64,000 bases of DNA from a virus. Under the pieces are notes generated by a model, which saw nothing but the letters and a program-made list of their open reading frames with translations, did not search any database and had not been told where the DNA came from. Below are positions 1 through 64,000 of this stretch, one piece after another. The position numbers and the translations under genes are program-made. Location: positions 1 through 64,000 of the IMG/VR virus record IMGVR_UViG_3300034980_000576; one strand, given 5' to 3'. Numbering within the stretch: position 1 is the first letter of the stretch; each line of letters opens with the position of its first letter.

Positions 1-1
1 T

Positions 2-700
2 GTTGGTTGTAATTTCAATTTGGAGCATCCGGATATTGGAGAATCGGCGCTGATGTATGATCCCGATGGATTTAACGCGCTTTGTGAAATACTTGATAAG
101 CTCGACGACAGGCGCGATGGTTTCAAATCAACTATTGATGAGTTTTTGAAACAAGAAGGTTATCTGGAAGGCGGAGAATACATCAAATTAGCATATGAGA
201 TAGAAGACAGCCCATTCGAATCCTATGAGTGGGATGTGCGATATGATGGAGAACACCCTCCGGAGTCATATGAGGCGACGGCTGCGATATCACATGACTT
301 TGATCCCGAAGCGTTAGGCTTAGATCCTAGGATTTTGTTTGACATCTTGGATTCTCGCGATTGGCGGCTAGCGATACGGACTGCATTGCTGGCATCTGCG
401 CAAGAAGCGTTAGGAACCGAATATCAACTTGATATAGAGAACTCTCAAGCAGTTGATTCCGGTGGGGATGTCCAGTATACCCTTACCTTTCAAATCACAG
501 CAGATGATCCTGACGAGCGCGTAAAGCTCTTCCGTGAGCTTACAACTGGTGAGGATAGCGATATGGATGATGAAGACAACATAAAAGCAGTCTTTAACAA
601 TGTAATGGCTCAGTTTTTGAACTCTCGGCAGCCATCACACATGCAACAAAATTTAGACGAGCGCTTAGTTCGGACTTGGAAGGGGTTTTTAGGAGTATGA
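2..700 (+). CDS. 5'-truncated acidic hypothetical protein (frame open from window edge); C-terminus ends in 'LDERLVRTWKGFLGV'
   Basis: Frame open from nt 2 to TGA at 698-700; very D/E-rich; stop overlaps next ATG. Confidence 0.8.
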   Translation, partial: VGCNFNLEHPDIGESALMYDPDGFNALCEILDKLDDRRDGFKSTIDEFLKQEGYLEGGEYIKLAYEIEDSPFESYEWDVRYDGEHPPESYEATAAISHDFDPEALGLDPRILFDILDSRDWRLAIRTALLASAQEALGTEYQLDIENSQAVDSGGDVQYTLTFQITADDPDERVKLFRELTTGEDSDMDDEDNIKAVFNNVMAQFLNSRQPSHMQQNLDERLVRTWKGFLGV

Positions 701-945
701 ATCAATATTTAAACGATCCTGATTACTTGTTTAGTATTCTTACTGCTCTCGTAAAGAAAAATGGTGGAAAGATCATACTTTCGAAAGAAGAAATGGATGA
801 TGTTTCACAAGGTGATTTAATAGGCATGTATTATGAGCCTAAAACTGGGAATCTCATACTTAAAGAAGTGGAGCCTAAAGACATGCTTCAGGCAACAACA
901 ATTATTAGAGATAAAAAGGAAACCGACAAGGTTTATGATAACTAA
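697..945 (+). CDS. hypothetical protein
   Basis: ATG 697 after AGGAG, ATGA overlap with upstream gene. Confidence 0.75.
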   Translation: MNQYLNDPDYLFSILTALVKKNGGKIILSKEEMDDVSQGDLIGMYYEPKTGNLILKEVEPKDMLQATTIIRDKKETDKVYDN

Positions 946-1184
946 TGAAAAATATATTTACCAAACACCCTCAAGAGCAAAACGAAACCTATTTGCAACA
1001 CATGTTGGCAGCATGGAAAATTTGTGTTATACTTAAGATACTACTGTTTAAATGTTTTATCCATTCTATCTTTCCATTTCTATTTACCTCTGCGGTATCT
1101 AGTAAGATCGAATGTCTTCAAAGGATGACTGAAAGAAAGAAGTCCAATGATGATGATCTTTATGAAATATTTGGAGGAGATTAA
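945..1184 (+). CDS. DUF6356-like small protein
   Basis: 'FTKHPQEQNETYLQHM...HSIFPFLF' pattern recalled for this family. Confidence 0.6.
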   Translation: MKNIFTKHPQEQNETYLQHMLAAWKICVILKILLFKCFIHSIFPFLFTSAVSSKIECLQRMTERKKSNDDDLYEIFGGD

Positions 1185-1185
1185 A

Positions 1186-1284
1186 ATGAGATATTTAGAT
1201 CAAGCCTTATCCGAGTTACACTTGAGCGATATAGGGGCTTACGAAGAGGTAATCGAATTGTGGATTACTTACGGAGGGTCCTAG
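1186..1284 (+). CDS. 32-aa small ORF (MRYLDQALSELHLSDIGAYEEVIELWITYGGS), not in ORF track
   Basis: GGAGG SD upstream; fills the gap between flanking genes exactly. Confidence 0.55.
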   Translation: MRYLDQALSELHLSDIGAYEEVIELWITYGGS

Positions 1285-1285
1285 A

Positions 1286-1531
1286 ATGAAATATTTAGTA
1301 TTATTTATGCTCTCTGGCGTTGCATATGCCGATGACACAAAAGAAGAGCCAAAAGTTGTTTATAAACAAAAGACTGAGATTGACTTTGAAAGCGTAGATG
1401 TGGTTGGAGAGCTTGTTAAACCACAAGGTTCTCTGGTTCTTGATAGAAAGAGAGCAAAGTTTAATTCAATGGTATGGATCAGAGCCGACTTTGACGATGA
1501 AATGGATAAATCCGTGGAGGAGGTTAAGTGA
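1286..1531 (+). CDS. cglF: CglF/GltF-like adventurous gliding motility protein homolog with signal peptide
   Basis: Signal peptide ending AYA, then 'VVYKQKTEIDFESVDVVGELVKPQGSLVLDRKRAKFNSMVWIRADFDDEM', matching the recalled myxobacterial CglF pattern KKTxIDF-x4/5-GEL-x-KP-x-G...F-x-S-x-I-x-x-R-x-x-F. Confidence 0.7.
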   Translation: MKYLVLFMLSGVAYADDTKEEPKVVYKQKTEIDFESVDVVGELVKPQGSLVLDRKRAKFNSMVWIRADFDDEMDKSVEEVK

Positions 1532-2400
1532 AACTCCTACTTGAAAATTGGCGAAGATATCAAGGAGAACATGATTTTAATGTTCTCTGCGAGAATCATA
1601 CACGCGGACTAATAACGGACACAGAATTAGTAATGCTTTGGGAAAATCAGGTTAATAATGAACTTGACTTGTTACTCTCCGAAGGCGAAATTCTGGATGC
1701 TATTTCAATAGGTTATGAAAAAGGCAAACAACTAGTCGGCAACGCGGCGGCTAAATGGAACGCTGGAATTGAAGCGTGGGCGACATGGGAAGCAAATCTA
1801 TTAAACCAAGCATTTGAGCTTGCGATAAGAGTAAGCGAAACCTCTGCGTTAGAAAAAGCTGCCGCTGTGTTGAAGAAAGTATTGTCTACCATAGATAAAT
1901 TTTGTGAAGCGCATCCTACAATATGTAAGGTAGCAAAATTTATATTACTGATGGCGGTGATTTCTGCCGTTATAGCATTTTTTAGCTCTGAGGCTCAGGC
2001 AGCGGTGGAAGTTACTAAGTTTGACGGATCTCCAATACAATTGGGAGATGGTGGAATAACAGCGATGAAAGGTTTAATGGAGATAGCTAGCAGAGGAGAG
2101 GATCCAGAGCTGCAGCAGAGATATGTAGAAGCAATGCAGTGGTTAGAAACTGTCCACGCATCAGAAACAACAGTGGAGTTGGCAAAGGCTTCCGGTGACG
2201 GGGCCGAACTCTGTAAAATAACATTCAAAGCAATGAAGGACATGTTGCAGACAGGCGAAATACCGGGGCTTCAAAGTTTAATTAATATAGGCGAGAAAGT
2301 GGTAATAAAAACGAATACGGTAACCCAAGAAGTCTATGCCACAGGGAAAGCAACACAAGTCACGCATATTGAATGGCAGAGTCTAACAACATCAAAATGA
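1528..2400 (+). CDS. hypothetical protein with N-terminal MKLLLENWRRY peptide and central hydrophobic segment; possible internal head protein
   Basis: GTG start after GGAGG; shared N-terminal peptide; hydrophobic 'FILLMAVISAVIAFF'. Confidence 0.75.
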   Translation: MKLLLENWRRYQGEHDFNVLCENHTRGLITDTELVMLWENQVNNELDLLLSEGEILDAISIGYEKGKQLVGNAAAKWNAGIEAWATWEANLLNQAFELAIRVSETSALEKAAAVLKKVLSTIDKFCEAHPTICKVAKFILLMAVISAVIAFFSSEAQAAVEVTKFDGSPIQLGDGGITAMKGLMEIASRGEDPELQQRYVEAMQWLETVHASETTVELAKASGDGAELCKITFKAMKDMLQTGEIPGLQSLINIGEKVVIKTNTVTQEVYATGKATQVTHIEWQSLTTSK

Positions 2401-2429
2401 AACTCCTACTTGAAAATTGGCGAAAATAT
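1528..2429 (+). repeat. two-copy 33-nt gene-start repeat (1528-1560 and 2397-2429) encoding MKLLLENWR(R/K)Y
   Basis: 31/33 nt identical, with a 27-nt perfect core tgaaactcctacttgaaaattggcgaa; downstream sequences unrelated. Confidence 0.9.
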
Positions 2430-3095
2430 ATAAACGAAGAGCACGAACCCATCACAACCCTTCGTATCTTCGACTTCGATGAAACAATAGCCCATACGAG
2501 GTCAGAAACGCGCGTTAAAGCCCCCGACGGCACAGAAGCGACCCTACGTGACCAACAGGAGTTTGAAGAGTATATGAAGGCTGCAGCGGCTAAGGAAGGC
2601 ATAGAGACTTTCGATCCCGTACGAGATTTACAGGACATCGGCTACGATATCGATTTGAGCGACTTCTCGATTGTTAAAGATCCGGCTGAAATAATAATTG
2701 TAACAGATATGTTGAAAGCTTTTCCAGAGAACTCAAAAACATATATTTTGACAGCAAGGAGAGGGACATCGATCGGGCCAATTCTTGATTATCTCGATGA
2801 GATTGGCGTTGATTCCTCGCAAGTTAGAGTTATGGCGACACAAGGAGAATCCAAAGGCGATGTAATGGTTGCAATGATGAAAAACAAGATTATGGACAAT
2901 GGGAAATCCAATATTAATCTCATCGAATACTACGAAGATTCTGAAAAGAATATTAAAGATGTACAACTGAAAGTATGTAACAATAAAGAACTAGAACAGA
3001 TTAAACCAGAAGATTTCGAATTAGTTATCCACAAAGTTGTTGGATTTGACGTCGGCAACGATCGCGAGTATAAAATAGAGACGCTCGGTTGCTGA
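2397..3095 (+). CDS. HAD-superfamily phosphatase (PNKP-phosphatase-like) with N-terminal MKLLLENWRKYINE peptide
   Basis: HAD motifs IFDFDET, ILTAR, K in GESKG, YYEDS; ATG 2397 overlaps upstream stop (ATGA). Confidence 0.75.
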   Translation: MKLLLENWRKYINEEHEPITTLRIFDFDETIAHTRSETRVKAPDGTEATLRDQQEFEEYMKAAAAKEGIETFDPVRDLQDIGYDIDLSDFSIVKDPAEIIIVTDMLKAFPENSKTYILTARRGTSIGPILDYLDEIGVDSSQVRVMATQGESKGDVMVAMMKNKIMDNGKSNINLIEYYEDSEKNIKDVQLKVCNNKELEQIKPEDFELVIHKVVGFDVGNDREYKIETLGC

Positions 3096-3101
3096 TTTAA
3101 A

Positions 3102-3109
3102 ACTATTTA
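3102..3109 (+). promoter_or_regulatory. candidate phage late promoter ACTATTTA
   Basis: Same or near-identical octamer upstream of several genes (4720, 5129, 13822, 45104, 45488). Confidence 0.5.
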
Positions 3110-3128
3110 AATTGATGGAGATTTTATC

Positions 3129-3452
3129 GTGAATGAATCAAACGGGTGGGAAACCTACTCAAAATTAGTGTTGCAACAACTAGAAACCATGTCGACAGGC
3201 ATCGAAGGTTTACGCAGTGAGCTTCAAGATGTAAAAGGACAACTAACTGAACTTAAAGTAAAAGAAGACAGAGTTCAAGATTTGAAAGCATGGAAAGAAA
3301 AGATGGACGATGTTGCTTCGCCCCCTCAATTAAAAACAGCGCTTATAGAGATCGAAGAACTTAAAATCTTTAAAACGAAGGCAGTTACAATGTTTATGGT
3401 AGTACAAGCAGCTATGGGTGTTGCTGTAGCTTTTGCTTTAGAGATATTTTAA
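3129..3452 (+). CDS. coiled-coil protein with C-terminal TM helix (holin/XhlA-like architecture)
   Basis: Heptad-like region followed by hydrophobic C-terminus. Confidence 0.65.
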   Translation: MNESNGWETYSKLVLQQLETMSTGIEGLRSELQDVKGQLTELKVKEDRVQDLKAWKEKMDDVASPPQLKTALIEIEELKIFKTKAVTMFMVVQAAMGVAVAFALEIF

Positions 3453-3460
3453 AAATATTG

Positions 3461-3490
3461 TTGACAAATAATATAAATTTGTTATATAAT
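3461..3490 (+). promoter_or_regulatory. sigma70-type promoter
   Basis: TTGACA (3461) and TATAAT (3485), 18-nt spacer; alternative TGnTATATA at 16 nt. Confidence 0.65.
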
Positions 3491-3749
3491 GAGTATGTAC
3501 AAGTTTAAAAAAGGAGATTTAGTGGGGATAAAACACCCCCTAAGTGCCAGCTGTCCCCTAAAAACAGGAGTTGTTGTCACGGAGACAGAATATAACGTTG
3601 TAATTCAATGGGTGTCATATGATAAAACTTTTTTTATGGAAAAACAAGGTGATATTTTTGAAGAACTCAATAAATCTTATCTTTTATCAAGACAGTCCTA
3701 TCATCGCTTAAACGAGAAAGCTTCGTTGTTCTTATTAAACTCTAGTTAA
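3489..3749 (+). CDS. hypothetical protein (true start probably ATG 3495, leaderless)
   Basis: ORF track; first ATG overlaps the -10 box. Confidence 0.7.
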   Translation: MSMYKFKKGDLVGIKHPLSASCPLKTGVVVTETEYNVVIQWVSYDKTFFMEKQGDIFEELNKSYLLSRQSYHRLNEKASLFLLNSS

Positions 3750-3752
3750 AAC

Positions 3753-4067
3753 ATGGGCTACAATAGCGATGAGGCTTCGAAGAGAATAAAACTAGCTGTC
3801 AAACAGCTCAATGGTTCTGCCATCGATGAAACCGACGAAGACGGCAACGCCGTGGAATTATTACCAGAGATAGGTATAGGTTCCGGAGAAGGCTATCTCC
3901 ATTGTTATTGCCCCGGAAAGAAAAGGTTCATTAAAATTTCGAAAGGACAGAAGGCATACATAATTGATAATATGGATAATGATAAAGAAAAATGTTTAAT
4001 ATATACTTGGGATGGACATCTGGTAGAGATCTCCATGGATGAGATTTTTCCAATAGGATTTGATTGA
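3753..4067 (+). CDS. hypothetical protein
   Basis: ORF track, tight packing. Confidence 0.7.
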   Translation: MGYNSDEASKRIKLAVKQLNGSAIDETDEDGNAVELLPEIGIGSGEGYLHCYCPGKKRFIKISKGQKAYIIDNMDNDKEKCLIYTWDGHLVEISMDEIFPIGFD

Positions 4068-4219
4068 TGCTATTTAAGTTTGGAAAATTGTGGAAATCAA
4101 TAATATTGCTTTTAGCGACATGGGGATTCTATCTAATTTTTGATTTTGAATTTACTGTGATCACTTTGCTTTCCCTCCTCCTAGTATCAAATTTAGACGA
4201 TAGGGATTTTTTGCTTTAA
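4067..4219 (+). CDS. 50-aa membrane protein (MLFKFGKLWKSIILLLATWGFYLIFDFEFTVITLLSLLLVSNLDDRDFLL), not in ORF track
   Basis: ATG overlaps upstream TGA; two hydrophobic stretches; fills the gap. Confidence 0.65.
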   Translation: MLFKFGKLWKSIILLLATWGFYLIFDFEFTVITLLSLLLVSNLDDRDFLL

Positions 4220-4230
4220 AACCACTACTT

Positions 4231-4446
4231 ATGGTGGTGGGAACAAGAAAAAGACGATATTACAAACCGTCTTCAACGGGTGTTGCGGCGCCGGTTAGCG
4301 GTTATATTGTGAAATGGCTCGGTACCGAGTCCAGTTCGCAAGTTAATAATGATGGCCCATACAACGACATAGAAGAAGCAGCACAAATCTTACAAGCTTA
4401 TTTGAAATCTGGGATATGTAGCTGGATGGTGAGCTATGATGACTGA
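4231..4446 (+). CDS. hypothetical protein
   Basis: ORF track; ACTACTTA motif overlaps the start, so a downstream GTG may be the real start. Confidence 0.6.
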   Translation: MVVGTRKRRYYKPSSTGVAAPVSGYIVKWLGTESSSQVNNDGPYNDIEEAAQILQAYLKSGICSWMVSYDD

Positions 4447-4693
4447 TGGGGGTGTTTTCGGCGCGATACAGTCGGAAAACCTTAACATTGGTGATATGGT
4501 AGAGTGGACTCGATGGGATGAAGACGCCAAGAGGTGGACGAGCAACTACGGCATTTTAATTAAAATAGAAAATAAGTTAAAATCTAATAGAATAGTTTCA
4601 GTATCAACTGTAAAGCCTATAAACGAGCCGCATCAGGTGGTAGAATTGTTTACTATAAGTCTACAGCCGATGGCTAGCACAATACGTGCTTGA
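4436..4693 (+). CDS. hypothetical protein (SH3-like 'NIGDMVEW')
   Basis: ORF track. Confidence 0.65.
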   Translation: MMTDGGVFGAIQSENLNIGDMVEWTRWDEDAKRWTSNYGILIKIENKLKSNRIVSVSTVKPINEPHQVVELFTISLQPMASTIRA

Positions 4694-4719
4694 TATAGTT
4701 AGTTTTATATCGTTTTGAA

Positions 4720-4727
4720 ACTATTTA
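4720..4727 (+). promoter_or_regulatory. candidate late promoter ACTATTTA
   Basis: Intergenic, upstream of GGAG SD and ATG 4745. Confidence 0.5.
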
Positions 4728-4744
4728 GTGTTGTGGAGTGAGAT

Positions 4745-5692
4745 ATGATTAATTATCCTGATATGTTACAGCCTCTAATTGATAAGTTTTTGCCCTTTGC
4801 TCAGAAAAGAATGGGATTCTCTAAACCGCCGCGTTTATTTGTTCGCAGTGACAGCAAAAATGCATGCGATCCATTAGGTAAGACGGCTCATTACGACTCA
4901 GATAATCATTCGATAACTCTGTATGTCACAAAGCGTCATCCTAAAGATGTCCTGCGTTCTTTATCACATGAGTTGGTACACCACACACAGAATTGTCGCG
5001 GAGATTTAAATAACATATCTACCTCTCCGGGATACGCCCAAAGCGATGATCATATGAGAGAAATGGAGCGTGAAGCATACGAACTTGGAAATATGTGCTT
5101 TCGCGATTGGGAAGATGGTATAAAAAATACTATTTATTACGAACATCTACAAAAAGGAGAAATTAAGATGTCTACTAAAGATTGGAAAAACAAAGAATTA
5201 AGAACTATTTTATCTGAAGCGTGGGGCTTCAAGTTCAACACCCTGCAAGAATTTGACGAGTTCAACGGTACCGGAGAGATCCAAGAAGTCTCTATCGAAG
5301 ATCCCGATGCGCCCACAGAAGAAACCGCCGGCGAAGCCAGCGATAAGAGAGAAAAGGCAAATTTAGAGGAAGCTGGAGAGATCGACAGGGGCGCCCTTAA
5401 AGAAGATAGCGAAGCAGAGGAGACGCACCATTATGGAGAAGATGAGAGTGCCGACAAGAGAAAGGAAGACGATCTAGAGCATGACGAAGATTCTACAAAG
5501 CATCATCTAGATGGTATCGAGCACCACCTTGACGCTCTCCGAAAGGATATGCGCTATGATCAGGATCACGAATGGAGCAAGAACGAGTCAGTAGAGGCAA
5601 CCGACGGCGAGGAACTTGAAGAAGACGCCAAACCTGTCGATCCCTTAAGAGAAGCAATAAAGGCGCTTTTAACCAAGCACTTAAAGGGCTAA
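4745..5692 (+). CDS. HExxH zinc-metallopeptidase-like domain fused to an acidic C-terminal region
   Basis: 'DVLRSLSHELVHHTQ...MEREAY' motif; very acidic C-half ending 'PLREAIKALLTKHLKG'. Confidence 0.7.
   Translation: MINYPDMLQPLIDKFLPFAQKRMGFSKPPRLFVRSDSKNACDPLGKTAHYDSDNHSITLYVTKRHPKDVLRSLSHELVHHTQNCRGDLNNISTSPGYAQSDDHMREMEREAYELGNMCFRDWEDGIKNTIYYEHLQKGEIKMSTKDWKNKELRTILSEAWGFKFNTLQEFDEFNGTGEIQEVSIEDPDAPTEETAGEASDKREKANLEEAGEIDRGALKEDSEAEETHHYGEDESADKRKEDDLEHDEDSTKHHLDGIEHHLDALRKDMRYDQDHEWSKNESVEATDGEELEEDAKPVDPLREAIKALLTKHLKG
5129..5170 (+). promoter_or_regulatory. internal ACTATTTA + AAGGAG SD + in-frame ATG (5168) inside gene 4745-5692
   Basis: ACTATTTA 5129-5136, AAGGAG 5154-5159, ATG 5168 in frame (offset 423 nt). 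Confidence 0.6.
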
Positions 5693-5787
5693 ACTCATGA
5701 CTGGTAAGTACAAAAATTGAACTTAAGAAGTCACGAAATCGTTTTATACAAAAACTATTATTATCACACAACACCAAGGAACACACA

Positions 5788-6039
5788 ATGTCATTAGATT
5801 CACAATGGCGAGATTTTCTTACCGAGAGTCTTGATGAAAAAAACATCTTTACCTATATTCAGGGACTCCAAGAAATAATTTCCAATCTTAAACCCAAGAC
5901 AATCACGGAAAGAAGAAGGCTTCAGCTTGCAAAAAACCATTTGCGAGAAGTGAAGCGCTTTGCCAGACGAATGGATAACGACATGAATGTGCTTCAGGAA
6001 AAACTTAATATTTTAGAAGAATCGCAAGGGAACGAATAA
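5788..6039 (+). CDS. coiled-coil hypothetical protein starting 'MSLDSQWRDFLTE'
   Basis: AAGGA SD; W-R-x-F-L-x-E peptide. Confidence 0.75.
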   Translation: MSLDSQWRDFLTESLDEKNIFTYIQGLQEIISNLKPKTITERRRLQLAKNHLREVKRFARRMDNDMNVLQEKLNILEESQGNE

Positions 6040-8231
6040 TGGCGAAAGCTAACACTCACCTTACCCACCTTGAAGAGTTGGTACTTACCCAAGGCCCAGT
6101 GGGCTATAAGATGGCTAGAGCGTTCCTTCTGAAGCTTTTACAGACTCTTAAGGGTAACACCAAGTCTAGCATACAAACGTCCGTCAAATGGGACGGAGCG
6201 CCGGCGATCTTTGCTGGTATTAATCCTGAGAACGGCAAGTTTTTTGTAGGTACCAAGTCAATCTTCAACAAGGTGCCAAAAATCAACTATACCGAAGAAG
6301 ATATTATTAAGAACCATGGGCATGCGCCGGGACTTGTCGATAAGCTAACAAAAGCATTAAAGTATCTCCCATCTCTGAAAATTAAAAACATCCTGCAGGG
6401 TGATTTCATGTTTGACGACGGAATGATTGATACAGTCGACATTCAGGGAGAACCTCACTATCGATTCAAGCCAAATACGATCGTGTATGCGGTGCCTGTT
6501 AATTCAGAGTTAGGTGAGCAAATCGGCAAGTCTAAATTTGGTATTGTGTTTCACACCACATATGATAGTCTTGATAGCGGAGCCAGCTTTGGTGCTGACG
6601 TTTCTAACCTTAGAGAGACGCCGGGCGTGTGGTTTGACGATGCATTCTTTACAGATGATACTGGCATTGTTACATTAACAGAAGAAGAAGAATCAGAAAT
6701 TGTACAATTAGTAAAACAAGCTGATTCTGTAAATGAAAAAATAAACTACGATGATCTGCCATCTGCTTTTTTGAACATCTATATTAACAGTGAAATTAAG
6801 AGCGGCAGTTTTCTAGAAAATCCCGAGAAGTCCTTCGAAGGATTCATCAACTGGTATTCTCAAAGAATCCAGAAGAAAATTAACAATTTAAAAAGCGATA
6901 AGGGTAAACAAAGAGCAACCGAGAATGCTCAACAAGCGTTGCAATCCTTTAATGATAAAAAAGAAGATATACTTAATATTTTTAAAGTGAGTCGGCTTTT
7001 GTTTGAGGCTAAAAACATTTTTATTGAAAAATACAACAACGCTGTTTACAACACCAAACACTTTGTCGACAATGGATCTGGAGATCTAATTGCTAGCAAT
7101 CCGGAGGGTTATGTAGCGGTTGATCACAGGGGAAATGGTATCAAATTTGTAGATCGCTTAGAATTCAGTAGAGCAAATTTTGCAATTGATAAGGGTGATA
7201 AATTTTCGGCACCATTAAGTGAAGAAGATGAATATGATTCAGAAGCAGATGATTGGTATGAGCTAAGACATCAAATGGATCAGGAACTCGGAGAACCAGA
7301 AGAAGATGAAGATGACGATCCAGTAGTTGACGCTAGCTATCCAAAAACGGTTGCCATTGTACCCGGAGCTTTCAAGCCTCCGCACAAAGGGCATGCAGAC
7401 ATGGTAAGGCGGTATGCTACCGGTGACGGTGTTGAGAAAGCTGATAAAGTATATGTCGTTATTTCAGCGCCTATGAACGCCCAACGCACGATCCGTGCAC
7501 GCATTGATGGAAAGCTGGTTGATATACCCATCGACGCGAATAATGCAATTGCCCTATGGAAAAAGCTCTTTCCAGAAGTAGCAAATCTTCCGGAAGTTGA
7601 GTTTGAAATAGCGCCGTCGGACATGAGATCTCCAATAACTTTGGCTTTTAAATATATAAGTGACGAAAGCCCACTTCCACTTAATGACGGAGATAGAGTA
7701 ATGTTAGGTGCTAGTGATAAACCTGATACCAAGGGAGAACCCGATTGGTGTCGGTGGAATAGCGTTGACAAAGAAAAGCATGTTAAACCTGGAATTGAAC
7801 TTTTATGTGGCGAACAGTACGCTGTTCCTGCGCTAGCGCGTGGCGGTGATAAAGATTTCAGCGCTACAGACATGCGGGATCTAATATCGGATTTGGCAGA
7901 GGATCCGGACAACAAAGAAGCATATGCAGAGTTGATTGAATTTGTGCCGGCTGATAAGATTCCAGCGCTGCTTGACGAGCTTCTGCCCGAAGGGAGCAGG
8001 AAAGATATAGAAGAGAATTCTATGGCGTCTGCCGGTGCGGCAGGAGGACATGTGGATGTGGCGCGCCCTTTGGGATCTACATTGGTTAAACGAGGGGCAA
8101 GTACGCCCGGAAAACGTGATAAGCCCAAAACCAAGAAAAAGAAAACAAAGAAAGAATATATAGACTTAGGCTTACTTGCCGAAGTTATGGAACTAATTAT
8201 AGAAAGAGGCATTAACAATGAATCCAAATGA
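6039..8231 (+). CDS. fusion of an ATP-dependent-ligase-like nucleotidyltransferase domain (DUF6267-like) and an HxGH cytidylyltransferase-like domain
   Basis: 'THLTHLEE', 'VKWDGAPA', 'LQGDFMF', 'PEGYV', 'IKFVDR'; acidic linker; 'PGAFKPPHKGH' and 'FSATDMR'. Confidence 0.7.
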   Translation: MAKANTHLTHLEELVLTQGPVGYKMARAFLLKLLQTLKGNTKSSIQTSVKWDGAPAIFAGINPENGKFFVGTKSIFNKVPKINYTEEDIIKNHGHAPGLVDKLTKALKYLPSLKIKNILQGDFMFDDGMIDTVDIQGEPHYRFKPNTIVYAVPVNSELGEQIGKSKFGIVFHTTYDSLDSGASFGADVSNLRETPGVWFDDAFFTDDTGIVTLTEEEESEIVQLVKQADSVNEKINYDDLPSAFLNIYINSEIKSGSFLENPEKSFEGFINWYSQRIQKKINNLKSDKGKQRATENAQQALQSFNDKKEDILNIFKVSRLLFEAKNIFIEKYNNAVYNTKHFVDNGSGDLIASNPEGYVAVDHRGNGIKFVDRLEFSRANFAIDKGDKFSAPLSEEDEYDSEADDWYELRHQMDQELGEPEEDEDDDPVVDASYPKTVAIVPGAFKPPHKGHADMVRRYATGDGVEKADKVYVVISAPMNAQRTIRARIDGKLVDIPIDANNAIALWKKLFPEVANLPEVEFEIAPSDMRSPITLAFKYISDESPLPLNDGDRVMLGASDKPDTKGEPDWCRWNSVDKEKHVKPGIELLCGEQYAVPALARGGDKDFSATDMRDLISDLAEDPDNKEAYAELIEFVPADKIPALLDELLPEGSRKDIEENSMASAGAAGGHVDVARPLGSTLVKRGASTPGKRDKPKTKKKKTKKEYIDLGLLAEVMELIIERGINNESK

Positions 8232-9000
8232 AGAGAAATCTCTTAGAGAAAATATAAGACATCTAATAAGACATGTCAAGCAAAAAAGCATCAATGAAGA
8301 GGTACAACTGAGAGGCTTAATTAATCAATTTATTGATATCGAGGTAAACTCCGGACAACTCTCGGAAGGGCAGACACCAGATGTATCCCCAACTCCCAAT
8401 AAATCTACCGGCATTAATGTCCTAGAAGAACTCCTTAAGAAGATTATACCAGTTTTAGAGGTAGATTACAAGTCCCTAACAACGAATAACGAACAAAGAG
8501 AATCATTCAGGGCGCATGTCTTAAATGCCGTGGTTAATTCCTTAACACCTGCACAAATTAATAATGATGCAGCGGACGAGAAAGAGGATTTAGACGAGGA
8601 AATTGAGATTAATGTTGGCGGAAACACTGATGATGATAAGTTTATCGATATCCGGACTGATGCCGAGAAATCTGCGGCTGACGAAGAAGAGGAAGAAGAT
8701 CCGAGAGATACATTTGGTGCAGATGTTGAAGGAGACAAGACGGGTAGGAATGTTGCCTATCAATCCTATAAAAAAATAGAAACTAGTGTTATTGATTCAT
8801 ATGAGCTTCTCTCCGATCCTGAAGATCAAGAGCTGTTCTACGATTATTTGATTGCCAACCTCAAGCTTTATTTTGATAAGTTTGAAGAAGAATTAGCAGA
8901 TTCTGTAGAAGAACCTACAAATCAAGCCTACGATATGGCAAAATCAGGTGAGGCTGGAGAATTAGAATCCGGCGAAGAAGATCTAGAATTGGAGTTATAG
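8218..9000 (+). CDS. highly acidic hypothetical protein (possible head core/scaffold-like)
   Basis: 'LRENIRHLIR' N-terminus; poly-E tracts. Confidence 0.75.
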   Translation: MNPNEEKSLRENIRHLIRHVKQKSINEEVQLRGLINQFIDIEVNSGQLSEGQTPDVSPTPNKSTGINVLEELLKKIIPVLEVDYKSLTTNNEQRESFRAHVLNAVVNSLTPAQINNDAADEKEDLDEEIEINVGGNTDDDKFIDIRTDAEKSAADEEEEEDPRDTFGADVEGDKTGRNVAYQSYKKIETSVIDSYELLSDPEDQELFYDYLIANLKLYFDKFEEELADSVEEPTNQAYDMAKSGEAGELESGEEDLELEL

Positions 9001-9462
9001 ATGGCAGATCCGGGAACAGAAGAAGAAAAGCCGAGCACAACTGAAAAGTTAACTGATGAATTTGGTGGTGTTGCGCTACTGGGAATCCACGATCTAAATG
9101 ATTTTAAAAAGGCTTTCGAAATAGTCGAGGGAGTCGACGAGATTAGAAATAATTTGGAAGGCGCCGCTTACCCCCTCACACCAAACGATGAAGGCGAAGG
9201 TGGATCCTTAAATAAGTCAATTGGAAAACGTTTAGGATATAAGGGCAAACAACTTAGAGATTTTATACCAACGCCGGCGCAAGCAGAAGAATACATTGAT
9301 GAAATAGTTGCACAATCTGCAGATATGGCGCATGCAAAAAGTTATGTTATATATTCTTTAATAGTTAACGGATTTAAGAAACATGTTCAACACTTACATC
9401 CCGGAGCATCTGGAGAATCCGCGGAGTCCGAGTTTCTTTTTGATATCGCGTCGGGAGGCTAG
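9001..9462 (+). CDS. hypothetical protein
   Basis: GGAG SD; abuts upstream stop. Confidence 0.7.
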   Translation: MADPGTEEEKPSTTEKLTDEFGGVALLGIHDLNDFKKAFEIVEGVDEIRNNLEGAAYPLTPNDEGEGGSLNKSIGKRLGYKGKQLRDFIPTPAQAEEYIDEIVAQSADMAHAKSYVIYSLIVNGFKKHVQHLHPGASGESAESEFLFDIASGG

Positions 9463-9506
9463 TCTAGACTGTCTAACGGTTTTATAAATTGTCACACAAT
9501 ATTTAC

Positions 9507-9535
9507 TTGACAAGTTTCTGATAAGTGTTTATACT
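9507..9535 (+). promoter_or_regulatory. sigma70-type promoter
   Basis: TTGACA-17 nt-TATACT in intergenic gap. Confidence 0.8.
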
Positions 9536-9561
9536 TTAATTGTGTTCTGCTTGCGATAGTA

Positions 9562-9915
9562 ATGATAGTAAAAATGAAAGATAAGAATATCACTACTAAC
9601 AATAAAAGTATAATAACTAAATTAAAAGATCAAAATAAAATTAATGACAGTTTATTAATGGGAATAAGCTCTCTATCACTTGAAGAATTAATTGCAGTCA
9701 AATTAGAATTGGCTGCAGAGTATATTAATAATAGACTTTATGGTTTCGATATTTGGAGAAAAACTAATTACATAGTGAAAGACGCAATATTAAAATTTGC
9801 TATCTCAACTACAAAGTCAAAAAAAGATGCAGCTAGATTTTTGGGAATAACGCCTCAAGAATTCCAGAAAACCTGCAGAAACTATAAAATTGACGATTAT
9901 TTCAAAGAGAATTAA
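9562..9915 (+). CDS. Fis-like helix-turn-helix protein
   Basis: 'AISTTKSKKDAARFLGITPQEF' resembles the Fis HTH. Confidence 0.6.
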   Translation: MIVKMKDKNITTNNKSIITKLKDQNKINDSLLMGISSLSLEELIAVKLELAAEYINNRLYGFDIWRKTNYIVKDAILKFAISTTKSKKDAARFLGITPQEFQKTCRNYKIDDYFKEN

Positions 9916-10518
9916 ATGACAAAATTATTATTTTTACTGATGGTTTCATGCTCGCCAAGCGAACTCAAGGTAGATGAATCATCCCCCGCAGAAGATTCAC
10001 AAGCAATCCCGGAGCCGATGGCTCCAGTAGGAGTAGTACCTGCTGACGATTGCGGACAATTAGCTCTGGGCGATACAGCATGTAATTTTGCATTGCTCGA
10101 TCAGAACGGCGATTCATGGGAACTTTACAAACATGATGACAGCGTGATAGTCCTTGACTTTTCCACAGTTTGGTGTTATCCTTGTCAGATGGCAGGACAC
10201 TATGCACAACCAATTCAAGATGAGTACGCCGATGATAATGTTAAGTTTGTAACAGTGTTGCTTGATGGATCCGTCAGCGGAATTGAACCAAGCGAAGAAG
10301 AGATAAATGAATGGGTAGACTCCCACAGCATTACGTCAGCGCCAATATTACAAGGAAGTAGAGAAAAAATGTTAGCTACAGATCCAGATGCATATGACGG
10401 TTATCTTTTAAGTGGGTTTCCAACATATGTTTATATCGGTAGAGATATGAAATTTTATTCTGCTCATGTTGGTTTCAACGAATCACGCGTTAGACAAACA
10501 ATTGAAGAAGGTTTATAA
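9916..10518 (+). CDS. TlpA/redoxin-family thioredoxin-fold lipoprotein
   Basis: Lipobox-like LMVSC, 'FALLDQNG', WCYPC, cis-Pro 'GFPT'. Confidence 0.8.
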   Translation: MTKLLFLLMVSCSPSELKVDESSPAEDSQAIPEPMAPVGVVPADDCGQLALGDTACNFALLDQNGDSWELYKHDDSVIVLDFSTVWCYPCQMAGHYAQPIQDEYADDNVKFVTVLLDGSVSGIEPSEEEINEWVDSHSITSAPILQGSREKMLATDPDAYDGYLLSGFPTYVYIGRDMKFYSAHVGFNESRVRQTIEEGL

Positions 10519-10772
10519 TGTGGAAAGTATATAAATGGGATGGTGAATACATCCAAGGTGAATTTATAAGTGAACACTCCACAGAAAAAGCTGCGTTAGG
10601 AAAAGCAAAAAAGAAGATTAATTATTCAAGAGCCACAAAGAGCAAACTGCCGACATATAAAGTCCGCGGAGAAACTGTAATTTGGCTAGATAAGGAAGAT
10701 GGAACTCCAATAGGGATGATCATCAAAAAAACAAGAAAGAAAAAAGGGGATGCCATGGTTTCGACAGGGTGA
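10518..10772 (+). CDS. basic hypothetical protein; 3' end overlaps tmRNA 5' end
   Basis: ORF track; TAATG coupling. Confidence 0.65.
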   Translation: MWKVYKWDGEYIQGEFISEHSTEKAALGKAKKKINYSRATKSKLPTYKVRGETVIWLDKEDGTPIGMIIKKTRKKKGDAMVSTG

Positions 10773-11088
10773 GAAAGAGGAATAGTGCAAGCAGTCAAAC
10801 GTACCAGCAGACTTAAAACGCAGATACAAAACATAATTGCTAATAACAATAATCACTTCGAATCTGTCCGCTTAGCGGCTTAATCGGGAGGCTGATTAGA
10901 GCCTTCTTTCCAATCTAATCAAAACAACAGATAAGTTGTAAAATCAAACCATCTAAGGCAACAGGACGGTAAGCTTTAGATTATAGCCGCCTACCCATGC
11001 AGTGAGGGGATATAAAAACTGATAAGCTTGTGAATGACTACAATTAGACTTATTCTGGACGCGGGTTCGACTCCCGCCGTCTCCACCA
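10746..11088 (+). ncRNA. ssrA: tmRNA; tag peptide ANNNNHFESVRLAA* (10839-10883)
   Basis: 5' GGGGATG...TTTCGAC pairs with 3' CGTCTCC-ACCA (G3:U Ala identity); T-arm GCGGGTTCGACTCCCGC; ATAATT before the resume codon GCT; tag ends LAA-TAA. Confidence 0.93.
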
Positions 11089-11097
11089 TTAAAAAAC

Positions 11098-11295
11098 ATG
11101 TTTATATTCAAATGGTTTAAACGAGAAAAGGAGGAATTTAAAACCCCTCCAATTAAATTAAAAGATCAAATGGAAATAGCCCTTTGGGATATTAAAGAAA
11201 AATATGATCTTGAAACAGAAGAAGTTGAGAGAGCAGTGCTTAATAAAAGAGAAAATATCAAACACATGAATGAATCAACTAAACGTAATTCATAA
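11098..11295 (+). CDS. hypothetical protein
   Basis: ORF track. Confidence 0.6.
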   Translation: MFIFKWFKREKEEFKTPPIKLKDQMEIALWDIKEKYDLETEEVERAVLNKRENIKHMNESTKRNS

Positions 11296-11319
11296 TTTAA
11301 ATGGTGATGAGGTGTTGAG

Positions 11320-11811
11320 GTGAATGTATGGATAGCTCTTTATAAAGGAAAGGGAGGAATCATCAACTCGTTTGTTAGATGGTGGACAAAAAGCATATAT
11401 AGTCACGCGGAATTAGTATTAACCGATAAAACAACTTGGATAGGCATCAGCCCCTTTTTAAAAGCAGAAATTACTAAAACCTTTATAGACACTTATGACG
11501 AACACGATTGGGATTTTTATAAAATTCCTGTCACTCCGGAACAGTATGGTGTGATTATAAATTTTTACAATTTAACCGAAGGAACTAGATACGATTGGGT
11601 GGGAATGCTCTTGTCTCAATTTTTGCCTTTTCATATAAAACAAAAAAACAAATGGTACTGTAGTGAATGGATTTTATACGCTTTGAGGATATCCAACGTA
11701 GTAGATTGGAAAGTGATTAAGATTTTCGATCAATCTGACTTATCACCCTCAAAATTATATGATATACTTGAATTATGTGGCTTTAAGAAATGCCAACTGG
11801 AGGAAATATGA
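11320..11811 (+). CDS. permuted papain-like NlpC/P60 (YaeF/YiiX-like) protein
   Basis: 'YSHAEL', 'RYDW', 'WYCSE' with His before Cys. Confidence 0.75.
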   Translation: MNVWIALYKGKGGIINSFVRWWTKSIYSHAELVLTDKTTWIGISPFLKAEITKTFIDTYDEHDWDFYKIPVTPEQYGVIINFYNLTEGTRYDWVGMLLSQFLPFHIKQKNKWYCSEWILYALRISNVVDWKVIKIFDQSDLSPSKLYDILELCGFKKCQLEEI

Positions 11812-12296
11812 CGATACATAATGAGATGTACGATGAGGAAGAGAACAAAACAGTGATGGTTTCGGGTGGATTTGATCCCGTGCACGCTGGCCACATTCGA
11901 ATGATTCGCGAAGCCGCAAATCATGGCGACGTGATTATTATAGCAAATTCTGATGAATGGCTTTTTCGAAAAAAAGGATTTGTATTTATGGAATGGGAAC
12001 GAAGAGTCGAAATTTTAAATGCGATTAAGGGGGTTATTTTGGTAGATTCCGTCAATGATGATGATGGAACAGTGTGTGAAGCAATCAAACGACACCGCCC
12101 GACTTATTTTGCCAACGGTGGTGATCGCGGAAGGGCGAATACTCCAGAACAATCAGTGTGTGAGGAGATCGGCGTGAAATTATTATGGGGAATCGGTGGC
12201 GAAGAAAAATTACAAAGTTCTTCGGAGTTAACCAAAAAGGCTAGAAAATTTTCACTGCCGCCCGTACGTACGAGTGAAAAAACTTCCGGAAGATAG
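11808..12296 (+). CDS. cytidylyl/adenylyltransferase (TagD/RfaE-like)
   Basis: 'VSGGFDPVHAGH', 'NSDEWL..KKG', 'ANGGDR', 'SSS'; GGAGG SD before ATG 11808. Confidence 0.85.
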   Translation: MTIHNEMYDEEENKTVMVSGGFDPVHAGHIRMIREAANHGDVIIIANSDEWLFRKKGFVFMEWERRVEILNAIKGVILVDSVNDDDGTVCEAIKRHRPTYFANGGDRGRANTPEQSVCEEIGVKLLWGIGGEEKLQSSSELTKKARKFSLPPVRTSEKTSGR

Positions 12297-12315
12297 TCTA
12301 TCTTTGGAATATGAG

Positions 12316-12344
12316 TTGACAACGTTCTCTTAAGATGTTATTAT
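12316..12344 (+). promoter_or_regulatory. sigma70-type promoter with extended -10
   Basis: TTGACA-17 nt-TATTAT preceded by TG; ATG follows after 5 nt (leaderless-like). Confidence 0.75.
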
Positions 12345-12349
12345 AGAAT

Positions 12350-12625
12350 ATGAGAAATTCTGAGTATATGAAGTGTTATTTATCAGAACTAGGGCATAAT
12401 AATTTTATGTATCCTTCAAGCTCATGCGCATTATTATCAACAGATTGTGAGCTTGTGAGTATTGCATGGCTCGGAGGGGCGCCTTTGGGACTCAAGCCGA
12501 TGAAAGTGCTTAAATCGTGCCTGACGCCACTTCAACTAAATGAAACCACAAGGACAGGTAGTTCGCCCCCATCGAGGGATGGATACACGGTTGTTTGGGT
12601 TTCAGAAGATTTTCTTGCCCCTTAG
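12350..12625 (+). CDS. hypothetical protein
   Basis: ORF track; directly after promoter. Confidence 0.6.
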   Translation: MRNSEYMKCYLSELGHNNFMYPSSSCALLSTDCELVSIAWLGGAPLGLKPMKVLKSCLTPLQLNETTRTGSSPPSRDGYTVVWVSEDFLAP

Positions 12626-12688
12626 CTCAGTTGGTAGAGCAGATGACTGTTAATCATCTCGCCCGCGATCCAAGCCCGCGAGGGGCAA
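12616..12688 (+). pseudogene. degenerate tRNA-Asn(GTT)
   Basis: Perfect acceptor (TGCCCCT/AGGGGCA), D and anticodon arms; T-arm has an A53:C61 mismatch and loop TCCAAGC; discriminator A; no CCA. Confidence 0.75.
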
Positions 12689-12713
12689 CAACTTGACAAA
12701 CAAAGGAGAAAAA

Positions 12714-13187
12714 ATGTCAATTATAACAAAACTGCAAAGTTTAAATCTTGAACCGGATACAATGGTTACCCTAACATACAGCGAAGGTGTTGATGTGTTT
12801 GTACACAATGAGACTGAGGTGGAGACTGCAATGGCAGAAACAGATGTCATCAGTACATTTTCAGAACTTATTGCTACGCCGAAGCTCAAGGTATCGACGC
12901 AATATGGTGGAAGTGTCATCGAACGCCTACGTCAAGAAGAATATCTTGATGATTATGCCCGTGATGGAGATTTTGGCGCCTATTTGAGCGAAGTTATTTC
13001 CGATAATTTCTATGATGTAGACTGTATTGAATACTCTACAGAGAAGTATGATCACAAGCGTGGATTTTGTACCCTAACTGCGCAGGTTCAAATTCCTGCC
13101 GATAATATCATCGCGCAAACTCCATTTCTTAGTGGTTGGACTGCTTCCGTAAACACACCCGATGGAACTTTGAGTTTCGAAGCATAA
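12714..13187 (+). CDS. acidic hypothetical protein
   Basis: AAGGAG SD before ATG 12714. Confidence 0.75.
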   Translation: MSIITKLQSLNLEPDTMVTLTYSEGVDVFVHNETEVETAMAETDVISTFSELIATPKLKVSTQYGGSVIERLRQEEYLDDYARDGDFGAYLSEVISDNFYDVDCIEYSTEKYDHKRGFCTLTAQVQIPADNIIAQTPFLSGWTASVNTPDGTLSFEA

Positions 13188-13235
13188 AGTATATGTAAGG
13201 TTGGCGACTTACCTAATTACAGAAAGTCGCACTAT

Positions 13236-13311
13236 TGGGGTGTAGTTCAATTGGCAGAACGTCGGACTGTTAATCCGGAAGTTATTGGTTCAAGTCCAGT
13301 CGCCCCAGCCA
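13236..13311 (+). tRNA. tRNA-Asn(GTT)
   Basis: Full cloverleaf, anticodon loop CTGTTAA, GTTCAAGTC, discriminator G, encoded CCA. Confidence 0.93.
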
Positions 13312-13315
13312 TTTT

Positions 13316-13390
13316 GCGGGAGTAGCTCAGCGGTAGAGCCCCACGTTGCCAACGTGGATGTCGTGGGTTCGAACCCCATCTCCCGCTCCA
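13316..13390 (+). tRNA. tRNA-Gly(GCC)
   Basis: GCGGGAG/CTCCCGC acceptor, loop TTGCCAA, GTTCGAAC, U73, CCA. Confidence 0.95.
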
Positions 13391-13417
13391 TTTTATTCTA
13401 AACCCATATATACTAAT

Positions 13418-13585
13418 GTGGGCATTGAAAAGAAACTTGAGATATTTGCAGAGATGACTGTGGTAGCCGCTGTTATGTTTTTAGCTGCTTTCTTTTGTTT
13501 TCGAGTGCTATTACTTCCAAAAGCAACTCAAACAACGATAGAGAAGGTTTATGAAGTCGAAGAAATCTTACCGGAAAAACGATAA
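13418..13585 (+). CDS. small membrane protein
   Basis: GTG 13418 downstream of tRNA-Gly; one TM segment. Confidence 0.55.
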   Translation: MGIEKKLEIFAEMTVVAAVMFLAAFFCFRVLLLPKATQTTIEKVYEVEEILPEKR

Positions 13586-13805
13586 AGTTCTCGTTAAATC
13601 ATTTTGTAGTGTTAATGTTTGCGTGATATTAAAAGAAAGATATCTTGTTTCTGAATCTGAATTGAAACTCGGAGTAGACGGATGGGACGCACAAATTTAT
13701 AAACAAAAAGATGTTGAAAAGTTACGCAAATGTGGTGTACCATATACGAAAGGTGAGAAACCTATGGTATGGGTTTTTGATTGGCAAATAATTAAAAATT
13801 GTTAA
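13551..13805 (+). CDS. hypothetical protein
   Basis: ORF track; AAGG SD. Confidence 0.65.
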   Translation: MKSKKSYRKNDKVLVKSFCSVNVCVILKERYLVSESELKLGVDGWDAQIYKQKDVEKLRKCGVPYTKGEKPMVWVFDWQIIKNC

Positions 13806-13847
13806 CAGTCTGCCACACAACACTAGTTATAGACAGAAAGGGATTAC

Positions 13848-15185
13848 ATGGCTATCAAAAAGAACTATGTACTCGATACGAGTGTATATTTAACCGAAGC
13901 TAGCTCAGTATTTAAATTTGGAAGAAACGATATTTTTGTTCCACTTAAAGTATTGGAAGAAGTTGACGGACACAAGAAACGTCAAGATTCAATTGGCGCT
14001 AATGCGCGCCACTTTATTCGGATCTTAGATGATTTACGCGTACGCGGCTCGCTGGAAAAAGGCGTTAGGATCGATAAGGGACTTGGCATATTAAGAGTTA
14101 TGTCGTATAGTTGCCTTAAAGAAGCTATATTTCCTCCTGATTTGGATATTCGCCATCCGGATCATACTATAATAGCAACTGCAAAAGCTGTACAGATGCT
14201 TTCTCCCGGGAAGAAAACTATTTTAGTTTCTCGTGATATCAATATGCGTGTTATATGTGACTCAATTGGAATGCCGGCAGAAGACTACACTTCCGAAAAA
14301 GCAGTAAGATCCTCGGATGAGTTATACAACGGGTTTGTTATTCAATCCGTGGATGAACAAGTTATTGATCGTTATTACGATGGAGAGACAATAACTATAA
14401 CTGAAGATGAGACTGACGAGATGTGGTACCCGAACCAATACATTATGATGGTATCAAACTCTAACGAAAAGAAATCCGCCCTAGCCAAATTTGAAAATTA
14501 TCACACGCCACTCAAAAACATAATTCATAAAAAAATACCCGATTGGAAGATAGAGTCTAGAAACAAGGAACAAGCATTTGCAATTGATATGCTAATGAAT
14601 CCTGACATTAAGATTGTTTCTCTTGTCGGCAGAGCGGGGAGTGGAAAGACTCTTATGGCTATAGCGGCAGGACTCCAGCAAACTATAGGACTGAGATCAG
14701 ATGAAAACCATTACGATCGATTAATAGTTTCTCGTCCTGTACAACCTCTGGGCAAAGACATTGGCTTTTTACCCGGAACAATGGAAGAGAAGATGTTGCC
14801 ATGGCTAATGCCAATTCAAGATAACCTTAAATTCTTAATGGGCGACAGAACCAACTTGGAAATGTATATGGACAAGGGGAAGATCGAAGTTGAGGCGCTA
14901 ACGTACATTAGAGGGCGTTCAATCGCAAACGCGTACATTGTTATAGATGAGGCTCAAAACCTCACTAAACACGAAATAAAGACGATTATTACCCGTATTG
15001 GAGAAGGTTCCAAGATAATCTTAACAGGGGATATTGAGCAAATCGATAATGTGTACGTAAACGAGACGTCAAATGGCTTAGCGCATGCAATTGAAAAGTT
15101 TAAAGAATATCCAATTGCCGGACACGTTACCTTTCGAAAGGGTGAGCGCTCGGAGTTGGCAACTTTAGCCTCAAAAGTTTTATAG
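13848..15185 (+). CDS. phoH: PIN-PhoH (PhoH2/YlaK-type) protein
   Basis: N-terminal PIN 'YVLDTSV...EEVD...D...SRDINMR'; Walker A GRAGSGKT, 'IGFLPG', 'YIRGRS', 'IDEAQN', 'GDIEQID'. Confidence 0.92.
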   Translation: MAIKKNYVLDTSVYLTEASSVFKFGRNDIFVPLKVLEEVDGHKKRQDSIGANARHFIRILDDLRVRGSLEKGVRIDKGLGILRVMSYSCLKEAIFPPDLDIRHPDHTIIATAKAVQMLSPGKKTILVSRDINMRVICDSIGMPAEDYTSEKAVRSSDELYNGFVIQSVDEQVIDRYYDGETITITEDETDEMWYPNQYIMMVSNSNEKKSALAKFENYHTPLKNIIHKKIPDWKIESRNKEQAFAIDMLMNPDIKIVSLVGRAGSGKTLMAIAAGLQQTIGLRSDENHYDRLIVSRPVQPLGKDIGFLPGTMEEKMLPWLMPIQDNLKFLMGDRTNLEMYMDKGKIEVEALTYIRGRSIANAYIVIDEAQNLTKHEIKTIITRIGEGSKIILTGDIEQIDNVYVNETSNGLAHAIEKFKEYPIAGHVTFRKGERSELATLASKVL

Positions 15186-15214
15186 TTTACAAAACTTAAT
15201 TTTTAAGTTATATT
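15186..15214 (+). promoter_or_regulatory. sigma70-type promoter
   Basis: TTTACA-17 nt-TATATT, then AAGGAG SD. Confidence 0.6.
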
Positions 15215-15231
15215 AATAAAAGGAGAATATT

Positions 15232-15537
15232 ATGTCTATACAAGAAGAATTGGAAAAAGCAATAAGCGAGGAAGATCTACACACAAACGATATGTTGGCT
15301 ATGGCAGTTGATAAAGATACTGAACTTAAAAACATGTTGGTTGAATATGTTGGAACAAAATTTGAGAAAGAAGAAGTAACGGTTAATATGATAGCTGAAA
15401 CCATGGCTCACGAGTTCCCTGAATTTGTTTATGCATTTGCTGAAGAAAACTTTTTACGTGGATACCAACTAGGATTAGACGATGCATATAAATCATTTGA
15501 TAGAAAAGCAACAGAAACTGCAGCAGAAAAACACTGA
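15232..15537 (+). CDS. hypothetical protein
   Basis: Strong SD; 'AEENFLRGYQLGLDD'. Confidence 0.75.
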   Translation: MSIQEELEKAISEEDLHTNDMLAMAVDKDTELKNMLVEYVGTKFEKEEVTVNMIAETMAHEFPEFVYAFAEENFLRGYQLGLDDAYKSFDRKATETAAEKH

Positions 15538-16180
15538 TTTCTACACTGCTACTGGAATACATGTGTATTTCAAGGAACCACCAGCGTCCGATATCGATGT
15601 TGAAAGTGTCATTTCTAAAATTGAATCCACGATCCCTATTCATCTCTTAGAGGAGATTGAAATGATTATTGTGGGGTGGTTTGATGAATTTGAAGAAAGA
15701 GATATAAATGCTTTCTATGATTCGGGAACAGTTTATGTTTCAAATTTACAAGATGACAATAAAGATTTATATGATGATATAGTTCACGAGATAGCTCACT
15801 CAATCGAGTCCCCCCATGGATATTACTTATACGGTGATGAAAAAATAAAAAAAGAGTTCCTATCTAAGCGCACAAGATTACATGATATTTTGTGGAACAT
15901 GGGATTCAAAGCTCCAAAATCGTTTTTTAGGGAAGTAGAATTTAATCAAGAATTTGATGACTTTCTTTATAAAAAAATTGGATATGATACATTGTCTCAA
16001 GCTCTCCAAGGACTCTTTATCAATGCATATGCCGCCACCTCACTCCGAGAATATTTTGCAACGGCATTCACAGAATATTATTTAGATAGTAATCATAATT
16101 TCTTAAAAAGTGTCTCTCCAGCAGCGTATGAAAAAATAATTGGTGCACAAAAGCCTGAATCTCTTGACGACAGTGACTGA
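15482..16180 (+). CDS. zincin-like metallopeptidase (HExxH...EYFA)
   Basis: 'IVHEIAH' and 'YAATSLREYFA'. Confidence 0.65.
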   Translation: MHINHLIEKQQKLQQKNTDFYTATGIHVYFKEPPASDIDVESVISKIESTIPIHLLEEIEMIIVGWFDEFEERDINAFYDSGTVYVSNLQDDNKDLYDDIVHEIAHSIESPHGYYLYGDEKIKKEFLSKRTRLHDILWNMGFKAPKSFFREVEFNQEFDDFLYKKIGYDTLSQALQGLFINAYAATSLREYFATAFTEYYLDSNHNFLKSVSPAAYEKIIGAQKPESLDDSD

Positions 16181-16192
16181 ACATGTTATAAT
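16164..16192 (+). promoter_or_regulatory. sigma70-type promoter with extended -10, heading the nuclease-glycan-sigma gene string
   Basis: TTGACG-17 nt-TATAAT with TG at -15/-14. Confidence 0.75.
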
Positions 16193-16213
16193 ATAACATC
16201 AACTGGAGCATTC

Positions 16214-16984
16214 ATGCCACACATATCATTTTCTGAATTAAAAGATTGGAGTTTCTGTCCTTTCTATCACAAGTTAACCCGCGTCGACAAGATAGCAGGT
16301 TTCAAAGGCAACGAATACACAGCTTTTGGTTCTGCTATTCATTCTGTTTGCGAGAAAAAGCTTCTCCAAGAAGAAATTGAAAGTGATTTTTTCGTGAAAG
16401 AGCTTAAGAAAAATATTGCTTCACTCGATGATGATGTTGAAGTCAACAAAAAGCTTGTTCTGGATATGATTGGACAAGGAAAGAGAATCATTCCCGAAAT
16501 CCAAGACGCGCTTGATGACTACTTTGAAGAATATGAAGTGATAGCTGTTGAAATGCCCCTAATGGAACCCATTGAAGGCGAAGAAGGATATAACTTTAAA
16601 GGATTTATTGATGCAATCGTTGCAACCCCCGATGGCAAAATTCATATTTTCGACTGGAAGACGTGTTCATGGGGATGGGACGCCAAGAAGAAAAGTGACA
16701 AAATAGTCACATATCAACTTACGTTGTACAAAAAGTACTTTTGTCAAAAAATGAATGTAGATCCAAAGGACGTTGAAACCCACTTCGCACTACTTAAGAG
16801 GACTGCAACCAAAGGTATAGTAGAATTTTTTAGAGTTACGAGCGGACAAAGAAAAACTGAAAATGCTCTTAAACTTTTAAGCACAGCGCTGTACAATATT
16901 AAAAATCAACGTTATATTAAAAACAGGCTGTCCTGCACCGGTGGCTACGGCTGTCAATTTTATAACACAAAACATTGCACATAA
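16214..16984 (+). CDS. PD-(D/E)XK RecB/Cas4-like exonuclease
   Basis: 'ISFS..CP', 'G.AIH', 'GFID..DWKT', 'QL..Y', three C-terminal Cys (Fe-S). Confidence 0.85.
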   Translation: MPHISFSELKDWSFCPFYHKLTRVDKIAGFKGNEYTAFGSAIHSVCEKKLLQEEIESDFFVKELKKNIASLDDDVEVNKKLVLDMIGQGKRIIPEIQDALDDYFEEYEVIAVEMPLMEPIEGEEGYNFKGFIDAIVATPDGKIHIFDWKTCSWGWDAKKKSDKIVTYQLTLYKKYFCQKMNVDPKDVETHFALLKRTATKGIVEFFRVTSGQRKTENALKLLSTALYNIKNQRYIKNRLSCTGGYGCQFYNTKHCT

Positions 16985-16996
16985 AGGAAGACATAC

Positions 16997-18280
16997 ATGC
17001 AAAAAAAGAAGATTCTGGTTTTATCAGATCACCCCCTTTCACCATCCGGAGTGGGAACTCAAACAAAATATTTCATCGAAGCACTTTTAAAAACTGGTAG
17101 ATATCAGTTTATTTGTTTAGGTGGGGCAGTCAAACATAATGATTATACCCCCGTAATGGTAGAGGGTTGGAATCAAGATTTTCGAATCATCCCTGTAGAC
17201 AATTACGGAAACCCGGAGATTATTCGTTCGATACTCCAGAAAGAGAAGCCGGATTTACTGTGGTTCATGACAGATCCGCGTTTCTATGATTGGCTGTGGG
17301 AAATAGAAAACGAAGTTAGATCATACATTCCGATGGTATATTATCACGTATGGGATAATTTCCCTGTTCCAATGTTCAATAAAATATGGTATGATTCTAC
17401 CGATGCCGTTGTCTCCATATCAAAGGTTACAAATGAGATTGTGAAGACGGCATCCCCAGACTCTTATGCTGGAAGAATTCCACATGCAGTAAATTCATCA
17501 GTTTTTTATAAATTCAAAGAATCTGCCGATATTGCACGTGCAAAGGACATTAAAACCCAAATCATAAATACTAGTAAAGAATTTACAAGTCCCGATAAGA
17601 AGGTGTTCTTCTGGAACAATAGAAACGCACGCCGAAAGCAGAGCGGCACTCTTATTTGGTGGTTTAAAGAATGGTTGGATAAAGTCGGACACGATAAGGC
17701 TACTCTCCTTATGCACACAGATGCGAGAGATCCCCATGGACAAGATTTGCCACATCTTATTGAACATTTGGGAATTCAAGACGGACAAGTGTTGCTATCT
17801 ACCAACAAGGTTTCACCACAGGAATTGGCTGGATTTTATAATGCCGCCGATTTTACAATTAATATATCAGATGCCGAAGGTTTCGGCTTGGCAACACTAG
17901 AATCTCTTTCCTGCGGAACGCCCATAATCGTTAATATGACTGGCGGCTTGCAAGAGCAAGTCACTGACGGGCAGAATTGGTTTGGGTGGGGCGCTGTTGC
18001 AGCCAGTAAGTCAATTATTGGCTCGCTTCAAGTACCATACATCTACGAAGATAGAATGGGAAAAGATCAGTTTGAAAAAATGATGAACAAGGCGCTTAAA
18101 TGCAGTAAGAAGGCGTATAATAATATGTCTGAACTTGGAATGCAACATATCGAAACAAATTACAATTTTGAAGATTTTGAAAAAGCTTGGGTAACCAAGA
18201 TTGATGAAATCATGGAAGAAAATGGTTCTTGGGATACAAGAAAAAATTATGCTCGTTGGGAATTAAAGGAGATAGCATGA
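16997..18280 (+). CDS. GT-B (GT4-like) glycosyltransferase
   Basis: 'NRNARRK', 'EGFGLATLESLSCGTPII'. Confidence 0.9.
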   Translation: MQKKKILVLSDHPLSPSGVGTQTKYFIEALLKTGRYQFICLGGAVKHNDYTPVMVEGWNQDFRIIPVDNYGNPEIIRSILQKEKPDLLWFMTDPRFYDWLWEIENEVRSYIPMVYYHVWDNFPVPMFNKIWYDSTDAVVSISKVTNEIVKTASPDSYAGRIPHAVNSSVFYKFKESADIARAKDIKTQIINTSKEFTSPDKKVFFWNNRNARRKQSGTLIWWFKEWLDKVGHDKATLLMHTDARDPHGQDLPHLIEHLGIQDGQVLLSTNKVSPQELAGFYNAADFTINISDAEGFGLATLESLSCGTPIIVNMTGGLQEQVTDGQNWFGWGAVAASKSIIGSLQVPYIYEDRMGKDQFEKMMNKALKCSKKAYNNMSELGMQHIETNYNFEDFEKAWVTKIDEIMEENGSWDTRKNYARWELKEIA

Positions 18281-19518
18281 GAAAGAATATTTTACTTAAG
18301 GGTCCAATCCTTACACGAAGCGGATATGGAGAACAGTCGCGCTTTGCAATGCGTGCACTACGATCACGCCCAGACTTATTTAACGTCTTTATACAACCCC
18401 TGCAGTGGGGAGCCACCTCTTGGATAAATGATATTAATGAGGAAAGAACGTGGATCGATGATGCAATTGAAAAAACAATAGGATATATCCAACAAGGTGG
18501 CAAGTTCGACGCGTCTCTGCAAATTACTGTGCCTAATGAGTTTGAAAATCTTGCGCCCCTTAACATAGGATATACCGCCGGCATCGAAACCACGAAGGTA
18601 GCTCCACAATGGCTGCAACACTCAAACAACATGAAGAAATTGATAGTAGTTTCGAATCATTCCAAAAATGTATTTGAAAATACAGTATACCGAGCCACCA
18701 ACGAAGACACGGGCGAAGAATTAGACTATGGACTGCAGGTGCCTGTAGACGTAGTAAACTATCCCGTTAAACATTATGATGATTTACCAGAGCTAGATCT
18801 TGACTTAGATTGCGAATTCAATTTTCTATTGATATCTCAGTACGGCCCTAGAAAGAACATAGCCAACACTATAAAATGGTTTATCTCAGAATTTAAAGAC
18901 GAGGAAGTCGGATTTGTGGTTAAAACCAACATGGCTAAAAATTCCCTTATCGACAGAGTGAACACGGAAGCGAAGTTTAGAAAGATTTTAGCTGATGTAC
19001 AAGACTCAGCCGATCGTAAATGCAAAATATATTTGTTGCATGGTGATATGACTGACGAAGAAATTCACTCCTTGTACACTCATCCTCAAATAAAGGCTTT
19101 TGTTTCGTTACCCCACGGCGAGGGTTTTGGATTGCCTCTTTTTGAGGCTGCATATTCTGGGATCCCCGTTGTTACTGTTGGTTGGTCGGGACAATTAGAC
19201 TTTTTAGTTGATGATGAAGGAAAAGAAAGGTTTTATAACGTTGCTTTCGATATCAACAATGTCCAAAAGGAAGCTGTGTGGGACGGCGTGATTCAAGCAG
19301 ATAGCAAGTGGGCATATGCCCGCGAAAACTCAGCAAAGAAGCAGATGAGACAGTGCTACGAAGATGTGACAAACAACAATATTGAAAGTGTTGGTGCTCA
19401 TATCAATTTCTTAAATGATAAATTTGATGAAGAAAAACTTTACGCTCAGTTTGTTGATTCTGTGAAATCTGTCACCGGAGAGTCGGTGGCGCAAGAAGCC
19501 AAGGTTATTGTTCTGTGA
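18277..19518 (+). CDS. GT-B (GT4-like) glycosyltransferase
   Basis: 'SGYG', 'PRKN', 'GEGFGLPLFEAAYSGIPV'; GGAG SD before ATG 18277. Confidence 0.9.
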   Translation: MRKNILLKGPILTRSGYGEQSRFAMRALRSRPDLFNVFIQPLQWGATSWINDINEERTWIDDAIEKTIGYIQQGGKFDASLQITVPNEFENLAPLNIGYTAGIETTKVAPQWLQHSNNMKKLIVVSNHSKNVFENTVYRATNEDTGEELDYGLQVPVDVVNYPVKHYDDLPELDLDLDCEFNFLLISQYGPRKNIANTIKWFISEFKDEEVGFVVKTNMAKNSLIDRVNTEAKFRKILADVQDSADRKCKIYLLHGDMTDEEIHSLYTHPQIKAFVSLPHGEGFGLPLFEAAYSGIPVVTVGWSGQLDFLVDDEGKERFYNVAFDINNVQKEAVWDGVIQADSKWAYARENSAKKQMRQCYEDVTNNNIESVGAHINFLNDKFDEEKLYAQFVDSVKSVTGESVAQEAKVIVL

Positions 19519-21527
19519 AGAAAATAGTCTATTGCGCTCAATTCTTAGATCTATCTGGTTACGGAATTGCCGCCAGAAGATATCTTGATGCGCTAGACTT
19601 GGCAATTTCAGCCGAAGATGTAGATTTAAAAATATATACGACAGTTGCCGCCGGAGTTCAATTAAACTCATTGTCCCATAGGGAACAGGAGCTAATTACC
19701 AAGTACTCTTTTAAGAATGATGCAGCAATAGCAGAGTTTATCCAAGACAACGACTACGAGTGCATTTGGCACATGCCTACTCCAATGCCGCTATTTGCAG
19801 ATAGTAGGTTTTCCACCACGGAGGGGATCCAAACTCCCTCCCTATCTAGAATTATTAAAGCTGCAAAGAGAAATCATCATCTCGTAGTGTGGGAAACTAC
19901 CGATATATCCACAGAATGGAAAGAATCCCTAGAATGGTTTAAACCTCACAGCATTATTACTGCATGCAAGATGAATGTAGAGTTATATTCAAAATATTGC
20001 GAGAACGTGCTTCTAGCGCCGCACCCAATATATGATGTAGATTCAATCAATTCACGCCCCCTCACTCTCCCGCAATCCTTGGAGGATAAATTTGTTATAT
20101 TCTCAATGTCTCAATGGACACACAGAAAAGGATTTGATAAGCTTATAGCCGCCTTTACCGCTGAACTCGGCGATAAGGAAGATTGCCTCTTTATACTTAA
20201 GACATTCGAATCTGCGGAAGCTGGAAGTGCCGAACAGATAGCAAACACCGTTAAAAGTATTCGAGCTGTTGTTAACAAAGAAGAAAAGAAAAACAACATC
20301 TTGCTATTGCCATCTTATATCGCCGAATCGAATATTAAATGGCTATATGAAAACAGCGATATGTTTGCTTTATTGCCGCGTGGCGAAGGGTTTGGTTTGA
20401 CTATTTTTGAAGCAATACTGAACGGGGTACCCGTGATGGTGCCAGATCAAGGCGGCCATTTGGATTATATCGACTCAGAGAATAAATTCATGGTAAGCGG
20501 CATGTGGGATAGTTGCATTGTAAATAATCCCGTGTATTCGCTTGATAGCGAGTGGTACGAACCAAACATCGCTAGCGCCAGACAAAAACTACGTTTAGCG
20601 TACAATATGTGGAAAGAGAACACACTCGCCACTGCCGGCACTCAATCAAAGGAGAAATTGTTGAATAATCCTGATTATGATTCTAAAAAAATAGGGCAAG
20701 ATATAATAGATTTTGTGACACAGCTTCCTGTGACGGCTCACCATCCAAAGGTTCAGAAAAGAAATTTACTTAAAAAGCAGATCTCGTTGACATCGGATTT
20801 GCAAGCGCAAGTGGATATTTTGAAGGATGCCTATGAAGGCGACACTGCATACATTTTAAACTGCGGCCCAAGCTTAAGTCAATATTCTGAAGAATTCCTT
20901 AATGAGTTTTTGGCAGATAAGCTGACAATTAGTGTAAAACAAGCATACAGTGCATTTAAAAATGTTACTGACTTTCATTTTTTCAATTGCGCGAATTTGC
21001 CGATGCCGACATGCGCACCCCTGCTGCAACACTATGAATACGATGAGGAATCTCGTCCGATCATTATCGCTAGCAGCAATTATGATTTAGGGCAGCGCTG
21101 GCATCCGTGTCAAAAACATGATTTATATTTTAAAATTCCGATAAGAACTGAAATAAACAATGAATTTGTTACTATCACTAAGAAATTTGATGATTTTTTG
21201 CTTTCTAATTCCTTGACAAGACCATGCGGACCGGGTATAATGTTAGAAACAGTACTCTTTCTTACTGTTCACCTTGGAGTGAAGAACATAGTAGGCTTAG
21301 GTTGGGATTTAACCAACGATAAAGTCAATGAAGACACATACCAGCATTTTTACGGAAATACACAAAATTTATTTAATCGCGGCGACGTCCTTGACTGGGA
21401 AATTGAAGCCGGAAGAGAATCTTCAAAAGATGTGTATTATTGGCTAAAAGATCTTGGTATAAATCTTCAACTAGTTTCCGACATAAGCACTCTATATGAT
21501 GGCATAGAAAGAATAAACTTAGATTAA
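19515..21527 (+). CDS. GT4-like glycosyltransferase fused to a Maf/DUF115 (sialyltransferase-like) domain
   Basis: 'SGYG', 'HRKG', 'GEGFGLTIFEA'; C-domain 'AYILNCGPSL...HLGVKNIVGLGWD'. Confidence 0.8.
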   Translation: MKKIVYCAQFLDLSGYGIAARRYLDALDLAISAEDVDLKIYTTVAAGVQLNSLSHREQELITKYSFKNDAAIAEFIQDNDYECIWHMPTPMPLFADSRFSTTEGIQTPSLSRIIKAAKRNHHLVVWETTDISTEWKESLEWFKPHSIITACKMNVELYSKYCENVLLAPHPIYDVDSINSRPLTLPQSLEDKFVIFSMSQWTHRKGFDKLIAAFTAELGDKEDCLFILKTFESAEAGSAEQIANTVKSIRAVVNKEEKKNNILLLPSYIAESNIKWLYENSDMFALLPRGEGFGLTIFEAILNGVPVMVPDQGGHLDYIDSENKFMVSGMWDSCIVNNPVYSLDSEWYEPNIASARQKLRLAYNMWKENTLATAGTQSKEKLLNNPDYDSKKIGQDIIDFVTQLPVTAHHPKVQKRNLLKKQISLTSDLQAQVDILKDAYEGDTAYILNCGPSLSQYSEEFLNEFLADKLTISVKQAYSAFKNVTDFHFFNCANLPMPTCAPLLQHYEYDEESRPIIIASSNYDLGQRWHPCQKHDLYFKIPIRTEINNEFVTITKKFDDFLLSNSLTRPCGPGIMLETVLFLTVHLGVKNIVGLGWDLTNDKVNEDTYQHFYGNTQNLFNRGDVLDWEIEAGRESSKDVYYWLKDLGINLQLVSDISTLYDGIERINLD

Positions 21528-21539
21528 CAAGGAGAAAAC

Positions 21540-22400
21540 ATGGAATCTTTTGATCCATACAACAACAAAACAAACTTGCCATTTTTTATTGCTGAAATTG
21601 GTATTAATCATAACGGCGATTTAGAAGTCGCTAAGCAACTTATCGCCATGGCAAGGAGCGCCGGCTGTAATGCAGTAAAGTTTCAAAAAAGAGACATTGA
21701 TACGGTATATACGGCGGATTATTTGGCAGGCACACGCGAGAGCCCATGGGGAACAACCCAACGCGAACAAAAAGAAGGGCTAGAATTTACAAAGGAAGAT
21801 TATGATGTAATCGACGAATATTGTCGTAATATTGGTATCTTATGGTCGGCTTCCGCTTGGGATATTGATAGTCAAGTATTCCTTCAACAATATAATCTTC
21901 CCTTTAACAAGGTAGCATCCGCGATGTTGACGCATACTGATTTACTAGAAGTAATTGCAGCCGAGAAAAGACATACTTTTATTTCCACTGGAATGTGCAA
22001 TTTTGAAGACATTGACAAAGCAGTCGAAATTTTTAATAACAATGGCTGTCCTTATACCTTATTTCATTGCGTATCGACTTATCCTTGTGTTGATGAGGAT
22101 TGCAATCTAAATCTAATCACCACATTGGCGTCACGCTACAATTGTCCAGTTGGATATAGTGGCCACGAAGCCGGCATCACGCCGACTGTGTTGGCAGTTG
22201 CCGTCGGAGCCACAGCAATAGAGCGCCACATCACACTGAACAAGGAGATGTATGGCTCAGATCAATCAGCATCTATCGAGCCAGACGATTTGAACACAAT
22301 GATGGACGAAATTTCGAAAGCCGCAGCTATTGTGGGAACAGGAATGAAAACGTTCTCATCGGCAGAAAGGGCGATATCTGACAAGCTTAGATATTTCTAG
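21540..22400 (+). CDS. neuB: nonulosonic acid synthase (NeuB family) 1, lacking the C-terminal SAF domain
   Basis: 'IAEIGINHNGD', 'AVKFQKR', 'HCVSTYP', 'GYSGHE', 'IERHITL', 'GSDQ'. Confidence 0.93.
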   Translation: MESFDPYNNKTNLPFFIAEIGINHNGDLEVAKQLIAMARSAGCNAVKFQKRDIDTVYTADYLAGTRESPWGTTQREQKEGLEFTKEDYDVIDEYCRNIGILWSASAWDIDSQVFLQQYNLPFNKVASAMLTHTDLLEVIAAEKRHTFISTGMCNFEDIDKAVEIFNNNGCPYTLFHCVSTYPCVDEDCNLNLITTLASRYNCPVGYSGHEAGITPTVLAVAVGATAIERHITLNKEMYGSDQSASIEPDDLNTMMDEISKAAAIVGTGMKTFSSAERAISDKLRYF

Positions 22401-22408
22401 AAGTTCAG

Positions 22409-23128
22409 ATGAAAGAATTGCTTTCCATATTGAACGACAAAAATGTCCTAATCACCGGTGCTAGCGGAGGCTTGGGCAGATGCATCGCAGCTGAGTTTTC
22501 CAAATTTGGCTGTAATCTGTATCTCACCGGTAGAAATGAAAGCAATTTAATAGAACTCAAAAAAGAAATAGGCTCTGATAAGAGCGTCTTTTACAGTACT
22601 GCTGATTTAGAAGATGTAACACAAATCAAAGAACTGTCTGAAGACGCTCTGCAAAAATTAGGAACTATAGATATTTTAGTTAATTGTGCTGGCGTTTTTG
22701 TTGTTAAGCCTTTCGAAAATACAAAGATTGAAGACTTTAATCGTTCTTTTGATTTGAATGTGCGCGCCCCATTTTTGCTTTGTCGAGAATTCATGGAAGG
22801 AATGCTAACAAAGAATTGGGGGAGGATAATTAATATTGGCTCCTCCTCGGCTTATAGCGGCTTTAAGAGCACTTCGGTGTACTGTGCGTCTAAACACGCC
22901 CTACTTGGGCTCACAAGGGCGCTACACGACGAGTATCGCACCAATAACATACGTTCATACTGCTTTTCTCCCGGCTCTATTCAAACAGAGATGGGCAAGA
23001 AGGTAAAAAATCAAGATTTTGATACATTTATTGATCCCGAAGAAATAGCAAAATACATTATTCTTTCGGTTTCGTTCGATAACGAAATGATATCAAATGA
23101 AATACAACTTAAAAGGATAAACATTTAA
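22409..23128 (+). CDS. short-chain dehydrogenase/reductase
   Basis: TGASGGLG, NCAG, YCASK. Confidence 0.9.
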   Translation: MKELLSILNDKNVLITGASGGLGRCIAAEFSKFGCNLYLTGRNESNLIELKKEIGSDKSVFYSTADLEDVTQIKELSEDALQKLGTIDILVNCAGVFVVKPFENTKIEDFNRSFDLNVRAPFLLCREFMEGMLTKNWGRIINIGSSSAYSGFKSTSVYCASKHALLGLTRALHDEYRTNNIRSYCFSPGSIQTEMGKKVKNQDFDTFIDPEEIAKYIILSVSFDNEMISNEIQLKRINI

Positions 23129-23896
23129 ATGAAAATAGGAATTATACAAGGAAGACTGTCAGAACCCCTTGAAGGATTTCAAGACACTCCCTCTAATTGG
23201 CAAAGAGAGTTTAACTTATTGTCAACACTGGGATTAAATCATATTGAGTGGATTGTTACAAAGGAATCTTTCGAGAATAACCCAATCTTTACCGAAGATC
23301 TGCAGGAGTATTCAATCAGTTCCATTTGCGCTGATAATTTAGTTGATGAAAAGATATCTGACACAGACTTCTTAGCTGAGAATCTGACACCTATCTGTGA
23401 AGCTGCCATTAAAAACAAAATAAAGAACATTACAATTCCTATTTTAGAGGATTCAAACTTGACAAGTGGGAAGAAAAGAGATAAGTTTATTTTAGAGATG
23501 CAAGATTTTTCTGAAAGATTTAAGCGTCTCAATTTTTCTTTCGAAATTGAAGATAAAATGGATGTCATTGCTGACATAATTTATATGGGAGATAATTTTT
23601 ACTTGACATACGACACGGGCAATATGACAACCGTTGGCGTGGAACACGAAATATATTTACATATGTTTCATGAAAAGATAAACAACATCCACCTCAAAGA
23701 TAGGGATCCCCAAAACCAAACCGTAGAGCCCCTGACAGGCGCCACTAATTTTACAAAAATATTTGAGAAACTCAAAGAACTGGGTTATAATGGGCTATAC
23801 ACCCTTCAAACCGCCAGAGGAGAGTCTGGAGTTGAAGAAGAAACAATTAAAAAACACACCACAATATTTAAGGAGTTATATAATGAGTGTACGTAA
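23129..23896 (+). CDS. xylose-isomerase-like TIM barrel sugar-phosphate epimerase/isomerase
   Basis: 'GIIQGRLS', 'YDTGN', 'IHLKD', 'TLQTAR'. Confidence 0.8.
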   Translation: MKIGIIQGRLSEPLEGFQDTPSNWQREFNLLSTLGLNHIEWIVTKESFENNPIFTEDLQEYSISSICADNLVDEKISDTDFLAENLTPICEAAIKNKIKNITIPILEDSNLTSGKKRDKFILEMQDFSERFKRLNFSFEIEDKMDVIADIIYMGDNFYLTYDTGNMTTVGVEHEIYLHMFHEKINNIHLKDRDPQNQTVEPLTGATNFTKIFEKLKELGYNGLYTLQTARGESGVEEETIKKHTTIFKELYNECT

Positions 23897-24707
23897 TGTA
23901 TTTGATCTAACTGGCAAAACTGCCATGATCACCGGCGCCGGCGGATTGCTCGGCCCAAAACACGCTGAGGCTATCATCGAATTTGGAGGGAATGTAATAC
24001 TAACAGATCATCACCTCGATCGAGTTGAGAAAAAAGTAGCTGAGCTAAATGAGAAGTATGGAGAAGGCAGAGCACAAGCCTTTCATATGGATGTAACAGA
24101 TCCAAAGTCTGTTCAAACTGTAGTGGGCATGTGCGATAAGATCGACATTCTTATTAATAACGCCGCAAAGGATCCTAAAGTTAAAAAGGGCGGTGGCTTG
24201 ACACCCGATAGTCGCTTTGAAACCATGACACCCGAGTATTGGACTGCGGGTGTGGACGCGGCAATGAACGGAACATTCTTTTGTTCGCAAGCTGTTGCTA
24301 ATAAAATGTTAGAGGGAGGGACATCTGGAGTCATTCTTAATGTTGCGTCAGATTTGGGCGTCATTGCCCCCGATCAGCGCCTCTATCGGCAAGACGGAGT
24401 TCAAGAAGAGATGCAAAATGTAAAGCCCATAACATACTCCGCAGCTAAGTGGGCAATCATAGGCATGACAAAGTATTTGGCAGTTTATTTTGCAGAAAAG
24501 AATATTAGAGTGAATTCTATTAGCCCCACAGCCGTCTATAATAACCACCCGGAAGAGTTTGTTGAAAAGCTTACAAACATTATTCCAATGAATCGAATGT
24601 CACACATTGATGAATACAAGGGCGCGATTGTGTTTATGTGCTCGGACGCCAGCACATATATGACAGGTGAGAACGTTGTGATTGATGGCGGAAAGTCGGT
24701 ATGGTAG
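23883..24707 (+). CDS. short-chain dehydrogenase/reductase of the type found in nonulosonate clusters
   Basis: TGAGGLLG, NNAA, YSAAK, 'DGG'; AAGGAG SD before ATG 23883. Confidence 0.9.
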   Translation: MSVRNVFDLTGKTAMITGAGGLLGPKHAEAIIEFGGNVILTDHHLDRVEKKVAELNEKYGEGRAQAFHMDVTDPKSVQTVVGMCDKIDILINNAAKDPKVKKGGGLTPDSRFETMTPEYWTAGVDAAMNGTFFCSQAVANKMLEGGTSGVILNVASDLGVIAPDQRLYRQDGVQEEMQNVKPITYSAAKWAIIGMTKYLAVYFAEKNIRVNSISPTAVYNNHPEEFVEKLTNIIPMNRMSHIDEYKGAIVFMCSDASTYMTGENVVIDGGKSVW

Positions 24708-25081
24708 ACTCACCCCCAAATAATCACATTCACCCTCCTATGAAATATGTGGAAAAGGGATGGGGATATGAAAAATGGATTGTTAATAAAAAAGAATACT
24801 GCGGTAAGCTCTTATTTTTTAAAGAAGGAAAACAGTGTTCTTGGCATTATCACAAGAAGAAAGATGAAGTGTTCTATTTACAATCTGGAAAAATGATTGT
24901 TAGATATAGCGAAGGAGATAATCCCGAGCTAGCGAAGCAGATAATTTTAGAGCCGGGACAAAACTTTTATGTTTATACCGGGCTTCGCCACCAAATGTAT
25001 GCCCTAGAAGACTCAGAGCTATACGAATTCTCAACCCAACATTTTAATAGCGACAGTCATAGAATTGTTAATGGAGATTAG
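24701..25081 (+). CDS. cupin sugar isomerase (mannose-6-P / D-lyxose isomerase-like)
   Basis: 'KGWGYE', 'CSWHYHKKKDE', 'RH', 'EFST'; alternative start ATG 24740. Confidence 0.8.
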   Translation: MVDSPPNNHIHPPMKYVEKGWGYEKWIVNKKEYCGKLLFFKEGKQCSWHYHKKKDEVFYLQSGKMIVRYSEGDNPELAKQIILEPGQNFYVYTGLRHQMYALEDSELYEFSTQHFNSDSHRIVNGD

Positions 25082-25782
25082 TGAAAGATTTAAGGGACAT
25101 ATGCGTTGTTATTCAAGCGCGCTTGGGTTCTCAACGAATTCCGCAAAAGATGATAAAAGCTTTTGGCGGCACAACTTTGTTTGATCTTTCTATACAAAAG
25201 GTGCTAGATTCTGATTTTATTCCTAAAGATAATTTTTATGTTTCCATTTATGAACAAGAGTTAATTGATATCGCTCAAGATCGCAAAGCTAATATCTTCC
25301 TAAGAAGTGAAAAATCAGCCAACTCAGAAGGAACGCCAATGACAGACATGTATGAATGGTGGAACAAATTACCATTTAAATATTGTGTTCTTGTTAATGG
25401 GTGCACACCTTTTCTGAAGACTGAAACTGTCGATAATTTTGTGAAAGCCTATATGAATAGCGATTCTGACGGGCTTTTTGGAGTTATGGAAAAGAAGAAT
25501 TATTTCTGGAACAAAGATGGAGAGCTACAAACGCCATGGCCAGAAGATCAAGCATGCATGAACACAAAAGCTGTCGAGACTACTTATGAGGCTGCGCATT
25601 GTCTCTATGCCGGCAGAATGGACTTAATCAAAGATGGTATTTGGATGGGGGATTTTCAAAAACCTGGAGATATAGAATTGTACCCGATGGAAGAACGAGA
25701 GTGTTTAGATATCGATTATCCGTGGCAATTTGAACTATGTGAAACATTATATTTTGAATCATTAAAAGAGGAGCATAAATGA
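25081..25782 (+). CDS. neuA: CMP-nonulosonic acid synthetase (NeuA/KdsB-like cytidylyltransferase)
   Basis: 'IQARLGSQRIPQKM', 'TPFL', 'DIDYP'. Confidence 0.85.
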   Translation: MKDLRDICVVIQARLGSQRIPQKMIKAFGGTTLFDLSIQKVLDSDFIPKDNFYVSIYEQELIDIAQDRKANIFLRSEKSANSEGTPMTDMYEWWNKLPFKYCVLVNGCTPFLKTETVDNFVKAYMNSDSDGLFGVMEKKNYFWNKDGELQTPWPEDQACMNTKAVETTYEAAHCLYAGRMDLIKDGIWMGDFQKPGDIELYPMEERECLDIDYPWQFELCETLYFESLKEEHK

Positions 25783-26612
25783 AAACTTATATTATTGCCG
25801 AAATCGGCATCAACCATAACGGCTCACTGAAAACAGCAAAGAGGCTTATTGATATGGCTGCGCTGTCTGGTTGTGACGCTGTAAAATTTCAAAAGAGAAA
25901 CCCAGATGTGTGTGTGCCAGAGCATCAAAAATCGGTACCCCGAGAAACCCCATGGGGAACGATGTCTTATCTGGATTACAAATATCGTATGGAATTCGGC
26001 AAAGAAGAATATGATATAATTGACGAATACTGTAAAATGAAGGAAATTGCATGGTCAGCATCCCCATGGGATATGGACAGCCTCGATTTCCTTATACAGT
26101 ATGACATTCCGTTTATAAAAATGCCATCGGCAATGTTAACTCATGAAGAACTGATGCGCGCATGCGCAAGAACCGGTAAAAAGGTAATATTCTCAACGGG
26201 TATGAGCACTCTGGAGGAGATTGATAAGACAGTAGAATGGTTAAGAGAGGAAGATTGCGAGTTTGCACTACTTCACTGCAATTCAACATATCCAGCCCCA
26301 CTGGAAGAATTAAATTTACAATGTATCAAAACTCTTCGGGATCGATATGACTGTGAAGTGGGCTATAGCGGGCACGAATTTAGACTAGGCACAACAGTGT
26401 CTAGCGTATATCTCGGTGCTACAATCGTGGAGCGCCACATTACTCTTGATAGAACTATGTGGGGCTCCGATCACTTGGCATCGTTAGAACCGCAGGGACT
26501 AATCAAGTTAGTGAAAGGCATTAGAGAATTAGAACTCGCCTTGGGTGACGGAGTTAAGAAACTATATGATGGCGAGATGCCGGCGCGCAAGAAGTTGAGA
26601 GGACTAGATTAG
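25779..26612 (+). CDS. neuB: nonulosonic acid synthase (NeuB family) 2, lacking the SAF domain
   Basis: 'IAEIGINHNG', 'AVKFQKR', 'HCNSTYP', 'GYSGHE', 'VERHITL', 'GSDH'. Confidence 0.93.
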   Translation: MKTYIIAEIGINHNGSLKTAKRLIDMAALSGCDAVKFQKRNPDVCVPEHQKSVPRETPWGTMSYLDYKYRMEFGKEEYDIIDEYCKMKEIAWSASPWDMDSLDFLIQYDIPFIKMPSAMLTHEELMRACARTGKKVIFSTGMSTLEEIDKTVEWLREEDCEFALLHCNSTYPAPLEELNLQCIKTLRDRYDCEVGYSGHEFRLGTTVSSVYLGATIVERHITLDRTMWGSDHLASLEPQGLIKLVKGIRELELALGDGVKKLYDGEMPARKKLRGLD

Positions 26613-27376
26613 TGTATATAGATGTTTTCCAACATCACAGAGCCATTGAAAAGTTTCCGGATTGGGTGATTAACGATTGTCGCAAGTCACATCCGGATTC
26701 TTTTCGTAAATTTGTTAATTCGGCTGTCGCTGATTCTAATATAGTCTATTCTAATTTAGACTATTTTAAACAATATGAAGGTGCGAAGGTGCTTTTCGTG
26801 GCAGGTGGTCCATCATCGAAGGAAACCGAGTGGACAACCGACGGATATGACTATATCTGGTCATGTAATCACTTCTTCAGGCATCCTCGATTGAAAGATA
26901 TTAAGGTTGATTTGGCGATGATCATGCCTGAAGTTGATTTGCAATCGGAGGAATTTCTTTCATATCGTGATCTACATCAGGTTTATCTTGGATTTGAAAT
27001 TCATGATAAGTGGGTAGCGCATGCGTTTGATAATTATAGTAAATATTTTTGTATGCATACTCGATTCTATAGTAAAATTGGCATAGGCGCCCGGATGCTT
27101 ATATTCGGAGGCGCCTTGAAGTGCAAAGAGGTGGCTTTTATAGGATTAGACGGCCCGATATATCAAATAAGAGGCAATCACGGCTTTGAAAGCGGCAAGA
27201 GTAATTTTCCAGCATGCTACCATGGCGTCCCACAAGAAACAATTTTAAAAAGCTACTTAGATCAACACGAACTGTTGTGGCAGCATATAAATGAGTCATG
27301 CCCAGATACCGCATTTATTAATTTAGGGTATGGTGAAGAGCAACACAGCTTCATAAAGAATAAAGGAATTTCATAA
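26612..27376 (+). CDS. putative sialyltransferase-like protein (GT42/Maf-like)
   Basis: 'VLFVAGGPS', 'WSCNHFF', 'VAFIGLD'. Confidence 0.55.
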   Translation: MYIDVFQHHRAIEKFPDWVINDCRKSHPDSFRKFVNSAVADSNIVYSNLDYFKQYEGAKVLFVAGGPSSKETEWTTDGYDYIWSCNHFFRHPRLKDIKVDLAMIMPEVDLQSEEFLSYRDLHQVYLGFEIHDKWVAHAFDNYSKYFCMHTRFYSKIGIGARMLIFGGALKCKEVAFIGLDGPIYQIRGNHGFESGKSNFPACYHGVPQETILKSYLDQHELLWQHINESCPDTAFINLGYGEEQHSFIKNKGIS

Positions 27377-28233
27377 TGAGTCAATTTTCATATTTATCTG
27401 ATAAGATCGCAAAAGCAGACTTCCACTCGGCTCCCTTTAAGCATATATTAATAGAGGACTTCTTGCTTCCGGAACATCTGGAGGCAGTGTTGTCCGATCC
27501 TCAAGTACACTTTGAAGAGGTGGGCTCCACTCCGGAGCTAACTAGGCGCCTGCATACAGAAGGATACCGTATTCAGGACTTTCCCGGATGCACCAGCGAT
27601 ATTGATGAATATTTGTGGCACTATAAAAACGACAACTTCCCAACAGGAAGAAAAGGCACTCCAATTGAGAGCTACGGCATCACTTATAGATTACACAGGC
27701 ACGACAACCCCCTCACAGCAGAATTGGTTGAATATTTAAATGGGGAAGAGTTTAAAAAAACTTTAGAAGAAAAATTTGAAATTACAAAGAAAAATCGAAT
27801 TATTACGGCTATCCAAAAGAACCTTTCTCACTATGAGATAAGCCCCCACCCAGATATCAGAGAGAAGGTATTAACCTATCTGCTCAATATAAATAAAGAT
27901 AGTTCAGTTGATGAGCTTCCAATTCACACACACCTGTTGAAGTTTAAAGAAGAGTGGGAATTTATTAAGGAACATTGGAAAACAGATTTTAGTCAAAATA
28001 CGACGTGGGTGCCTTGGGAGTGGTGCGAATCAGTTGTAAATACAAATAGAAATAACTCAATAGTAATTTTTAAGCCCTCGGTAGACACTCTTCATGCCGT
28101 AAAGATGAAGTATGATCACACAAGGCTCCAAAGAACTCAATTATATGGTAATTTAATGGGGCTGGAAAATATTACGAGCCCGGGCAATTATAGAGATCTA
28201 ATAGAGTTGCGCCGCCAGCGTGAAGAGGAGTAA
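27376..28233 (+). CDS. 2OG-Fe(II) dioxygenase
   Basis: 'PFKHILIEDFL', HPD...LHAV, R-x-Q. Confidence 0.75.
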   Translation: MSQFSYLSDKIAKADFHSAPFKHILIEDFLLPEHLEAVLSDPQVHFEEVGSTPELTRRLHTEGYRIQDFPGCTSDIDEYLWHYKNDNFPTGRKGTPIESYGITYRLHRHDNPLTAELVEYLNGEEFKKTLEEKFEITKKNRIITAIQKNLSHYEISPHPDIREKVLTYLLNINKDSSVDELPIHTHLLKFKEEWEFIKEHWKTDFSQNTTWVPWEWCESVVNTNRNNSIVIFKPSVDTLHAVKMKYDHTRLQRTQLYGNLMGLENITSPGNYRDLIELRRQREEE

Positions 28234-28236
28234 ACA

Positions 28237-29070
28237 ATGTTAACTTATGCCGAACATTATGAAAAGTGCAAAGAACAGTCAGGATATCCAGAACCCAAGG
28301 TTGATATATATGATTTTACTCATGCCGTTGTTGATGTCACATCTAATTCTGAAGATGATTTAATACAATTGCCGAAAAACTATATGGAAATAGTGAATGG
28401 AGCCAAGAACGAGTATAAGGAGCGAATGAAGGATGCGGCGAATTTAAACATCCCTAGGGATCCCGCAATCGATTTTGCAATCCGACTTCAAAAAATTCAT
28501 GATTGCTCTGAGTTTGAAGCGCTAGCCCAAGTTATAATTCCTCAGCTGGAAAAGAAGCTTTTTGGCTGCCCAGTGGTAATGGAGGCTTTATATACGTATA
28601 AGAATGTATACCGGGAAGCCCCCGAAAGATCATCGTGGATCTGGCACTATGACAACAATCCCAAAGAAATAATTAAAGTAATGGTGTACTTGAGCGATGT
28701 TGATGAAGATTGCGGCGCTTTCGAAATTGTGTGCAACGAAGAGGGCGAAGCTGTTAAGATGCCAACGTATAAGATCGATCACAAAACATGGAATGGCGCC
28801 CCCAACAATAGCCGCATAACAGAGGCACAATTGGATACCATGGCATCAGAAGGGTACTATCCTTCTAAAATACTTGGCAAGAAAGGAACAATTGCTATAT
28901 TTGATAACAATATAGCGCACCGCGCATCAATACCGATGCCCTCCAACACTAGGGACGCTATTGTCTTTATGGTTCGCCCTTGGTATACTAAAGAACAAAA
29001 ATATATTAATAAGAAGCACTGCCGCGCTTGGACAGGCACATCAATTTTTATGAATCCGGAGGATATATGA
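28237..29070 (+). CDS. PhyH-like 2OG-Fe(II) dioxygenase
   Basis: 'WHYD', 'VYLSDV..CGAF', 'AHRA'. Confidence 0.75.
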   Translation: MLTYAEHYEKCKEQSGYPEPKVDIYDFTHAVVDVTSNSEDDLIQLPKNYMEIVNGAKNEYKERMKDAANLNIPRDPAIDFAIRLQKIHDCSEFEALAQVIIPQLEKKLFGCPVVMEALYTYKNVYREAPERSSWIWHYDNNPKEIIKVMVYLSDVDEDCGAFEIVCNEEGEAVKMPTYKIDHKTWNGAPNNSRITEAQLDTMASEGYYPSKILGKKGTIAIFDNNIAHRASIPMPSNTRDAIVFMVRPWYTKEQKYINKKHCRAWTGTSIFMNPEDI

Positions 29071-29801
29071 ACTGTCATTGTTGTGATGGGGAATATACAA
29101 CCCTACAAAAAGATATATACATCTGCCCTGAATGTAGTCATGTCTATAGAGATTACACGGGAGATTCAATTGAATATCATACCAATTGCTATCGCGACGA
29201 AGAAGGCTTTAGAGGATCCGGAGAAATTCTTAATGGAAAAATAACAGAACAGTTTCATGAAAATAGAAAAGGGATGTGCACTAACCGTGTAGCTTATTCA
29301 AATTCTTTTGTGAAGAAAGGCGACAGTGTTTTGGATATTGGCGCCGGCGCAGGTACCTTTGCGAACTTGTTGAGGGAGTCACTTTCCTTAGAAATAATTG
29401 AATGCGCAGAGTTGGACGATAGACTAGTCGCTGAATGCCGCAATCTTGGGTTTGAAACCACCCAAAGCGGGATTTTGGAATTAGAAAACGACAAGAAATT
29501 TGATGTTGTGTGTATGTGGCACGTGCTTGAACACATTCAGGACGTAAAAGAGAGTATTCAAAAAATAAGCAAAATAGCCACAAAGTTCGCCATTATAGAA
29601 GTTCCACTATTGGTTGCTTTGGATGGCAAAGGAAGACGACGAGATTTAACACCACCTAACGATGGAAATTATGATGGACATTATCATTATTTTTGCGAAC
29701 GATCTTTTAAAAAATTGATAGACGATTCTGGAATGAGGATAGTTGATCTGAGAGAGGGCGTCCAATCTCCTGCCTTGTTAGCGGTGATAGAGAATGATTA
29801 A
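29067..29801 (+). CDS. class I SAM methyltransferase with N-terminal Zn-ribbon
   Basis: CxCC...CPEC; 'VLDIGAGAG'; 'WHVLEH'. Confidence 0.85.
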   Translation: MNCHCCDGEYTTLQKDIYICPECSHVYRDYTGDSIEYHTNCYRDEEGFRGSGEILNGKITEQFHENRKGMCTNRVAYSNSFVKKGDSVLDIGAGAGTFANLLRESLSLEIIECAELDDRLVAECRNLGFETTQSGILELENDKKFDVVCMWHVLEHIQDVKESIQKISKIATKFAIIEVPLLVALDGKGRRRDLTPPNDGNYDGHYHYFCERSFKKLIDDSGMRIVDLREGVQSPALLAVIEND

Positions 29802-30915
29802 AATAGCTCATTTCGGCGCCTACGGAACCAACATTGGTGACACCGTTGCTCTTAATAATATTCGTCTACAAATATCTAAACATATAGATGAGACAATTGA
29901 GTGGGTACCTATCAACATCATCGGGTTTCTAGACTGCAAGAATGACAAAAGCTACGTTTTAAAAACGTTCAGAGAGCTAACTAAGGGTTGCTCAGCACTG
30001 TTCATAGGTGGAGGAGGGCTCCTAGAAGGAGGGCCCTTCAATGATACCTACACAGGCTGGAAATTGCCATTTAATGACGAAATATTTGAAGAACTTGATC
30101 TTGAAATTCCAATTTATGTCATTGGCGCCGGGATTAACTATTTTAGATCAGTAGCCGGCTTCACCGAGAAAGGAGCGAAAGGGCTTACATCTTTGATTAA
30201 CAAAGCTGCTATATTTTCATTGAGAAACGATGGCTCCATGGACGCTGCAAAAGAAATATTGCCTCCCTCGGTTTTTGAAAAGATTAGAGAGGTTCCAGAT
30301 CCTGGATTAATATATGATTATCACTACGATAGATTGACTATCGCTGAAATGCAAAATAAAACCAAGGTGCTCCAGCCGGCATTTAACGGCGGACAAAACA
30401 TTATGATTGGAAGATTTCTAAACAATGAGAATTTTAATAAAATCATTCGAATGCCCGTTGAACTGGGATTGAAAATATTACCACACACTCCGAAAGACTA
30501 CATGCACTTCCCTCTTCACGTAGCGGGTTATAATATAGCGTGGGATAAACAACATTTCCAGAAATATTCCAGTATTGATACCTACCGAGAACTTTTAGAT
30601 TATTACAGTGAAGTTGGCTGCTCCATCGCAATGCGTGGCCACGGACAGATGATAGCTTTGGCTTTAAATGTGCCGTCTATATATTTTTCAACTCAAGATA
30701 AAGTTTTAAACTTTTCTAAAAGAAATGATTTAATGGATTTTAATGTTGACATCACAGAATCAGGATGGTATATTAAATTAAACAATTTATTTACAAGACT
30801 CACAACTGATGAAGCATTTTTGATTAAATGGTATGAAACACGGGACACACTCGTATCTCGATATCAAGAGCAATTCAGAGAGTTATGTAAACAGATTGCT
30901 GAGGATTTGGTATAA
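29794..30915 (+). CDS. polysaccharide pyruvyl transferase family protein
   Basis: 'NIGD', 'IGGGGL', 'SLRND', 'PDP', 'MRGHG'. Confidence 0.8.
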   Translation: MIKIAHFGAYGTNIGDTVALNNIRLQISKHIDETIEWVPINIIGFLDCKNDKSYVLKTFRELTKGCSALFIGGGGLLEGGPFNDTYTGWKLPFNDEIFEELDLEIPIYVIGAGINYFRSVAGFTEKGAKGLTSLINKAAIFSLRNDGSMDAAKEILPPSVFEKIREVPDPGLIYDYHYDRLTIAEMQNKTKVLQPAFNGGQNIMIGRFLNNENFNKIIRMPVELGLKILPHTPKDYMHFPLHVAGYNIAWDKQHFQKYSSIDTYRELLDYYSEVGCSIAMRGHGQMIALALNVPSIYFSTQDKVLNFSKRNDLMDFNVDITESGWYIKLNNLFTRLTTDEAFLIKWYETRDTLVSRYQEQFRELCKQIAEDLV

Positions 30916-31833
30916 ATGAAGTGGTGTTCTCCGACAGATGCATCTTTCTATAGAGGCGGCGCAACTGTGGTTGATTGGTATAACGACATGATAATAAAAA
31001 GACGCCAAAGCATTCCTGACTGGAAAGAATATACCACTGCTGAATCAGATACGATTGCTGAAAATATTACCAAAAATGGTTACCACAAAATAGAGAATTT
31101 TTGGAACACAGTTGAATTGAATGTTGTGCGTGATGATTGTCACCGAGCGTTTCAATCCATGGATCCTGTATTAATCAAACAAACCCATGGAGAGCAACAT
31201 TCTCAAATAAGCCAGCCATTGTTGAACGTTACAAGTCTGAATTCACTAGCCACTGATAGTCGGATAATAGCAATTGCCACATCATTCTTCAAATGTTTTC
31301 CCGGCTTTGGAACACAAAACCTAAGGTATAGTGCTAGCGAAAATTCTAGAGAGTTCGGCACATGTCAATTTCATCGTGACTTTAACAGCCCAGTCAAGAT
31401 TTTGAAATTTTTTACATATCTAAATGATGTAACGATTGATAACGGACCGTTTACATACGTTGAGGGTTCCCACCGTCGACTGCCAATTGATTGGAGTCGT
31501 AAATTAAGATGGGAAAATGAAGAAATAGAGTCTCTATATGGCGCCAATAGTGTAAAAAATCTCACTGGGAGATATGGAGATTTGATTATAGCAACCACCA
31601 ACGGCTTCCACAAGGGGCTGCCTTTAGAGAGTGGTTTTCGTATATTATTTACAATGAATTTTTTAGTTCATCATGAATTGGGGCAGAGCGTCACCCACTT
31701 ACCTTCCGGCCCCGGGGTATTTTATGAGGGAGAACAATCACCTTATTCAAAGAGATTTAAGATATCTAAAGATTTTTACGAACAACTAAGTGCGGATAAA
31801 AAGCCGCTATACGATTTTATGGAGAAAGTATGA
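30916..31833 (+). CDS. PhyH-like 2OG-Fe(II) dioxygenase
   Basis: 'FHRD', 'YLNDV..NGPFTYVEGSH', 'FHKG'. Confidence 0.8.
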   Translation: MKWCSPTDASFYRGGATVVDWYNDMIIKRRQSIPDWKEYTTAESDTIAENITKNGYHKIENFWNTVELNVVRDDCHRAFQSMDPVLIKQTHGEQHSQISQPLLNVTSLNSLATDSRIIAIATSFFKCFPGFGTQNLRYSASENSREFGTCQFHRDFNSPVKILKFFTYLNDVTIDNGPFTYVEGSHRRLPIDWSRKLRWENEEIESLYGANSVKNLTGRYGDLIIATTNGFHKGLPLESGFRILFTMNFLVHHELGQSVTHLPSGPGVFYEGEQSPYSKRFKISKDFYEQLSADKKPLYDFMEKV

Positions 31834-32123
31834 TAGTTTATATTGATATTGATGAAACAATTGCAAACACACCAGACGACAGAAATTATAGTATGTCAAC
31901 CCCTATCGAAGAAAACATTGCAAAAGCAAACAAGTTTTATGATGAGGGACATACTGTTGTATATTGGACTGCCAGAGGTAGTGGCACTGGCATTGACTGG
32001 CATGATATAACGAAGGATCAGCTTGTTCAGTGGGGTGCTAAGCATCATGATTTAAAGCTTGGCAAGCCGATGTATGATTTGTTTATTTGCGACAAGGCGA
32101 TCAACTCAGAGGATTGGGAATGA
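31830..32123 (+). CDS. minimal HAD-family phosphatase
   Basis: 'YIDIDET', 'WTARG', 'GKP', 'ICDK'. Confidence 0.8.
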   Translation: MIVYIDIDETIANTPDDRNYSMSTPIEENIAKANKFYDEGHTVVYWTARGSGTGIDWHDITKDQLVQWGAKHHDLKLGKPMYDLFICDKAINSEDWE

Positions 32124-32782
32124 TGGATAAAAATTGGAATGAGGCTATCAAAAATGAAGTTTACCATAGTGACGCCTATCATCTAAAAGAAGCTAAGTTT
32201 TCAAGAGAGCCAAAGCATATTATTGATATAGGTACCAACTATGGTTGGTTCTCATATCTTGCAGCAGAATTACACCCACAATGCCATGTATGGGCATATG
32301 AATTGATGGAAGAAAATTATGTAGTAGCCAAAGAAAATCTCAAAAAGTTTAATAACGCTCAGGTATCCAACAAGGGTGTAACCGGTGACAATGTGATTCT
32401 TCAAACTCTGTATACTTCCCACAACCGCGGCGGTCACAAAGGTTTATATGCTGGTAATAACTGCTATATATCTAAAAGCAGGTTTGTTTCCACAAAAACA
32501 CACAACAGGATTATAGACGAGATACCGCCTCAGATATCTTTTAAAGAGATAATCGAGACGAACAAAATAGACTATGTTGACTTTCTTAAGATAGACTGCG
32601 AAGGATGCGAATATGAAATTTTTAATCAAATATTTAAATATGATTTAGATAAAAGAATTAAAAATCTTGTTTTTGAGATTCACGGAAAAGGAAATCCGGA
32701 GTATAATAAACTACTAAAAGAATTAGAGAAAAGATTTTCCACTTTTAAAAAGGGAAAAATAACTAAAGCTAGTAATATCTAA
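32120..32782 (+). CDS. FkbM-family methyltransferase
   Basis: 'IDIGTNYG', 'LKIDCEGCE', 'EIH'. Confidence 0.85.
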   Translation: MMDKNWNEAIKNEVYHSDAYHLKEAKFSREPKHIIDIGTNYGWFSYLAAELHPQCHVWAYELMEENYVVAKENLKKFNNAQVSNKGVTGDNVILQTLYTSHNRGGHKGLYAGNNCYISKSRFVSTKTHNRIIDEIPPQISFKEIIETNKIDYVDFLKIDCEGCEYEIFNQIFKYDLDKRIKNLVFEIHGKGNPEYNKLLKELEKRFSTFKKGKITKASNI

Positions 32783-32795
32783 AAAGGAGAATAAA

Positions 32796-32966
32796 ATGGC
32801 GACAGTAAAACAACTACAAGAGGAGATTTCAAAACTCCAGAAGAGGATTAGCTCATTTAGCGATGAGGTGTTCACTCTTAAAAACGAATTGAAAAGATTC
32901 AAGACAGATGTTGCATCTGATGTGAGGTATCTCACCGATCGAGTGGACGGCAACAAGAATGGATAA
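32796..32966 (+). CDS. 56-aa coiled-coil protein (MATVKQLQEEISKLQKRIS...), not in ORF track
   Basis: AAGGAG SD; fills the gap. Confidence 0.7.
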   Translation: MATVKQLQEEISKLQKRISSFSDEVFTLKNELKRFKTDVASDVRYLTDRVDGNKNG

Positions 32967-33186
32967 CGAAAACACAACCCCACACAAGCTTTCAAACCAA
33001 GCCTTGGGTGCGGTTATGATGGCGTTACAGGAATCACTTCTGAATGAATTGGATATTGTTCCAATTCTTAGAGGATTCGAGCTATTAGAGAGCGCCGACG
33101 GCTTAGTGGTGACGAACCCGCCCACAGTCAGAGTATCTAACGAACAAAAGATTAGTGAACAAGACTTGATTAACATGGTAAAATAG
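32959..33186 (+). CDS. hypothetical protein
   Basis: ORF track. Confidence 0.7.
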   Translation: MDNENTTPHKLSNQALGAVMMALQESLLNELDIVPILRGFELLESADGLVVTNPPTVRVSNEQKISEQDLINMVK

Positions 33187-33449
33187 TGCCAAAGTACTAT
33201 TATCACTGCCATAATTGTCATAGTAATTTTTTTGTATATCATATGATGTCCGAAGTTCAAGAAGAATGTACTTCTTGTATGCTTCCGGGCGTAAGCAAGT
33301 TGCTGACAAAGCCGTTACATTTCGATAGTAAAGCAAAGAAGGCATTGACTGGCGATATCACTAAGCAGTATATTGAAGACAATAAAAAGCTTCTTGATGA
33401 TATGAAGAAAGAAGTGAAAGAAAAAGCGTATAAAGAAGAGAATTCGTGA
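33186..33449 (+). CDS. FmdB-like zinc-ribbon protein
   Basis: 'MPKYYYHCHNC...CTSC'. Confidence 0.75.
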   Translation: MPKYYYHCHNCHSNFFVYHMMSEVQEECTSCMLPGVSKLLTKPLHFDSKAKKALTGDITKQYIEDNKKLLDDMKKEVKEKAYKEENS

Positions 33450-34258
33450 GTTTAATTAAAAAGATCAGGATAGCCGAACAAAAGGCGTCAAACAATGCCC
33501 TATGGGATCGCAAGCTGGCATTCATACATGTCCCCAAGAATTATGGAACAACAACAGCTGATTTCTTATTTAGGCTTGTGGATAGTGAAAACGGCTATGA
33601 ACCCGGCAAATCCGCGCACACCACAACTCATATGACGGCGCCACAAATAACATCTTTGCCAAAATATGCTAACCATAACACATTCTGTTTCACACGTAAC
33701 CCATATTCTAGATTTGTAAGTGTTGTTAAGTGGCGTACGCCAAAAGATGCTCTTTTGGGTATTTATCAGTCGCCGCATCCCTTCCGCAGCCTTCCGATCG
33801 GAATAGATGATTTTCACACCAGCACCCACAAAGCATTACAATATATTATAGAAAGAAAGGTGCAAGCACCAACGGATTACGAATTTGAGATAGATTCAAA
33901 AAAATTAGATCGCATGTTTTTACCTCAAACCACGTGGCACAATAACACCACGTCTTTGTATCAATGTGAGGATTATTATAATGAATTATGGCGTTTTATG
34001 CAGGAACATAACATAGCCCGCACAAAAAAAGTTAGTCTTGTTGTCCAACATGAAGGTGATTTTTTAGATGCCAATGGCAAACCAGATCCAGCAAATATGA
34101 CTCACAGAAATCAATCAGAAAAAACCATCGACAAGACATCCTACAAAGAAATTTTTTACGATATTTTGAAAAGAGATCCCGGACTGCACAGAGGGTTTAT
34201 AGATTACTACGGCGCCGATTTTTCATTATTTGATTATGAACCGGAGGTTCTATCATGA
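33446..34258 (+). CDS. sulfotransferase family 2 protein
   Basis: 5'-PSB 'FIHVPKNYGTT', 3'-PB 'RNPYSRFVS', 'YGADFSLFDY'. Confidence 0.8.
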   Translation: MSLIKKIRIAEQKASNNALWDRKLAFIHVPKNYGTTTADFLFRLVDSENGYEPGKSAHTTTHMTAPQITSLPKYANHNTFCFTRNPYSRFVSVVKWRTPKDALLGIYQSPHPFRSLPIGIDDFHTSTHKALQYIIERKVQAPTDYEFEIDSKKLDRMFLPQTTWHNNTTSLYQCEDYYNELWRFMQEHNIARTKKVSLVVQHEGDFLDANGKPDPANMTHRNQSEKTIDKTSYKEIFYDILKRDPGLHRGFIDYYGADFSLFDYEPEVLS

Positions 34259-34614
34259 GCAAACTAGAAATCATATTAATCTGTGTATCCACACTATCAA
34301 TATTTTTTAATGTAGGGGTGTTTATATACGCACGAAATGCAATTGTGCAACTCTTATCGGTGGCTGGCGAACTTGGAGATCTCAAAGATATGGCAGACTC
34401 CCTAGCTGCACACACCAAAGAAGTTTATGAATTAGAAATGTTCTATGGAGACGACACACTTCAACACTTGATGGATCATGCTCGTTCATTTAATGAATAT
34501 TTAGATACATTTGAATATATCTACTCGTTAACAGACGAGCAGTTGGTAGAAGCAGAAACAGAAATAAAGGAAATAGAAATTGGATCCGAAACCCAAACAC
34601 AAGCCCCAAACTAG
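34255..34614 (+). CDS. membrane-anchored hypothetical protein
   Basis: N-terminal TM; GGAGG SD. Confidence 0.7.
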   Translation: MSKLEIILICVSTLSIFFNVGVFIYARNAIVQLLSVAGELGDLKDMADSLAAHTKEVYELEMFYGDDTLQHLMDHARSFNEYLDTFEYIYSLTDEQLVEAETEIKEIEIGSETQTQAPN

Positions 34615-35287
34615 AAGAAAAAAGAATCATTATTTTACCAAAGTTCACGAAGATGCAATTGTTAGCTATTCGAACACAACATGCATAAAAGAGCGCACTG
34701 AGCTTTATGTAAAATATATCCAGCCAGCATTCAACGAAATGGTGGACAAAATTGTTTTTACATATAAATTTACAAACTTACCCAACATTGACTCTCTAAG
34801 AGACGAGTGCAAGATTTGGTTAATGACTATCTTAGATAAATACGATCAAAGTAAGGGCTCCAAAGCCTTTTCGTATTTTAGTGTAATCACAAAGAACTGG
34901 TTCATTCACAAAGTAAAGAGACAACAAAAAAGGAATCTGCGAGAAGTTGATTTTGAAAATATTGCAAAGCATTACGAAGAGAGGTATTTGTCAACAGATG
35001 ATTCATATCTCAAAGAAAGAGAAACTGCAGAATTTTGGCAATCATTTCATAATGAATTAAAATCCTGGGATGTGTCCCAAATGAAGGATAACGATTTGAA
35101 GGTTTACAAAGCAATTAATATCTTATTTGAATCAAAAGACGACATTGAAATTTTTAACAAGAAAGCTATTTATCTATACCTGCGAGAGATAACCGGACTT
35201 AATACTAAACAGATAGTTAATTCACTGAAGAAGTTTAGAAAACGTTATTCCAATTTTAAAGTGGGCTGGGAAAACGGTGATATATGA
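34580..35287 (+). CDS. phage sigma factor, T4 gp55-like (late transcription)
   Basis: 'KKNHYF', 'KYDQSKGSKAFSYFSVITKNWF' region-2-like motif; upstream of the structural module. Confidence 0.7.
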   Translation: MDPKPKHKPQTRRKKNHYFTKVHEDAIVSYSNTTCIKERTELYVKYIQPAFNEMVDKIVFTYKFTNLPNIDSLRDECKIWLMTILDKYDQSKGSKAFSYFSVITKNWFIHKVKRQQKRNLREVDFENIAKHYEERYLSTDDSYLKERETAEFWQSFHNELKSWDVSQMKDNDLKVYKAINILFESKDDIEIFNKKAIYLYLREITGLNTKQIVNSLKKFRKRYSNFKVGWENGDI

Positions 35288-35577
35288 GCAAAGAAAGTTT
35301 AGATAATCTTATTGGCGAGGCTCTCGAAAATATTCGAAATGATCGAAAAATTGCTAAAGAGTTCTTGAATGAGATAGCAAATCAGATAGCCACAGACGCT
35401 GATCAAAACAGAAGTTTAAGTCCAGTCGCCGCAAAACACATTGAAACAATGCAACGCTCTAATGAACAGTTGGTAAAAATAATTAATATTAAACACAAAA
35501 ATGCCACGATCTCCGAAGAACTCTCAGAGGATGACAAGACTAATTTATATGATATAATCCAAGGTACGACTTCGTAG
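35284..35577 (+). CDS. hypothetical protein
   Basis: ORF track; ATGA coupling. Confidence 0.7.
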   Translation: MSKESLDNLIGEALENIRNDRKIAKEFLNEIANQIATDADQNRSLSPVAAKHIETMQRSNEQLVKIINIKHKNATISEELSEDDKTNLYDIIQGTTS

Positions 35578-36851
35578 TGTCTTTTGATTTCCTAAATCGA
35601 TCAGATTATGTAAACAATGTCGCTTCTTTAGATCTTTTACGTAAATCTATTAAGGAATCAATATCGTTCGACGCGTACGGAAAACGCGATATTTTTCCTG
35701 CCTTGGTTCTCATTCCACCGAAAGCGATGACGGTTACCGAAGCTGCATCTCACGGCGCCCCAACCAAACGTGCAGCATCCCAGCAAGCTAAAGGCACTAA
35801 TTATATCTTTAAAGTTAGAATTCTAGGAAAAAACTCGCCCCATCAATATCTCCCAGATCCTACAGATCCTTCATTTAATATCAATCCAGATGAAAGTACA
35901 TGCTCTCCCCTCACGATTGTAAATTTACATACAACCGTAGTCATGATCCATCAAGGCGGCTTTGGTACGCCAGCTTCACCACCCGCCATGGGAGACATAG
36001 TTGAGATTAGGCTGCAGCGTAACGGTGCCGGCGGAGCTTTAAATATGCAAATTGGAGAATACGTCAAAAAGGTGGCAGGTCAGGGCACCGGCGGCTCTAA
36101 CTTTGATCAGAGCGGCACCTATAGTGTCGTGGGTAATTTTGATTATCTGGATGAATACATGCCAGTGAAGGCTCTGACTGCCACCTACACAGATCCTGGT
36201 GCTACTCCTATTAAAATAACCAACGGAAGTTTATTGAAGGAAGGGATAATAGAGAGCGCCAAAAAGGGCTCTAAACAATACCGCCCCAAAATTCTAAAAA
36301 ACCTCACTCAAGATTACGATAACTTGGCTATGGCATTCGCAAACGCGAACGGCGGCAAGCAGCTGGGCGCTTATGGATATCGTCCCCTCGCGGTACAAAT
36401 CTCCCTCTCTAAAAATCCAGAGAAGGCAGGACTTGCTGCCGAGCCTGGCACGTCTAATCACGGCTGGGGTACTGCGATAGATTTACACTATTATAGCTCG
36501 GCTACATCGTCGACACAGATCAAGCTCGAATTTAATAGCCCTGAATACAAGTGGCTATTAAAAAACGCGCACAAACATGGTTGGGAAAATCCAAGCTGGG
36601 CACTGCAAGGCCGCGGCCGTGAAGAGCCCTGGCACTGGGAATCAACTAAGATGAATAGATTTATAAATCTCGGTGGAAACACGCGCCCACCCCCGGGCGC
36701 GAGTTCGCGCCCACCGCCTGCACCGGAGACGCCCCCGGTAGCAGAATACACATCTGCAGAAGAAGATCTGATGGCTGGCTACGACGCCGACGACGTGTAC
36801 ACATCTGCAGAAGAAGATCTGATGGCTGGCTACGGTGAGTACGAAGATTAA
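35577..36851 (+). CDS. baseplate-hub-like protein with an M15B (VanY-like) D,D-peptidase domain
   Basis: 'YRPLAVQ', 'PGTSNHGWGTAID', 'EPWHWE'; N-part 'PAMGDIVEI' resembles the gp5 OB fold. Confidence 0.75.
   Translation: MSFDFLNRSDYVNNVASLDLLRKSIKESISFDAYGKRDIFPALVLIPPKAMTVTEAASHGAPTKRAASQQAKGTNYIFKVRILGKNSPHQYLPDPTDPSFNINPDESTCSPLTIVNLHTTVVMIHQGGFGTPASPPAMGDIVEIRLQRNGAGGALNMQIGEYVKKVAGQGTGGSNFDQSGTYSVVGNFDYLDEYMPVKALTATYTDPGATPIKITNGSLLKEGIIESAKKGSKQYRPKILKNLTQDYDNLAMAFANANGGKQLGAYGYRPLAVQISLSKNPEKAGLAAEPGTSNHGWGTAIDLHYYSSATSSTQIKLEFNSPEYKWLLKNAHKHGWENPSWALQGRGREEPWHWESTKMNRFINLGGNTRPPPGASSRPPPAPETPPVAEYTSAEEDLMAGYDADDVYTSAEEDLMAGYGEYED
36747..36834 (+). repeat. perfect 37-nt direct repeat (period 51 nt) encoding YTSAEEDLMAGY twice
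   Basis: 36747-36783 identical to 36798-36834. Confidence 0.95.
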
Positions 36852-36937
36852 TTTGCTACTTCTGACTCACAATCAGTCATTTAAACTATACAAAAAACGT
36901 TTTTTTTGATACTTATATAATATAAAAGGGAATATTT

Positions 36938-37921
36938 ATGTCTTTTGATCCAAAGAAGCCTGGATTCGTCCCCTACGGGGCCCTGCTGGGATTTTACACA
37001 CAATTTAAAGAGGCGCCCGACGCCCTACGTCTGGTGCCGTCAGATTCCGGTATTTTCCATACATTAGTTCCGGGAAAACCATTACAATTTAAATGCGCCA
37101 TCGGCGAATCTGTGATTAGCCATGCCGGCTCATACATCACATTAGGCTCAGATCGCCCCGGTACAATTTTTAGTGGCTTCGGCGCCCGCGGCTATCAAAA
37201 TGCCTCCACTATAGACTTGGTTGTGGGCCGCGGCGCTAGCGCCAAGGGCGGCGCCGGCCCAAAAGCCGAGTCGGTTGTATCCAATATGTTCTCCGCAGAT
37301 GCAGCTAGAATCTATATTAGCCAATTGACAAAGATCGATCAAAACTTTGGAATTGCACAAGGGGTACCCGGCACAACGCGCCCTGGAGCCGCAGTTGGAA
37401 TCAAAGCTGATGACGTCAGAATTGTAGCGAGAAATAGCTTCAAGATTTGCACAGGCCGTGGATCAGGTTTCGAAGGGCATGGCACCCGCGGGGAAACAAA
37501 TGCATTTGGCGGCAAGAGTACGATTGCTCCCACTATCGAACTAATCGCAGGAAACTATTCAGAGTCAAAATGGGTTTACGGTGGTTTAAAGAACCCTATC
37601 GAGACGGTGCCTTATTTACAAGCCGCCGTCAAAGGCGAAAATCTCACCAAGGCGCTAACTGAAATGAATGAAATTATGGGAAATATATGGTCAGCTGTAT
37701 ATAATCTAGTCTTGATTCAAGCCGGCTATAACGTCACCAACTCAATCGATCCATGGCGTTCATGGAACGCTGCACAAGGCCCACCCGCGACAGGCGGCAT
37801 AATGAGTTATGCTTTGATGAATTTGTGGGCTACTCGTGTGAAAGGAACGATGTGGGAACAATATTATTTAGTAGAGTCGGGATATCGATATATCAATAGT
37901 CCCAATGTATTTTTAACATAA
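36938..37921 (+). CDS. putative baseplate spike/gp5 C-terminal-like protein
   Basis: Gly-rich beta-strand pattern ('IDLVVGR', 'DAARIYISQ', 'IKADDVRIVAR'); position between peptidase and baseplate genes. Confidence 0.5.
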   Translation: MSFDPKKPGFVPYGALLGFYTQFKEAPDALRLVPSDSGIFHTLVPGKPLQFKCAIGESVISHAGSYITLGSDRPGTIFSGFGARGYQNASTIDLVVGRGASAKGGAGPKAESVVSNMFSADAARIYISQLTKIDQNFGIAQGVPGTTRPGAAVGIKADDVRIVARNSFKICTGRGSGFEGHGTRGETNAFGGKSTIAPTIELIAGNYSESKWVYGGLKNPIETVPYLQAAVKGENLTKALTEMNEIMGNIWSAVYNLVLIQAGYNVTNSIDPWRSWNAAQGPPATGGIMSYALMNLWATRVKGTMWEQYYLVESGYRYINSPNVFLT

Positions 37922-37940
37922 TAAATTAATAGGAAAACAA

Positions 37941-40900
37941 ATGGCAGATTCAAAATTTTTAAGATTCCAAGACGTCGATAACGATGGCTTGATCGATGTT
38001 TGTGATGATTTAATCACCACTCCGGAGACTCCGTGTAAAGGCCCGTGTACTCCAAATCCAGCGGCAATCAACCCACAATGGAAAAATCGGGATATTAATG
38101 AACCATTCCTTAATGAGAAAAAATGCTACTATCAAGTAACAAAAGTTACTCCTCACTCTACAATACAGACAGATGTTGATGTTAACTTTAAAGAGTTTAA
38201 AGAAGAGGCTGTTGATAGTTTATTAAATTTCTACGATAAGGATGATGGTTTCACTTCTAAGGAGAAAGTCCGGAATGCGATGATTTTTGATCGGTATGAC
38301 TTAGATCCGCATCCCAATACGCGCTTAAAATTATTATATTCGGTACCGTTTGACGTTATTTATGAACTCCCGGATGCTGTGCCGGAAGATGAGCCATTCG
38401 AGGACGATGAGCCCGGAACAGTTAAGGTAACATTTAATGCTGCACAGTTGACAACTCAAATCATTCGAGTAAGAACAGGCTTAGGCATGTACGGACGCCT
38501 ATTGAAAGTTTACAGATCTATTGGCGAGGGCAATGCTTACTATAAGGCGAATCGTACGATTTTCAATCTTGATGATTACGGCGACATGGGACTCTGGAGC
38601 GACAGTATTATGAAACAGCTGATGAACGGCCTTGAGGGATTTTTAGACGCTAAAGATTATAGGCTCCCCGGTCAATTTTGGGGTGCATTTAGCAGCGATC
38701 GCTTAGTTACAAAACTCAAGTTTGTGTTCGACGACTACGAATTAAAATCTATGAGAGTCTGGACGGTTGCGTGCGGAAATAAACCCCGCTACTTTGGCAA
38801 AAAGAAGCTGCGCCCACTGCGTGCACAAGGGCCCTGGAAAAACAAAACAGCAGTAGCGTATTTTACTAAGCTACCAGAAATGGCTCGCGCCTTTAATGCG
38901 AGAGTACAAATTCCATGGCAAGACTTTGTTGAAAAGTACACCTACCCAAAAGTATTTTTTGACATAAAAGAAGGCAACACAGAGAAGACAATAGGCTCTT
39001 GTGTGGCTGATGCTCTAGCTGACGAGTTTAAAGAACTCGGACAAGACGTCTTAGACAAGGTGTTCACCATTGGTGATGCTATAGCCTATTTGTGGAGAAA
39101 ATCCATTTGCCGCGACTCCATTAATGAATCCTTGGCAGACGACTTCTTAGCTGGCACTTACCCCGGCGCCGGAACCCCGGATATGACAAAGGCGTTTGGA
39201 ATGGGGAAGGAGCAGGCATTTGGAAATTTATCTAAAGATGATAATGTATTCGTCATGATGTGCATGGCTGTGGCTGCGTCCTCCTCTAACTTGGGCTCAG
39301 TATCGTCGATGATGGGAAACATGTATAAATTCGGGTTCCAGCGCATAAAAATATGCGGGTTGTTCGATCTACTCGGTTCTGTTATCCAGTGTCTCACTGG
39401 CGGCTTAACTCTGGATGAAGCGCTATCAACGATGTTAGAGGCAGCCCTCAAAAATATGGGAATTGAACAGTTTGGAGATCTTTTCAAGGGCTTACCAACA
39501 CACAAACAGCGCGAGCTTGGAGCAATGGTAGAAAAACAACTCAGAGAGGGCAGTTTCTTTTCAAATGAGTCTGTCGCCATTGAAAAACCTTGGGAAAATC
39601 AAGCGGTTATTGACAAAGAGCGCGAAAATATGTCTGAAGATAACTTTGAGGGCATGACACCTACGCCCAACAGCCAAGTGGAAGAACCCAAATATGAAAG
39701 AACTTTGGTGGAGCAAAATGACAAACCCCAGCGCGATACAGTGCCAGTCGATAAAATTATGCAGGCATATATATCAGCATTGCTAGAATATTATAGCGAG
39801 AATCTCTTTGAACTACTCGACGAGTTGAATAAATTCCCGGGCGCCCAAATTATTGCAGCTATCATCGGCTCTTTAGATTGTCCTCATCCTCCCCTCCTCA
39901 ACCCTTCGTTTCCTGATTTCATAAAATCAATTATATTCCCATTCTGCACCAGTATGTCGGAGTTTTCACTCCCTCGTCTTGAAAATCCTCTACAATATTA
40001 TCCCGATTTTGCCGACATTACCGCCTTTATCTGGTACATGGCTAAAAAAATCGTTATAATGATCGTTTGGCAAATTTTGATGATTCTCATGGCTAAAATT
40101 TGTGAATTAATTGGAAATGCCATCTGCAAAGCTCTTGAGGTGACAGGTGCTGTTATCGGGGCCCTCCCTGGCGCCATGGCAGGGACAGCCGATTTGGGGC
40201 AAGTCATTAAAGATACAATCTGTGGGCCAGAAGCTGATGACAAACAAGTAGAGGACACGATCTTAGATCTCATGAGCCAACTCGGACTCGGCTCTGCTGC
40301 GTTTGCTAACCGCGATAGAACACTTCAATTCGGCTTAGATCTTTCTTCATCACTCACAACAGCAGAATTGCAGAATGCGCTTCTTGGAAATCCATCCCCG
40401 ATATTCTTAGAAATAGTGGATCACTTAATTGAGTATGAGTACCCAGAATTCCGAGAGGGTATTCAAAATCGGAATGCTGTAGGGAGGTTCTTCAAGAATA
40501 TTGGTAATCTTATTCCAATAGAAGCCCGTGCAAAACTCGAAGACGCTGCCAACGAAAATATCTGGGACTTAGGCCCCGATGGGGAGGAAGGGGCAAACAT
40601 CGTGGCGGCAAACCCGTCCATGTGTTCTACTCCCGAACAGATCGAACAATTTAAAGCCTTACGTTGTGAATTGTTAGAAGGCAGAGCAACGCCCGAACAA
40701 TGTCATGAAATGTTCTGCGATATGCGTGAAGGAACTTTGGAAGATCTAGCCGACTTATCTGACATTCTTCAAGGTGGCTTGGGTAACCATATTGTGAAGA
40801 ATATGCCACCACTAGTTAGCGAACCCGGATGCGATGACGGGATCTTCCCATGGGAATCCCCCCAGATGGCAGCCTTGGGTGTTCACGCTCTTAGTGGAGA

Positions 40901-43900
40901 TCTTGAGATGCTTAAAATCGATTACGCCAAAGATATGATGGGTAATGGTAATTTTTGGAATAGTGATTCTCAATGGGGATTTATGAATATGATGTTATCA
41001 GACACTCAAGCTTTCGCTCTTACTAGTCACCACGCCAAAACATCAAATGAAAAAGCATATGTAAATTATGCCACAAATCTACCAAATGGCGGCGAAGCCA
41101 CCTCGGGCTTCTTCTCCTTTTTCCAATCGTCTCAAGGGTTTAGTGGGCAGATCGGGCAATATCCCTATTATGTGGGAGAGTGGATGAAGAGACAATTTTT
41201 GAATGCTGGAATGCCGTCGTCCCAGCGGGATAACTTTGTTATCAAGCCTGGATTTTATTCTCTTACGAGCATGGGGAACGATTTGCGCGCTTCCATGCAC
41301 GGCAGCGGCTATGGGTTTAGAAGCTCCAATGGCTCTACCGGTACCAAGAAATATTATGTTGATTTTGAAAAACTGCAGTACAACAACTTTTTTGGCTCCT
41401 TAACACAAGGCATCAACCTATTCATGGTTCCGGACTTTGGTTATAACACCAGTCTTAGAGCCAACATGAACACGGAACAGGTGGAGGTTACTCGTGAAAT
41501 TAGGAAAGGAACCGGCATTAAAGTTAACGGCGGCGACGGATCGCACTCAGGAAAGTCTCTATACTCTCCAGCAGAATTGGGGTGTGACATGGTATTGGAT
41601 TTCCGAGATAACGCCGCCGGCATGCGTCTCGGCGGTAAGGGCTGGATCCCAGCTGACGATAAATGGGACTACATCTCTACCAATGAAGGTGGCAAACCAT
41701 CGGACTGGGCGCCCGGCGGTAAGTGGGGCACCGAATGGTCTTATGGATATGAGATTCAATGTTATTTCAATGACATTCACAAGGACGAAACCGGAAATAC
41801 AAGAAACCGCTTTGATGATAATATCCGGCTTGAGCTTGTTGAAAAAGTTAATTATGGATCCGACCACATGGGCCCATTGGGTAAAGCAATGGAAGACGAG
41901 ATGACGAAAATGGCACCCTTCGATCTTCCGAACTGGATTGAAGGCATACCGATCGTCGGCTGGGCAATTGAGAGCGTGATTAATCTTATATTGATGCCCT
42001 TTACTCAGTTGATTGTGAGAGCCGTTAAGGTGGCAGCACTCCGAGCTAGCGAAGAAGTACACCGCATTAGAGAATTTGAATTCATTTCAGTAGACGATGG
42101 TTTGGATGTCTTCTTCGTCGAACCCGATCCGGAGGATACTCAGCATCCCAAGCTCTCAGATTATCCGGAATTCGCAAGGATTAAAAATCAACTCACACCC
42201 GAATCTCCACCTGTCCTCCTTTTATCCGACATGACAGGATTGAGCAAATCGGAAGCCAAAGCAAGGTATGATTCTACAATGAACTCCATGTTTCAGAAAT
42301 TGGCATATGAGATTGGTGACGCAGAGGACAAGAGCGGCGGTTGGCTTTATGGTGCAGATTATGATTATTTGACGCAAGATGATACTCTCTACGGCGTTAA
42401 AACTGACGCAGGCGAATTTGTTCCTTATTATCTGTCGGGCTACGAAGAAGAAGATATGGTGCTTGGGATAAGCTGGGATCAATATATGAACCCAAAAAAT
42501 CCGAGAGTAATTTATTTGAATCCTGCAATATATGGGGGGAGTTATAGCAAACCTCCCTTACATATTAAACCGCTGCAATATAAAGGTTGGATGGGATTTG
42601 TGCAGGTATTCTTTCCAGAGTCTACTGCTTGTAAACCCCACTCTGTAGATTTGGTGGATTTTGGAGAAATAGAGTCATTTATTCAGGAACATTTCCCGAA
42701 GATGGCAGATGATCCTCGTCTCACTAAAGATCCAGAGTGTGTTAGAGAGGTGCCATTTAAGAGAATTATGACACGCGCCGGGAAGACGGGCATGTACTCC
42801 TTGGTTATGGCAGCCATTAGGGTGTATGCTTCTACTCATCTATTTAAAGCCATGGGAACCTTTTCACAAATTATGCCGAAGTTCCCCGATAATTTTAGTA
42901 GTATTTATTCATCTTATATAGTGGAAAGGATAGAGGAAGATTTCAGAGATGCACCGGACGGCTTTTGGGGATGGGCACAATCATTTAAGGATGATGAATT
43001 CTGGTATGGATTCTTAGAACAGTCTGTTGAATGTTACAATTTCTTGGTAGAGGCCGGCGAGATAGAGATCCCCAAACAGGGCGGGTACCTCCAGAGTGCC
43101 TTTGACACCATCAATGATCTACAAACAGAATACAAATTCCCAATGCGCCCAACCCAGACTCGTAATTATGTTAACTCAGAAGGCGAAGAGAAGAAGCAAC
43201 GAGTGATGGGTTTGTGGGATGCAAAGATAGCCGGCGAGGCTGGATGGTTCCAATCGCTCAAGGGTTATCGTTCAGATGAAAACTTTGAAGCTATTCAATC
43301 TGTTGAAGAGCATGCTAAATTGATTTTACAACAGTTGGTAAATTTTGAACTTACCAAAATGGGCAAAAGGCTCGTGGAAAATATGAGGCAGTACGGATTT
43401 AACCCTCGGATATTTGACTTAGATTATTACGCATTTACGGAGATGAATGCATCTAATAGCGGCGGTGGTGGCGCCCCCGGATCTGTAAACGGTCCGTTAC
43501 ACTTTGCAGGCCCAGAGGCTGTTGATATAATTCAAGCGCTCCCCACACCGGACAATCCAGATCCACGTGGCGAGGGTGTTTCATGGCCCGGCCCGTACTA
43601 TACAAAAGGCGCCGAGTTCCGCGTGGCAATAGACAATGATTCAACTAACGAATTTTCGTATGCTGATGAATATGTTGGATATTACCATGGGCATATCGAT
43701 GAGGAGGGAGATGTTATATATATGGTAGGCGAACAACACACTGGAGACGCCCAAGACGTCCTCACCCCAGTTGATAACTTAGTAGCAGTGGGCACTGAAG
43801 CATATATTGAAGAAAGAGTAAACATCGATGAGATGATGGGAGATTCGAGTCGCAGCGCCTATGAAGCAGCGAGTGACGCAGAAGCAGCGAGAGAAAGACA

Positions 43901-45074
43901 AAGTTCTCCGTATCCAAAAATGAAAACAGAAAAAGTATATATTGGTACTGTTCCGGCACTCGGCGAAACTTCCGGTGGTTCCGAATCGCAACCTTATGCC
44001 ATAGAACAGTATGTATCTGTTAATGGAACTAAAATGACGCCATCAACAGCCAAAGCTACAATAACGGCACAGGACACCAACCTGCGAATATCCGATGTTT
44101 ACCCCGGCACTTTACAATTAGTACATAATGACGCCGGCATTGAAGTTGGTATTAAGGGCAATATAGGAGTTCGCTACGGACTTGCTTTTTATTATATGGA
44201 TGGAATGAAGAAACTAATAACTACCGTGGAAGTTGATTCTCTGGATGTCAAAATCGGACAGTGGAATGTTATGCAACCAAGCAGTAAGTTGTTAATGTGT
44301 TTGCTTAATAAACTAAAAGAAGACGAAAGATATAAGCTAATGACAGATTATATTTTCCCACTTAACAAAGTTACTGCGATTTGGGCAATTTATAATGATT
44401 TCGGCATTATGTCATCTTTGGGAGAAGTTACTTGCGGCTCCGGCGATGACACCATGTGGCTTCCAACGGGTGTAGGCGGCGCCCTGCTCGCCTTGGCGGG
44501 CATAGACGCCGGCGATATTGCAAAACCTAGCGATTGGCTTTCCGGAACCCCATTTACTCAAGTTAAGGTTAAGCCCGGCTCACGCGCATATATTCACCGA
44601 GACGTACTCGAAAAAGAATACGCATGGAGTAGTATGTCAGAAGCAATGAAAGACGCACTAATGCCATTCAGGGTTCCATGGTTCGATGATTCCATCGAAT
44701 ATGAAATAATCTCCTTTGATCAAAGCAAAAGCGGAATAACAGGAAATGAAGGCTGGGCGGCATATACTGATCGCGGAGACGCACCATTAGCCGGCTGGTG
44801 GAGAACGACGTGGGACGAGTGGGATCGAAGACTGTTGAGGAATAGCGCTTACCGGATTAAGAAACTGTTTAAGTCTTATTATTATTCGCGCGATTATCGC
44901 CCGGGCGATGACCTCTTAGGCGATAGTGAGTCACCTTCATTCTTATTTTTGAAGAACCTCAAGGCAGCGATGTTCCCTGTTCCCGGCAAGAGTATGTTGC
45001 CATGGTGGCAGCGTGGAAGACTTCGTAGTAGTCCCTTTAATGCTAAGGGTGAAATGTGCAACGGGAAAGACTAA
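37941..45074 (+). CDS. 2377-aa virion/baseplate-associated protein
   Basis: Long ORF immediately upstream of gp25-like gene; N-terminal DxDxDG motif, Cys-rich. Confidence 0.7.
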   Translation: MADSKFLRFQDVDNDGLIDVCDDLITTPETPCKGPCTPNPAAINPQWKNRDINEPFLNEKKCYYQVTKVTPHSTIQTDVDVNFKEFKEEAVDSLLNFYDKDDGFTSKEKVRNAMIFDRYDLDPHPNTRLKLLYSVPFDVIYELPDAVPEDEPFEDDEPGTVKVTFNAAQLTTQIIRVRTGLGMYGRLLKVYRSIGEGNAYYKANRTIFNLDDYGDMGLWSDSIMKQLMNGLEGFLDAKDYRLPGQFWGAFSSDRLVTKLKFVFDDYELKSMRVWTVACGNKPRYFGKKKLRPLRAQGPWKNKTAVAYFTKLPEMARAFNARVQIPWQDFVEKYTYPKVFFDIKEGNTEKTIGSCVADALADEFKELGQDVLDKVFTIGDAIAYLWRKSICRDSINESLADDFLAGTYPGAGTPDMTKAFGMGKEQAFGNLSKDDNVFVMMCMAVAASSSNLGSVSSMMGNMYKFGFQRIKICGLFDLLGSVIQCLTGGLTLDEALSTMLEAALKNMGIEQFGDLFKGLPTHKQRELGAMVEKQLREGSFFSNESVAIEKPWENQAVIDKERENMSEDNFEGMTPTPNSQVEEPKYERTLVEQNDKPQRDTVPVDKIMQAYISALLEYYSENLFELLDELNKFPGAQIIAAIIGSLDCPHPPLLNPSFPDFIKSIIFPFCTSMSEFSLPRLENPLQYYPDFADITAFIWYMAKKIVIMIVWQILMILMAKICELIGNAICKALEVTGAVIGALPGAMAGTADLGQVIKDTICGPEADDKQVEDTILDLMSQLGLGSAAFANRDRTLQFGLDLSSSLTTAELQNALLGNPSPIFLEIVDHLIEYEYPEFREGIQNRNAVGRFFKNIGNLIPIEARAKLEDAANENIWDLGPDGEEGANIVAANPSMCSTPEQIEQFKALRCELLEGRATPEQCHEMFCDMREGTLEDLADLSDILQGGLGNHIVKNMPPLVSEPGCDDGIFPWESPQMAALGVHALSGDLEMLKIDYAKDMMGNGNFWNSDSQWGFMNMMLSDTQAFALTSHHAKTSNEKAYVNYATNLPNGGEATSGFFSFFQSSQGFSGQIGQYPYYVGEWMKRQFLNAGMPSSQRDNFVIKPGFYSLTSMGNDLRASMHGSGYGFRSSNGSTGTKKYYVDFEKLQYNNFFGSLTQGINLFMVPDFGYNTSLRANMNTEQVEVTREIRKGTGIKVNGGDGSHSGKSLYSPAELGCDMVLDFRDNAAGMRLGGKGWIPADDKWDYISTNEGGKPSDWAPGGKWGTEWSYGYEIQCYFNDIHKDETGNTRNRFDDNIRLELVEKVNYGSDHMGPLGKAMEDEMTKMAPFDLPNWIEGIPIVGWAIESVINLILMPFTQLIVRAVKVAALRASEEVHRIREFEFISVDDGLDVFFVEPDPEDTQHPKLSDYPEFARIKNQLTPESPPVLLLSDMTGLSKSEAKARYDSTMNSMFQKLAYEIGDAEDKSGGWLYGADYDYLTQDDTLYGVKTDAGEFVPYYLSGYEEEDMVLGISWDQYMNPKNPRVIYLNPAIYGGSYSKPPLHIKPLQYKGWMGFVQVFFPESTACKPHSVDLVDFGEIESFIQEHFPKMADDPRLTKDPECVREVPFKRIMTRAGKTGMYSLVMAAIRVYASTHLFKAMGTFSQIMPKFPDNFSSIYSSYIVERIEEDFRDAPDGFWGWAQSFKDDEFWYGFLEQSVECYNFLVEAGEIEIPKQGGYLQSAFDTINDLQTEYKFPMRPTQTRNYVNSEGEEKKQRVMGLWDAKIAGEAGWFQSLKGYRSDENFEAIQSVEEHAKLILQQLVNFELTKMGKRLVENMRQYGFNPRIFDLDYYAFTEMNASNSGGGGAPGSVNGPLHFAGPEAVDIIQALPTPDNPDPRGEGVSWPGPYYTKGAEFRVAIDNDSTNEFSYADEYVGYYHGHIDEEGDVIYMVGEQHTGDAQDVLTPVDNLVAVGTEAYIEERVNIDEMMGDSSRSAYEAASDAEAARERQSSPYPKMKTEKVYIGTVPALGETSGGSESQPYAIEQYVSVNGTKMTPSTAKATITAQDTNLRISDVYPGTLQLVHNDAGIEVGIKGNIGVRYGLAFYYMDGMKKLITTVEVDSLDVKIGQWNVMQPSSKLLMCLLNKLKEDERYKLMTDYIFPLNKVTAIWAIYNDFGIMSSLGEVTCGSGDDTMWLPTGVGGALLALAGIDAGDIAKPSDWLSGTPFTQVKVKPGSRAYIHRDVLEKEYAWSSMSEAMKDALMPFRVPWFDDSIEYEIISFDQSKSGITGNEGWAAYTDRGDAPLAGWWRTTWDEWDRRLLRNSAYRIKKLFKSYYYSRDYRPGDDLLGDSESPSFLFLKNLKAAMFPVPGKSMLPWWQRGRLRSSPFNAKGEMCNGKD

Positions 45075-45103
45075 TATTCTTTATAGCGTAAAAAAACAAT
45101 GAT

Positions 45104-45111
45104 TCTATTTA
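45104..45111 (+). promoter_or_regulatory. candidate late promoter TCTATTTA
   Basis: Intergenic, upstream of gp25-like gene; ACTATTTA also at 45488 before the wedge gene. Confidence 0.45.
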
Positions 45112-45127
45112 TTAATAGGGGAAAAAG

Positions 45128-45496
45128 ATGTCTTCTTTAGCTGTGAAATTACCAATTACTCGCAATACAGCCGACGGCTTTACGATGATTAAGAATTTTA
45201 AGACTCTGATTAATCAGAATCTGAAGATGCTCGTCCTCACGGCACCCGGCGAAAGAATAATGGAACCTGCCTTCGGCGTAGGTGCCAGACAATATTTATT
45301 TCAAAATTTTGGCAATGATGTATATCAAGAAATAGCGGCAAATATCCGGAAACAAGTGAGAGAGTTTATGCCAGCCGTAGGTATACAACAGATAAATTTC
45401 GATGATAGTAACCCAAACGTGCACGTCCTCGGAATAAGAATTGTTTACTCGATACCGGATATTGGAGTAACAGATTTATTAGAATTTACTATTTAA
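45128..45496 (+). CDS. baseplate wedge protein, gp25/GPW-like
   Basis: 'QNLKMLVLTAPGERIMEPAFGVG...LF'. Confidence 0.9.
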   Translation: MSSLAVKLPITRNTADGFTMIKNFKTLINQNLKMLVLTAPGERIMEPAFGVGARQYLFQNFGNDVYQEIAANIRKQVREFMPAVGIQQINFDDSNPNVHVLGIRIVYSIPDIGVTDLLEFTI

Positions 45497-45508
45497 AAGA
45501 GACTTTTT

Positions 45509-47305
45509 ATGGCAGACGAACAGAAAAAAATATTACCAATTGACTATACTAGTCGAGATTTCGAATCAATTAGAAGTGACTTATTGGAGATTGCCGAAAG
45601 GTTATACCCAGACTCTTTCCAAGATTTTAGTGAAGCTTCCTTTGGTTCTCTGATGGTTGATGCCGTTTCTTACATCGGCGATCAGCTATCCTTTTATTTG
45701 GACTACAACGTTAATGAGTCGTTTCTGGATACAGCATATCAATTTAACAATATACTCCGGCATGGCAGAGTGTTGGGTTATAAATATACCGGACGCCCCA
45801 GCACATATGGTAAGGCAGCGCTTTATGTTCTAATTCCCGCCTCGCAAACTGGCTTGGGCCCGGATTCTAAATATTTGCCGATTCTCCGTCGCGGCGCTCA
45901 ATTCACAAGCGAGACAGGGCTTAATTTTTCATTGGTAGAAAATGTAGATTTTTCAAATCCAAAATTTCCCGTGGTTGTCGCCAGGGTAGACGACACTACG
46001 GGCGCCCCCACCTTCTATGCAGTAAAAGCATATGGCACTGTTGTGTCCGGTATAATGACAACAGAAAGAGTGCCTGCTGGGAGCTATGAAAAATTTAAAA
46101 CGATTACCTTAACTACACCGAATGTTTCGGAAATTATATCGGTTTTTGACACCGAAGGCAATGAATATTTTGAGGTAGATTATCTTGCGCAAGATATGGT
46201 ATTTAAAGAAGTAGCAAACAAGAGCTTTAAGCAGGACAATGTTCCTTCAATTCTAAAGCCATTCCTTGTCTCTAGAAAGTTTATGGTGATAAAAAACTCA
46301 TCCAGCACGATGCTTCAATTTGGCAGTGGAAAACACGGTGCTAGCGATGTTGTGGCGAATCCACAAACCGTAGCTATGGATAGTTGGGGAAAAACATACA
46401 CGACAGCGCTTACGTTTGATCCCACGAGATTATCCAACAACCAAAGCTTGGGTATAGTACCTCAAAATACTACCCTAATAGTTACGCTGAGATCAACGAA
46501 CCCCACGAACTCCAACATCGCCACGGGCGAACTGACAGGAGTGGCATCCTCAACGTTAGAGTTTGAAGATAGAACTCAATTATCTGCTGATGTGATTAAC
46601 TCAATCCAAACCAGTCTAGAAGTTTCAAATGAAGAGCCAATCACCGGCGACGTTACAAATCCAAATTCAGCAGAAGTAAAGCAAAGAATTTTTGACACGT
46701 TTCCAACTCAGAATCGCGCCGTTACGCAGGCTGACTATGAAAATATTACATACAGAATGCCGGCAAAATTTGGTTCGGTTAAACGAGTGTCCGCTCAGAG
46801 AGATCCAGATTCACAAAAAAGAAATTTAAATTTATATGTCTTATCAGAAGATAGTTTTGGAAAATTAATAAAAACCAACTCAACTATTAAGAATAATTTA
46901 AAAAAATGGCTGAATGAATATAGAATGATTAATGACACGATTGACATTTTAGATCCGTATATTATTAATCTGGGAATTAACTTTTCCATAAAAACTATTA
47001 ACGGCGCCGACAAGTTCGCAACCTTAAATCGATGTGTGACAAAATTAGCTAATTTTTATGAAAGTGGCTTTTTCATCGGAGAATCCATGACAATTAGTGA
47101 TATATACCAACAACTCAAGAATGTTGCGGGAGTGTTAGATGTGGTAAATGTTACAATTATAGGCAGAACCGGCGCCAACTATTCAGGATCAAACATAGAA
47201 ATAAATAAAAGCCTCTCGCCGGATGGAGATCAACTCTTGTGCCCAAAAAATGCAATTTTTGAGATTAAGTACCCAACCGCAGACATAAAAGGTAAGGTTA
47301 AATAA
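45509..47305 (+). CDS. baseplate wedge protein, T4 gp6 / baseplate J-like
   Basis: 'YTSRDFESI', 'NESFLDTA', 'LGYK', 'QNRAVTQADY'. Confidence 0.9.
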   Translation: MADEQKKILPIDYTSRDFESIRSDLLEIAERLYPDSFQDFSEASFGSLMVDAVSYIGDQLSFYLDYNVNESFLDTAYQFNNILRHGRVLGYKYTGRPSTYGKAALYVLIPASQTGLGPDSKYLPILRRGAQFTSETGLNFSLVENVDFSNPKFPVVVARVDDTTGAPTFYAVKAYGTVVSGIMTTERVPAGSYEKFKTITLTTPNVSEIISVFDTEGNEYFEVDYLAQDMVFKEVANKSFKQDNVPSILKPFLVSRKFMVIKNSSSTMLQFGSGKHGASDVVANPQTVAMDSWGKTYTTALTFDPTRLSNNQSLGIVPQNTTLIVTLRSTNPTNSNIATGELTGVASSTLEFEDRTQLSADVINSIQTSLEVSNEEPITGDVTNPNSAEVKQRIFDTFPTQNRAVTQADYENITYRMPAKFGSVKRVSAQRDPDSQKRNLNLYVLSEDSFGKLIKTNSTIKNNLKKWLNEYRMINDTIDILDPYIINLGINFSIKTINGADKFATLNRCVTKLANFYESGFFIGESMTISDIYQQLKNVAGVLDVVNVTIIGRTGANYSGSNIEINKSLSPDGDQLLCPKNAIFEIKYPTADIKGKVK

Positions 47306-48849
47306 TGTCTATCAAAAGATATAGAGCAGACATGGACAATACGATTGTTAATGCTTATCAATCGAACTTATCTACACGCGGCACTGGCTCAAATTCAGGA
47401 CAAGCAGATGTGGTAGAAGTGTACTCTGTTTTCGGAAGACAGCAAGCTAGCAGTTCTGCTGCAACCGGCTCACAAGAACTATCCAGAATTCTAATGAGGT
47501 TTCCGATTAGTGACATTTCGGCAGATCGAACAGCGAACAGCATCCCAGCTAACGGCAAAGTCAGCTTCTATCTTCGACTGTTTGATGCAAAGACATCAAA
47601 GACGGTTCCTAAAAACTATAAGCTTGTAGTTCAAGCAGTTTCCAGATCTTGGGAAGAAGGCGACGGCTTAGATTTAGAAAACTATACTGATTTAACTAAA
47701 AATGGTTCTGGTTCAAATTGGATCCGAGCTAGCAAAGCCTCGGCATGGTCGAGTGTTGGTGGAGATTATCACGCGTCTCCAACATATGTTCAGTATTTCA
47801 CGGGCGGCTTGGGAAACTTAGATGTTGATATCACGGCTCTTGTCGAGCAATGGATTGCCGGCTCGAAGAGTAATTATGGTGTTGGTGTACGCTTAACAGC
47901 CAGCAATGAAGCTTATTTTTCAAGTTCTGCCGGCGTAGATTCTGGAAGCGTTATTCAAAACCCCAATGGAGCCAAGACGTCTTACTACACAAAGCGCTTT
48001 TTCGCCAGAGGTTCGCAATACTTCTTTAAACGCCCGGTGATTGAAGCAAGGTGGGATTCCACCACGCAGGACGATCGTGCAGCATTTTACTTTAGCAGTT
48101 CGCTAGCAACGAAGTCAGAAAACTTAAACACACTTTATTTGTACAACTATGCCAGAGGAAAGCTCAGAAACATCCCGGCGGTAGGTACGGGGCATATCTA
48201 CGTTAGTCTCTATTCGGGCTCTTCTGACAACACCGCACCAAGCGGTTCCAAGCTCGTTTTATATGATGCCGAAACCGCAATGACTGGAGGCCATCATGAT
48301 ACGGGAATTTACACGTGCTCTATCGCTCTTACGAAATCAACTTCTGTTACTTTAGAAACCCTTTACGATGTGTGGCACGATAATTCGGGAACAGAGTTCT
48401 TCACCGGCTCAATTAAGCCTTATACTCTCCGCGGCTCAACACACGCGAGAGAACCAACATACTACCTCTCGATAACAAATTTACAGAATTCATATATGAG
48501 AGATCAGAACGCTCGCTTTAATTTATATGTTCGAGAGAAGAATTGGAGCCCCACCATCTACACCAAAGCGATCGCCAGCGCCCCAACGGAAACCATCTAC
48601 AGTGCATCTTATAGAGTTATTAGGACAATAGATGGACTTGAGGCGGTTCCTTTCTACACGGGCTCAAGTAATAAACATGCTACAGGATTATCATATGATG
48701 TCTCGGGTAATTATTTTGATTTAGATATGAGCTTGTTAGAGCCGGGATATGAATATGCATTTAAATTTGCATTTTATGACGATGAGCTTGGTTCGTGGCA
48801 AGAGCAAAATGAACAATTTAAATTCCGAGTAGACGATTATGAGCATTAA
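47305..48849 (+). CDS. virion structural protein (DNRLRE-like beta domain), [S/T]GS-rich
   Basis: 'SRILMRF', 'WEEGDG', 'DVDITALVEQWI..NYG'; in the baseplate module. Confidence 0.65.
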   Translation: MSIKRYRADMDNTIVNAYQSNLSTRGTGSNSGQADVVEVYSVFGRQQASSSAATGSQELSRILMRFPISDISADRTANSIPANGKVSFYLRLFDAKTSKTVPKNYKLVVQAVSRSWEEGDGLDLENYTDLTKNGSGSNWIRASKASAWSSVGGDYHASPTYVQYFTGGLGNLDVDITALVEQWIAGSKSNYGVGVRLTASNEAYFSSSAGVDSGSVIQNPNGAKTSYYTKRFFARGSQYFFKRPVIEARWDSTTQDDRAAFYFSSSLATKSENLNTLYLYNYARGKLRNIPAVGTGHIYVSLYSGSSDNTAPSGSKLVLYDAETAMTGGHHDTGIYTCSIALTKSTSVTLETLYDVWHDNSGTEFFTGSIKPYTLRGSTHAREPTYYLSITNLQNSYMRDQNARFNLYVREKNWSPTIYTKAIASAPTETIYSASYRVIRTIDGLEAVPFYTGSSNKHATGLSYDVSGNYFDLDMSLLEPGYEYAFKFAFYDDELGSWQEQNEQFKFRVDDYEH

Positions 48850-51800
48850 AAAACTATTTGAAGACGCAAATAAGACAGACACTTTCGTAGCAGACACCAG
48901 CCAGAAAGATGCATTCGAGCCTGTAGAATCGCAAAGGAATGTTGAACAGAAGTTACGCTCTCAAGCGCGCTATGTACCACAAGTAGACTACTCTGATCCT
49001 ACAAATTTTGTTAAGTATGGATCTGCGCGCTTATACTATGAGTCTGCATTCAATAGAATTCTAGATTATTATCCTTATGACGGCTCTCAGGCTGAAATAA
49101 CAAAATTTCACAATAACAATCTAGACATCGAAGAATATATCTTAGACAAGAGATATCCCAAATCTACTGGATACATTACTCTCGCAAAAGATGGTTATTC
49201 AGTTAGCTCCATAGTTGATGGCTATGGCGTTCCAACTACTAATGAGTATATTGACTTAAAGGGCGGTCCAGGAACGGGCTCAGCGCCCTCCCTGCTACTG
49301 CAAAAGTTATTACCAAATCCCTACAACGACAGCTATAAATCATCTAATCTTTATAGTTCAAACATCTACACTGATGCCGGCCTTCCTTCAGATTATGGAA
49401 AAGGCTCTCGACAGTCAAACCTACGCGCCAACTTTGATGATGGTGTTACTGTAGAATTTTGGATGAAGACGGGTTCGATGGTTCCCGGCGCTATTACGGA
49501 TCGTCAAGTAATTTTTGATTCGTGGAACAATAATGCCGTTTCATCAGCAGATTATGGAAGGCTCATGATAGAGCTTACAGGCACCGTAAACGACTTTGGT
49601 GGAGACAAAAATCCCTTTGTTATAACTGTCCAATCCGGGGCAAACCCCCCACGATCGGTGGGATCAATGAAACTTCTTGGTGCTGACTCCCTACACGAGA
49701 CGATGGGAGACTGGAATCACTACGCCATTCGTTTATATAATACAGGCTCCTCGGGGAAAATACTCAAAACAGAACTGTATGTTAATGGTTTCCGATCGGA
49801 TTCTTCATCTTGGGCGCCCTATTCTTTAAAAACTAAGTTGGAAGTACAGCGAACCCTTGGATCAGCCCACTCATACCACATTGCCGACGGACAATATCGA
49901 TATACATCCTCCGGAAGCCTTCAAGGCTGGTGGCGTTTTGATAAATCCACGATTACAACCACTTCTCCAGAGCCAGATGCCAGTGGAAACAACCATACTG
50001 GTTCGATATCTGCCACAGCACATGCGCCAGCCACCTCCACCTCCACCCCTAGTGCATATGTCCAAACTACAGGCTCCAACGTTTGGGGCGGAGATGCTAC
50101 CGATGCAGTCAGAATAGGCACCGCCGCCACATGGGATGCCATAATTGGAAACAACACTGGATCTGCAACTCCCAGGATGCCCCGCACAACCGAGATGATG
50201 ACGTTCGCAGCATGGGTTTATAAAACCGGCGATGGTGGTGGAAGCCCGGGCAAAGGCAGAATATTTGATTTTGGCAATCAGGATATAGCACTGTATTCGA
50301 ATACCTCCGAAGCGTTGCTCTTTAATACAAAGTGGAATGGAAACAATATAGTCCAATGGACTTCAGCAACTGGTGTATTTTCTTTGAATACGTGGACTCA
50401 TATAGCTATAACATATGACGCGAGAAGCGCAGAGAACAGACCGAAGCTATATATAAACGGCACCCTGACGGCGATGCCTTTAAGTACCGGAACTCAAACC
50501 GGCGCCTACTATGGTATCGCCGGCCAAGAGTGCGTTATAGGAAACAACGCCGCCGGCAATCGCAACTGGGCAGGAAATCTTGCAGATTTTGCAATCTGGA
50601 ATTCTATATTAGACGCAGAGGAGATCCAGACTCTTTATTATGCCGGACAATACACGCAAGCGTTTGACGGCATAACAGAACTAAATTCTAAAAACATGAT
50701 TGCTAGAATTGGCGCCCTTGTCACCTCTCCCGTTAGTTCTTCGGCGCCAGCAGGCGCCGGAAGATTAAGCGGCTCGTTGGATGAATTTAGATATTGGAAG
50801 GCAGCACGCACACCTAAACAAATTGGAGAGTACTGGTTTGATCAGGTAAGGGGCGGCGCAAATTCTGACATAGCGAACGCAGATTTAGGAGTTTACTATA
50901 AATTTAATGAAGGAATCACAACCAACACAGCAATCGACAGCATTGTGTTAGACTATGCCGGCAGAGCAGTTAACGGCGTATGGACAGGGTACAGTACAAC
51001 CTCACGAAACACAGGCTCTGCGATCGTATCTGCTTCTGCCGCAGCCTTCGAGTTCGAAGATCCCATTATAAGAAGCACTCACCCATCGGTGGTAAGTCTT
51101 AAGAGCGAGTTAATAACATCGGGAACGTCATACGATTATAACAATAATGCATCGCTAATGTCCTTGATGCCCGGATGGATTCAGGACGAAGCAGCAGACT
51201 CCGACAATTCAGATCTATATTATATCAACCACATTGCTGGCACCTATTTTGACAAAATACATCTACAGATTTCTCAACTGCCCGCTCTTCGACATATAAA
51301 TTATGTAAGCTCTTCTCACAAGCCCTTACCTTTTTCTAAACACCTGCCGCAATCCTTGGGACTATATGCTCCAGAAATGTTTATCGAATCAGATGTGCTA
51401 GAAACATTTGCTGATCGAGACTCTACTACCTTATTTGAGAATAAACTCGATGAGACAAAGAATTTAATTTATCAAAATCTTTATAATAACCTTGCTCATA
51501 TCTTTAAGAGCAAGGGCACAGAACGAGCAATGCGAAGCGTTTTAAGATGCTTCAATGTTGACAACGGGTTGTATAACGTTAGTATTAATTCCAACAACGA
51601 AGAATATGTGCTAAGAAATAACTTAAAGCACTCGCTGCTCAGAAAGAATTTTCTTAACTTTGCTAACCTGGAGAATACCACAGGTGTAGTATATCAACGT
51701 AAAACCGGCTCGAGCACCGCCGAGCAAGGATCAATTAGAGGACACAGTATTTATGTCCACCCAGATTGGATGCAGGCTAAGTACGGATTTACTTGTGAGT

Positions 51801-54800
51801 CTAATATCATATTTCCAGCTTATGTTTCAGATTATACTACATTTGTACGAGATTCAAATTTCAACCGTGTGCACTTGTTTGGATTAGAACAAGTTGAAAA
51901 CCGCAATGCAGCCAGCATAACCGGCTCTGATACCACATATACACCAGGCAGAGAAGCCTCATTTAGAGTATATGCTGTACGGGAAAGTATAGGATCAAGG
52001 AATGTATATTTCCACTTGACATCCTCTCGAACTGACGGATTGGGAATAAGTCTTACAAGCAGCGTCTTTTTAAATGTTTATGATAATGAGCCGTGGAATC
52101 TTTCTATAAGAGTTGAGCCTCAAAATTTACTCCAAGCAGGCGTTATCAACCGCGGCACATCGACACCTCTGTATAATGTTATATTTGCCGGCTTTAATCC
52201 AAAAACAGCTAATGAAATAGACTCCTTCAAAGTAAGCGCCTCGGTGTCTGACACAGTAGGGCAGCAATTTATTACGGGATCTCGACGTCTTCTCGTAGGT
52301 GCCGATCGCACTAACATAACTGGGGATCTCAACTATCGAAGTGATGTACAGGTTGCCTCGCTAACATATTGGACAAAGGCACTTCACGACGATGATTTAA
52401 AAACGCACGCAGTTGATTTTGAAAATATAGGAATATCCGGATCTCTGCAGACGATATCCCCATTCGAGAGCGGTTCTGTCGATAGCATCAACAGGTATGC
52501 CCTAGCTCTTAATTGGAATTTTGAGAATGTCACCGGCTCCGGCGCCGGCGGCGATTTTATCGCACAAGACTATTCATCTGGATCTGCTGCCTTAATTAAT
52601 GGTGACTTCGGTTGGAATGGTAAATTGGCAGGATATCGATATCCAGGATTTGCAATGCATTTCCCCACATCATCAACAGGTGTAACTACCAAGAAAGAGA
52701 TTAATACATATAAATTTATCAACCCAGAACAAGTCGTCGCGTCAGACTTGGTTCAGACGTTTTCGGATGAAGATATTCTCTACCCTAACTTAAGAAAAGA
52801 AGAAATTGTTCCCAATTATGTCTTTTCAATTGAAAAGAGCATCTACAATGCGGTCACAGAACAAATGTTGGACTTCTTTGCCGGCGCAATTGACTTCCAT
52901 AGTTTAATCGGAGATCCTGTCCACACTTATAGAGGTCGCTACAAGGAACTGGAAAAACTGAGAGGAATATTTTTTGAGCGCGTCAAGAGCGTTTCTAATG
53001 TAGAAAAGTTCCTTTCGTATTATAAATGGTTCGATGAATCTATCACCACGATACTGTCACAATTAGTCCCGGCATCTTCTGAGTTCGTTGACAACTTGTT
53101 GAATGTTGTTGAAAGTCATGTTTTGGAAAGAAACAAATATCAAAATCGAGTAAACATTATTGATTCTAATACTTTTTGGCTTGAAACTGATATGACGAGC
53201 GCCCCCACCACCGCAGGGATTACAGTCGGTGGCGGCGCCGGCGCACTTGTTTCTCCGCCGGCATCTCCTCGCCCCACAAATAAAGGTGTACAGTACTGGC
53301 AAACCCGCGCCGAAAGAGATATAGCCGAGATTTCATCCGGCGATGCAACCATCGATGCACAGAGAGACACTTTCCGTAATGTTATATGGTCGCGTCCACA
53401 CGTATCCGGCGCGCTCCCTAGGTTGTTTACTGATGCCGGCACAGCATATCTTCCCGGATCCTTCGCGCGCAATAATAGTAGCATGCTGCCCAATATTAGA
53501 GCGCAGATTGACAATACTAATAATCAAATATACAAATGGGAAAGGCCATCTATTACGCAAAATGAAATAAAAGGCGGCACAAACTTTAACAAGGGTAAGA
53601 GTTTAGAATATGCATATTCAGCCGTTTATCCCGGAGGCCCCGTAAACACAGATGATGGTGTTTTTGTTCCCCAAAATGTCCTGATAGGATTTGTAGGAGA
53701 GGCAATTGAGTTAACGAATTACGAGAACATTTCTTGGCCAGAAGATTTGGTTCGAACCAGACAGAAGACATTCAAAGTTCAACACGGTCGCGAGTGGGAA
53801 GATGGAATAGGATATAAAAATACTAAATCAGAATTTGCATTTCCGTTTAACGTGCTAAGCAGCAGCGTTGAGGTACGCTCCGGTTATAATAAAGAAGTTG
53901 TTGATCAGGTGGGAAGAAACATAGAGATAACAAACCTACACAACGACGCATATGGAGATCTGCTTGAGGTACCAATGCAGGGCCCATTTACAGAAGAATT
54001 AGTCGGCGGTCATCAGTCGCGACATGTACCGCTTAATACTGGTACTGATACCCCCTACAATCGTCCTGAAGCATGGCGCCTACTGCTCGGTACGTGCAAT
54101 ATACTGCCATCGGGTGCGATCGGACTCGTCGGCCCTGACTATCCTCCCGTAGATTTTAATCCATCTCCCGGAACAAATCCCGATCTTGTTTACCCCTATC
54201 CCAACTACGAGAAAGCATATCTGTATCGCGACTTCGTGGCAAAAAGCCCCGTTAACATCAAAAATATTAAGGCAGTAAACTCAACTAATACAAATACCGT
54301 GATGGGCAATTATATACGAAAATATGAAATTGTGTATTCCTTTGGTGCTTATAATAACCCTCGCGCATTTGTTGAAACTCAGCCAACGTTGCCATCGCAG
54401 CTATCACTAGTGAACTATACAACAAATGTCCGGACAATTTTAGATATACATCGCGGAGAACAGGATCACTTTGAATTCGTCGGAGATTATAGCACTTCAT
54501 ATCTCACAGGGGCAACTAATAAGTCAATTATTACAACAAGATTCTCTGCCCCCGGCGGTATAGAAGCGGAAACAAGAGGTTACCAAGACTTTAAGGCAGC
54601 TGAATATTCTCCATACAATGTACTCACGTACCGCAACCTGTCAGTCAAAAAGCCTTCACAGGGTCCATCTGGTACCCTTTCTGAGCCCCCCGGAGGCACC
54701 CCATCTACATCAAGAGTATACGATATTCACGGGCTAGACTACGGGCTTAACTCCCACAGGGCACGTTATGCTGCTCGCTTTGGTAGGGATTCCTTACACG

Positions 54801-57800
54801 TAACATCTTCGGGTAATCTCCCCGGAGCATCGTATGATCAATTGCCGGCAATGTTCAAGACAAACCGCAACCCTAAAGAAAGCAACACTATAATATATTC
54901 CTTCACTCAGAGCAGCATACCCGACACGGGACTGATAAATGATAAAACAATAGATATCGATACCGGCGGAACTGGCATAATAGCTGTTATTCAAGACGCA
55001 ACCAAGCGCACCGAAAGAGTTTTTGATGCCACATATGCACTGAGCAATGAAAATTCAGTAATGTTCACTTATGGCTGCTGGATAAAGCCCGACGCCGGCG
55101 GAATGAAACTTTTTGAGTTAGGATTCGCGGGCACCAGCGCGAAGCCAATTCACCAACTACAGAAGCAATCTGGCGGAGAATTAAGGTATACATTTGATAC
55201 GACGGATGGTGCTGGAAACTTTACATCCGGATATTATCAGACAAGTGGCACACCTATAACTGGCTCACTGTGGAAGCAGGCTATGATAACAGTCAGCGGC
55301 GCCCACGGCGTGTTGCCCTCAACTGGACCCACTGTTAAATTTTATGTAAACGGCGTAGAGTACGCCAGTACTTATTCCGGCGCCACCGGCCGGGCATATT
55401 TCCCAACTAGCTCACAAAATGTATCTAATTTTAGAGGATATGGAGCCGCGCTTACAAAGCCTGTAGCGTTTTTTGGTAGAATCGATTCCATAAGTGGATA
55501 TGAGTACACCGGTCAAGCAGATGAAATGTCGCTGCATAATACGGTGCTTTCAGCAGCAGACGTCGACGTTCTCTACAATAGCGGATATCCGCAAAATCTT
55601 ACACAATCGGCAATAGCCGGCAGTTCTAGTCTCTTGTCTTGGTGGCGAATGGGCGACTCGCCCAGTGATGACATGTCTGGAGAAGGTTTAAACGCCATAT
55701 CACCACTCAGTGCGTCAGGTGGAAATGTGATAATAGATGTAAAAAACAGTGCGAATATTCATTTTACTGCTCAGTCAGGAAATCTTTTGAAAGCAGAAAC
55801 AGGCTCAGCGTCTTCGCTCCCGGGACAGCCGCCGTCTACCTATTCAGAAGAATACATCAGTGGTTATGGAAGCAAAAAAGAATATGACAACTACAATATT
55901 CAACATCAAATTCCGAGATCAGATAGACAATATATGTGGATATCTAATTCCGTTGTCGATGTATCAAACATCAGATATGCCGGCTATCAATATACGAATG
56001 CCGGCATCAACAATCCGGACAATTTCCAACGGGAGCCATATAGAACTTCTTCGGCAGGCTTAACGCCATACTGGGATTTTGTCAGCAGTTCGAATGCGAG
56101 TACGGGAAGCTTCTATCAGCCCACAAATAGGTTGAATATCGTAATTAATGATCCTGTAGACTTTACTAACAATACGATAGGTACGACAACAATTGAAGAT
56201 TATATGAATTATGATTTAATCGACAGTAGCTCCACCGCCGGCACACGATTGCCAAACTATCTCAACCAACTCCTTGCATCCCGCGGCAGCAATTATGGTT
56301 GGGGATGGAACAGAACGCGACAAGCAGATAATAGAATCATCTTGAACCAGAAGGCAACCAACACGCTTAGGATGGTTACAGATAGGGCTCGTATGCTGTC
56401 GGCTAGTTATAGATTGCCCCCCCTTTCTATGAAAGGCAGAACAGCGTTGGTGAATTATGATCAGAAAAGTGCCCTTGGGAGAGATGTTAATATATCTTTG
56501 AGAATTTCCAATACTAACAACAACATCTTTTTTCCAGAGCTTGATTTGAATAATTACGCAGCAATCAATTACAATGCAGTCTATAATCCCTTGCAAAAAG
56601 TGCTCTCTGTTGTTCGCAAAGGCTCTACAGGAACCCCGCTTAATTGGGTATTATATTCTCAAAATATCTTCCCATCTATTAGAAACGAATTTGTTAGCTC
56701 CTCATCTAAGAGGCTTAATTTTGATAATGGATACTGGCGCGCTAGCAATGCGGAAAGGATAACCCTCGGAAATACAGAAGAGAATTCTTTCGGCGTGAAC
56801 CTCAGTCAAAGTAGTTGGGTGTTGGACGTGGCAGAAAACTTTTTGACGAGATCGGCGGTGGTGACTGCCTCAACTGGCGACAATCGCTTCTATAACCTCC
56901 GCCAAACTAAAGCAGGAGAACTACAAAACACTTACTATAAATATTTCACAGTCCCCCCAAACTTCACCCGGATAAGTGCAGTCTACGCCAGAACGCACGA
57001 ATTGGATACAATGGCTTCGGTTGTCTCCCCGCAAGGCCCAGTGGTGCCACAGACAGGTTCCGGAGGAAAGTCAGGCTCCGCCGGATCCGGACACTTTCAA
57101 AGAGGCTCAGCATCGTTTGAAACAGCAGCGCTCTTAAATCAGCCATTTGGAGGCGAAGCGGTGTGGGAGGCAGGCTCCCAAGCCGGCACAGTCACGAAAA
57201 CCGCAGCAGGGCTAACATTTACGTCAGCACCTTCAGAACCTTGGTTCGGAACTTACGACTTATTCAATGAGAATATAAAGCTTAAAGCAAAGGGTTTTTC
57301 GGTTGTCCCGGAATATAGAATGAGCGAACATGTTTCGAATTACTACAAGTATGGATACATGAATAAGACAGTTTCTGATATGTTTGAAATACCAGGAACC
57401 ATTTTCGATAGTTCAACGGGATCTTTCTATAAGGATTTCTCAAATACTGACTTCCTTGAGGGATTCTTAGGAGTAAAAGCACAAACGCTGCTAAGTGCAT
57501 CAGAGATTAGAATCTCGTGCACCGGCGCAATAAAATACAACCCGTACGAAGGATTTTACCCAGCGCAAAGAACACAGCAGCTTGTTGCTCAATTTAGTTC
57601 TTCTTTCATGAACTATTTCGGCGTTAAAGAATACGGCGCTGCGCCATGGTTTCCATCGAGTGTTGGATCCAGCTACTTTAACAGTAAAGTTGCGGGCATT
57701 ATGAAAAATCTTACCGATTGCGTCTTTTCGCCCGGCATTCTATACAACTCTATTAAGTCTGGAATCGCTGTCGATTATCCAGTTATTCACGATGCATCTA

Positions 57801-60016
57801 AAAGAGCTACCGGCTCCTTTGGAGGGAGCGTCCTCACCACAAACAACTATGCTCTTGTGATTACTGGCTCTGTCGCCGCGGCTTCCGAACAAACAACGGG
57901 ATACCATGGCGGAGAGATCTGGGATCGAAGAATACCCTTCGAAGCCATTGTTGATCCAAACAGACACCTCCCGGGACATCAATATTATTCGATGGAAAGT
58001 CACCCCTCCATGAGTCTAGGCGCCACTTTCAGCACGTACGAAAATGCGTACGCATTCCTGCAAGAAGGGGGAGACGATATATACTCACTCATGGCTTCAA
58101 ACTTCTTTGGACAATCGACGGCTTTTTTCTTAAAGAATTCAGACTTAACAAAACTTAAATCAAAAACAGTTACGGATGATTTGAAATTTAGACCAAATGA
58201 AGTATATGTATCACGAATTAAGCTTCGGCGTTCCGTCAATGGAACGCGCACCTACGACTGGGAATATGACGCTTCCAGCCAACCAGCATCGGTTGGCGGC
58301 ACTCCGGTATCCTCCATCGCCAACGCAAGCAGTGCGTGGGCAACATTCGGAGCAAAAGTCATCTCAAGCGGCTCGGGGTATTCCCTATACGATAGTGTTT
58401 TTCCAGTCCCGCAGGATCCAAAGAGGAATCCATATTTCCATGAAACCTTTACAATGTATTCTCGTCCAACTGCATTCGGCCCCTCCTGCGCTGGACGCCC
58501 ATCGGGCTCCCGCGCCGTTAGTGGTGCCTTTGAGCACGCTTCCTTTGATAGCTTTGAGGGGTATAATTCCGCCTTTACTCCACCATATACCAATGGCGAA
58601 GCCTGGGTTGACTTAATTTTCCGCCCCTCTGCTAGTATTAGTTACGATCTTGAGAGGATCCTGGCAGAAACTAAGGCAGTTAGTTGGCGATTTGATGCAG
58701 GCTATAGAGTCCTTCCCCCCACCGCTCTCACTGCTTCTGAACCAGCAATGCCGGCACTTATTCCGGTTGAAAAACAAGTCCACAATGGCGGCTCAACAAT
58801 AACCCCAGGCAGCGATAAAACAACCCCCTCGATCTATGATGGATATAGAATCAACGTCAACTCAATGCAAGCTACATCTAGTCTAGACATTTTTGGAGTT
58901 GAGCGTGTTTTGGAACAGAAGACAGGGAAGTTCGATACCATCGGAGAGTCAACTAACAAATCTGTCGGCAAAAAATGGGTAATCTCTCCCAAGTGGGAGT
59001 CCCCCATGCTGAACTTTAACGACAAGGGTGTTCATCCAATTAGCACCGCTGCCGGCACCTTAACGCTGCCAGTATACGCTTCAGCCTCTGTCTCTCGGGG
59101 CATGTGGCATCAATTCGGTGTAATACCAAACGATCAGAACACAGGTGTATTCATGGAGATCGACACTATTCCAGAAGAATGGATTAAGAATCATTATGAT
59201 GTAACAATCAACCCAAGTGCTTACAACAACAATAATCCCGGTGATAATCATGATTCCAGAGGACTCTATAAACGCGTGAAGTCTTTAGCAACGTTGTGTG
59301 GATTTGATAAGACTAACTCTTCGAAGCGATTAGGTGAACTTAAAGAAAAGATGACGGTCAAAGAAGCTGTCGTTGCGGTACCATACGTGATCGATGCCTT
59401 GGATGAGTTCGAATTGGCACAGGTTCCCGCATCGTCTCCGCAAAAGAGACAGCGCAAAAGATTTGTAACAATTCCACAGGCACGCTTCGATGCCGCCCTG
59501 AAAGAATTAGAAGGTTCCGCAACTGGCGATTCCATGGCAACTGCCGGCGCCTCAATTAGAAAATTAGCAAAAGCCGTAGAAACATATGTGTTTCCTCCAC
59601 AATTCGATTTTCTTAATAATCCCGATATTTCACCAATGGCGATGTACGTGTTTGAATTCTCTTACGAGTTTGACAAGGATGCATTATCATATATTTGGCA
59701 AAACTTGGCGCCAATAGATTACAAGAAGCTGGAATTCCAAGCAGCATCAATCGCTCACAATTTAGGAAATAATGAAATCTTAAATGAACAAATCTTGATG
59801 AATAAGAATTTACGATGGATGGTTTTCAAAGTCAAACAAAGAGCCACCCAAAATTATTACGAACTTCTCCCCGATCAAGCAGGTGCCTCGACTGATCAGA
59901 TTGATTTTAAAACTGGCAAACTTGGAGAATATAATTTTGGATTCAACTGGCCATATGATTACTTATCTTTTGTAGAGCTAATTAAGATGGACGTTGATAT
60001 ATTACTTAAAAAGTAA
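48839..60016 (+). CDS. 3725-aa virion protein with LamG/concanavalin-like domains (tail/baseplate fibre-like), [S/T]GS-rich
   Basis: 'TVEFWMK', 'WNHYA', 'WTHIAITYD...LYING...DFAIWN', 'LDEFRYW'; 'IFKSKGT' tail-protein-like motif. Confidence 0.8.
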   Translation: MSIKKLFEDANKTDTFVADTSQKDAFEPVESQRNVEQKLRSQARYVPQVDYSDPTNFVKYGSARLYYESAFNRILDYYPYDGSQAEITKFHNNNLDIEEYILDKRYPKSTGYITLAKDGYSVSSIVDGYGVPTTNEYIDLKGGPGTGSAPSLLLQKLLPNPYNDSYKSSNLYSSNIYTDAGLPSDYGKGSRQSNLRANFDDGVTVEFWMKTGSMVPGAITDRQVIFDSWNNNAVSSADYGRLMIELTGTVNDFGGDKNPFVITVQSGANPPRSVGSMKLLGADSLHETMGDWNHYAIRLYNTGSSGKILKTELYVNGFRSDSSSWAPYSLKTKLEVQRTLGSAHSYHIADGQYRYTSSGSLQGWWRFDKSTITTTSPEPDASGNNHTGSISATAHAPATSTSTPSAYVQTTGSNVWGGDATDAVRIGTAATWDAIIGNNTGSATPRMPRTTEMMTFAAWVYKTGDGGGSPGKGRIFDFGNQDIALYSNTSEALLFNTKWNGNNIVQWTSATGVFSLNTWTHIAITYDARSAENRPKLYINGTLTAMPLSTGTQTGAYYGIAGQECVIGNNAAGNRNWAGNLADFAIWNSILDAEEIQTLYYAGQYTQAFDGITELNSKNMIARIGALVTSPVSSSAPAGAGRLSGSLDEFRYWKAARTPKQIGEYWFDQVRGGANSDIANADLGVYYKFNEGITTNTAIDSIVLDYAGRAVNGVWTGYSTTSRNTGSAIVSASAAAFEFEDPIIRSTHPSVVSLKSELITSGTSYDYNNNASLMSLMPGWIQDEAADSDNSDLYYINHIAGTYFDKIHLQISQLPALRHINYVSSSHKPLPFSKHLPQSLGLYAPEMFIESDVLETFADRDSTTLFENKLDETKNLIYQNLYNNLAHIFKSKGTERAMRSVLRCFNVDNGLYNVSINSNNEEYVLRNNLKHSLLRKNFLNFANLENTTGVVYQRKTGSSTAEQGSIRGHSIYVHPDWMQAKYGFTCESNIIFPAYVSDYTTFVRDSNFNRVHLFGLEQVENRNAASITGSDTTYTPGREASFRVYAVRESIGSRNVYFHLTSSRTDGLGISLTSSVFLNVYDNEPWNLSIRVEPQNLLQAGVINRGTSTPLYNVIFAGFNPKTANEIDSFKVSASVSDTVGQQFITGSRRLLVGADRTNITGDLNYRSDVQVASLTYWTKALHDDDLKTHAVDFENIGISGSLQTISPFESGSVDSINRYALALNWNFENVTGSGAGGDFIAQDYSSGSAALINGDFGWNGKLAGYRYPGFAMHFPTSSTGVTTKKEINTYKFINPEQVVASDLVQTFSDEDILYPNLRKEEIVPNYVFSIEKSIYNAVTEQMLDFFAGAIDFHSLIGDPVHTYRGRYKELEKLRGIFFERVKSVSNVEKFLSYYKWFDESITTILSQLVPASSEFVDNLLNVVESHVLERNKYQNRVNIIDSNTFWLETDMTSAPTTAGITVGGGAGALVSPPASPRPTNKGVQYWQTRAERDIAEISSGDATIDAQRDTFRNVIWSRPHVSGALPRLFTDAGTAYLPGSFARNNSSMLPNIRAQIDNTNNQIYKWERPSITQNEIKGGTNFNKGKSLEYAYSAVYPGGPVNTDDGVFVPQNVLIGFVGEAIELTNYENISWPEDLVRTRQKTFKVQHGREWEDGIGYKNTKSEFAFPFNVLSSSVEVRSGYNKEVVDQVGRNIEITNLHNDAYGDLLEVPMQGPFTEELVGGHQSRHVPLNTGTDTPYNRPEAWRLLLGTCNILPSGAIGLVGPDYPPVDFNPSPGTNPDLVYPYPNYEKAYLYRDFVAKSPVNIKNIKAVNSTNTNTVMGNYIRKYEIVYSFGAYNNPRAFVETQPTLPSQLSLVNYTTNVRTILDIHRGEQDHFEFVGDYSTSYLTGATNKSIITTRFSAPGGIEAETRGYQDFKAAEYSPYNVLTYRNLSVKKPSQGPSGTLSEPPGGTPSTSRVYDIHGLDYGLNSHRARYAARFGRDSLHVTSSGNLPGASYDQLPAMFKTNRNPKESNTIIYSFTQSSIPDTGLINDKTIDIDTGGTGIIAVIQDATKRTERVFDATYALSNENSVMFTYGCWIKPDAGGMKLFELGFAGTSAKPIHQLQKQSGGELRYTFDTTDGAGNFTSGYYQTSGTPITGSLWKQAMITVSGAHGVLPSTGPTVKFYVNGVEYASTYSGATGRAYFPTSSQNVSNFRGYGAALTKPVAFFGRIDSISGYEYTGQADEMSLHNTVLSAADVDVLYNSGYPQNLTQSAIAGSSSLLSWWRMGDSPSDDMSGEGLNAISPLSASGGNVIIDVKNSANIHFTAQSGNLLKAETGSASSLPGQPPSTYSEEYISGYGSKKEYDNYNIQHQIPRSDRQYMWISNSVVDVSNIRYAGYQYTNAGINNPDNFQREPYRTSSAGLTPYWDFVSSSNASTGSFYQPTNRLNIVINDPVDFTNNTIGTTTIEDYMNYDLIDSSSTAGTRLPNYLNQLLASRGSNYGWGWNRTRQADNRIILNQKATNTLRMVTDRARMLSASYRLPPLSMKGRTALVNYDQKSALGRDVNISLRISNTNNNIFFPELDLNNYAAINYNAVYNPLQKVLSVVRKGSTGTPLNWVLYSQNIFPSIRNEFVSSSSKRLNFDNGYWRASNAERITLGNTEENSFGVNLSQSSWVLDVAENFLTRSAVVTASTGDNRFYNLRQTKAGELQNTYYKYFTVPPNFTRISAVYARTHELDTMASVVSPQGPVVPQTGSGGKSGSAGSGHFQRGSASFETAALLNQPFGGEAVWEAGSQAGTVTKTAAGLTFTSAPSEPWFGTYDLFNENIKLKAKGFSVVPEYRMSEHVSNYYKYGYMNKTVSDMFEIPGTIFDSSTGSFYKDFSNTDFLEGFLGVKAQTLLSASEIRISCTGAIKYNPYEGFYPAQRTQQLVAQFSSSFMNYFGVKEYGAAPWFPSSVGSSYFNSKVAGIMKNLTDCVFSPGILYNSIKSGIAVDYPVIHDASKRATGSFGGSVLTTNNYALVITGSVAAASEQTTGYHGGEIWDRRIPFEAIVDPNRHLPGHQYYSMESHPSMSLGATFSTYENAYAFLQEGGDDIYSLMASNFFGQSTAFFLKNSDLTKLKSKTVTDDLKFRPNEVYVSRIKLRRSVNGTRTYDWEYDASSQPASVGGTPVSSIANASSAWATFGAKVISSGSGYSLYDSVFPVPQDPKRNPYFHETFTMYSRPTAFGPSCAGRPSGSRAVSGAFEHASFDSFEGYNSAFTPPYTNGEAWVDLIFRPSASISYDLERILAETKAVSWRFDAGYRVLPPTALTASEPAMPALIPVEKQVHNGGSTITPGSDKTTPSIYDGYRINVNSMQATSSLDIFGVERVLEQKTGKFDTIGESTNKSVGKKWVISPKWESPMLNFNDKGVHPISTAAGTLTLPVYASASVSRGMWHQFGVIPNDQNTGVFMEIDTIPEEWIKNHYDVTINPSAYNNNNPGDNHDSRGLYKRVKSLATLCGFDKTNSSKRLGELKEKMTVKEAVVAVPYVIDALDEFELAQVPASSPQKRQRKRFVTIPQARFDAALKELEGSATGDSMATAGASIRKLAKAVETYVFPPQFDFLNNPDISPMAMYVFEFSYEFDKDALSYIWQNLAPIDYKKLEFQAASIAHNLGNNEILNEQILMNKNLRWMVFKVKQRATQNYYELLPDQAGASTDQIDFKTGKLGEYNFGFNWPYDYLSFVELIKMDVDILLKK

Positions 60017-60031
60017 CCAATTTAGATAGAT

Positions 60032-61129
60032 ATGGCAAAATTTCTCGACAAAAAAGAACAGGTAATTGATTTTCAGTTGACACCATATGGGGTGCAGAGG
60101 CTGTCTGTTGGCAAGTTAAAGCCTGAGTATTATGCATTTTTTGATGATGGAGTGCTGTATGATTCGCAATACGCTGGTTTCTCTGAAGATCAGAACGCGA
60201 TAAATCCTCGAATAAAAGAAGAAACCCAATATTTAGAGGGAATCCTTCGTTTCGAAGAGATAGAAACCTCCGCGCCACCCCCTCTCTATCTGGAGGCGAC
60301 AGAAGGAGACTCCACAATTCTCAGATCTGATATTGATATATCCCCAGCAAAAACAAAATTAAATGCTAATAAATATTCTTTTGGAACCGCCATAGGATCT
60401 GCAAAATTTGAAGGAAAGAACACACAAGCTGCACCAGCATGGAAAGTAGTTACATGTCAAGGTGAAATTCAATCTTCAACTGCAATTGATGAAGCAAAAT
60501 ATAACTTGACGCCAGCTAGTTCTGACACAGAAGCTACTGAATTTAATATTCCACAAATTAATGTTACTCTAAAGTATACTAAATTAGTTGAACCGCCCTC
60601 TACTTATGCTGGCAGAGATACTGTTGGCGATATGATTAGCGAAACGCCAGCTTTTGCTGATGGAAACGTTATAAAATTGATTAGAAATGATTTGGTTATA
60701 TATGTTGAAGAACAAAACACCGCGTTGCTGGCTGAAAATTTTGATATAGAAGTATTTGAAGTGACGCGAACTACCGTCGAGGACTCATCAATCACCCAAC
60801 TTGAGAAAAAATACTTTGAGAGAGAGGTGAACCAGATAGTAGACGGACTGATGGTTAGCCCCACACCCCACAATAAAAAAGAGACAAAGTTAACAACTGC
60901 CGCGGTAGAATATTATTTTGATGTCTTAAAAGATAAACAAATAAATGATAAAATAGCATGTCAATGCGCAAGTTCTTTTAATAGAGGCTCTTATTATATT
61001 GATATAGATTATGATTGCGACAGCAAAGAAATAGAGGAAGTTTACTATGATATCTATGGCAGCGTTACGGTACCCGAAATATGCGAACCATACCCCACGG
61101 ATCCGACAGATTGCGAGGATGATGAATAA
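60032..61129 (+). CDS. virion-module hypothetical protein
   Basis: 'LTPYG..L..GKL...YYAFFDDGVLYD'; in the structural string. Confidence 0.7.
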   Translation: MAKFLDKKEQVIDFQLTPYGVQRLSVGKLKPEYYAFFDDGVLYDSQYAGFSEDQNAINPRIKEETQYLEGILRFEEIETSAPPPLYLEATEGDSTILRSDIDISPAKTKLNANKYSFGTAIGSAKFEGKNTQAAPAWKVVTCQGEIQSSTAIDEAKYNLTPASSDTEATEFNIPQINVTLKYTKLVEPPSTYAGRDTVGDMISETPAFADGNVIKLIRNDLVIYVEEQNTALLAENFDIEVFEVTRTTVEDSSITQLEKKYFEREVNQIVDGLMVSPTPHNKKETKLTTAAVEYYFDVLKDKQINDKIACQCASSFNRGSYYIDIDYDCDSKEIEEVYYDIYGSVTVPEICEPYPTDPTDCEDDE

Positions 61130-64000
61130 TGGGCTCTGATCTATCACCGTTGTTTCCGTCTTTTGGTAAAGTGTTGGGGAAAAATCTCCCGACACCGGTG
61201 TTCCGTTCTATCGAGATAGGAACCCAACCCGTCGGCGAAGAGTACGCCGTCCACGACTTAGCTATAAGTGCCAATTTAACCATAAGCCTAACGAAGCCCG
61301 ACAACGACAAGATGAACATAACAGAATTGTTGGAAAACTATTTTAACGATTTATATTTGTATGTTTATTTTAGCCCATTTGAAAATGTCAATACCACGTT
61401 GGAGGAGAAAAGATTAAATTTAAGAGATCTTTTCGACGCTTATAGCGATAAAGACGTAACGGCACATAATTTTGTCGGCCCTGGATATGGAAGTACCGGA
61501 GGGGCGTCGGATTTTCCAACCTCTATATATGAATATGTTATAGAATTTCAAAAAACTTCATTTTTAGAGAAAATGTTTCCGTCATATTTTGAACCGATGA
61601 CAAAAACATCAGACGCCGAAGATACAATTTTGGGATATACGATCGATCAGGCAAGGAATTTATTAGAAAATCCAACCCAGGACGCCATCTCCGGCATTGG
61701 CGTGAATCCCATATATCGATTGTTTTGGGGATACAAGGGGCCCGCTGGCAGATGGATCGCGGACACCGATATCGGCACCACCGCACTCACCGGCAATTTT
61801 GGCGGTGCCGGCGGCTGGCTAGAGAGTGAAGGTAGAGGTAACCCGCCATCAGACCGCAGTTGGATGCGCCACACTTTGGAGTGGACTCTCACCTTTTTGA
61901 GCCGCGGCGGATATGAGGGAGGAAACAGTTCATGGCGCCATAAGATACGCTTATCTGATTTTGCTTCTACTGACAATGACTATGGCGCTATAATAAATGA
62001 AAATCAAGAATACGACAAAGAAGGCAATGCAATATTTAAGATAAGCAATATTAACACCAAAACTTTTCTAAATACGGCGCACGCATCCACCGGCGACGAA
62101 TTTGGCTCAGTGACGTCTCGCTTGAACGTACTAGAAAAAGTATTTTCTATTGCTTTCGTTGGGCTTGATATCGAAAAAATCGGTACTACTACCGGTCCGG
62201 ACGACTCGCGAAGCGATTCGTATGGGTGGGGAGTTCCCTATCTCGATGCCGACACCTATACTATGGAATTCGGCGGCACCCCCGGCGTTTATGATATGTT
62301 ACCCCGCCGTTCCTTATTCAACACTTATTTCGGAAATATAGTTTATGAACATGTCTTAGAAAAAGGAAAAGTAGTCGAAAAACCAACAGAGGCATTCTAT
62401 AGAGTTTCAGATGAAACTCAGTACGACGATGTCCCAATACAAGCATTGAATTCAAGGTACTATGTGAACGAACCGGTTAGTAGAATCACTATAGAAAAAG
62501 AAATGAAAAAATTAATAGACTCTTTCGAACTGTGGCGCCCCAGCAATGAATCGTTAGACTCAAATATAAAAAATTTGGAACATATCTTAGAAACCACCAA
62601 AGAATCTCCAAACATTTTTATGAAATTTAGAGATTACATGCGAACTTATAGCGACAAATCTCCCATCAATCATGCAGGCAAATTTTACAGCGAGTTTAGA
62701 TCTTTGTCAACACAATTAGTCAAATCTGTTATGACACAGGATAGAGTCACTAAAAAGGTTTTCAAGAACACGGTAGTATATGATGCTCGGTCCACTTTTA
62801 GTACCGGCGGAGTTATCTCGACGGAATATGTTGCACCATATATATATACTGAACAGGAGGGTTTCAAGGCAGGACGAGAAGACAATCCATTTGGAGATTA
62901 TATTCCCACCGATTGGGCGCGATATACCAGCAACGTAGTTTTCAAAAGGGGCGCCGGCGCTGGCTTCTGGGGTGCTGCCGCAGATAAGGAAGATTCAGAG
63001 TGGTTTAACATTTATTATCTTTTTATAGCGGGCTTGAAGGGCCCCATAGATCACACAGTCGGTGGCCCCGGGGATCCGACACCACCAGCAATCGAGGCGC
63101 TCCTAAGCGCGCATGATGTATCCTTGTTAAAACCATGGCAAGACGCCTGGGCTGCCGAGCCGCCCACCGTCACCGAACCAGAAATTCTCGCCGAAGCTGT
63201 GCGCCTAACAGATAATTATTTTAGATATAACAGCGAGTATGAAATACTAGGGATACACGACTACGCCGGCGGCGGAGGAGGCTGGTCCGCATCCGCAGAT
63301 CATCAGGGAAATAGGGTGGTTATCAATGACGGATGGTTTTTCTTCGACTGGGAAAAGGCGCTACATACTTATTCTGCCTTGGCTCATTTTGCAAGTCCGT
63401 CTGCAATACAGAGATTCCTGGGATATAGAATACCATATGAGAACTTCCCTGTGCTGACGGCTGCAGTAACTCGCCGCGGCGTCAACAATAATACTGAAGA
63501 AGCCGGCCATTTTATTGAATGTCGCATGGGTTCTGAATACAACGATTATAGGGGGGGCACCGCCAGCAGCAAATATCCCTACAGTGCATATAGTATAGCC
63601 TCTCATACTGAGGATTCTGATAAGTTTGCTATTGGTTCAATGCTCTATCATAGTCCAGGCGGCGCCGCCGCAAGAGACTCAGAACCCACAATTCAAACTG
63701 AATCCTATTTAAAATTCGTGAATTTTGATGTTGTTAATCGCGATATTTATACTGGTTTGAAAACATTGCGAAATTTTGCTCCATGGACACCTGAATATCC
63801 ATATGCTCCAATAGAACTAGGTTCCCGTGTTGGTGGTGATTATCGTTTAATGGCATATCAATTTAGAGATATAATGGATGATGACGTCGCCTATTATAAT
63901 GCGATCGCCGGAAACATTCCGGACGACGAAGATACAACCGCCGAGTCTAACGCCAAGAGTGCCCTCGAATCGATCAACACTGAAGGCGTACCATTCGGAC
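61129..64000 (+). CDS. 3'-truncated large protein (>957 aa; MGSDLSPLFPSFGKVLGKNLPTP...), not in ORF track
   Basis: ATG 61129 overlaps upstream TAA; no in-frame stop seen to the window end. Confidence 0.8.
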   Translation, partial: MGSDLSPLFPSFGKVLGKNLPTPVFRSIEIGTQPVGEEYAVHDLAISANLTISLTKPDNDKMNITELLENYFNDLYLYVYFSPFENVNTTLEEKRLNLRDLFDAYSDKDVTAHNFVGPGYGSTGGASDFPTSIYEYVIEFQKTSFLEKMFPSYFEPMTKTSDAEDTILGYTIDQARNLLENPTQDAISGIGVNPIYRLFWGYKGPAGRWIADTDIGTTALTGNFGGAGGWLESEGRGNPPSDRSWMRHTLEWTLTFLSRGGYEGGNSSWRHKIRLSDFASTDNDYGAIINENQEYDKEGNAIFKISNINTKTFLNTAHASTGDEFGSVTSRLNVLEKVFSIAFVGLDIEKIGTTTGPDDSRSDSYGWGVPYLDADTYTMEFGGTPGVYDMLPRRSLFNTYFGNIVYEHVLEKGKVVEKPTEAFYRVSDETQYDDVPIQALNSRYYVNEPVSRITIEKEMKKLIDSFELWRPSNESLDSNIKNLEHILETTKESPNIFMKFRDYMRTYSDKSPINHAGKFYSEFRSLSTQLVKSVMTQDRVTKKVFKNTVVYDARSTFSTGGVISTEYVAPYIYTEQEGFKAGREDNPFGDYIPTDWARYTSNVVFKRGAGAGFWGAAADKEDSEWFNIYYLFIAGLKGPIDHTVGGPGDPTPPAIEALLSAHDVSLLKPWQDAWAAEPPTVTEPEILAEAVRLTDNYFRYNSEYEILGIHDYAGGGGGWSASADHQGNRVVINDGWFFFDWEKALHTYSALAHFASPSAIQRFLGYRIPYENFPVLTAAVTRRGVNNNTEEAGHFIECRMGSEYNDYRGGTASSKYPYSAYSIASHTEDSDKFAIGSMLYHSPGGAAARDSEPTIQTESYLKFVNFDVVNRDIYTGLKTLRNFAPWTPEYPYAPIELGSRVGGDYRLMAYQFRDIMDDDVAYYNAIAGNIPDDEDTTAESNAKSALESINTEGVPFG

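Follow-up and report, generated by a model that had tools for sequence, protein, structure and literature searches.

Distal tail and baseplate-periphery proteins of an uncultured marine phage were found to carry what is, as judged from sequence, a selected and ordered short linear motif, [S/T]-[G>A,S]-[S>A,T], in which glycine is preferred at the second position and serine at the third. Our main reading is that [S/T]-G-S is an O-glycosylation sequon on these proteins, a tentative assignment to which we give a probability of about 0.4; a structural role for the motif is nearly as likely.

Motif excess in four distal tail proteins

The window analysed here is the first 64 kb of one viral contig of 99,321 bp, and every gene of the window is carried on the + strand. 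The following features of the contig, the last two of them beyond the window, are needed for the motif counts.

37941..45074, + strand: virion protein of 2377 aa, the internal negative control for motif counts.
45509..47305, + strand: gp6-like baseplate wedge subunit, 598 aa (PHROG 219, 6 and 10646, baseplate wedge).
47305..48849, + strand: p514, 514 aa, directly 3' of the gp6-like wedge gene, with no family match.
48839..60016, + strand: p3725, 3725 aa, a giant distal tail protein with 26 [ST]GS sites.
Contig 72655-73707: p350, with 5 [ST]GS sites against 0.63 expected.
Contig 73709-74992: p427, adjoining p350, with 5 [ST]GS sites against 0.54 expected.

From the neighbouring gp6-like wedge gene, the motif proteins can be assigned to the periphery of the baseplate. 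In p514, eight [ST]GS sites (residues 27, 54, 135, 213, 304, 313, 367 and 452) were found against 1.0 expected (z 7.5), or 13 sites when SAS, TAS and SSS are added. The 26 sites of p3725, in which nothing but two Laminin_G_3 domains close to the N-terminus was recognised, compare with 5.3 expected (z 9.2), and the wider pattern [ST][GAS]S gives 55 sites in this protein. Across the four outer tail proteins p514, p3725, p350 and p427, [ST]GS occurs at approximately 5-9 times the chance level. The 2377-aa protein has no [ST]GS against 1.5 expected, although it contains 16 x-G-S tripeptides, and the wedge protein is motif-poor (1 against 0.55 expected). An earlier sequence-only reading of this DNA had counted these tripeptides by hand, and its figures for the 514-, 3725-, 2377- and 598-aa proteins were exact.

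Such counts might arise from composition or as a generic beta-turn artefact, that is, from S/T/G richness or from the preference of G-S for tight turns, and the motif proteins are indeed S- and T-rich (S 10-12.5%) and all-beta. However, the observed counts lie above whole-protein, local-block and dipeptide nulls alike, so that the excess survived the comparison with shuffled sequences that had been proposed as a check. Local composition was modelled by 2000 shuffles within blocks of 20, 40 or 100 aa; the expectation was then 1.0-1.2 for p514 and 5.8-6.4 for p3725, and the observed count was reached in none of the 2000 shuffles. In p3725, TGS was found 18 times against 6.9 by a dipeptide-based expectation, and it ranks first among all tripeptides of the protein (18 vs 2.3, Poisson 6e-11). 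Only the full ordered tripeptide is enriched there, as non-[ST]-GS (21 vs approximately 25 expected) and [ST]G-nonS (53 vs approximately 48) both stay close to expectation.

The grammar of the motif was examined through observed/expected ratios computed over 51 aligned cores of the p3725 family. The ratio was highest for [ST]GS (5.4), followed by [ST]AS (3.6), [ST]SS (3.0), [ST]GA (2.3) and [ST]GT (1.9), while [ST]GD (1.25), [ST]GN (0.84) and [ST]NS (0.48) were lower and permuted orders gave 1.6-1.8. G-S after the classes of residue other than S and T gave 0.28-0.85, including [VIL]GS (0.65), [FYW]GS (0.41), [DE]GS (0.31) and [KR]GS (0.28). A type II' beta-turn would be expected to enrich alike any strand residue before G and N, D, S or T after it, and no such pattern was found in these cores. 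Because the enrichment is limited to the ordered [S/T]-[G,A,S]-[S,A,T], composition and a G-[NDST] tight-turn preference are ruled out as its source. In T4, 20 head, tail, baseplate and fibre proteins contain [ST]GS 8 times against 12.3 expected, so S- and T-rich proteins can lack the excess, and the motif cannot be a general property of tails in myoviruses. With [ST]GN, [ST]GD and [VIL]GS at or below expectation, the artefact is refuted by the nulls, the T4 comparison and the pattern ratios together, and its probability is very small.

A repeat at the DNA level was also ruled out. The word ACNGGNTC was found 17/0/3 times in the three frames of the coding strand and 0/3/0 times in those of the opposite strand, and this frame specificity indicates a signal at the protein level. 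The sites use varied codons with a mild preference for GGC. On both points the sequence-only reading, which had denied a DNA repeat and noted the varied codons, was right.

When all approximately 69 ORFs of the contig were scanned, enrichment was found only in p514, p3725, p350 and p427, which hold 44 of the 51 [ST]GS of the contig in 17% of its residues. None of the remaining approximately 65 ORFs exceeds expectation, and among them are further large virion proteins (2377, 1373, 1014 and 493 aa). The candidate capsid, sheath and tube proteins are also without the motif. Since only four distal tail proteins are marked, the virion-wide glycan shield that had been suggested is unsupported. Paralogy of the four proteins was ruled out, the only similarity among them being a weak one between the C-termini of p350 and p427. 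Elsewhere in the proteome, 7 [ST]GS were counted against 14.1 expected (ratio 0.50, p 0.03); no avoidance of the motif is claimed from this, because the T4 structural proteins are similarly low at 0.65.

Conservation of the sites and a possible structural role

Relatives of p514 number more than 5000 in public metagenomes, mostly marine. In 107 homologs of 59-88% identity, a mean of 7.8 sites was found against 1.0 expected; site 304 is kept in 106 of the 107 and site 452 in 100, with T and S interchanging at position 1. Position 1 retains its hydroxyl throughout: T27, T367 and T452 of p514 do not vary and S304 hardly does. At some sites A or T is accepted at position 3; at site 27, for example, TGS was found 65 times and TGA 42 times. 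In 60 homologs of p3725 the observed/expected ratio has a median of 4.8 (range 2.7-6.7). Within an alignment of its core (residues 600-2050), site 1247 is present in 50 of 50 sequences, 644 in 42 and 725 in 40, and sites 956, 1028, 1146 and 1211 occur only in the source phage. The motif is found in at least 50% of the sequences at 8 columns of this core and in fewer than 20% at 87 columns; the sporadic sites alone reach 1.74 times expectation, compared with 0.3-0.85 for control patterns. Sites of the p3725 core thus turn over while the density of the motif is held.

The nearest cultured phages are Microcystis phage Mel-JY01 and Flavobacterium phage immuto, whose wedge proteins are 28-31% identical to that of the source phage. 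Their proteins encoded downstream of the wedge gene also show the excess, for example 11 [ST]GS against 1.4 expected, 9 against 0.6 and 26 against 5.9. A p350-type domain recurs in both, and several of its [ST][GSA]S sites share alignment columns at approximately 30% identity, columns that belong to the consensus of a 41-member environmental family of this type. Through the same domain, 80 diverse IMG/VR loci were gathered and 74 tail modules were scored; their ORFs have a median observed/expected ratio of 4.9, and the ratio is above 3 in 71 of the 74. On these counts the excess is common to a large clade of aquatic myoviruses.

A genuine contender, though short of even odds, is that hydrophobic-[ST]-G-S-hydrophobic is a structural or assembly motif, a lineage-specific element of beta-rich, probably trimeric tail proteins. 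Its small residues would allow close packing of strands or subunits, or its hydroxyls would cap strands, and the glycosyltransferase (GT) cluster described below would serve another target (for instance DNA, the surface of the host or some other part of the virion). The sites fixed in shared ortholog and paralog columns at approximately 30% identity, as part of the family consensus, favour such a role, and in the p350-type domain two SGS columns are still present in phages LR756508 and RM378, neither of which has the second glycosyltransferase of the cluster, GT4b. So do the hydrophobic flanks in immuto (73% at -1 and 65% at +1) and Mel-JY01 (56% at -1), and the tandem F-[ST]GS-F-[ST]GS-F units of the immuto fibres, which have a 4-residue period, stand beside GDGSGLTGI and look like a shaft repeat. 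In the source phage, by contrast, the flanks are only weakly hydrophobic (36% and 43% vs a background of 31%). New positions gain lineage-specific sites in large number and above expectation, no enrichment is seen for the turn-favouring G-N and G-D variants or for other strand residues preceding G-S, and neither the other large virion proteins of the phage nor the T4 baseplate and fibres carry the motif; all of these observations speak against a structural element.

An AF2 model of p514, built on a 66-sequence alignment (pLDDT 77.8, pTM 0.74), is all-beta and consists of a chain of beta-sandwich domains; Foldseek matched it to Ig/MG/CBM-like multi-domain proteins and to the lambda tail tip. 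Two of the eight sites (27 and 367) are inside predicted strands, which suits a structural role, two are at strand ends and four are in loops, and the lack of a single secondary-structure context counts against that role. The p514 sites lie beside 2 of 4 low-confidence segments (p 0.28), and an association with flexible loops was rejected as not significant. The model of p350 (41 sequences) reached a pLDDT of only 54, a low value that an obligate multimeric state probably explains, and it was left out of site mapping and fold search.

The glycan cluster and its association with the motif

The O-glycosylation reading draws on a group of three GT4 genes and a sugar island that together occupy 16997-34258, immediately 5' of the tail genes. 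Its components are as follows.

16997..18280, + strand: GT4a, a GT4 glycosyltransferase (PF00534, 46.7 bits) with an intact E-x7-E.
18229..19518, + strand: GT4b, a second GT4 (PF00534, 30.3 bits) with an intact E-x7-E.
19515..21527, + strand: GT4c, 670 aa, first gene of the variable island.
21540..26612, + strand: nonulosonic-acid synthesis block, by Pfam NeuB1, SDR, TIM-barrel, SDR, cupin, CMP-sugar cytidylyltransferase and NeuB2.
26612..27376, + strand: u254, a GT42/Maf-like nonulosonic-acid transferase by family-profile matches.
29028..34258, + strand: glycan-decorating enzymes, namely a methyltransferase, a pyruvyl transferase, a PhyH dioxygenase, an FkbM methyltransferase and a sulfotransferase.

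Pfam matches to GT4 genes, NeuB genes and decorating enzymes confirm the upstream glycan cluster that had been noticed earlier. GT4a belongs to the core genes of the deep lineage as a whole; GT4b always adjoins it and is present only in the motif-rich clade, with its E-x7-E (GEGFGLPLFEA) conserved in all orthologs. Five complete relatives (187-203 kb) all keep the order PDDEXK-GT4a-GT4b, with identities of 66-70% for GT4a and 56-64% for GT4b, and the adjacent pair is also found in a complete 274-kb relative, in Mel-JY01 and in immuto. By sequence both are generic GT4 enzymes, with no feature that links them to a protein acceptor. Among their few PDB sequence matches is the chlorovirus GT B736L (3oy2), a weak match with E 9e-6 and 1e-3. 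All 28 cellular matches of GT4b were MAG contigs of incongruent taxonomy, with no isolates among them, and therefore provide no independent cellular context.

Downstream of the GT pair, the genes are unrelated between the genomes of relatives and always glycan-related. No ortholog of GT4c was found in relatives, only cross-matches to their GT4b. In one relative the island holds GT2, GT11 and GT6 genes and a GT29-like one, together with GDP-mannose dehydratase and GlmS; that of another combines two PF01973 proteins with GDP-mannose dehydratase, a nucleotidyltransferase and a RuBisCO-like protein. In the source phage, two NeuB genes (231 and 259 bits) and CTP_transf_3 are directly upstream of u254. 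As a single sequence, u254 scores 14.8 bits against PF01973, for which the cut-off is 34.6 bits; of the 33 members of its family, 27 match PF01973 (best E 4.4e-6) and 5 match PF06002, and the family profile matches the sialyltransferases CstII (E 5.5e-6) and CstI. Since u254 belongs to the variable island it cannot be the conserved reader of the motif, and it may cap the glycan instead of acting directly on protein. A Maf-like character of u285 and u277 found no support.

Pfam scans of 13.8-35.3 kb detected no Wzx, Wzy, initiating phosphoglycosyltransferase or oligosaccharyltransferase, which suggests direct stepwise glycosylation of the acceptor in the cytoplasm, and in its predicted gene content the cluster resembles a cytoplasmic, carrier-free glycosylation system. 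A TS-family hydroxymethylase was not found in the five complete relatives, so that classical DNA glycosylation would lack its usual substrate pathway; a search of the same relatives for TET/JBP gave no match and carries little weight, as its control was also silent.

The island also bears on an improbable alternative, namely that the motif is another kind of functional site, either for a different modification (phosphorylation, acylation or a cross-link) or as a repeated ligand- or ion-binding element for host recognition. A conserved hydroxyl with small residues on host-facing proteins would suit any hydroxyl-directed chemistry, and the island encodes methyl-, pyruvyl- and sulfotransferases. 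However, these decorating enzymes, which belong to the variable island, are not conserved, no kinase or acyltransferase conserved with the motif was found, and no binding-site fold was recognised.

Among 50,697 phage records, GT4a was found in seven (Mel-JY01, four immuto records, LR756508 and RM378), exactly those that have the p350-type domain, and GT4b was confined to Mel-JY01 and immuto. Phages with GT4a alone are poor in the motif: in LR756508 a single ORF carries 3 sites and the others approximately none, RM378 has no ORF with a significant excess, and the L112 lineage is motif-poor as judged by its tail module. The complete 274-kb relative and one fragment with GT4a both have GT4b adjoining and are motif-rich, and a 248-kb contig with a divergent GT4b is weakly enriched (ratio 1.6-2.3). 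Fragmentary IMG/VR records contain GT4a/b in 2 of 24 cases; the genes stand at contig edges, so absence from a fragmentary record is uninformative, and assemblies probably break at the variable islands. In a quick tree of the wedge protein, rooted with T4 gp6, the motif-rich phages form a single clade (SH-aLRT 99) with LR756508 and its relative L112 outside it. The co-occurrence of enrichment and GT clusters, which had been proposed as a test, comes down to one evolutionary event, with GT4b confined to the motif-rich clade. Gain of GT4b and expansion of the motif map to one branch, and the evidence joining the motif to glycosylation is no more than circumstantial.

Under the O-glycosylation reading, the phage would glycosylate its distal tail proteins in the cytoplasm before assembly, with [S/T]-[G>A,S]-[S>A,T] as acceptor. 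GT4a and GT4b would prime the hydroxyl of position 1, and the strain-variable island would then extend and decorate the glycan, in the source phage by supplying a nonulosonic (sialic-like) acid that would bear methyl, pyruvyl and sulfate groups. We infer that the motif is the acceptor and that GT4a and GT4b act on protein, and likewise which residue is modified. The fuller proposal, in which the conserved GT4 pair reads [S/T]-G-S and O-glycosylates host-facing tail proteins across a very large and globally abundant clade of aquatic myoviruses while the hypervariable island gives a strain-specific glycan, is possible and on balance somewhat doubtful.

The sequon reading is favoured by the restriction of an ordered, hydroxyl-preserving motif to host-facing tail proteins, by turnover of sites at a held density, by the conserved GT pair beside a diversifying, carrier-free island, by the precedent of GtfA/GtfB on S-x-S repeats and by the motif-poor state of GT4a-only phages. 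Against it stand the single-event association, the SGS columns kept without GT4b and the weakly enriched 248-kb contig. The many sites fixed at approximately 30% identity, some of them in predicted beta-strands, fit a structural role equally; the candidate capsid, sheath and tube proteins lack the motif, unlike in the mycobacteriophage precedent; and the GT4 sequences are generic and a central glycine is a typical structural constraint. Of the selected modification site that had been postulated from the sequence, the selection of an ordered motif conserved at aligned positions stands, and the acceptor role is circumstantial.

Comparison with known glycosylation systems

Our literature search turned up no earlier description of the motif, no case of virions carrying nonulosonic acids made by a phage, and no glycosylated virion from this lineage. 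To our knowledge, virion glycosylation by phage-encoded enzymes has been demonstrated only in mycobacteriophages, and we know of no phage for which an acceptor sequon has been established. If the sequon reading is true, phage tail fibres would be diversified by glycans in addition to host surfaces, adding a new layer of host range and defence evasion; this would be relevant to how hosts are recognised, how proteases and grazers are resisted and why assemblies break at the islands. If sequon, enzyme pair and variable island all hold, phage glycobiology would become predictable from sequence. A structural motif would still be an undescribed signature of a widespread tail-protein family. As the clade members immuto and Mel-JY01 are in culture, the question is directly testable.

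In Che8-type mycobacteriophages, according to the summary in PMC12619734 of Freeman et al. (2023, Cell Host Microbe), glycans are found at the C-termini of capsid and tail-tube subunits. There, the proposal is that phage GTs add sugars to structural proteins of the phage itself in the cytoplasm, as is suggested here, and in the present genome GT genes are likewise near structural genes. The candidate sites differ, being a dispersed tripeptide on distal tail proteins and not C-terminal stretches of capsid or tube proteins. The enzymes also differ, being here a GT4 pair with a hypervariable island, as do the hosts, which are aquatic and Gram-negative.

The concept of virus-encoded, host-independent protein glycosylation is shared with the capsid glycosylation of chloroviruses. 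For chloroviruses, a different linkage and different sequons have been described. With Maf (PF01973) flagellin O-glycosylation and the GT42 enzymes CstI and CstII, the source phage shares the grouping of NeuB, a CMP-activating enzyme and the Maf/GT42-like u254; unlike flagellin-modifying Maf, u254 has approximately 250 aa, scores below the Pfam cut-off alone and is without flagellin-binding domains.

In the serine-rich-repeat adhesins of Gram-positive bacteria, a conserved GT pair, GtfA/GtfB, primes alternating serines, and the additional GTs vary (PMC6973325). GT4a and GT4b differ from this pair in lacking DUF1975, with only Glycos_transf_1-type matches in Pfam, and in giving no match to the NCBIfam profiles TIGR02918 and TIGR02919 for GtfA/GtfB, against which GT4c scores 14 bits (cut-off 575 bits). 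As GT4b keeps the catalytic E-x7-E, it is not a non-catalytic chaperone of the GtfB kind, and the candidate sites are dispersed in folded domains instead of forming long tandem repeats. What the two systems have in common is a conserved adjacent GT-B pair followed by variable further GTs, acceptor serines one small residue apart, and a cytoplasmic, carrier-free mode of glycosylation, the acceptor role and the mode being putative for the phage.

Hypervariable glycan island and its upstream genes

Next to the conserved PDDEXK-GT4a-GT4b block of the virus lies a region whose gene content differs in each of the complete relatives (L104-L108). The features of this region and its surroundings are as follows.

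13848-15185, + strand: PIN-PhoH fusion protein (PF13638 + PF02562), immediately upstream of the glycan cluster
15482-16180, + strand: 232-aa ORF, weak sub-cut-off match to PF07737, the family of anthrax lethal factor N/C-terminal domains
16214-34258, + strand: conserved PDDEXK-GT4a-GT4b block (GT4a and GT4b being adjacent GT4 glycosyltransferase genes) and, between it and the tail genes, the hypervariable glycan island, also in L104-L108
33446-34258, + strand: carbohydrate sulfotransferase-like ORF (PF03567, E 5e-9), at the end of the island
L106:15716-16900: RuBisCO large-subunit-like protein (PF00016, E 1.4e-34), within the glycan island of the relative L106

The match of the 232-aa ORF to PF07737 (E 1.8e-5, 25 bits) is below the 27.4-bit cut-off, and the ORF is kept in three relatives at 55-64% identity. 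Assemblies seem to break at the glycan island, because the glycosyltransferase genes of fragmentary contigs were located at contig ends.

Enzymes encoded in the glycan islands

The sulfotransferase-like ORF implies that the island glycan would be sulfated. The RuBisCO-like gene of L106 adjoins a nucleotidyltransferase gene; a glycan island is an odd location for such an enzyme.

Tail proteins beyond the window and in cultured phages

Two additional tail proteins rich in the tripeptide [ST]GS, p350 and p427, are encoded outside the window at contig positions 72655-74992 (L001:8655-10992). The domain family of p350 has a conserved C-terminal block, 'YITTVGLY..N.LLAVAKLSKP', and was found in at least 581 stretches of IMG/VR. 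Among 50,697 phage records, matches to this family were observed only in Microcystis phage Mel-JY01, Flavobacterium phage immuto, LR756508 and Rhodothermus phage RM378. The tail fibre or spike proteins of immuto (L004:34638-38448) contain tandem units of the form 'F-[ST]GS-F-[ST]GS-F-xGDGSGLTGI'; the [ST]GS motif is part of this repeat, which has a period of 4 residues. In RM378, which has GT4a and lacks GT4b, a UDP-galactopyranose mutase-like gene (L111:17986-19137) adjoins the tail genes.
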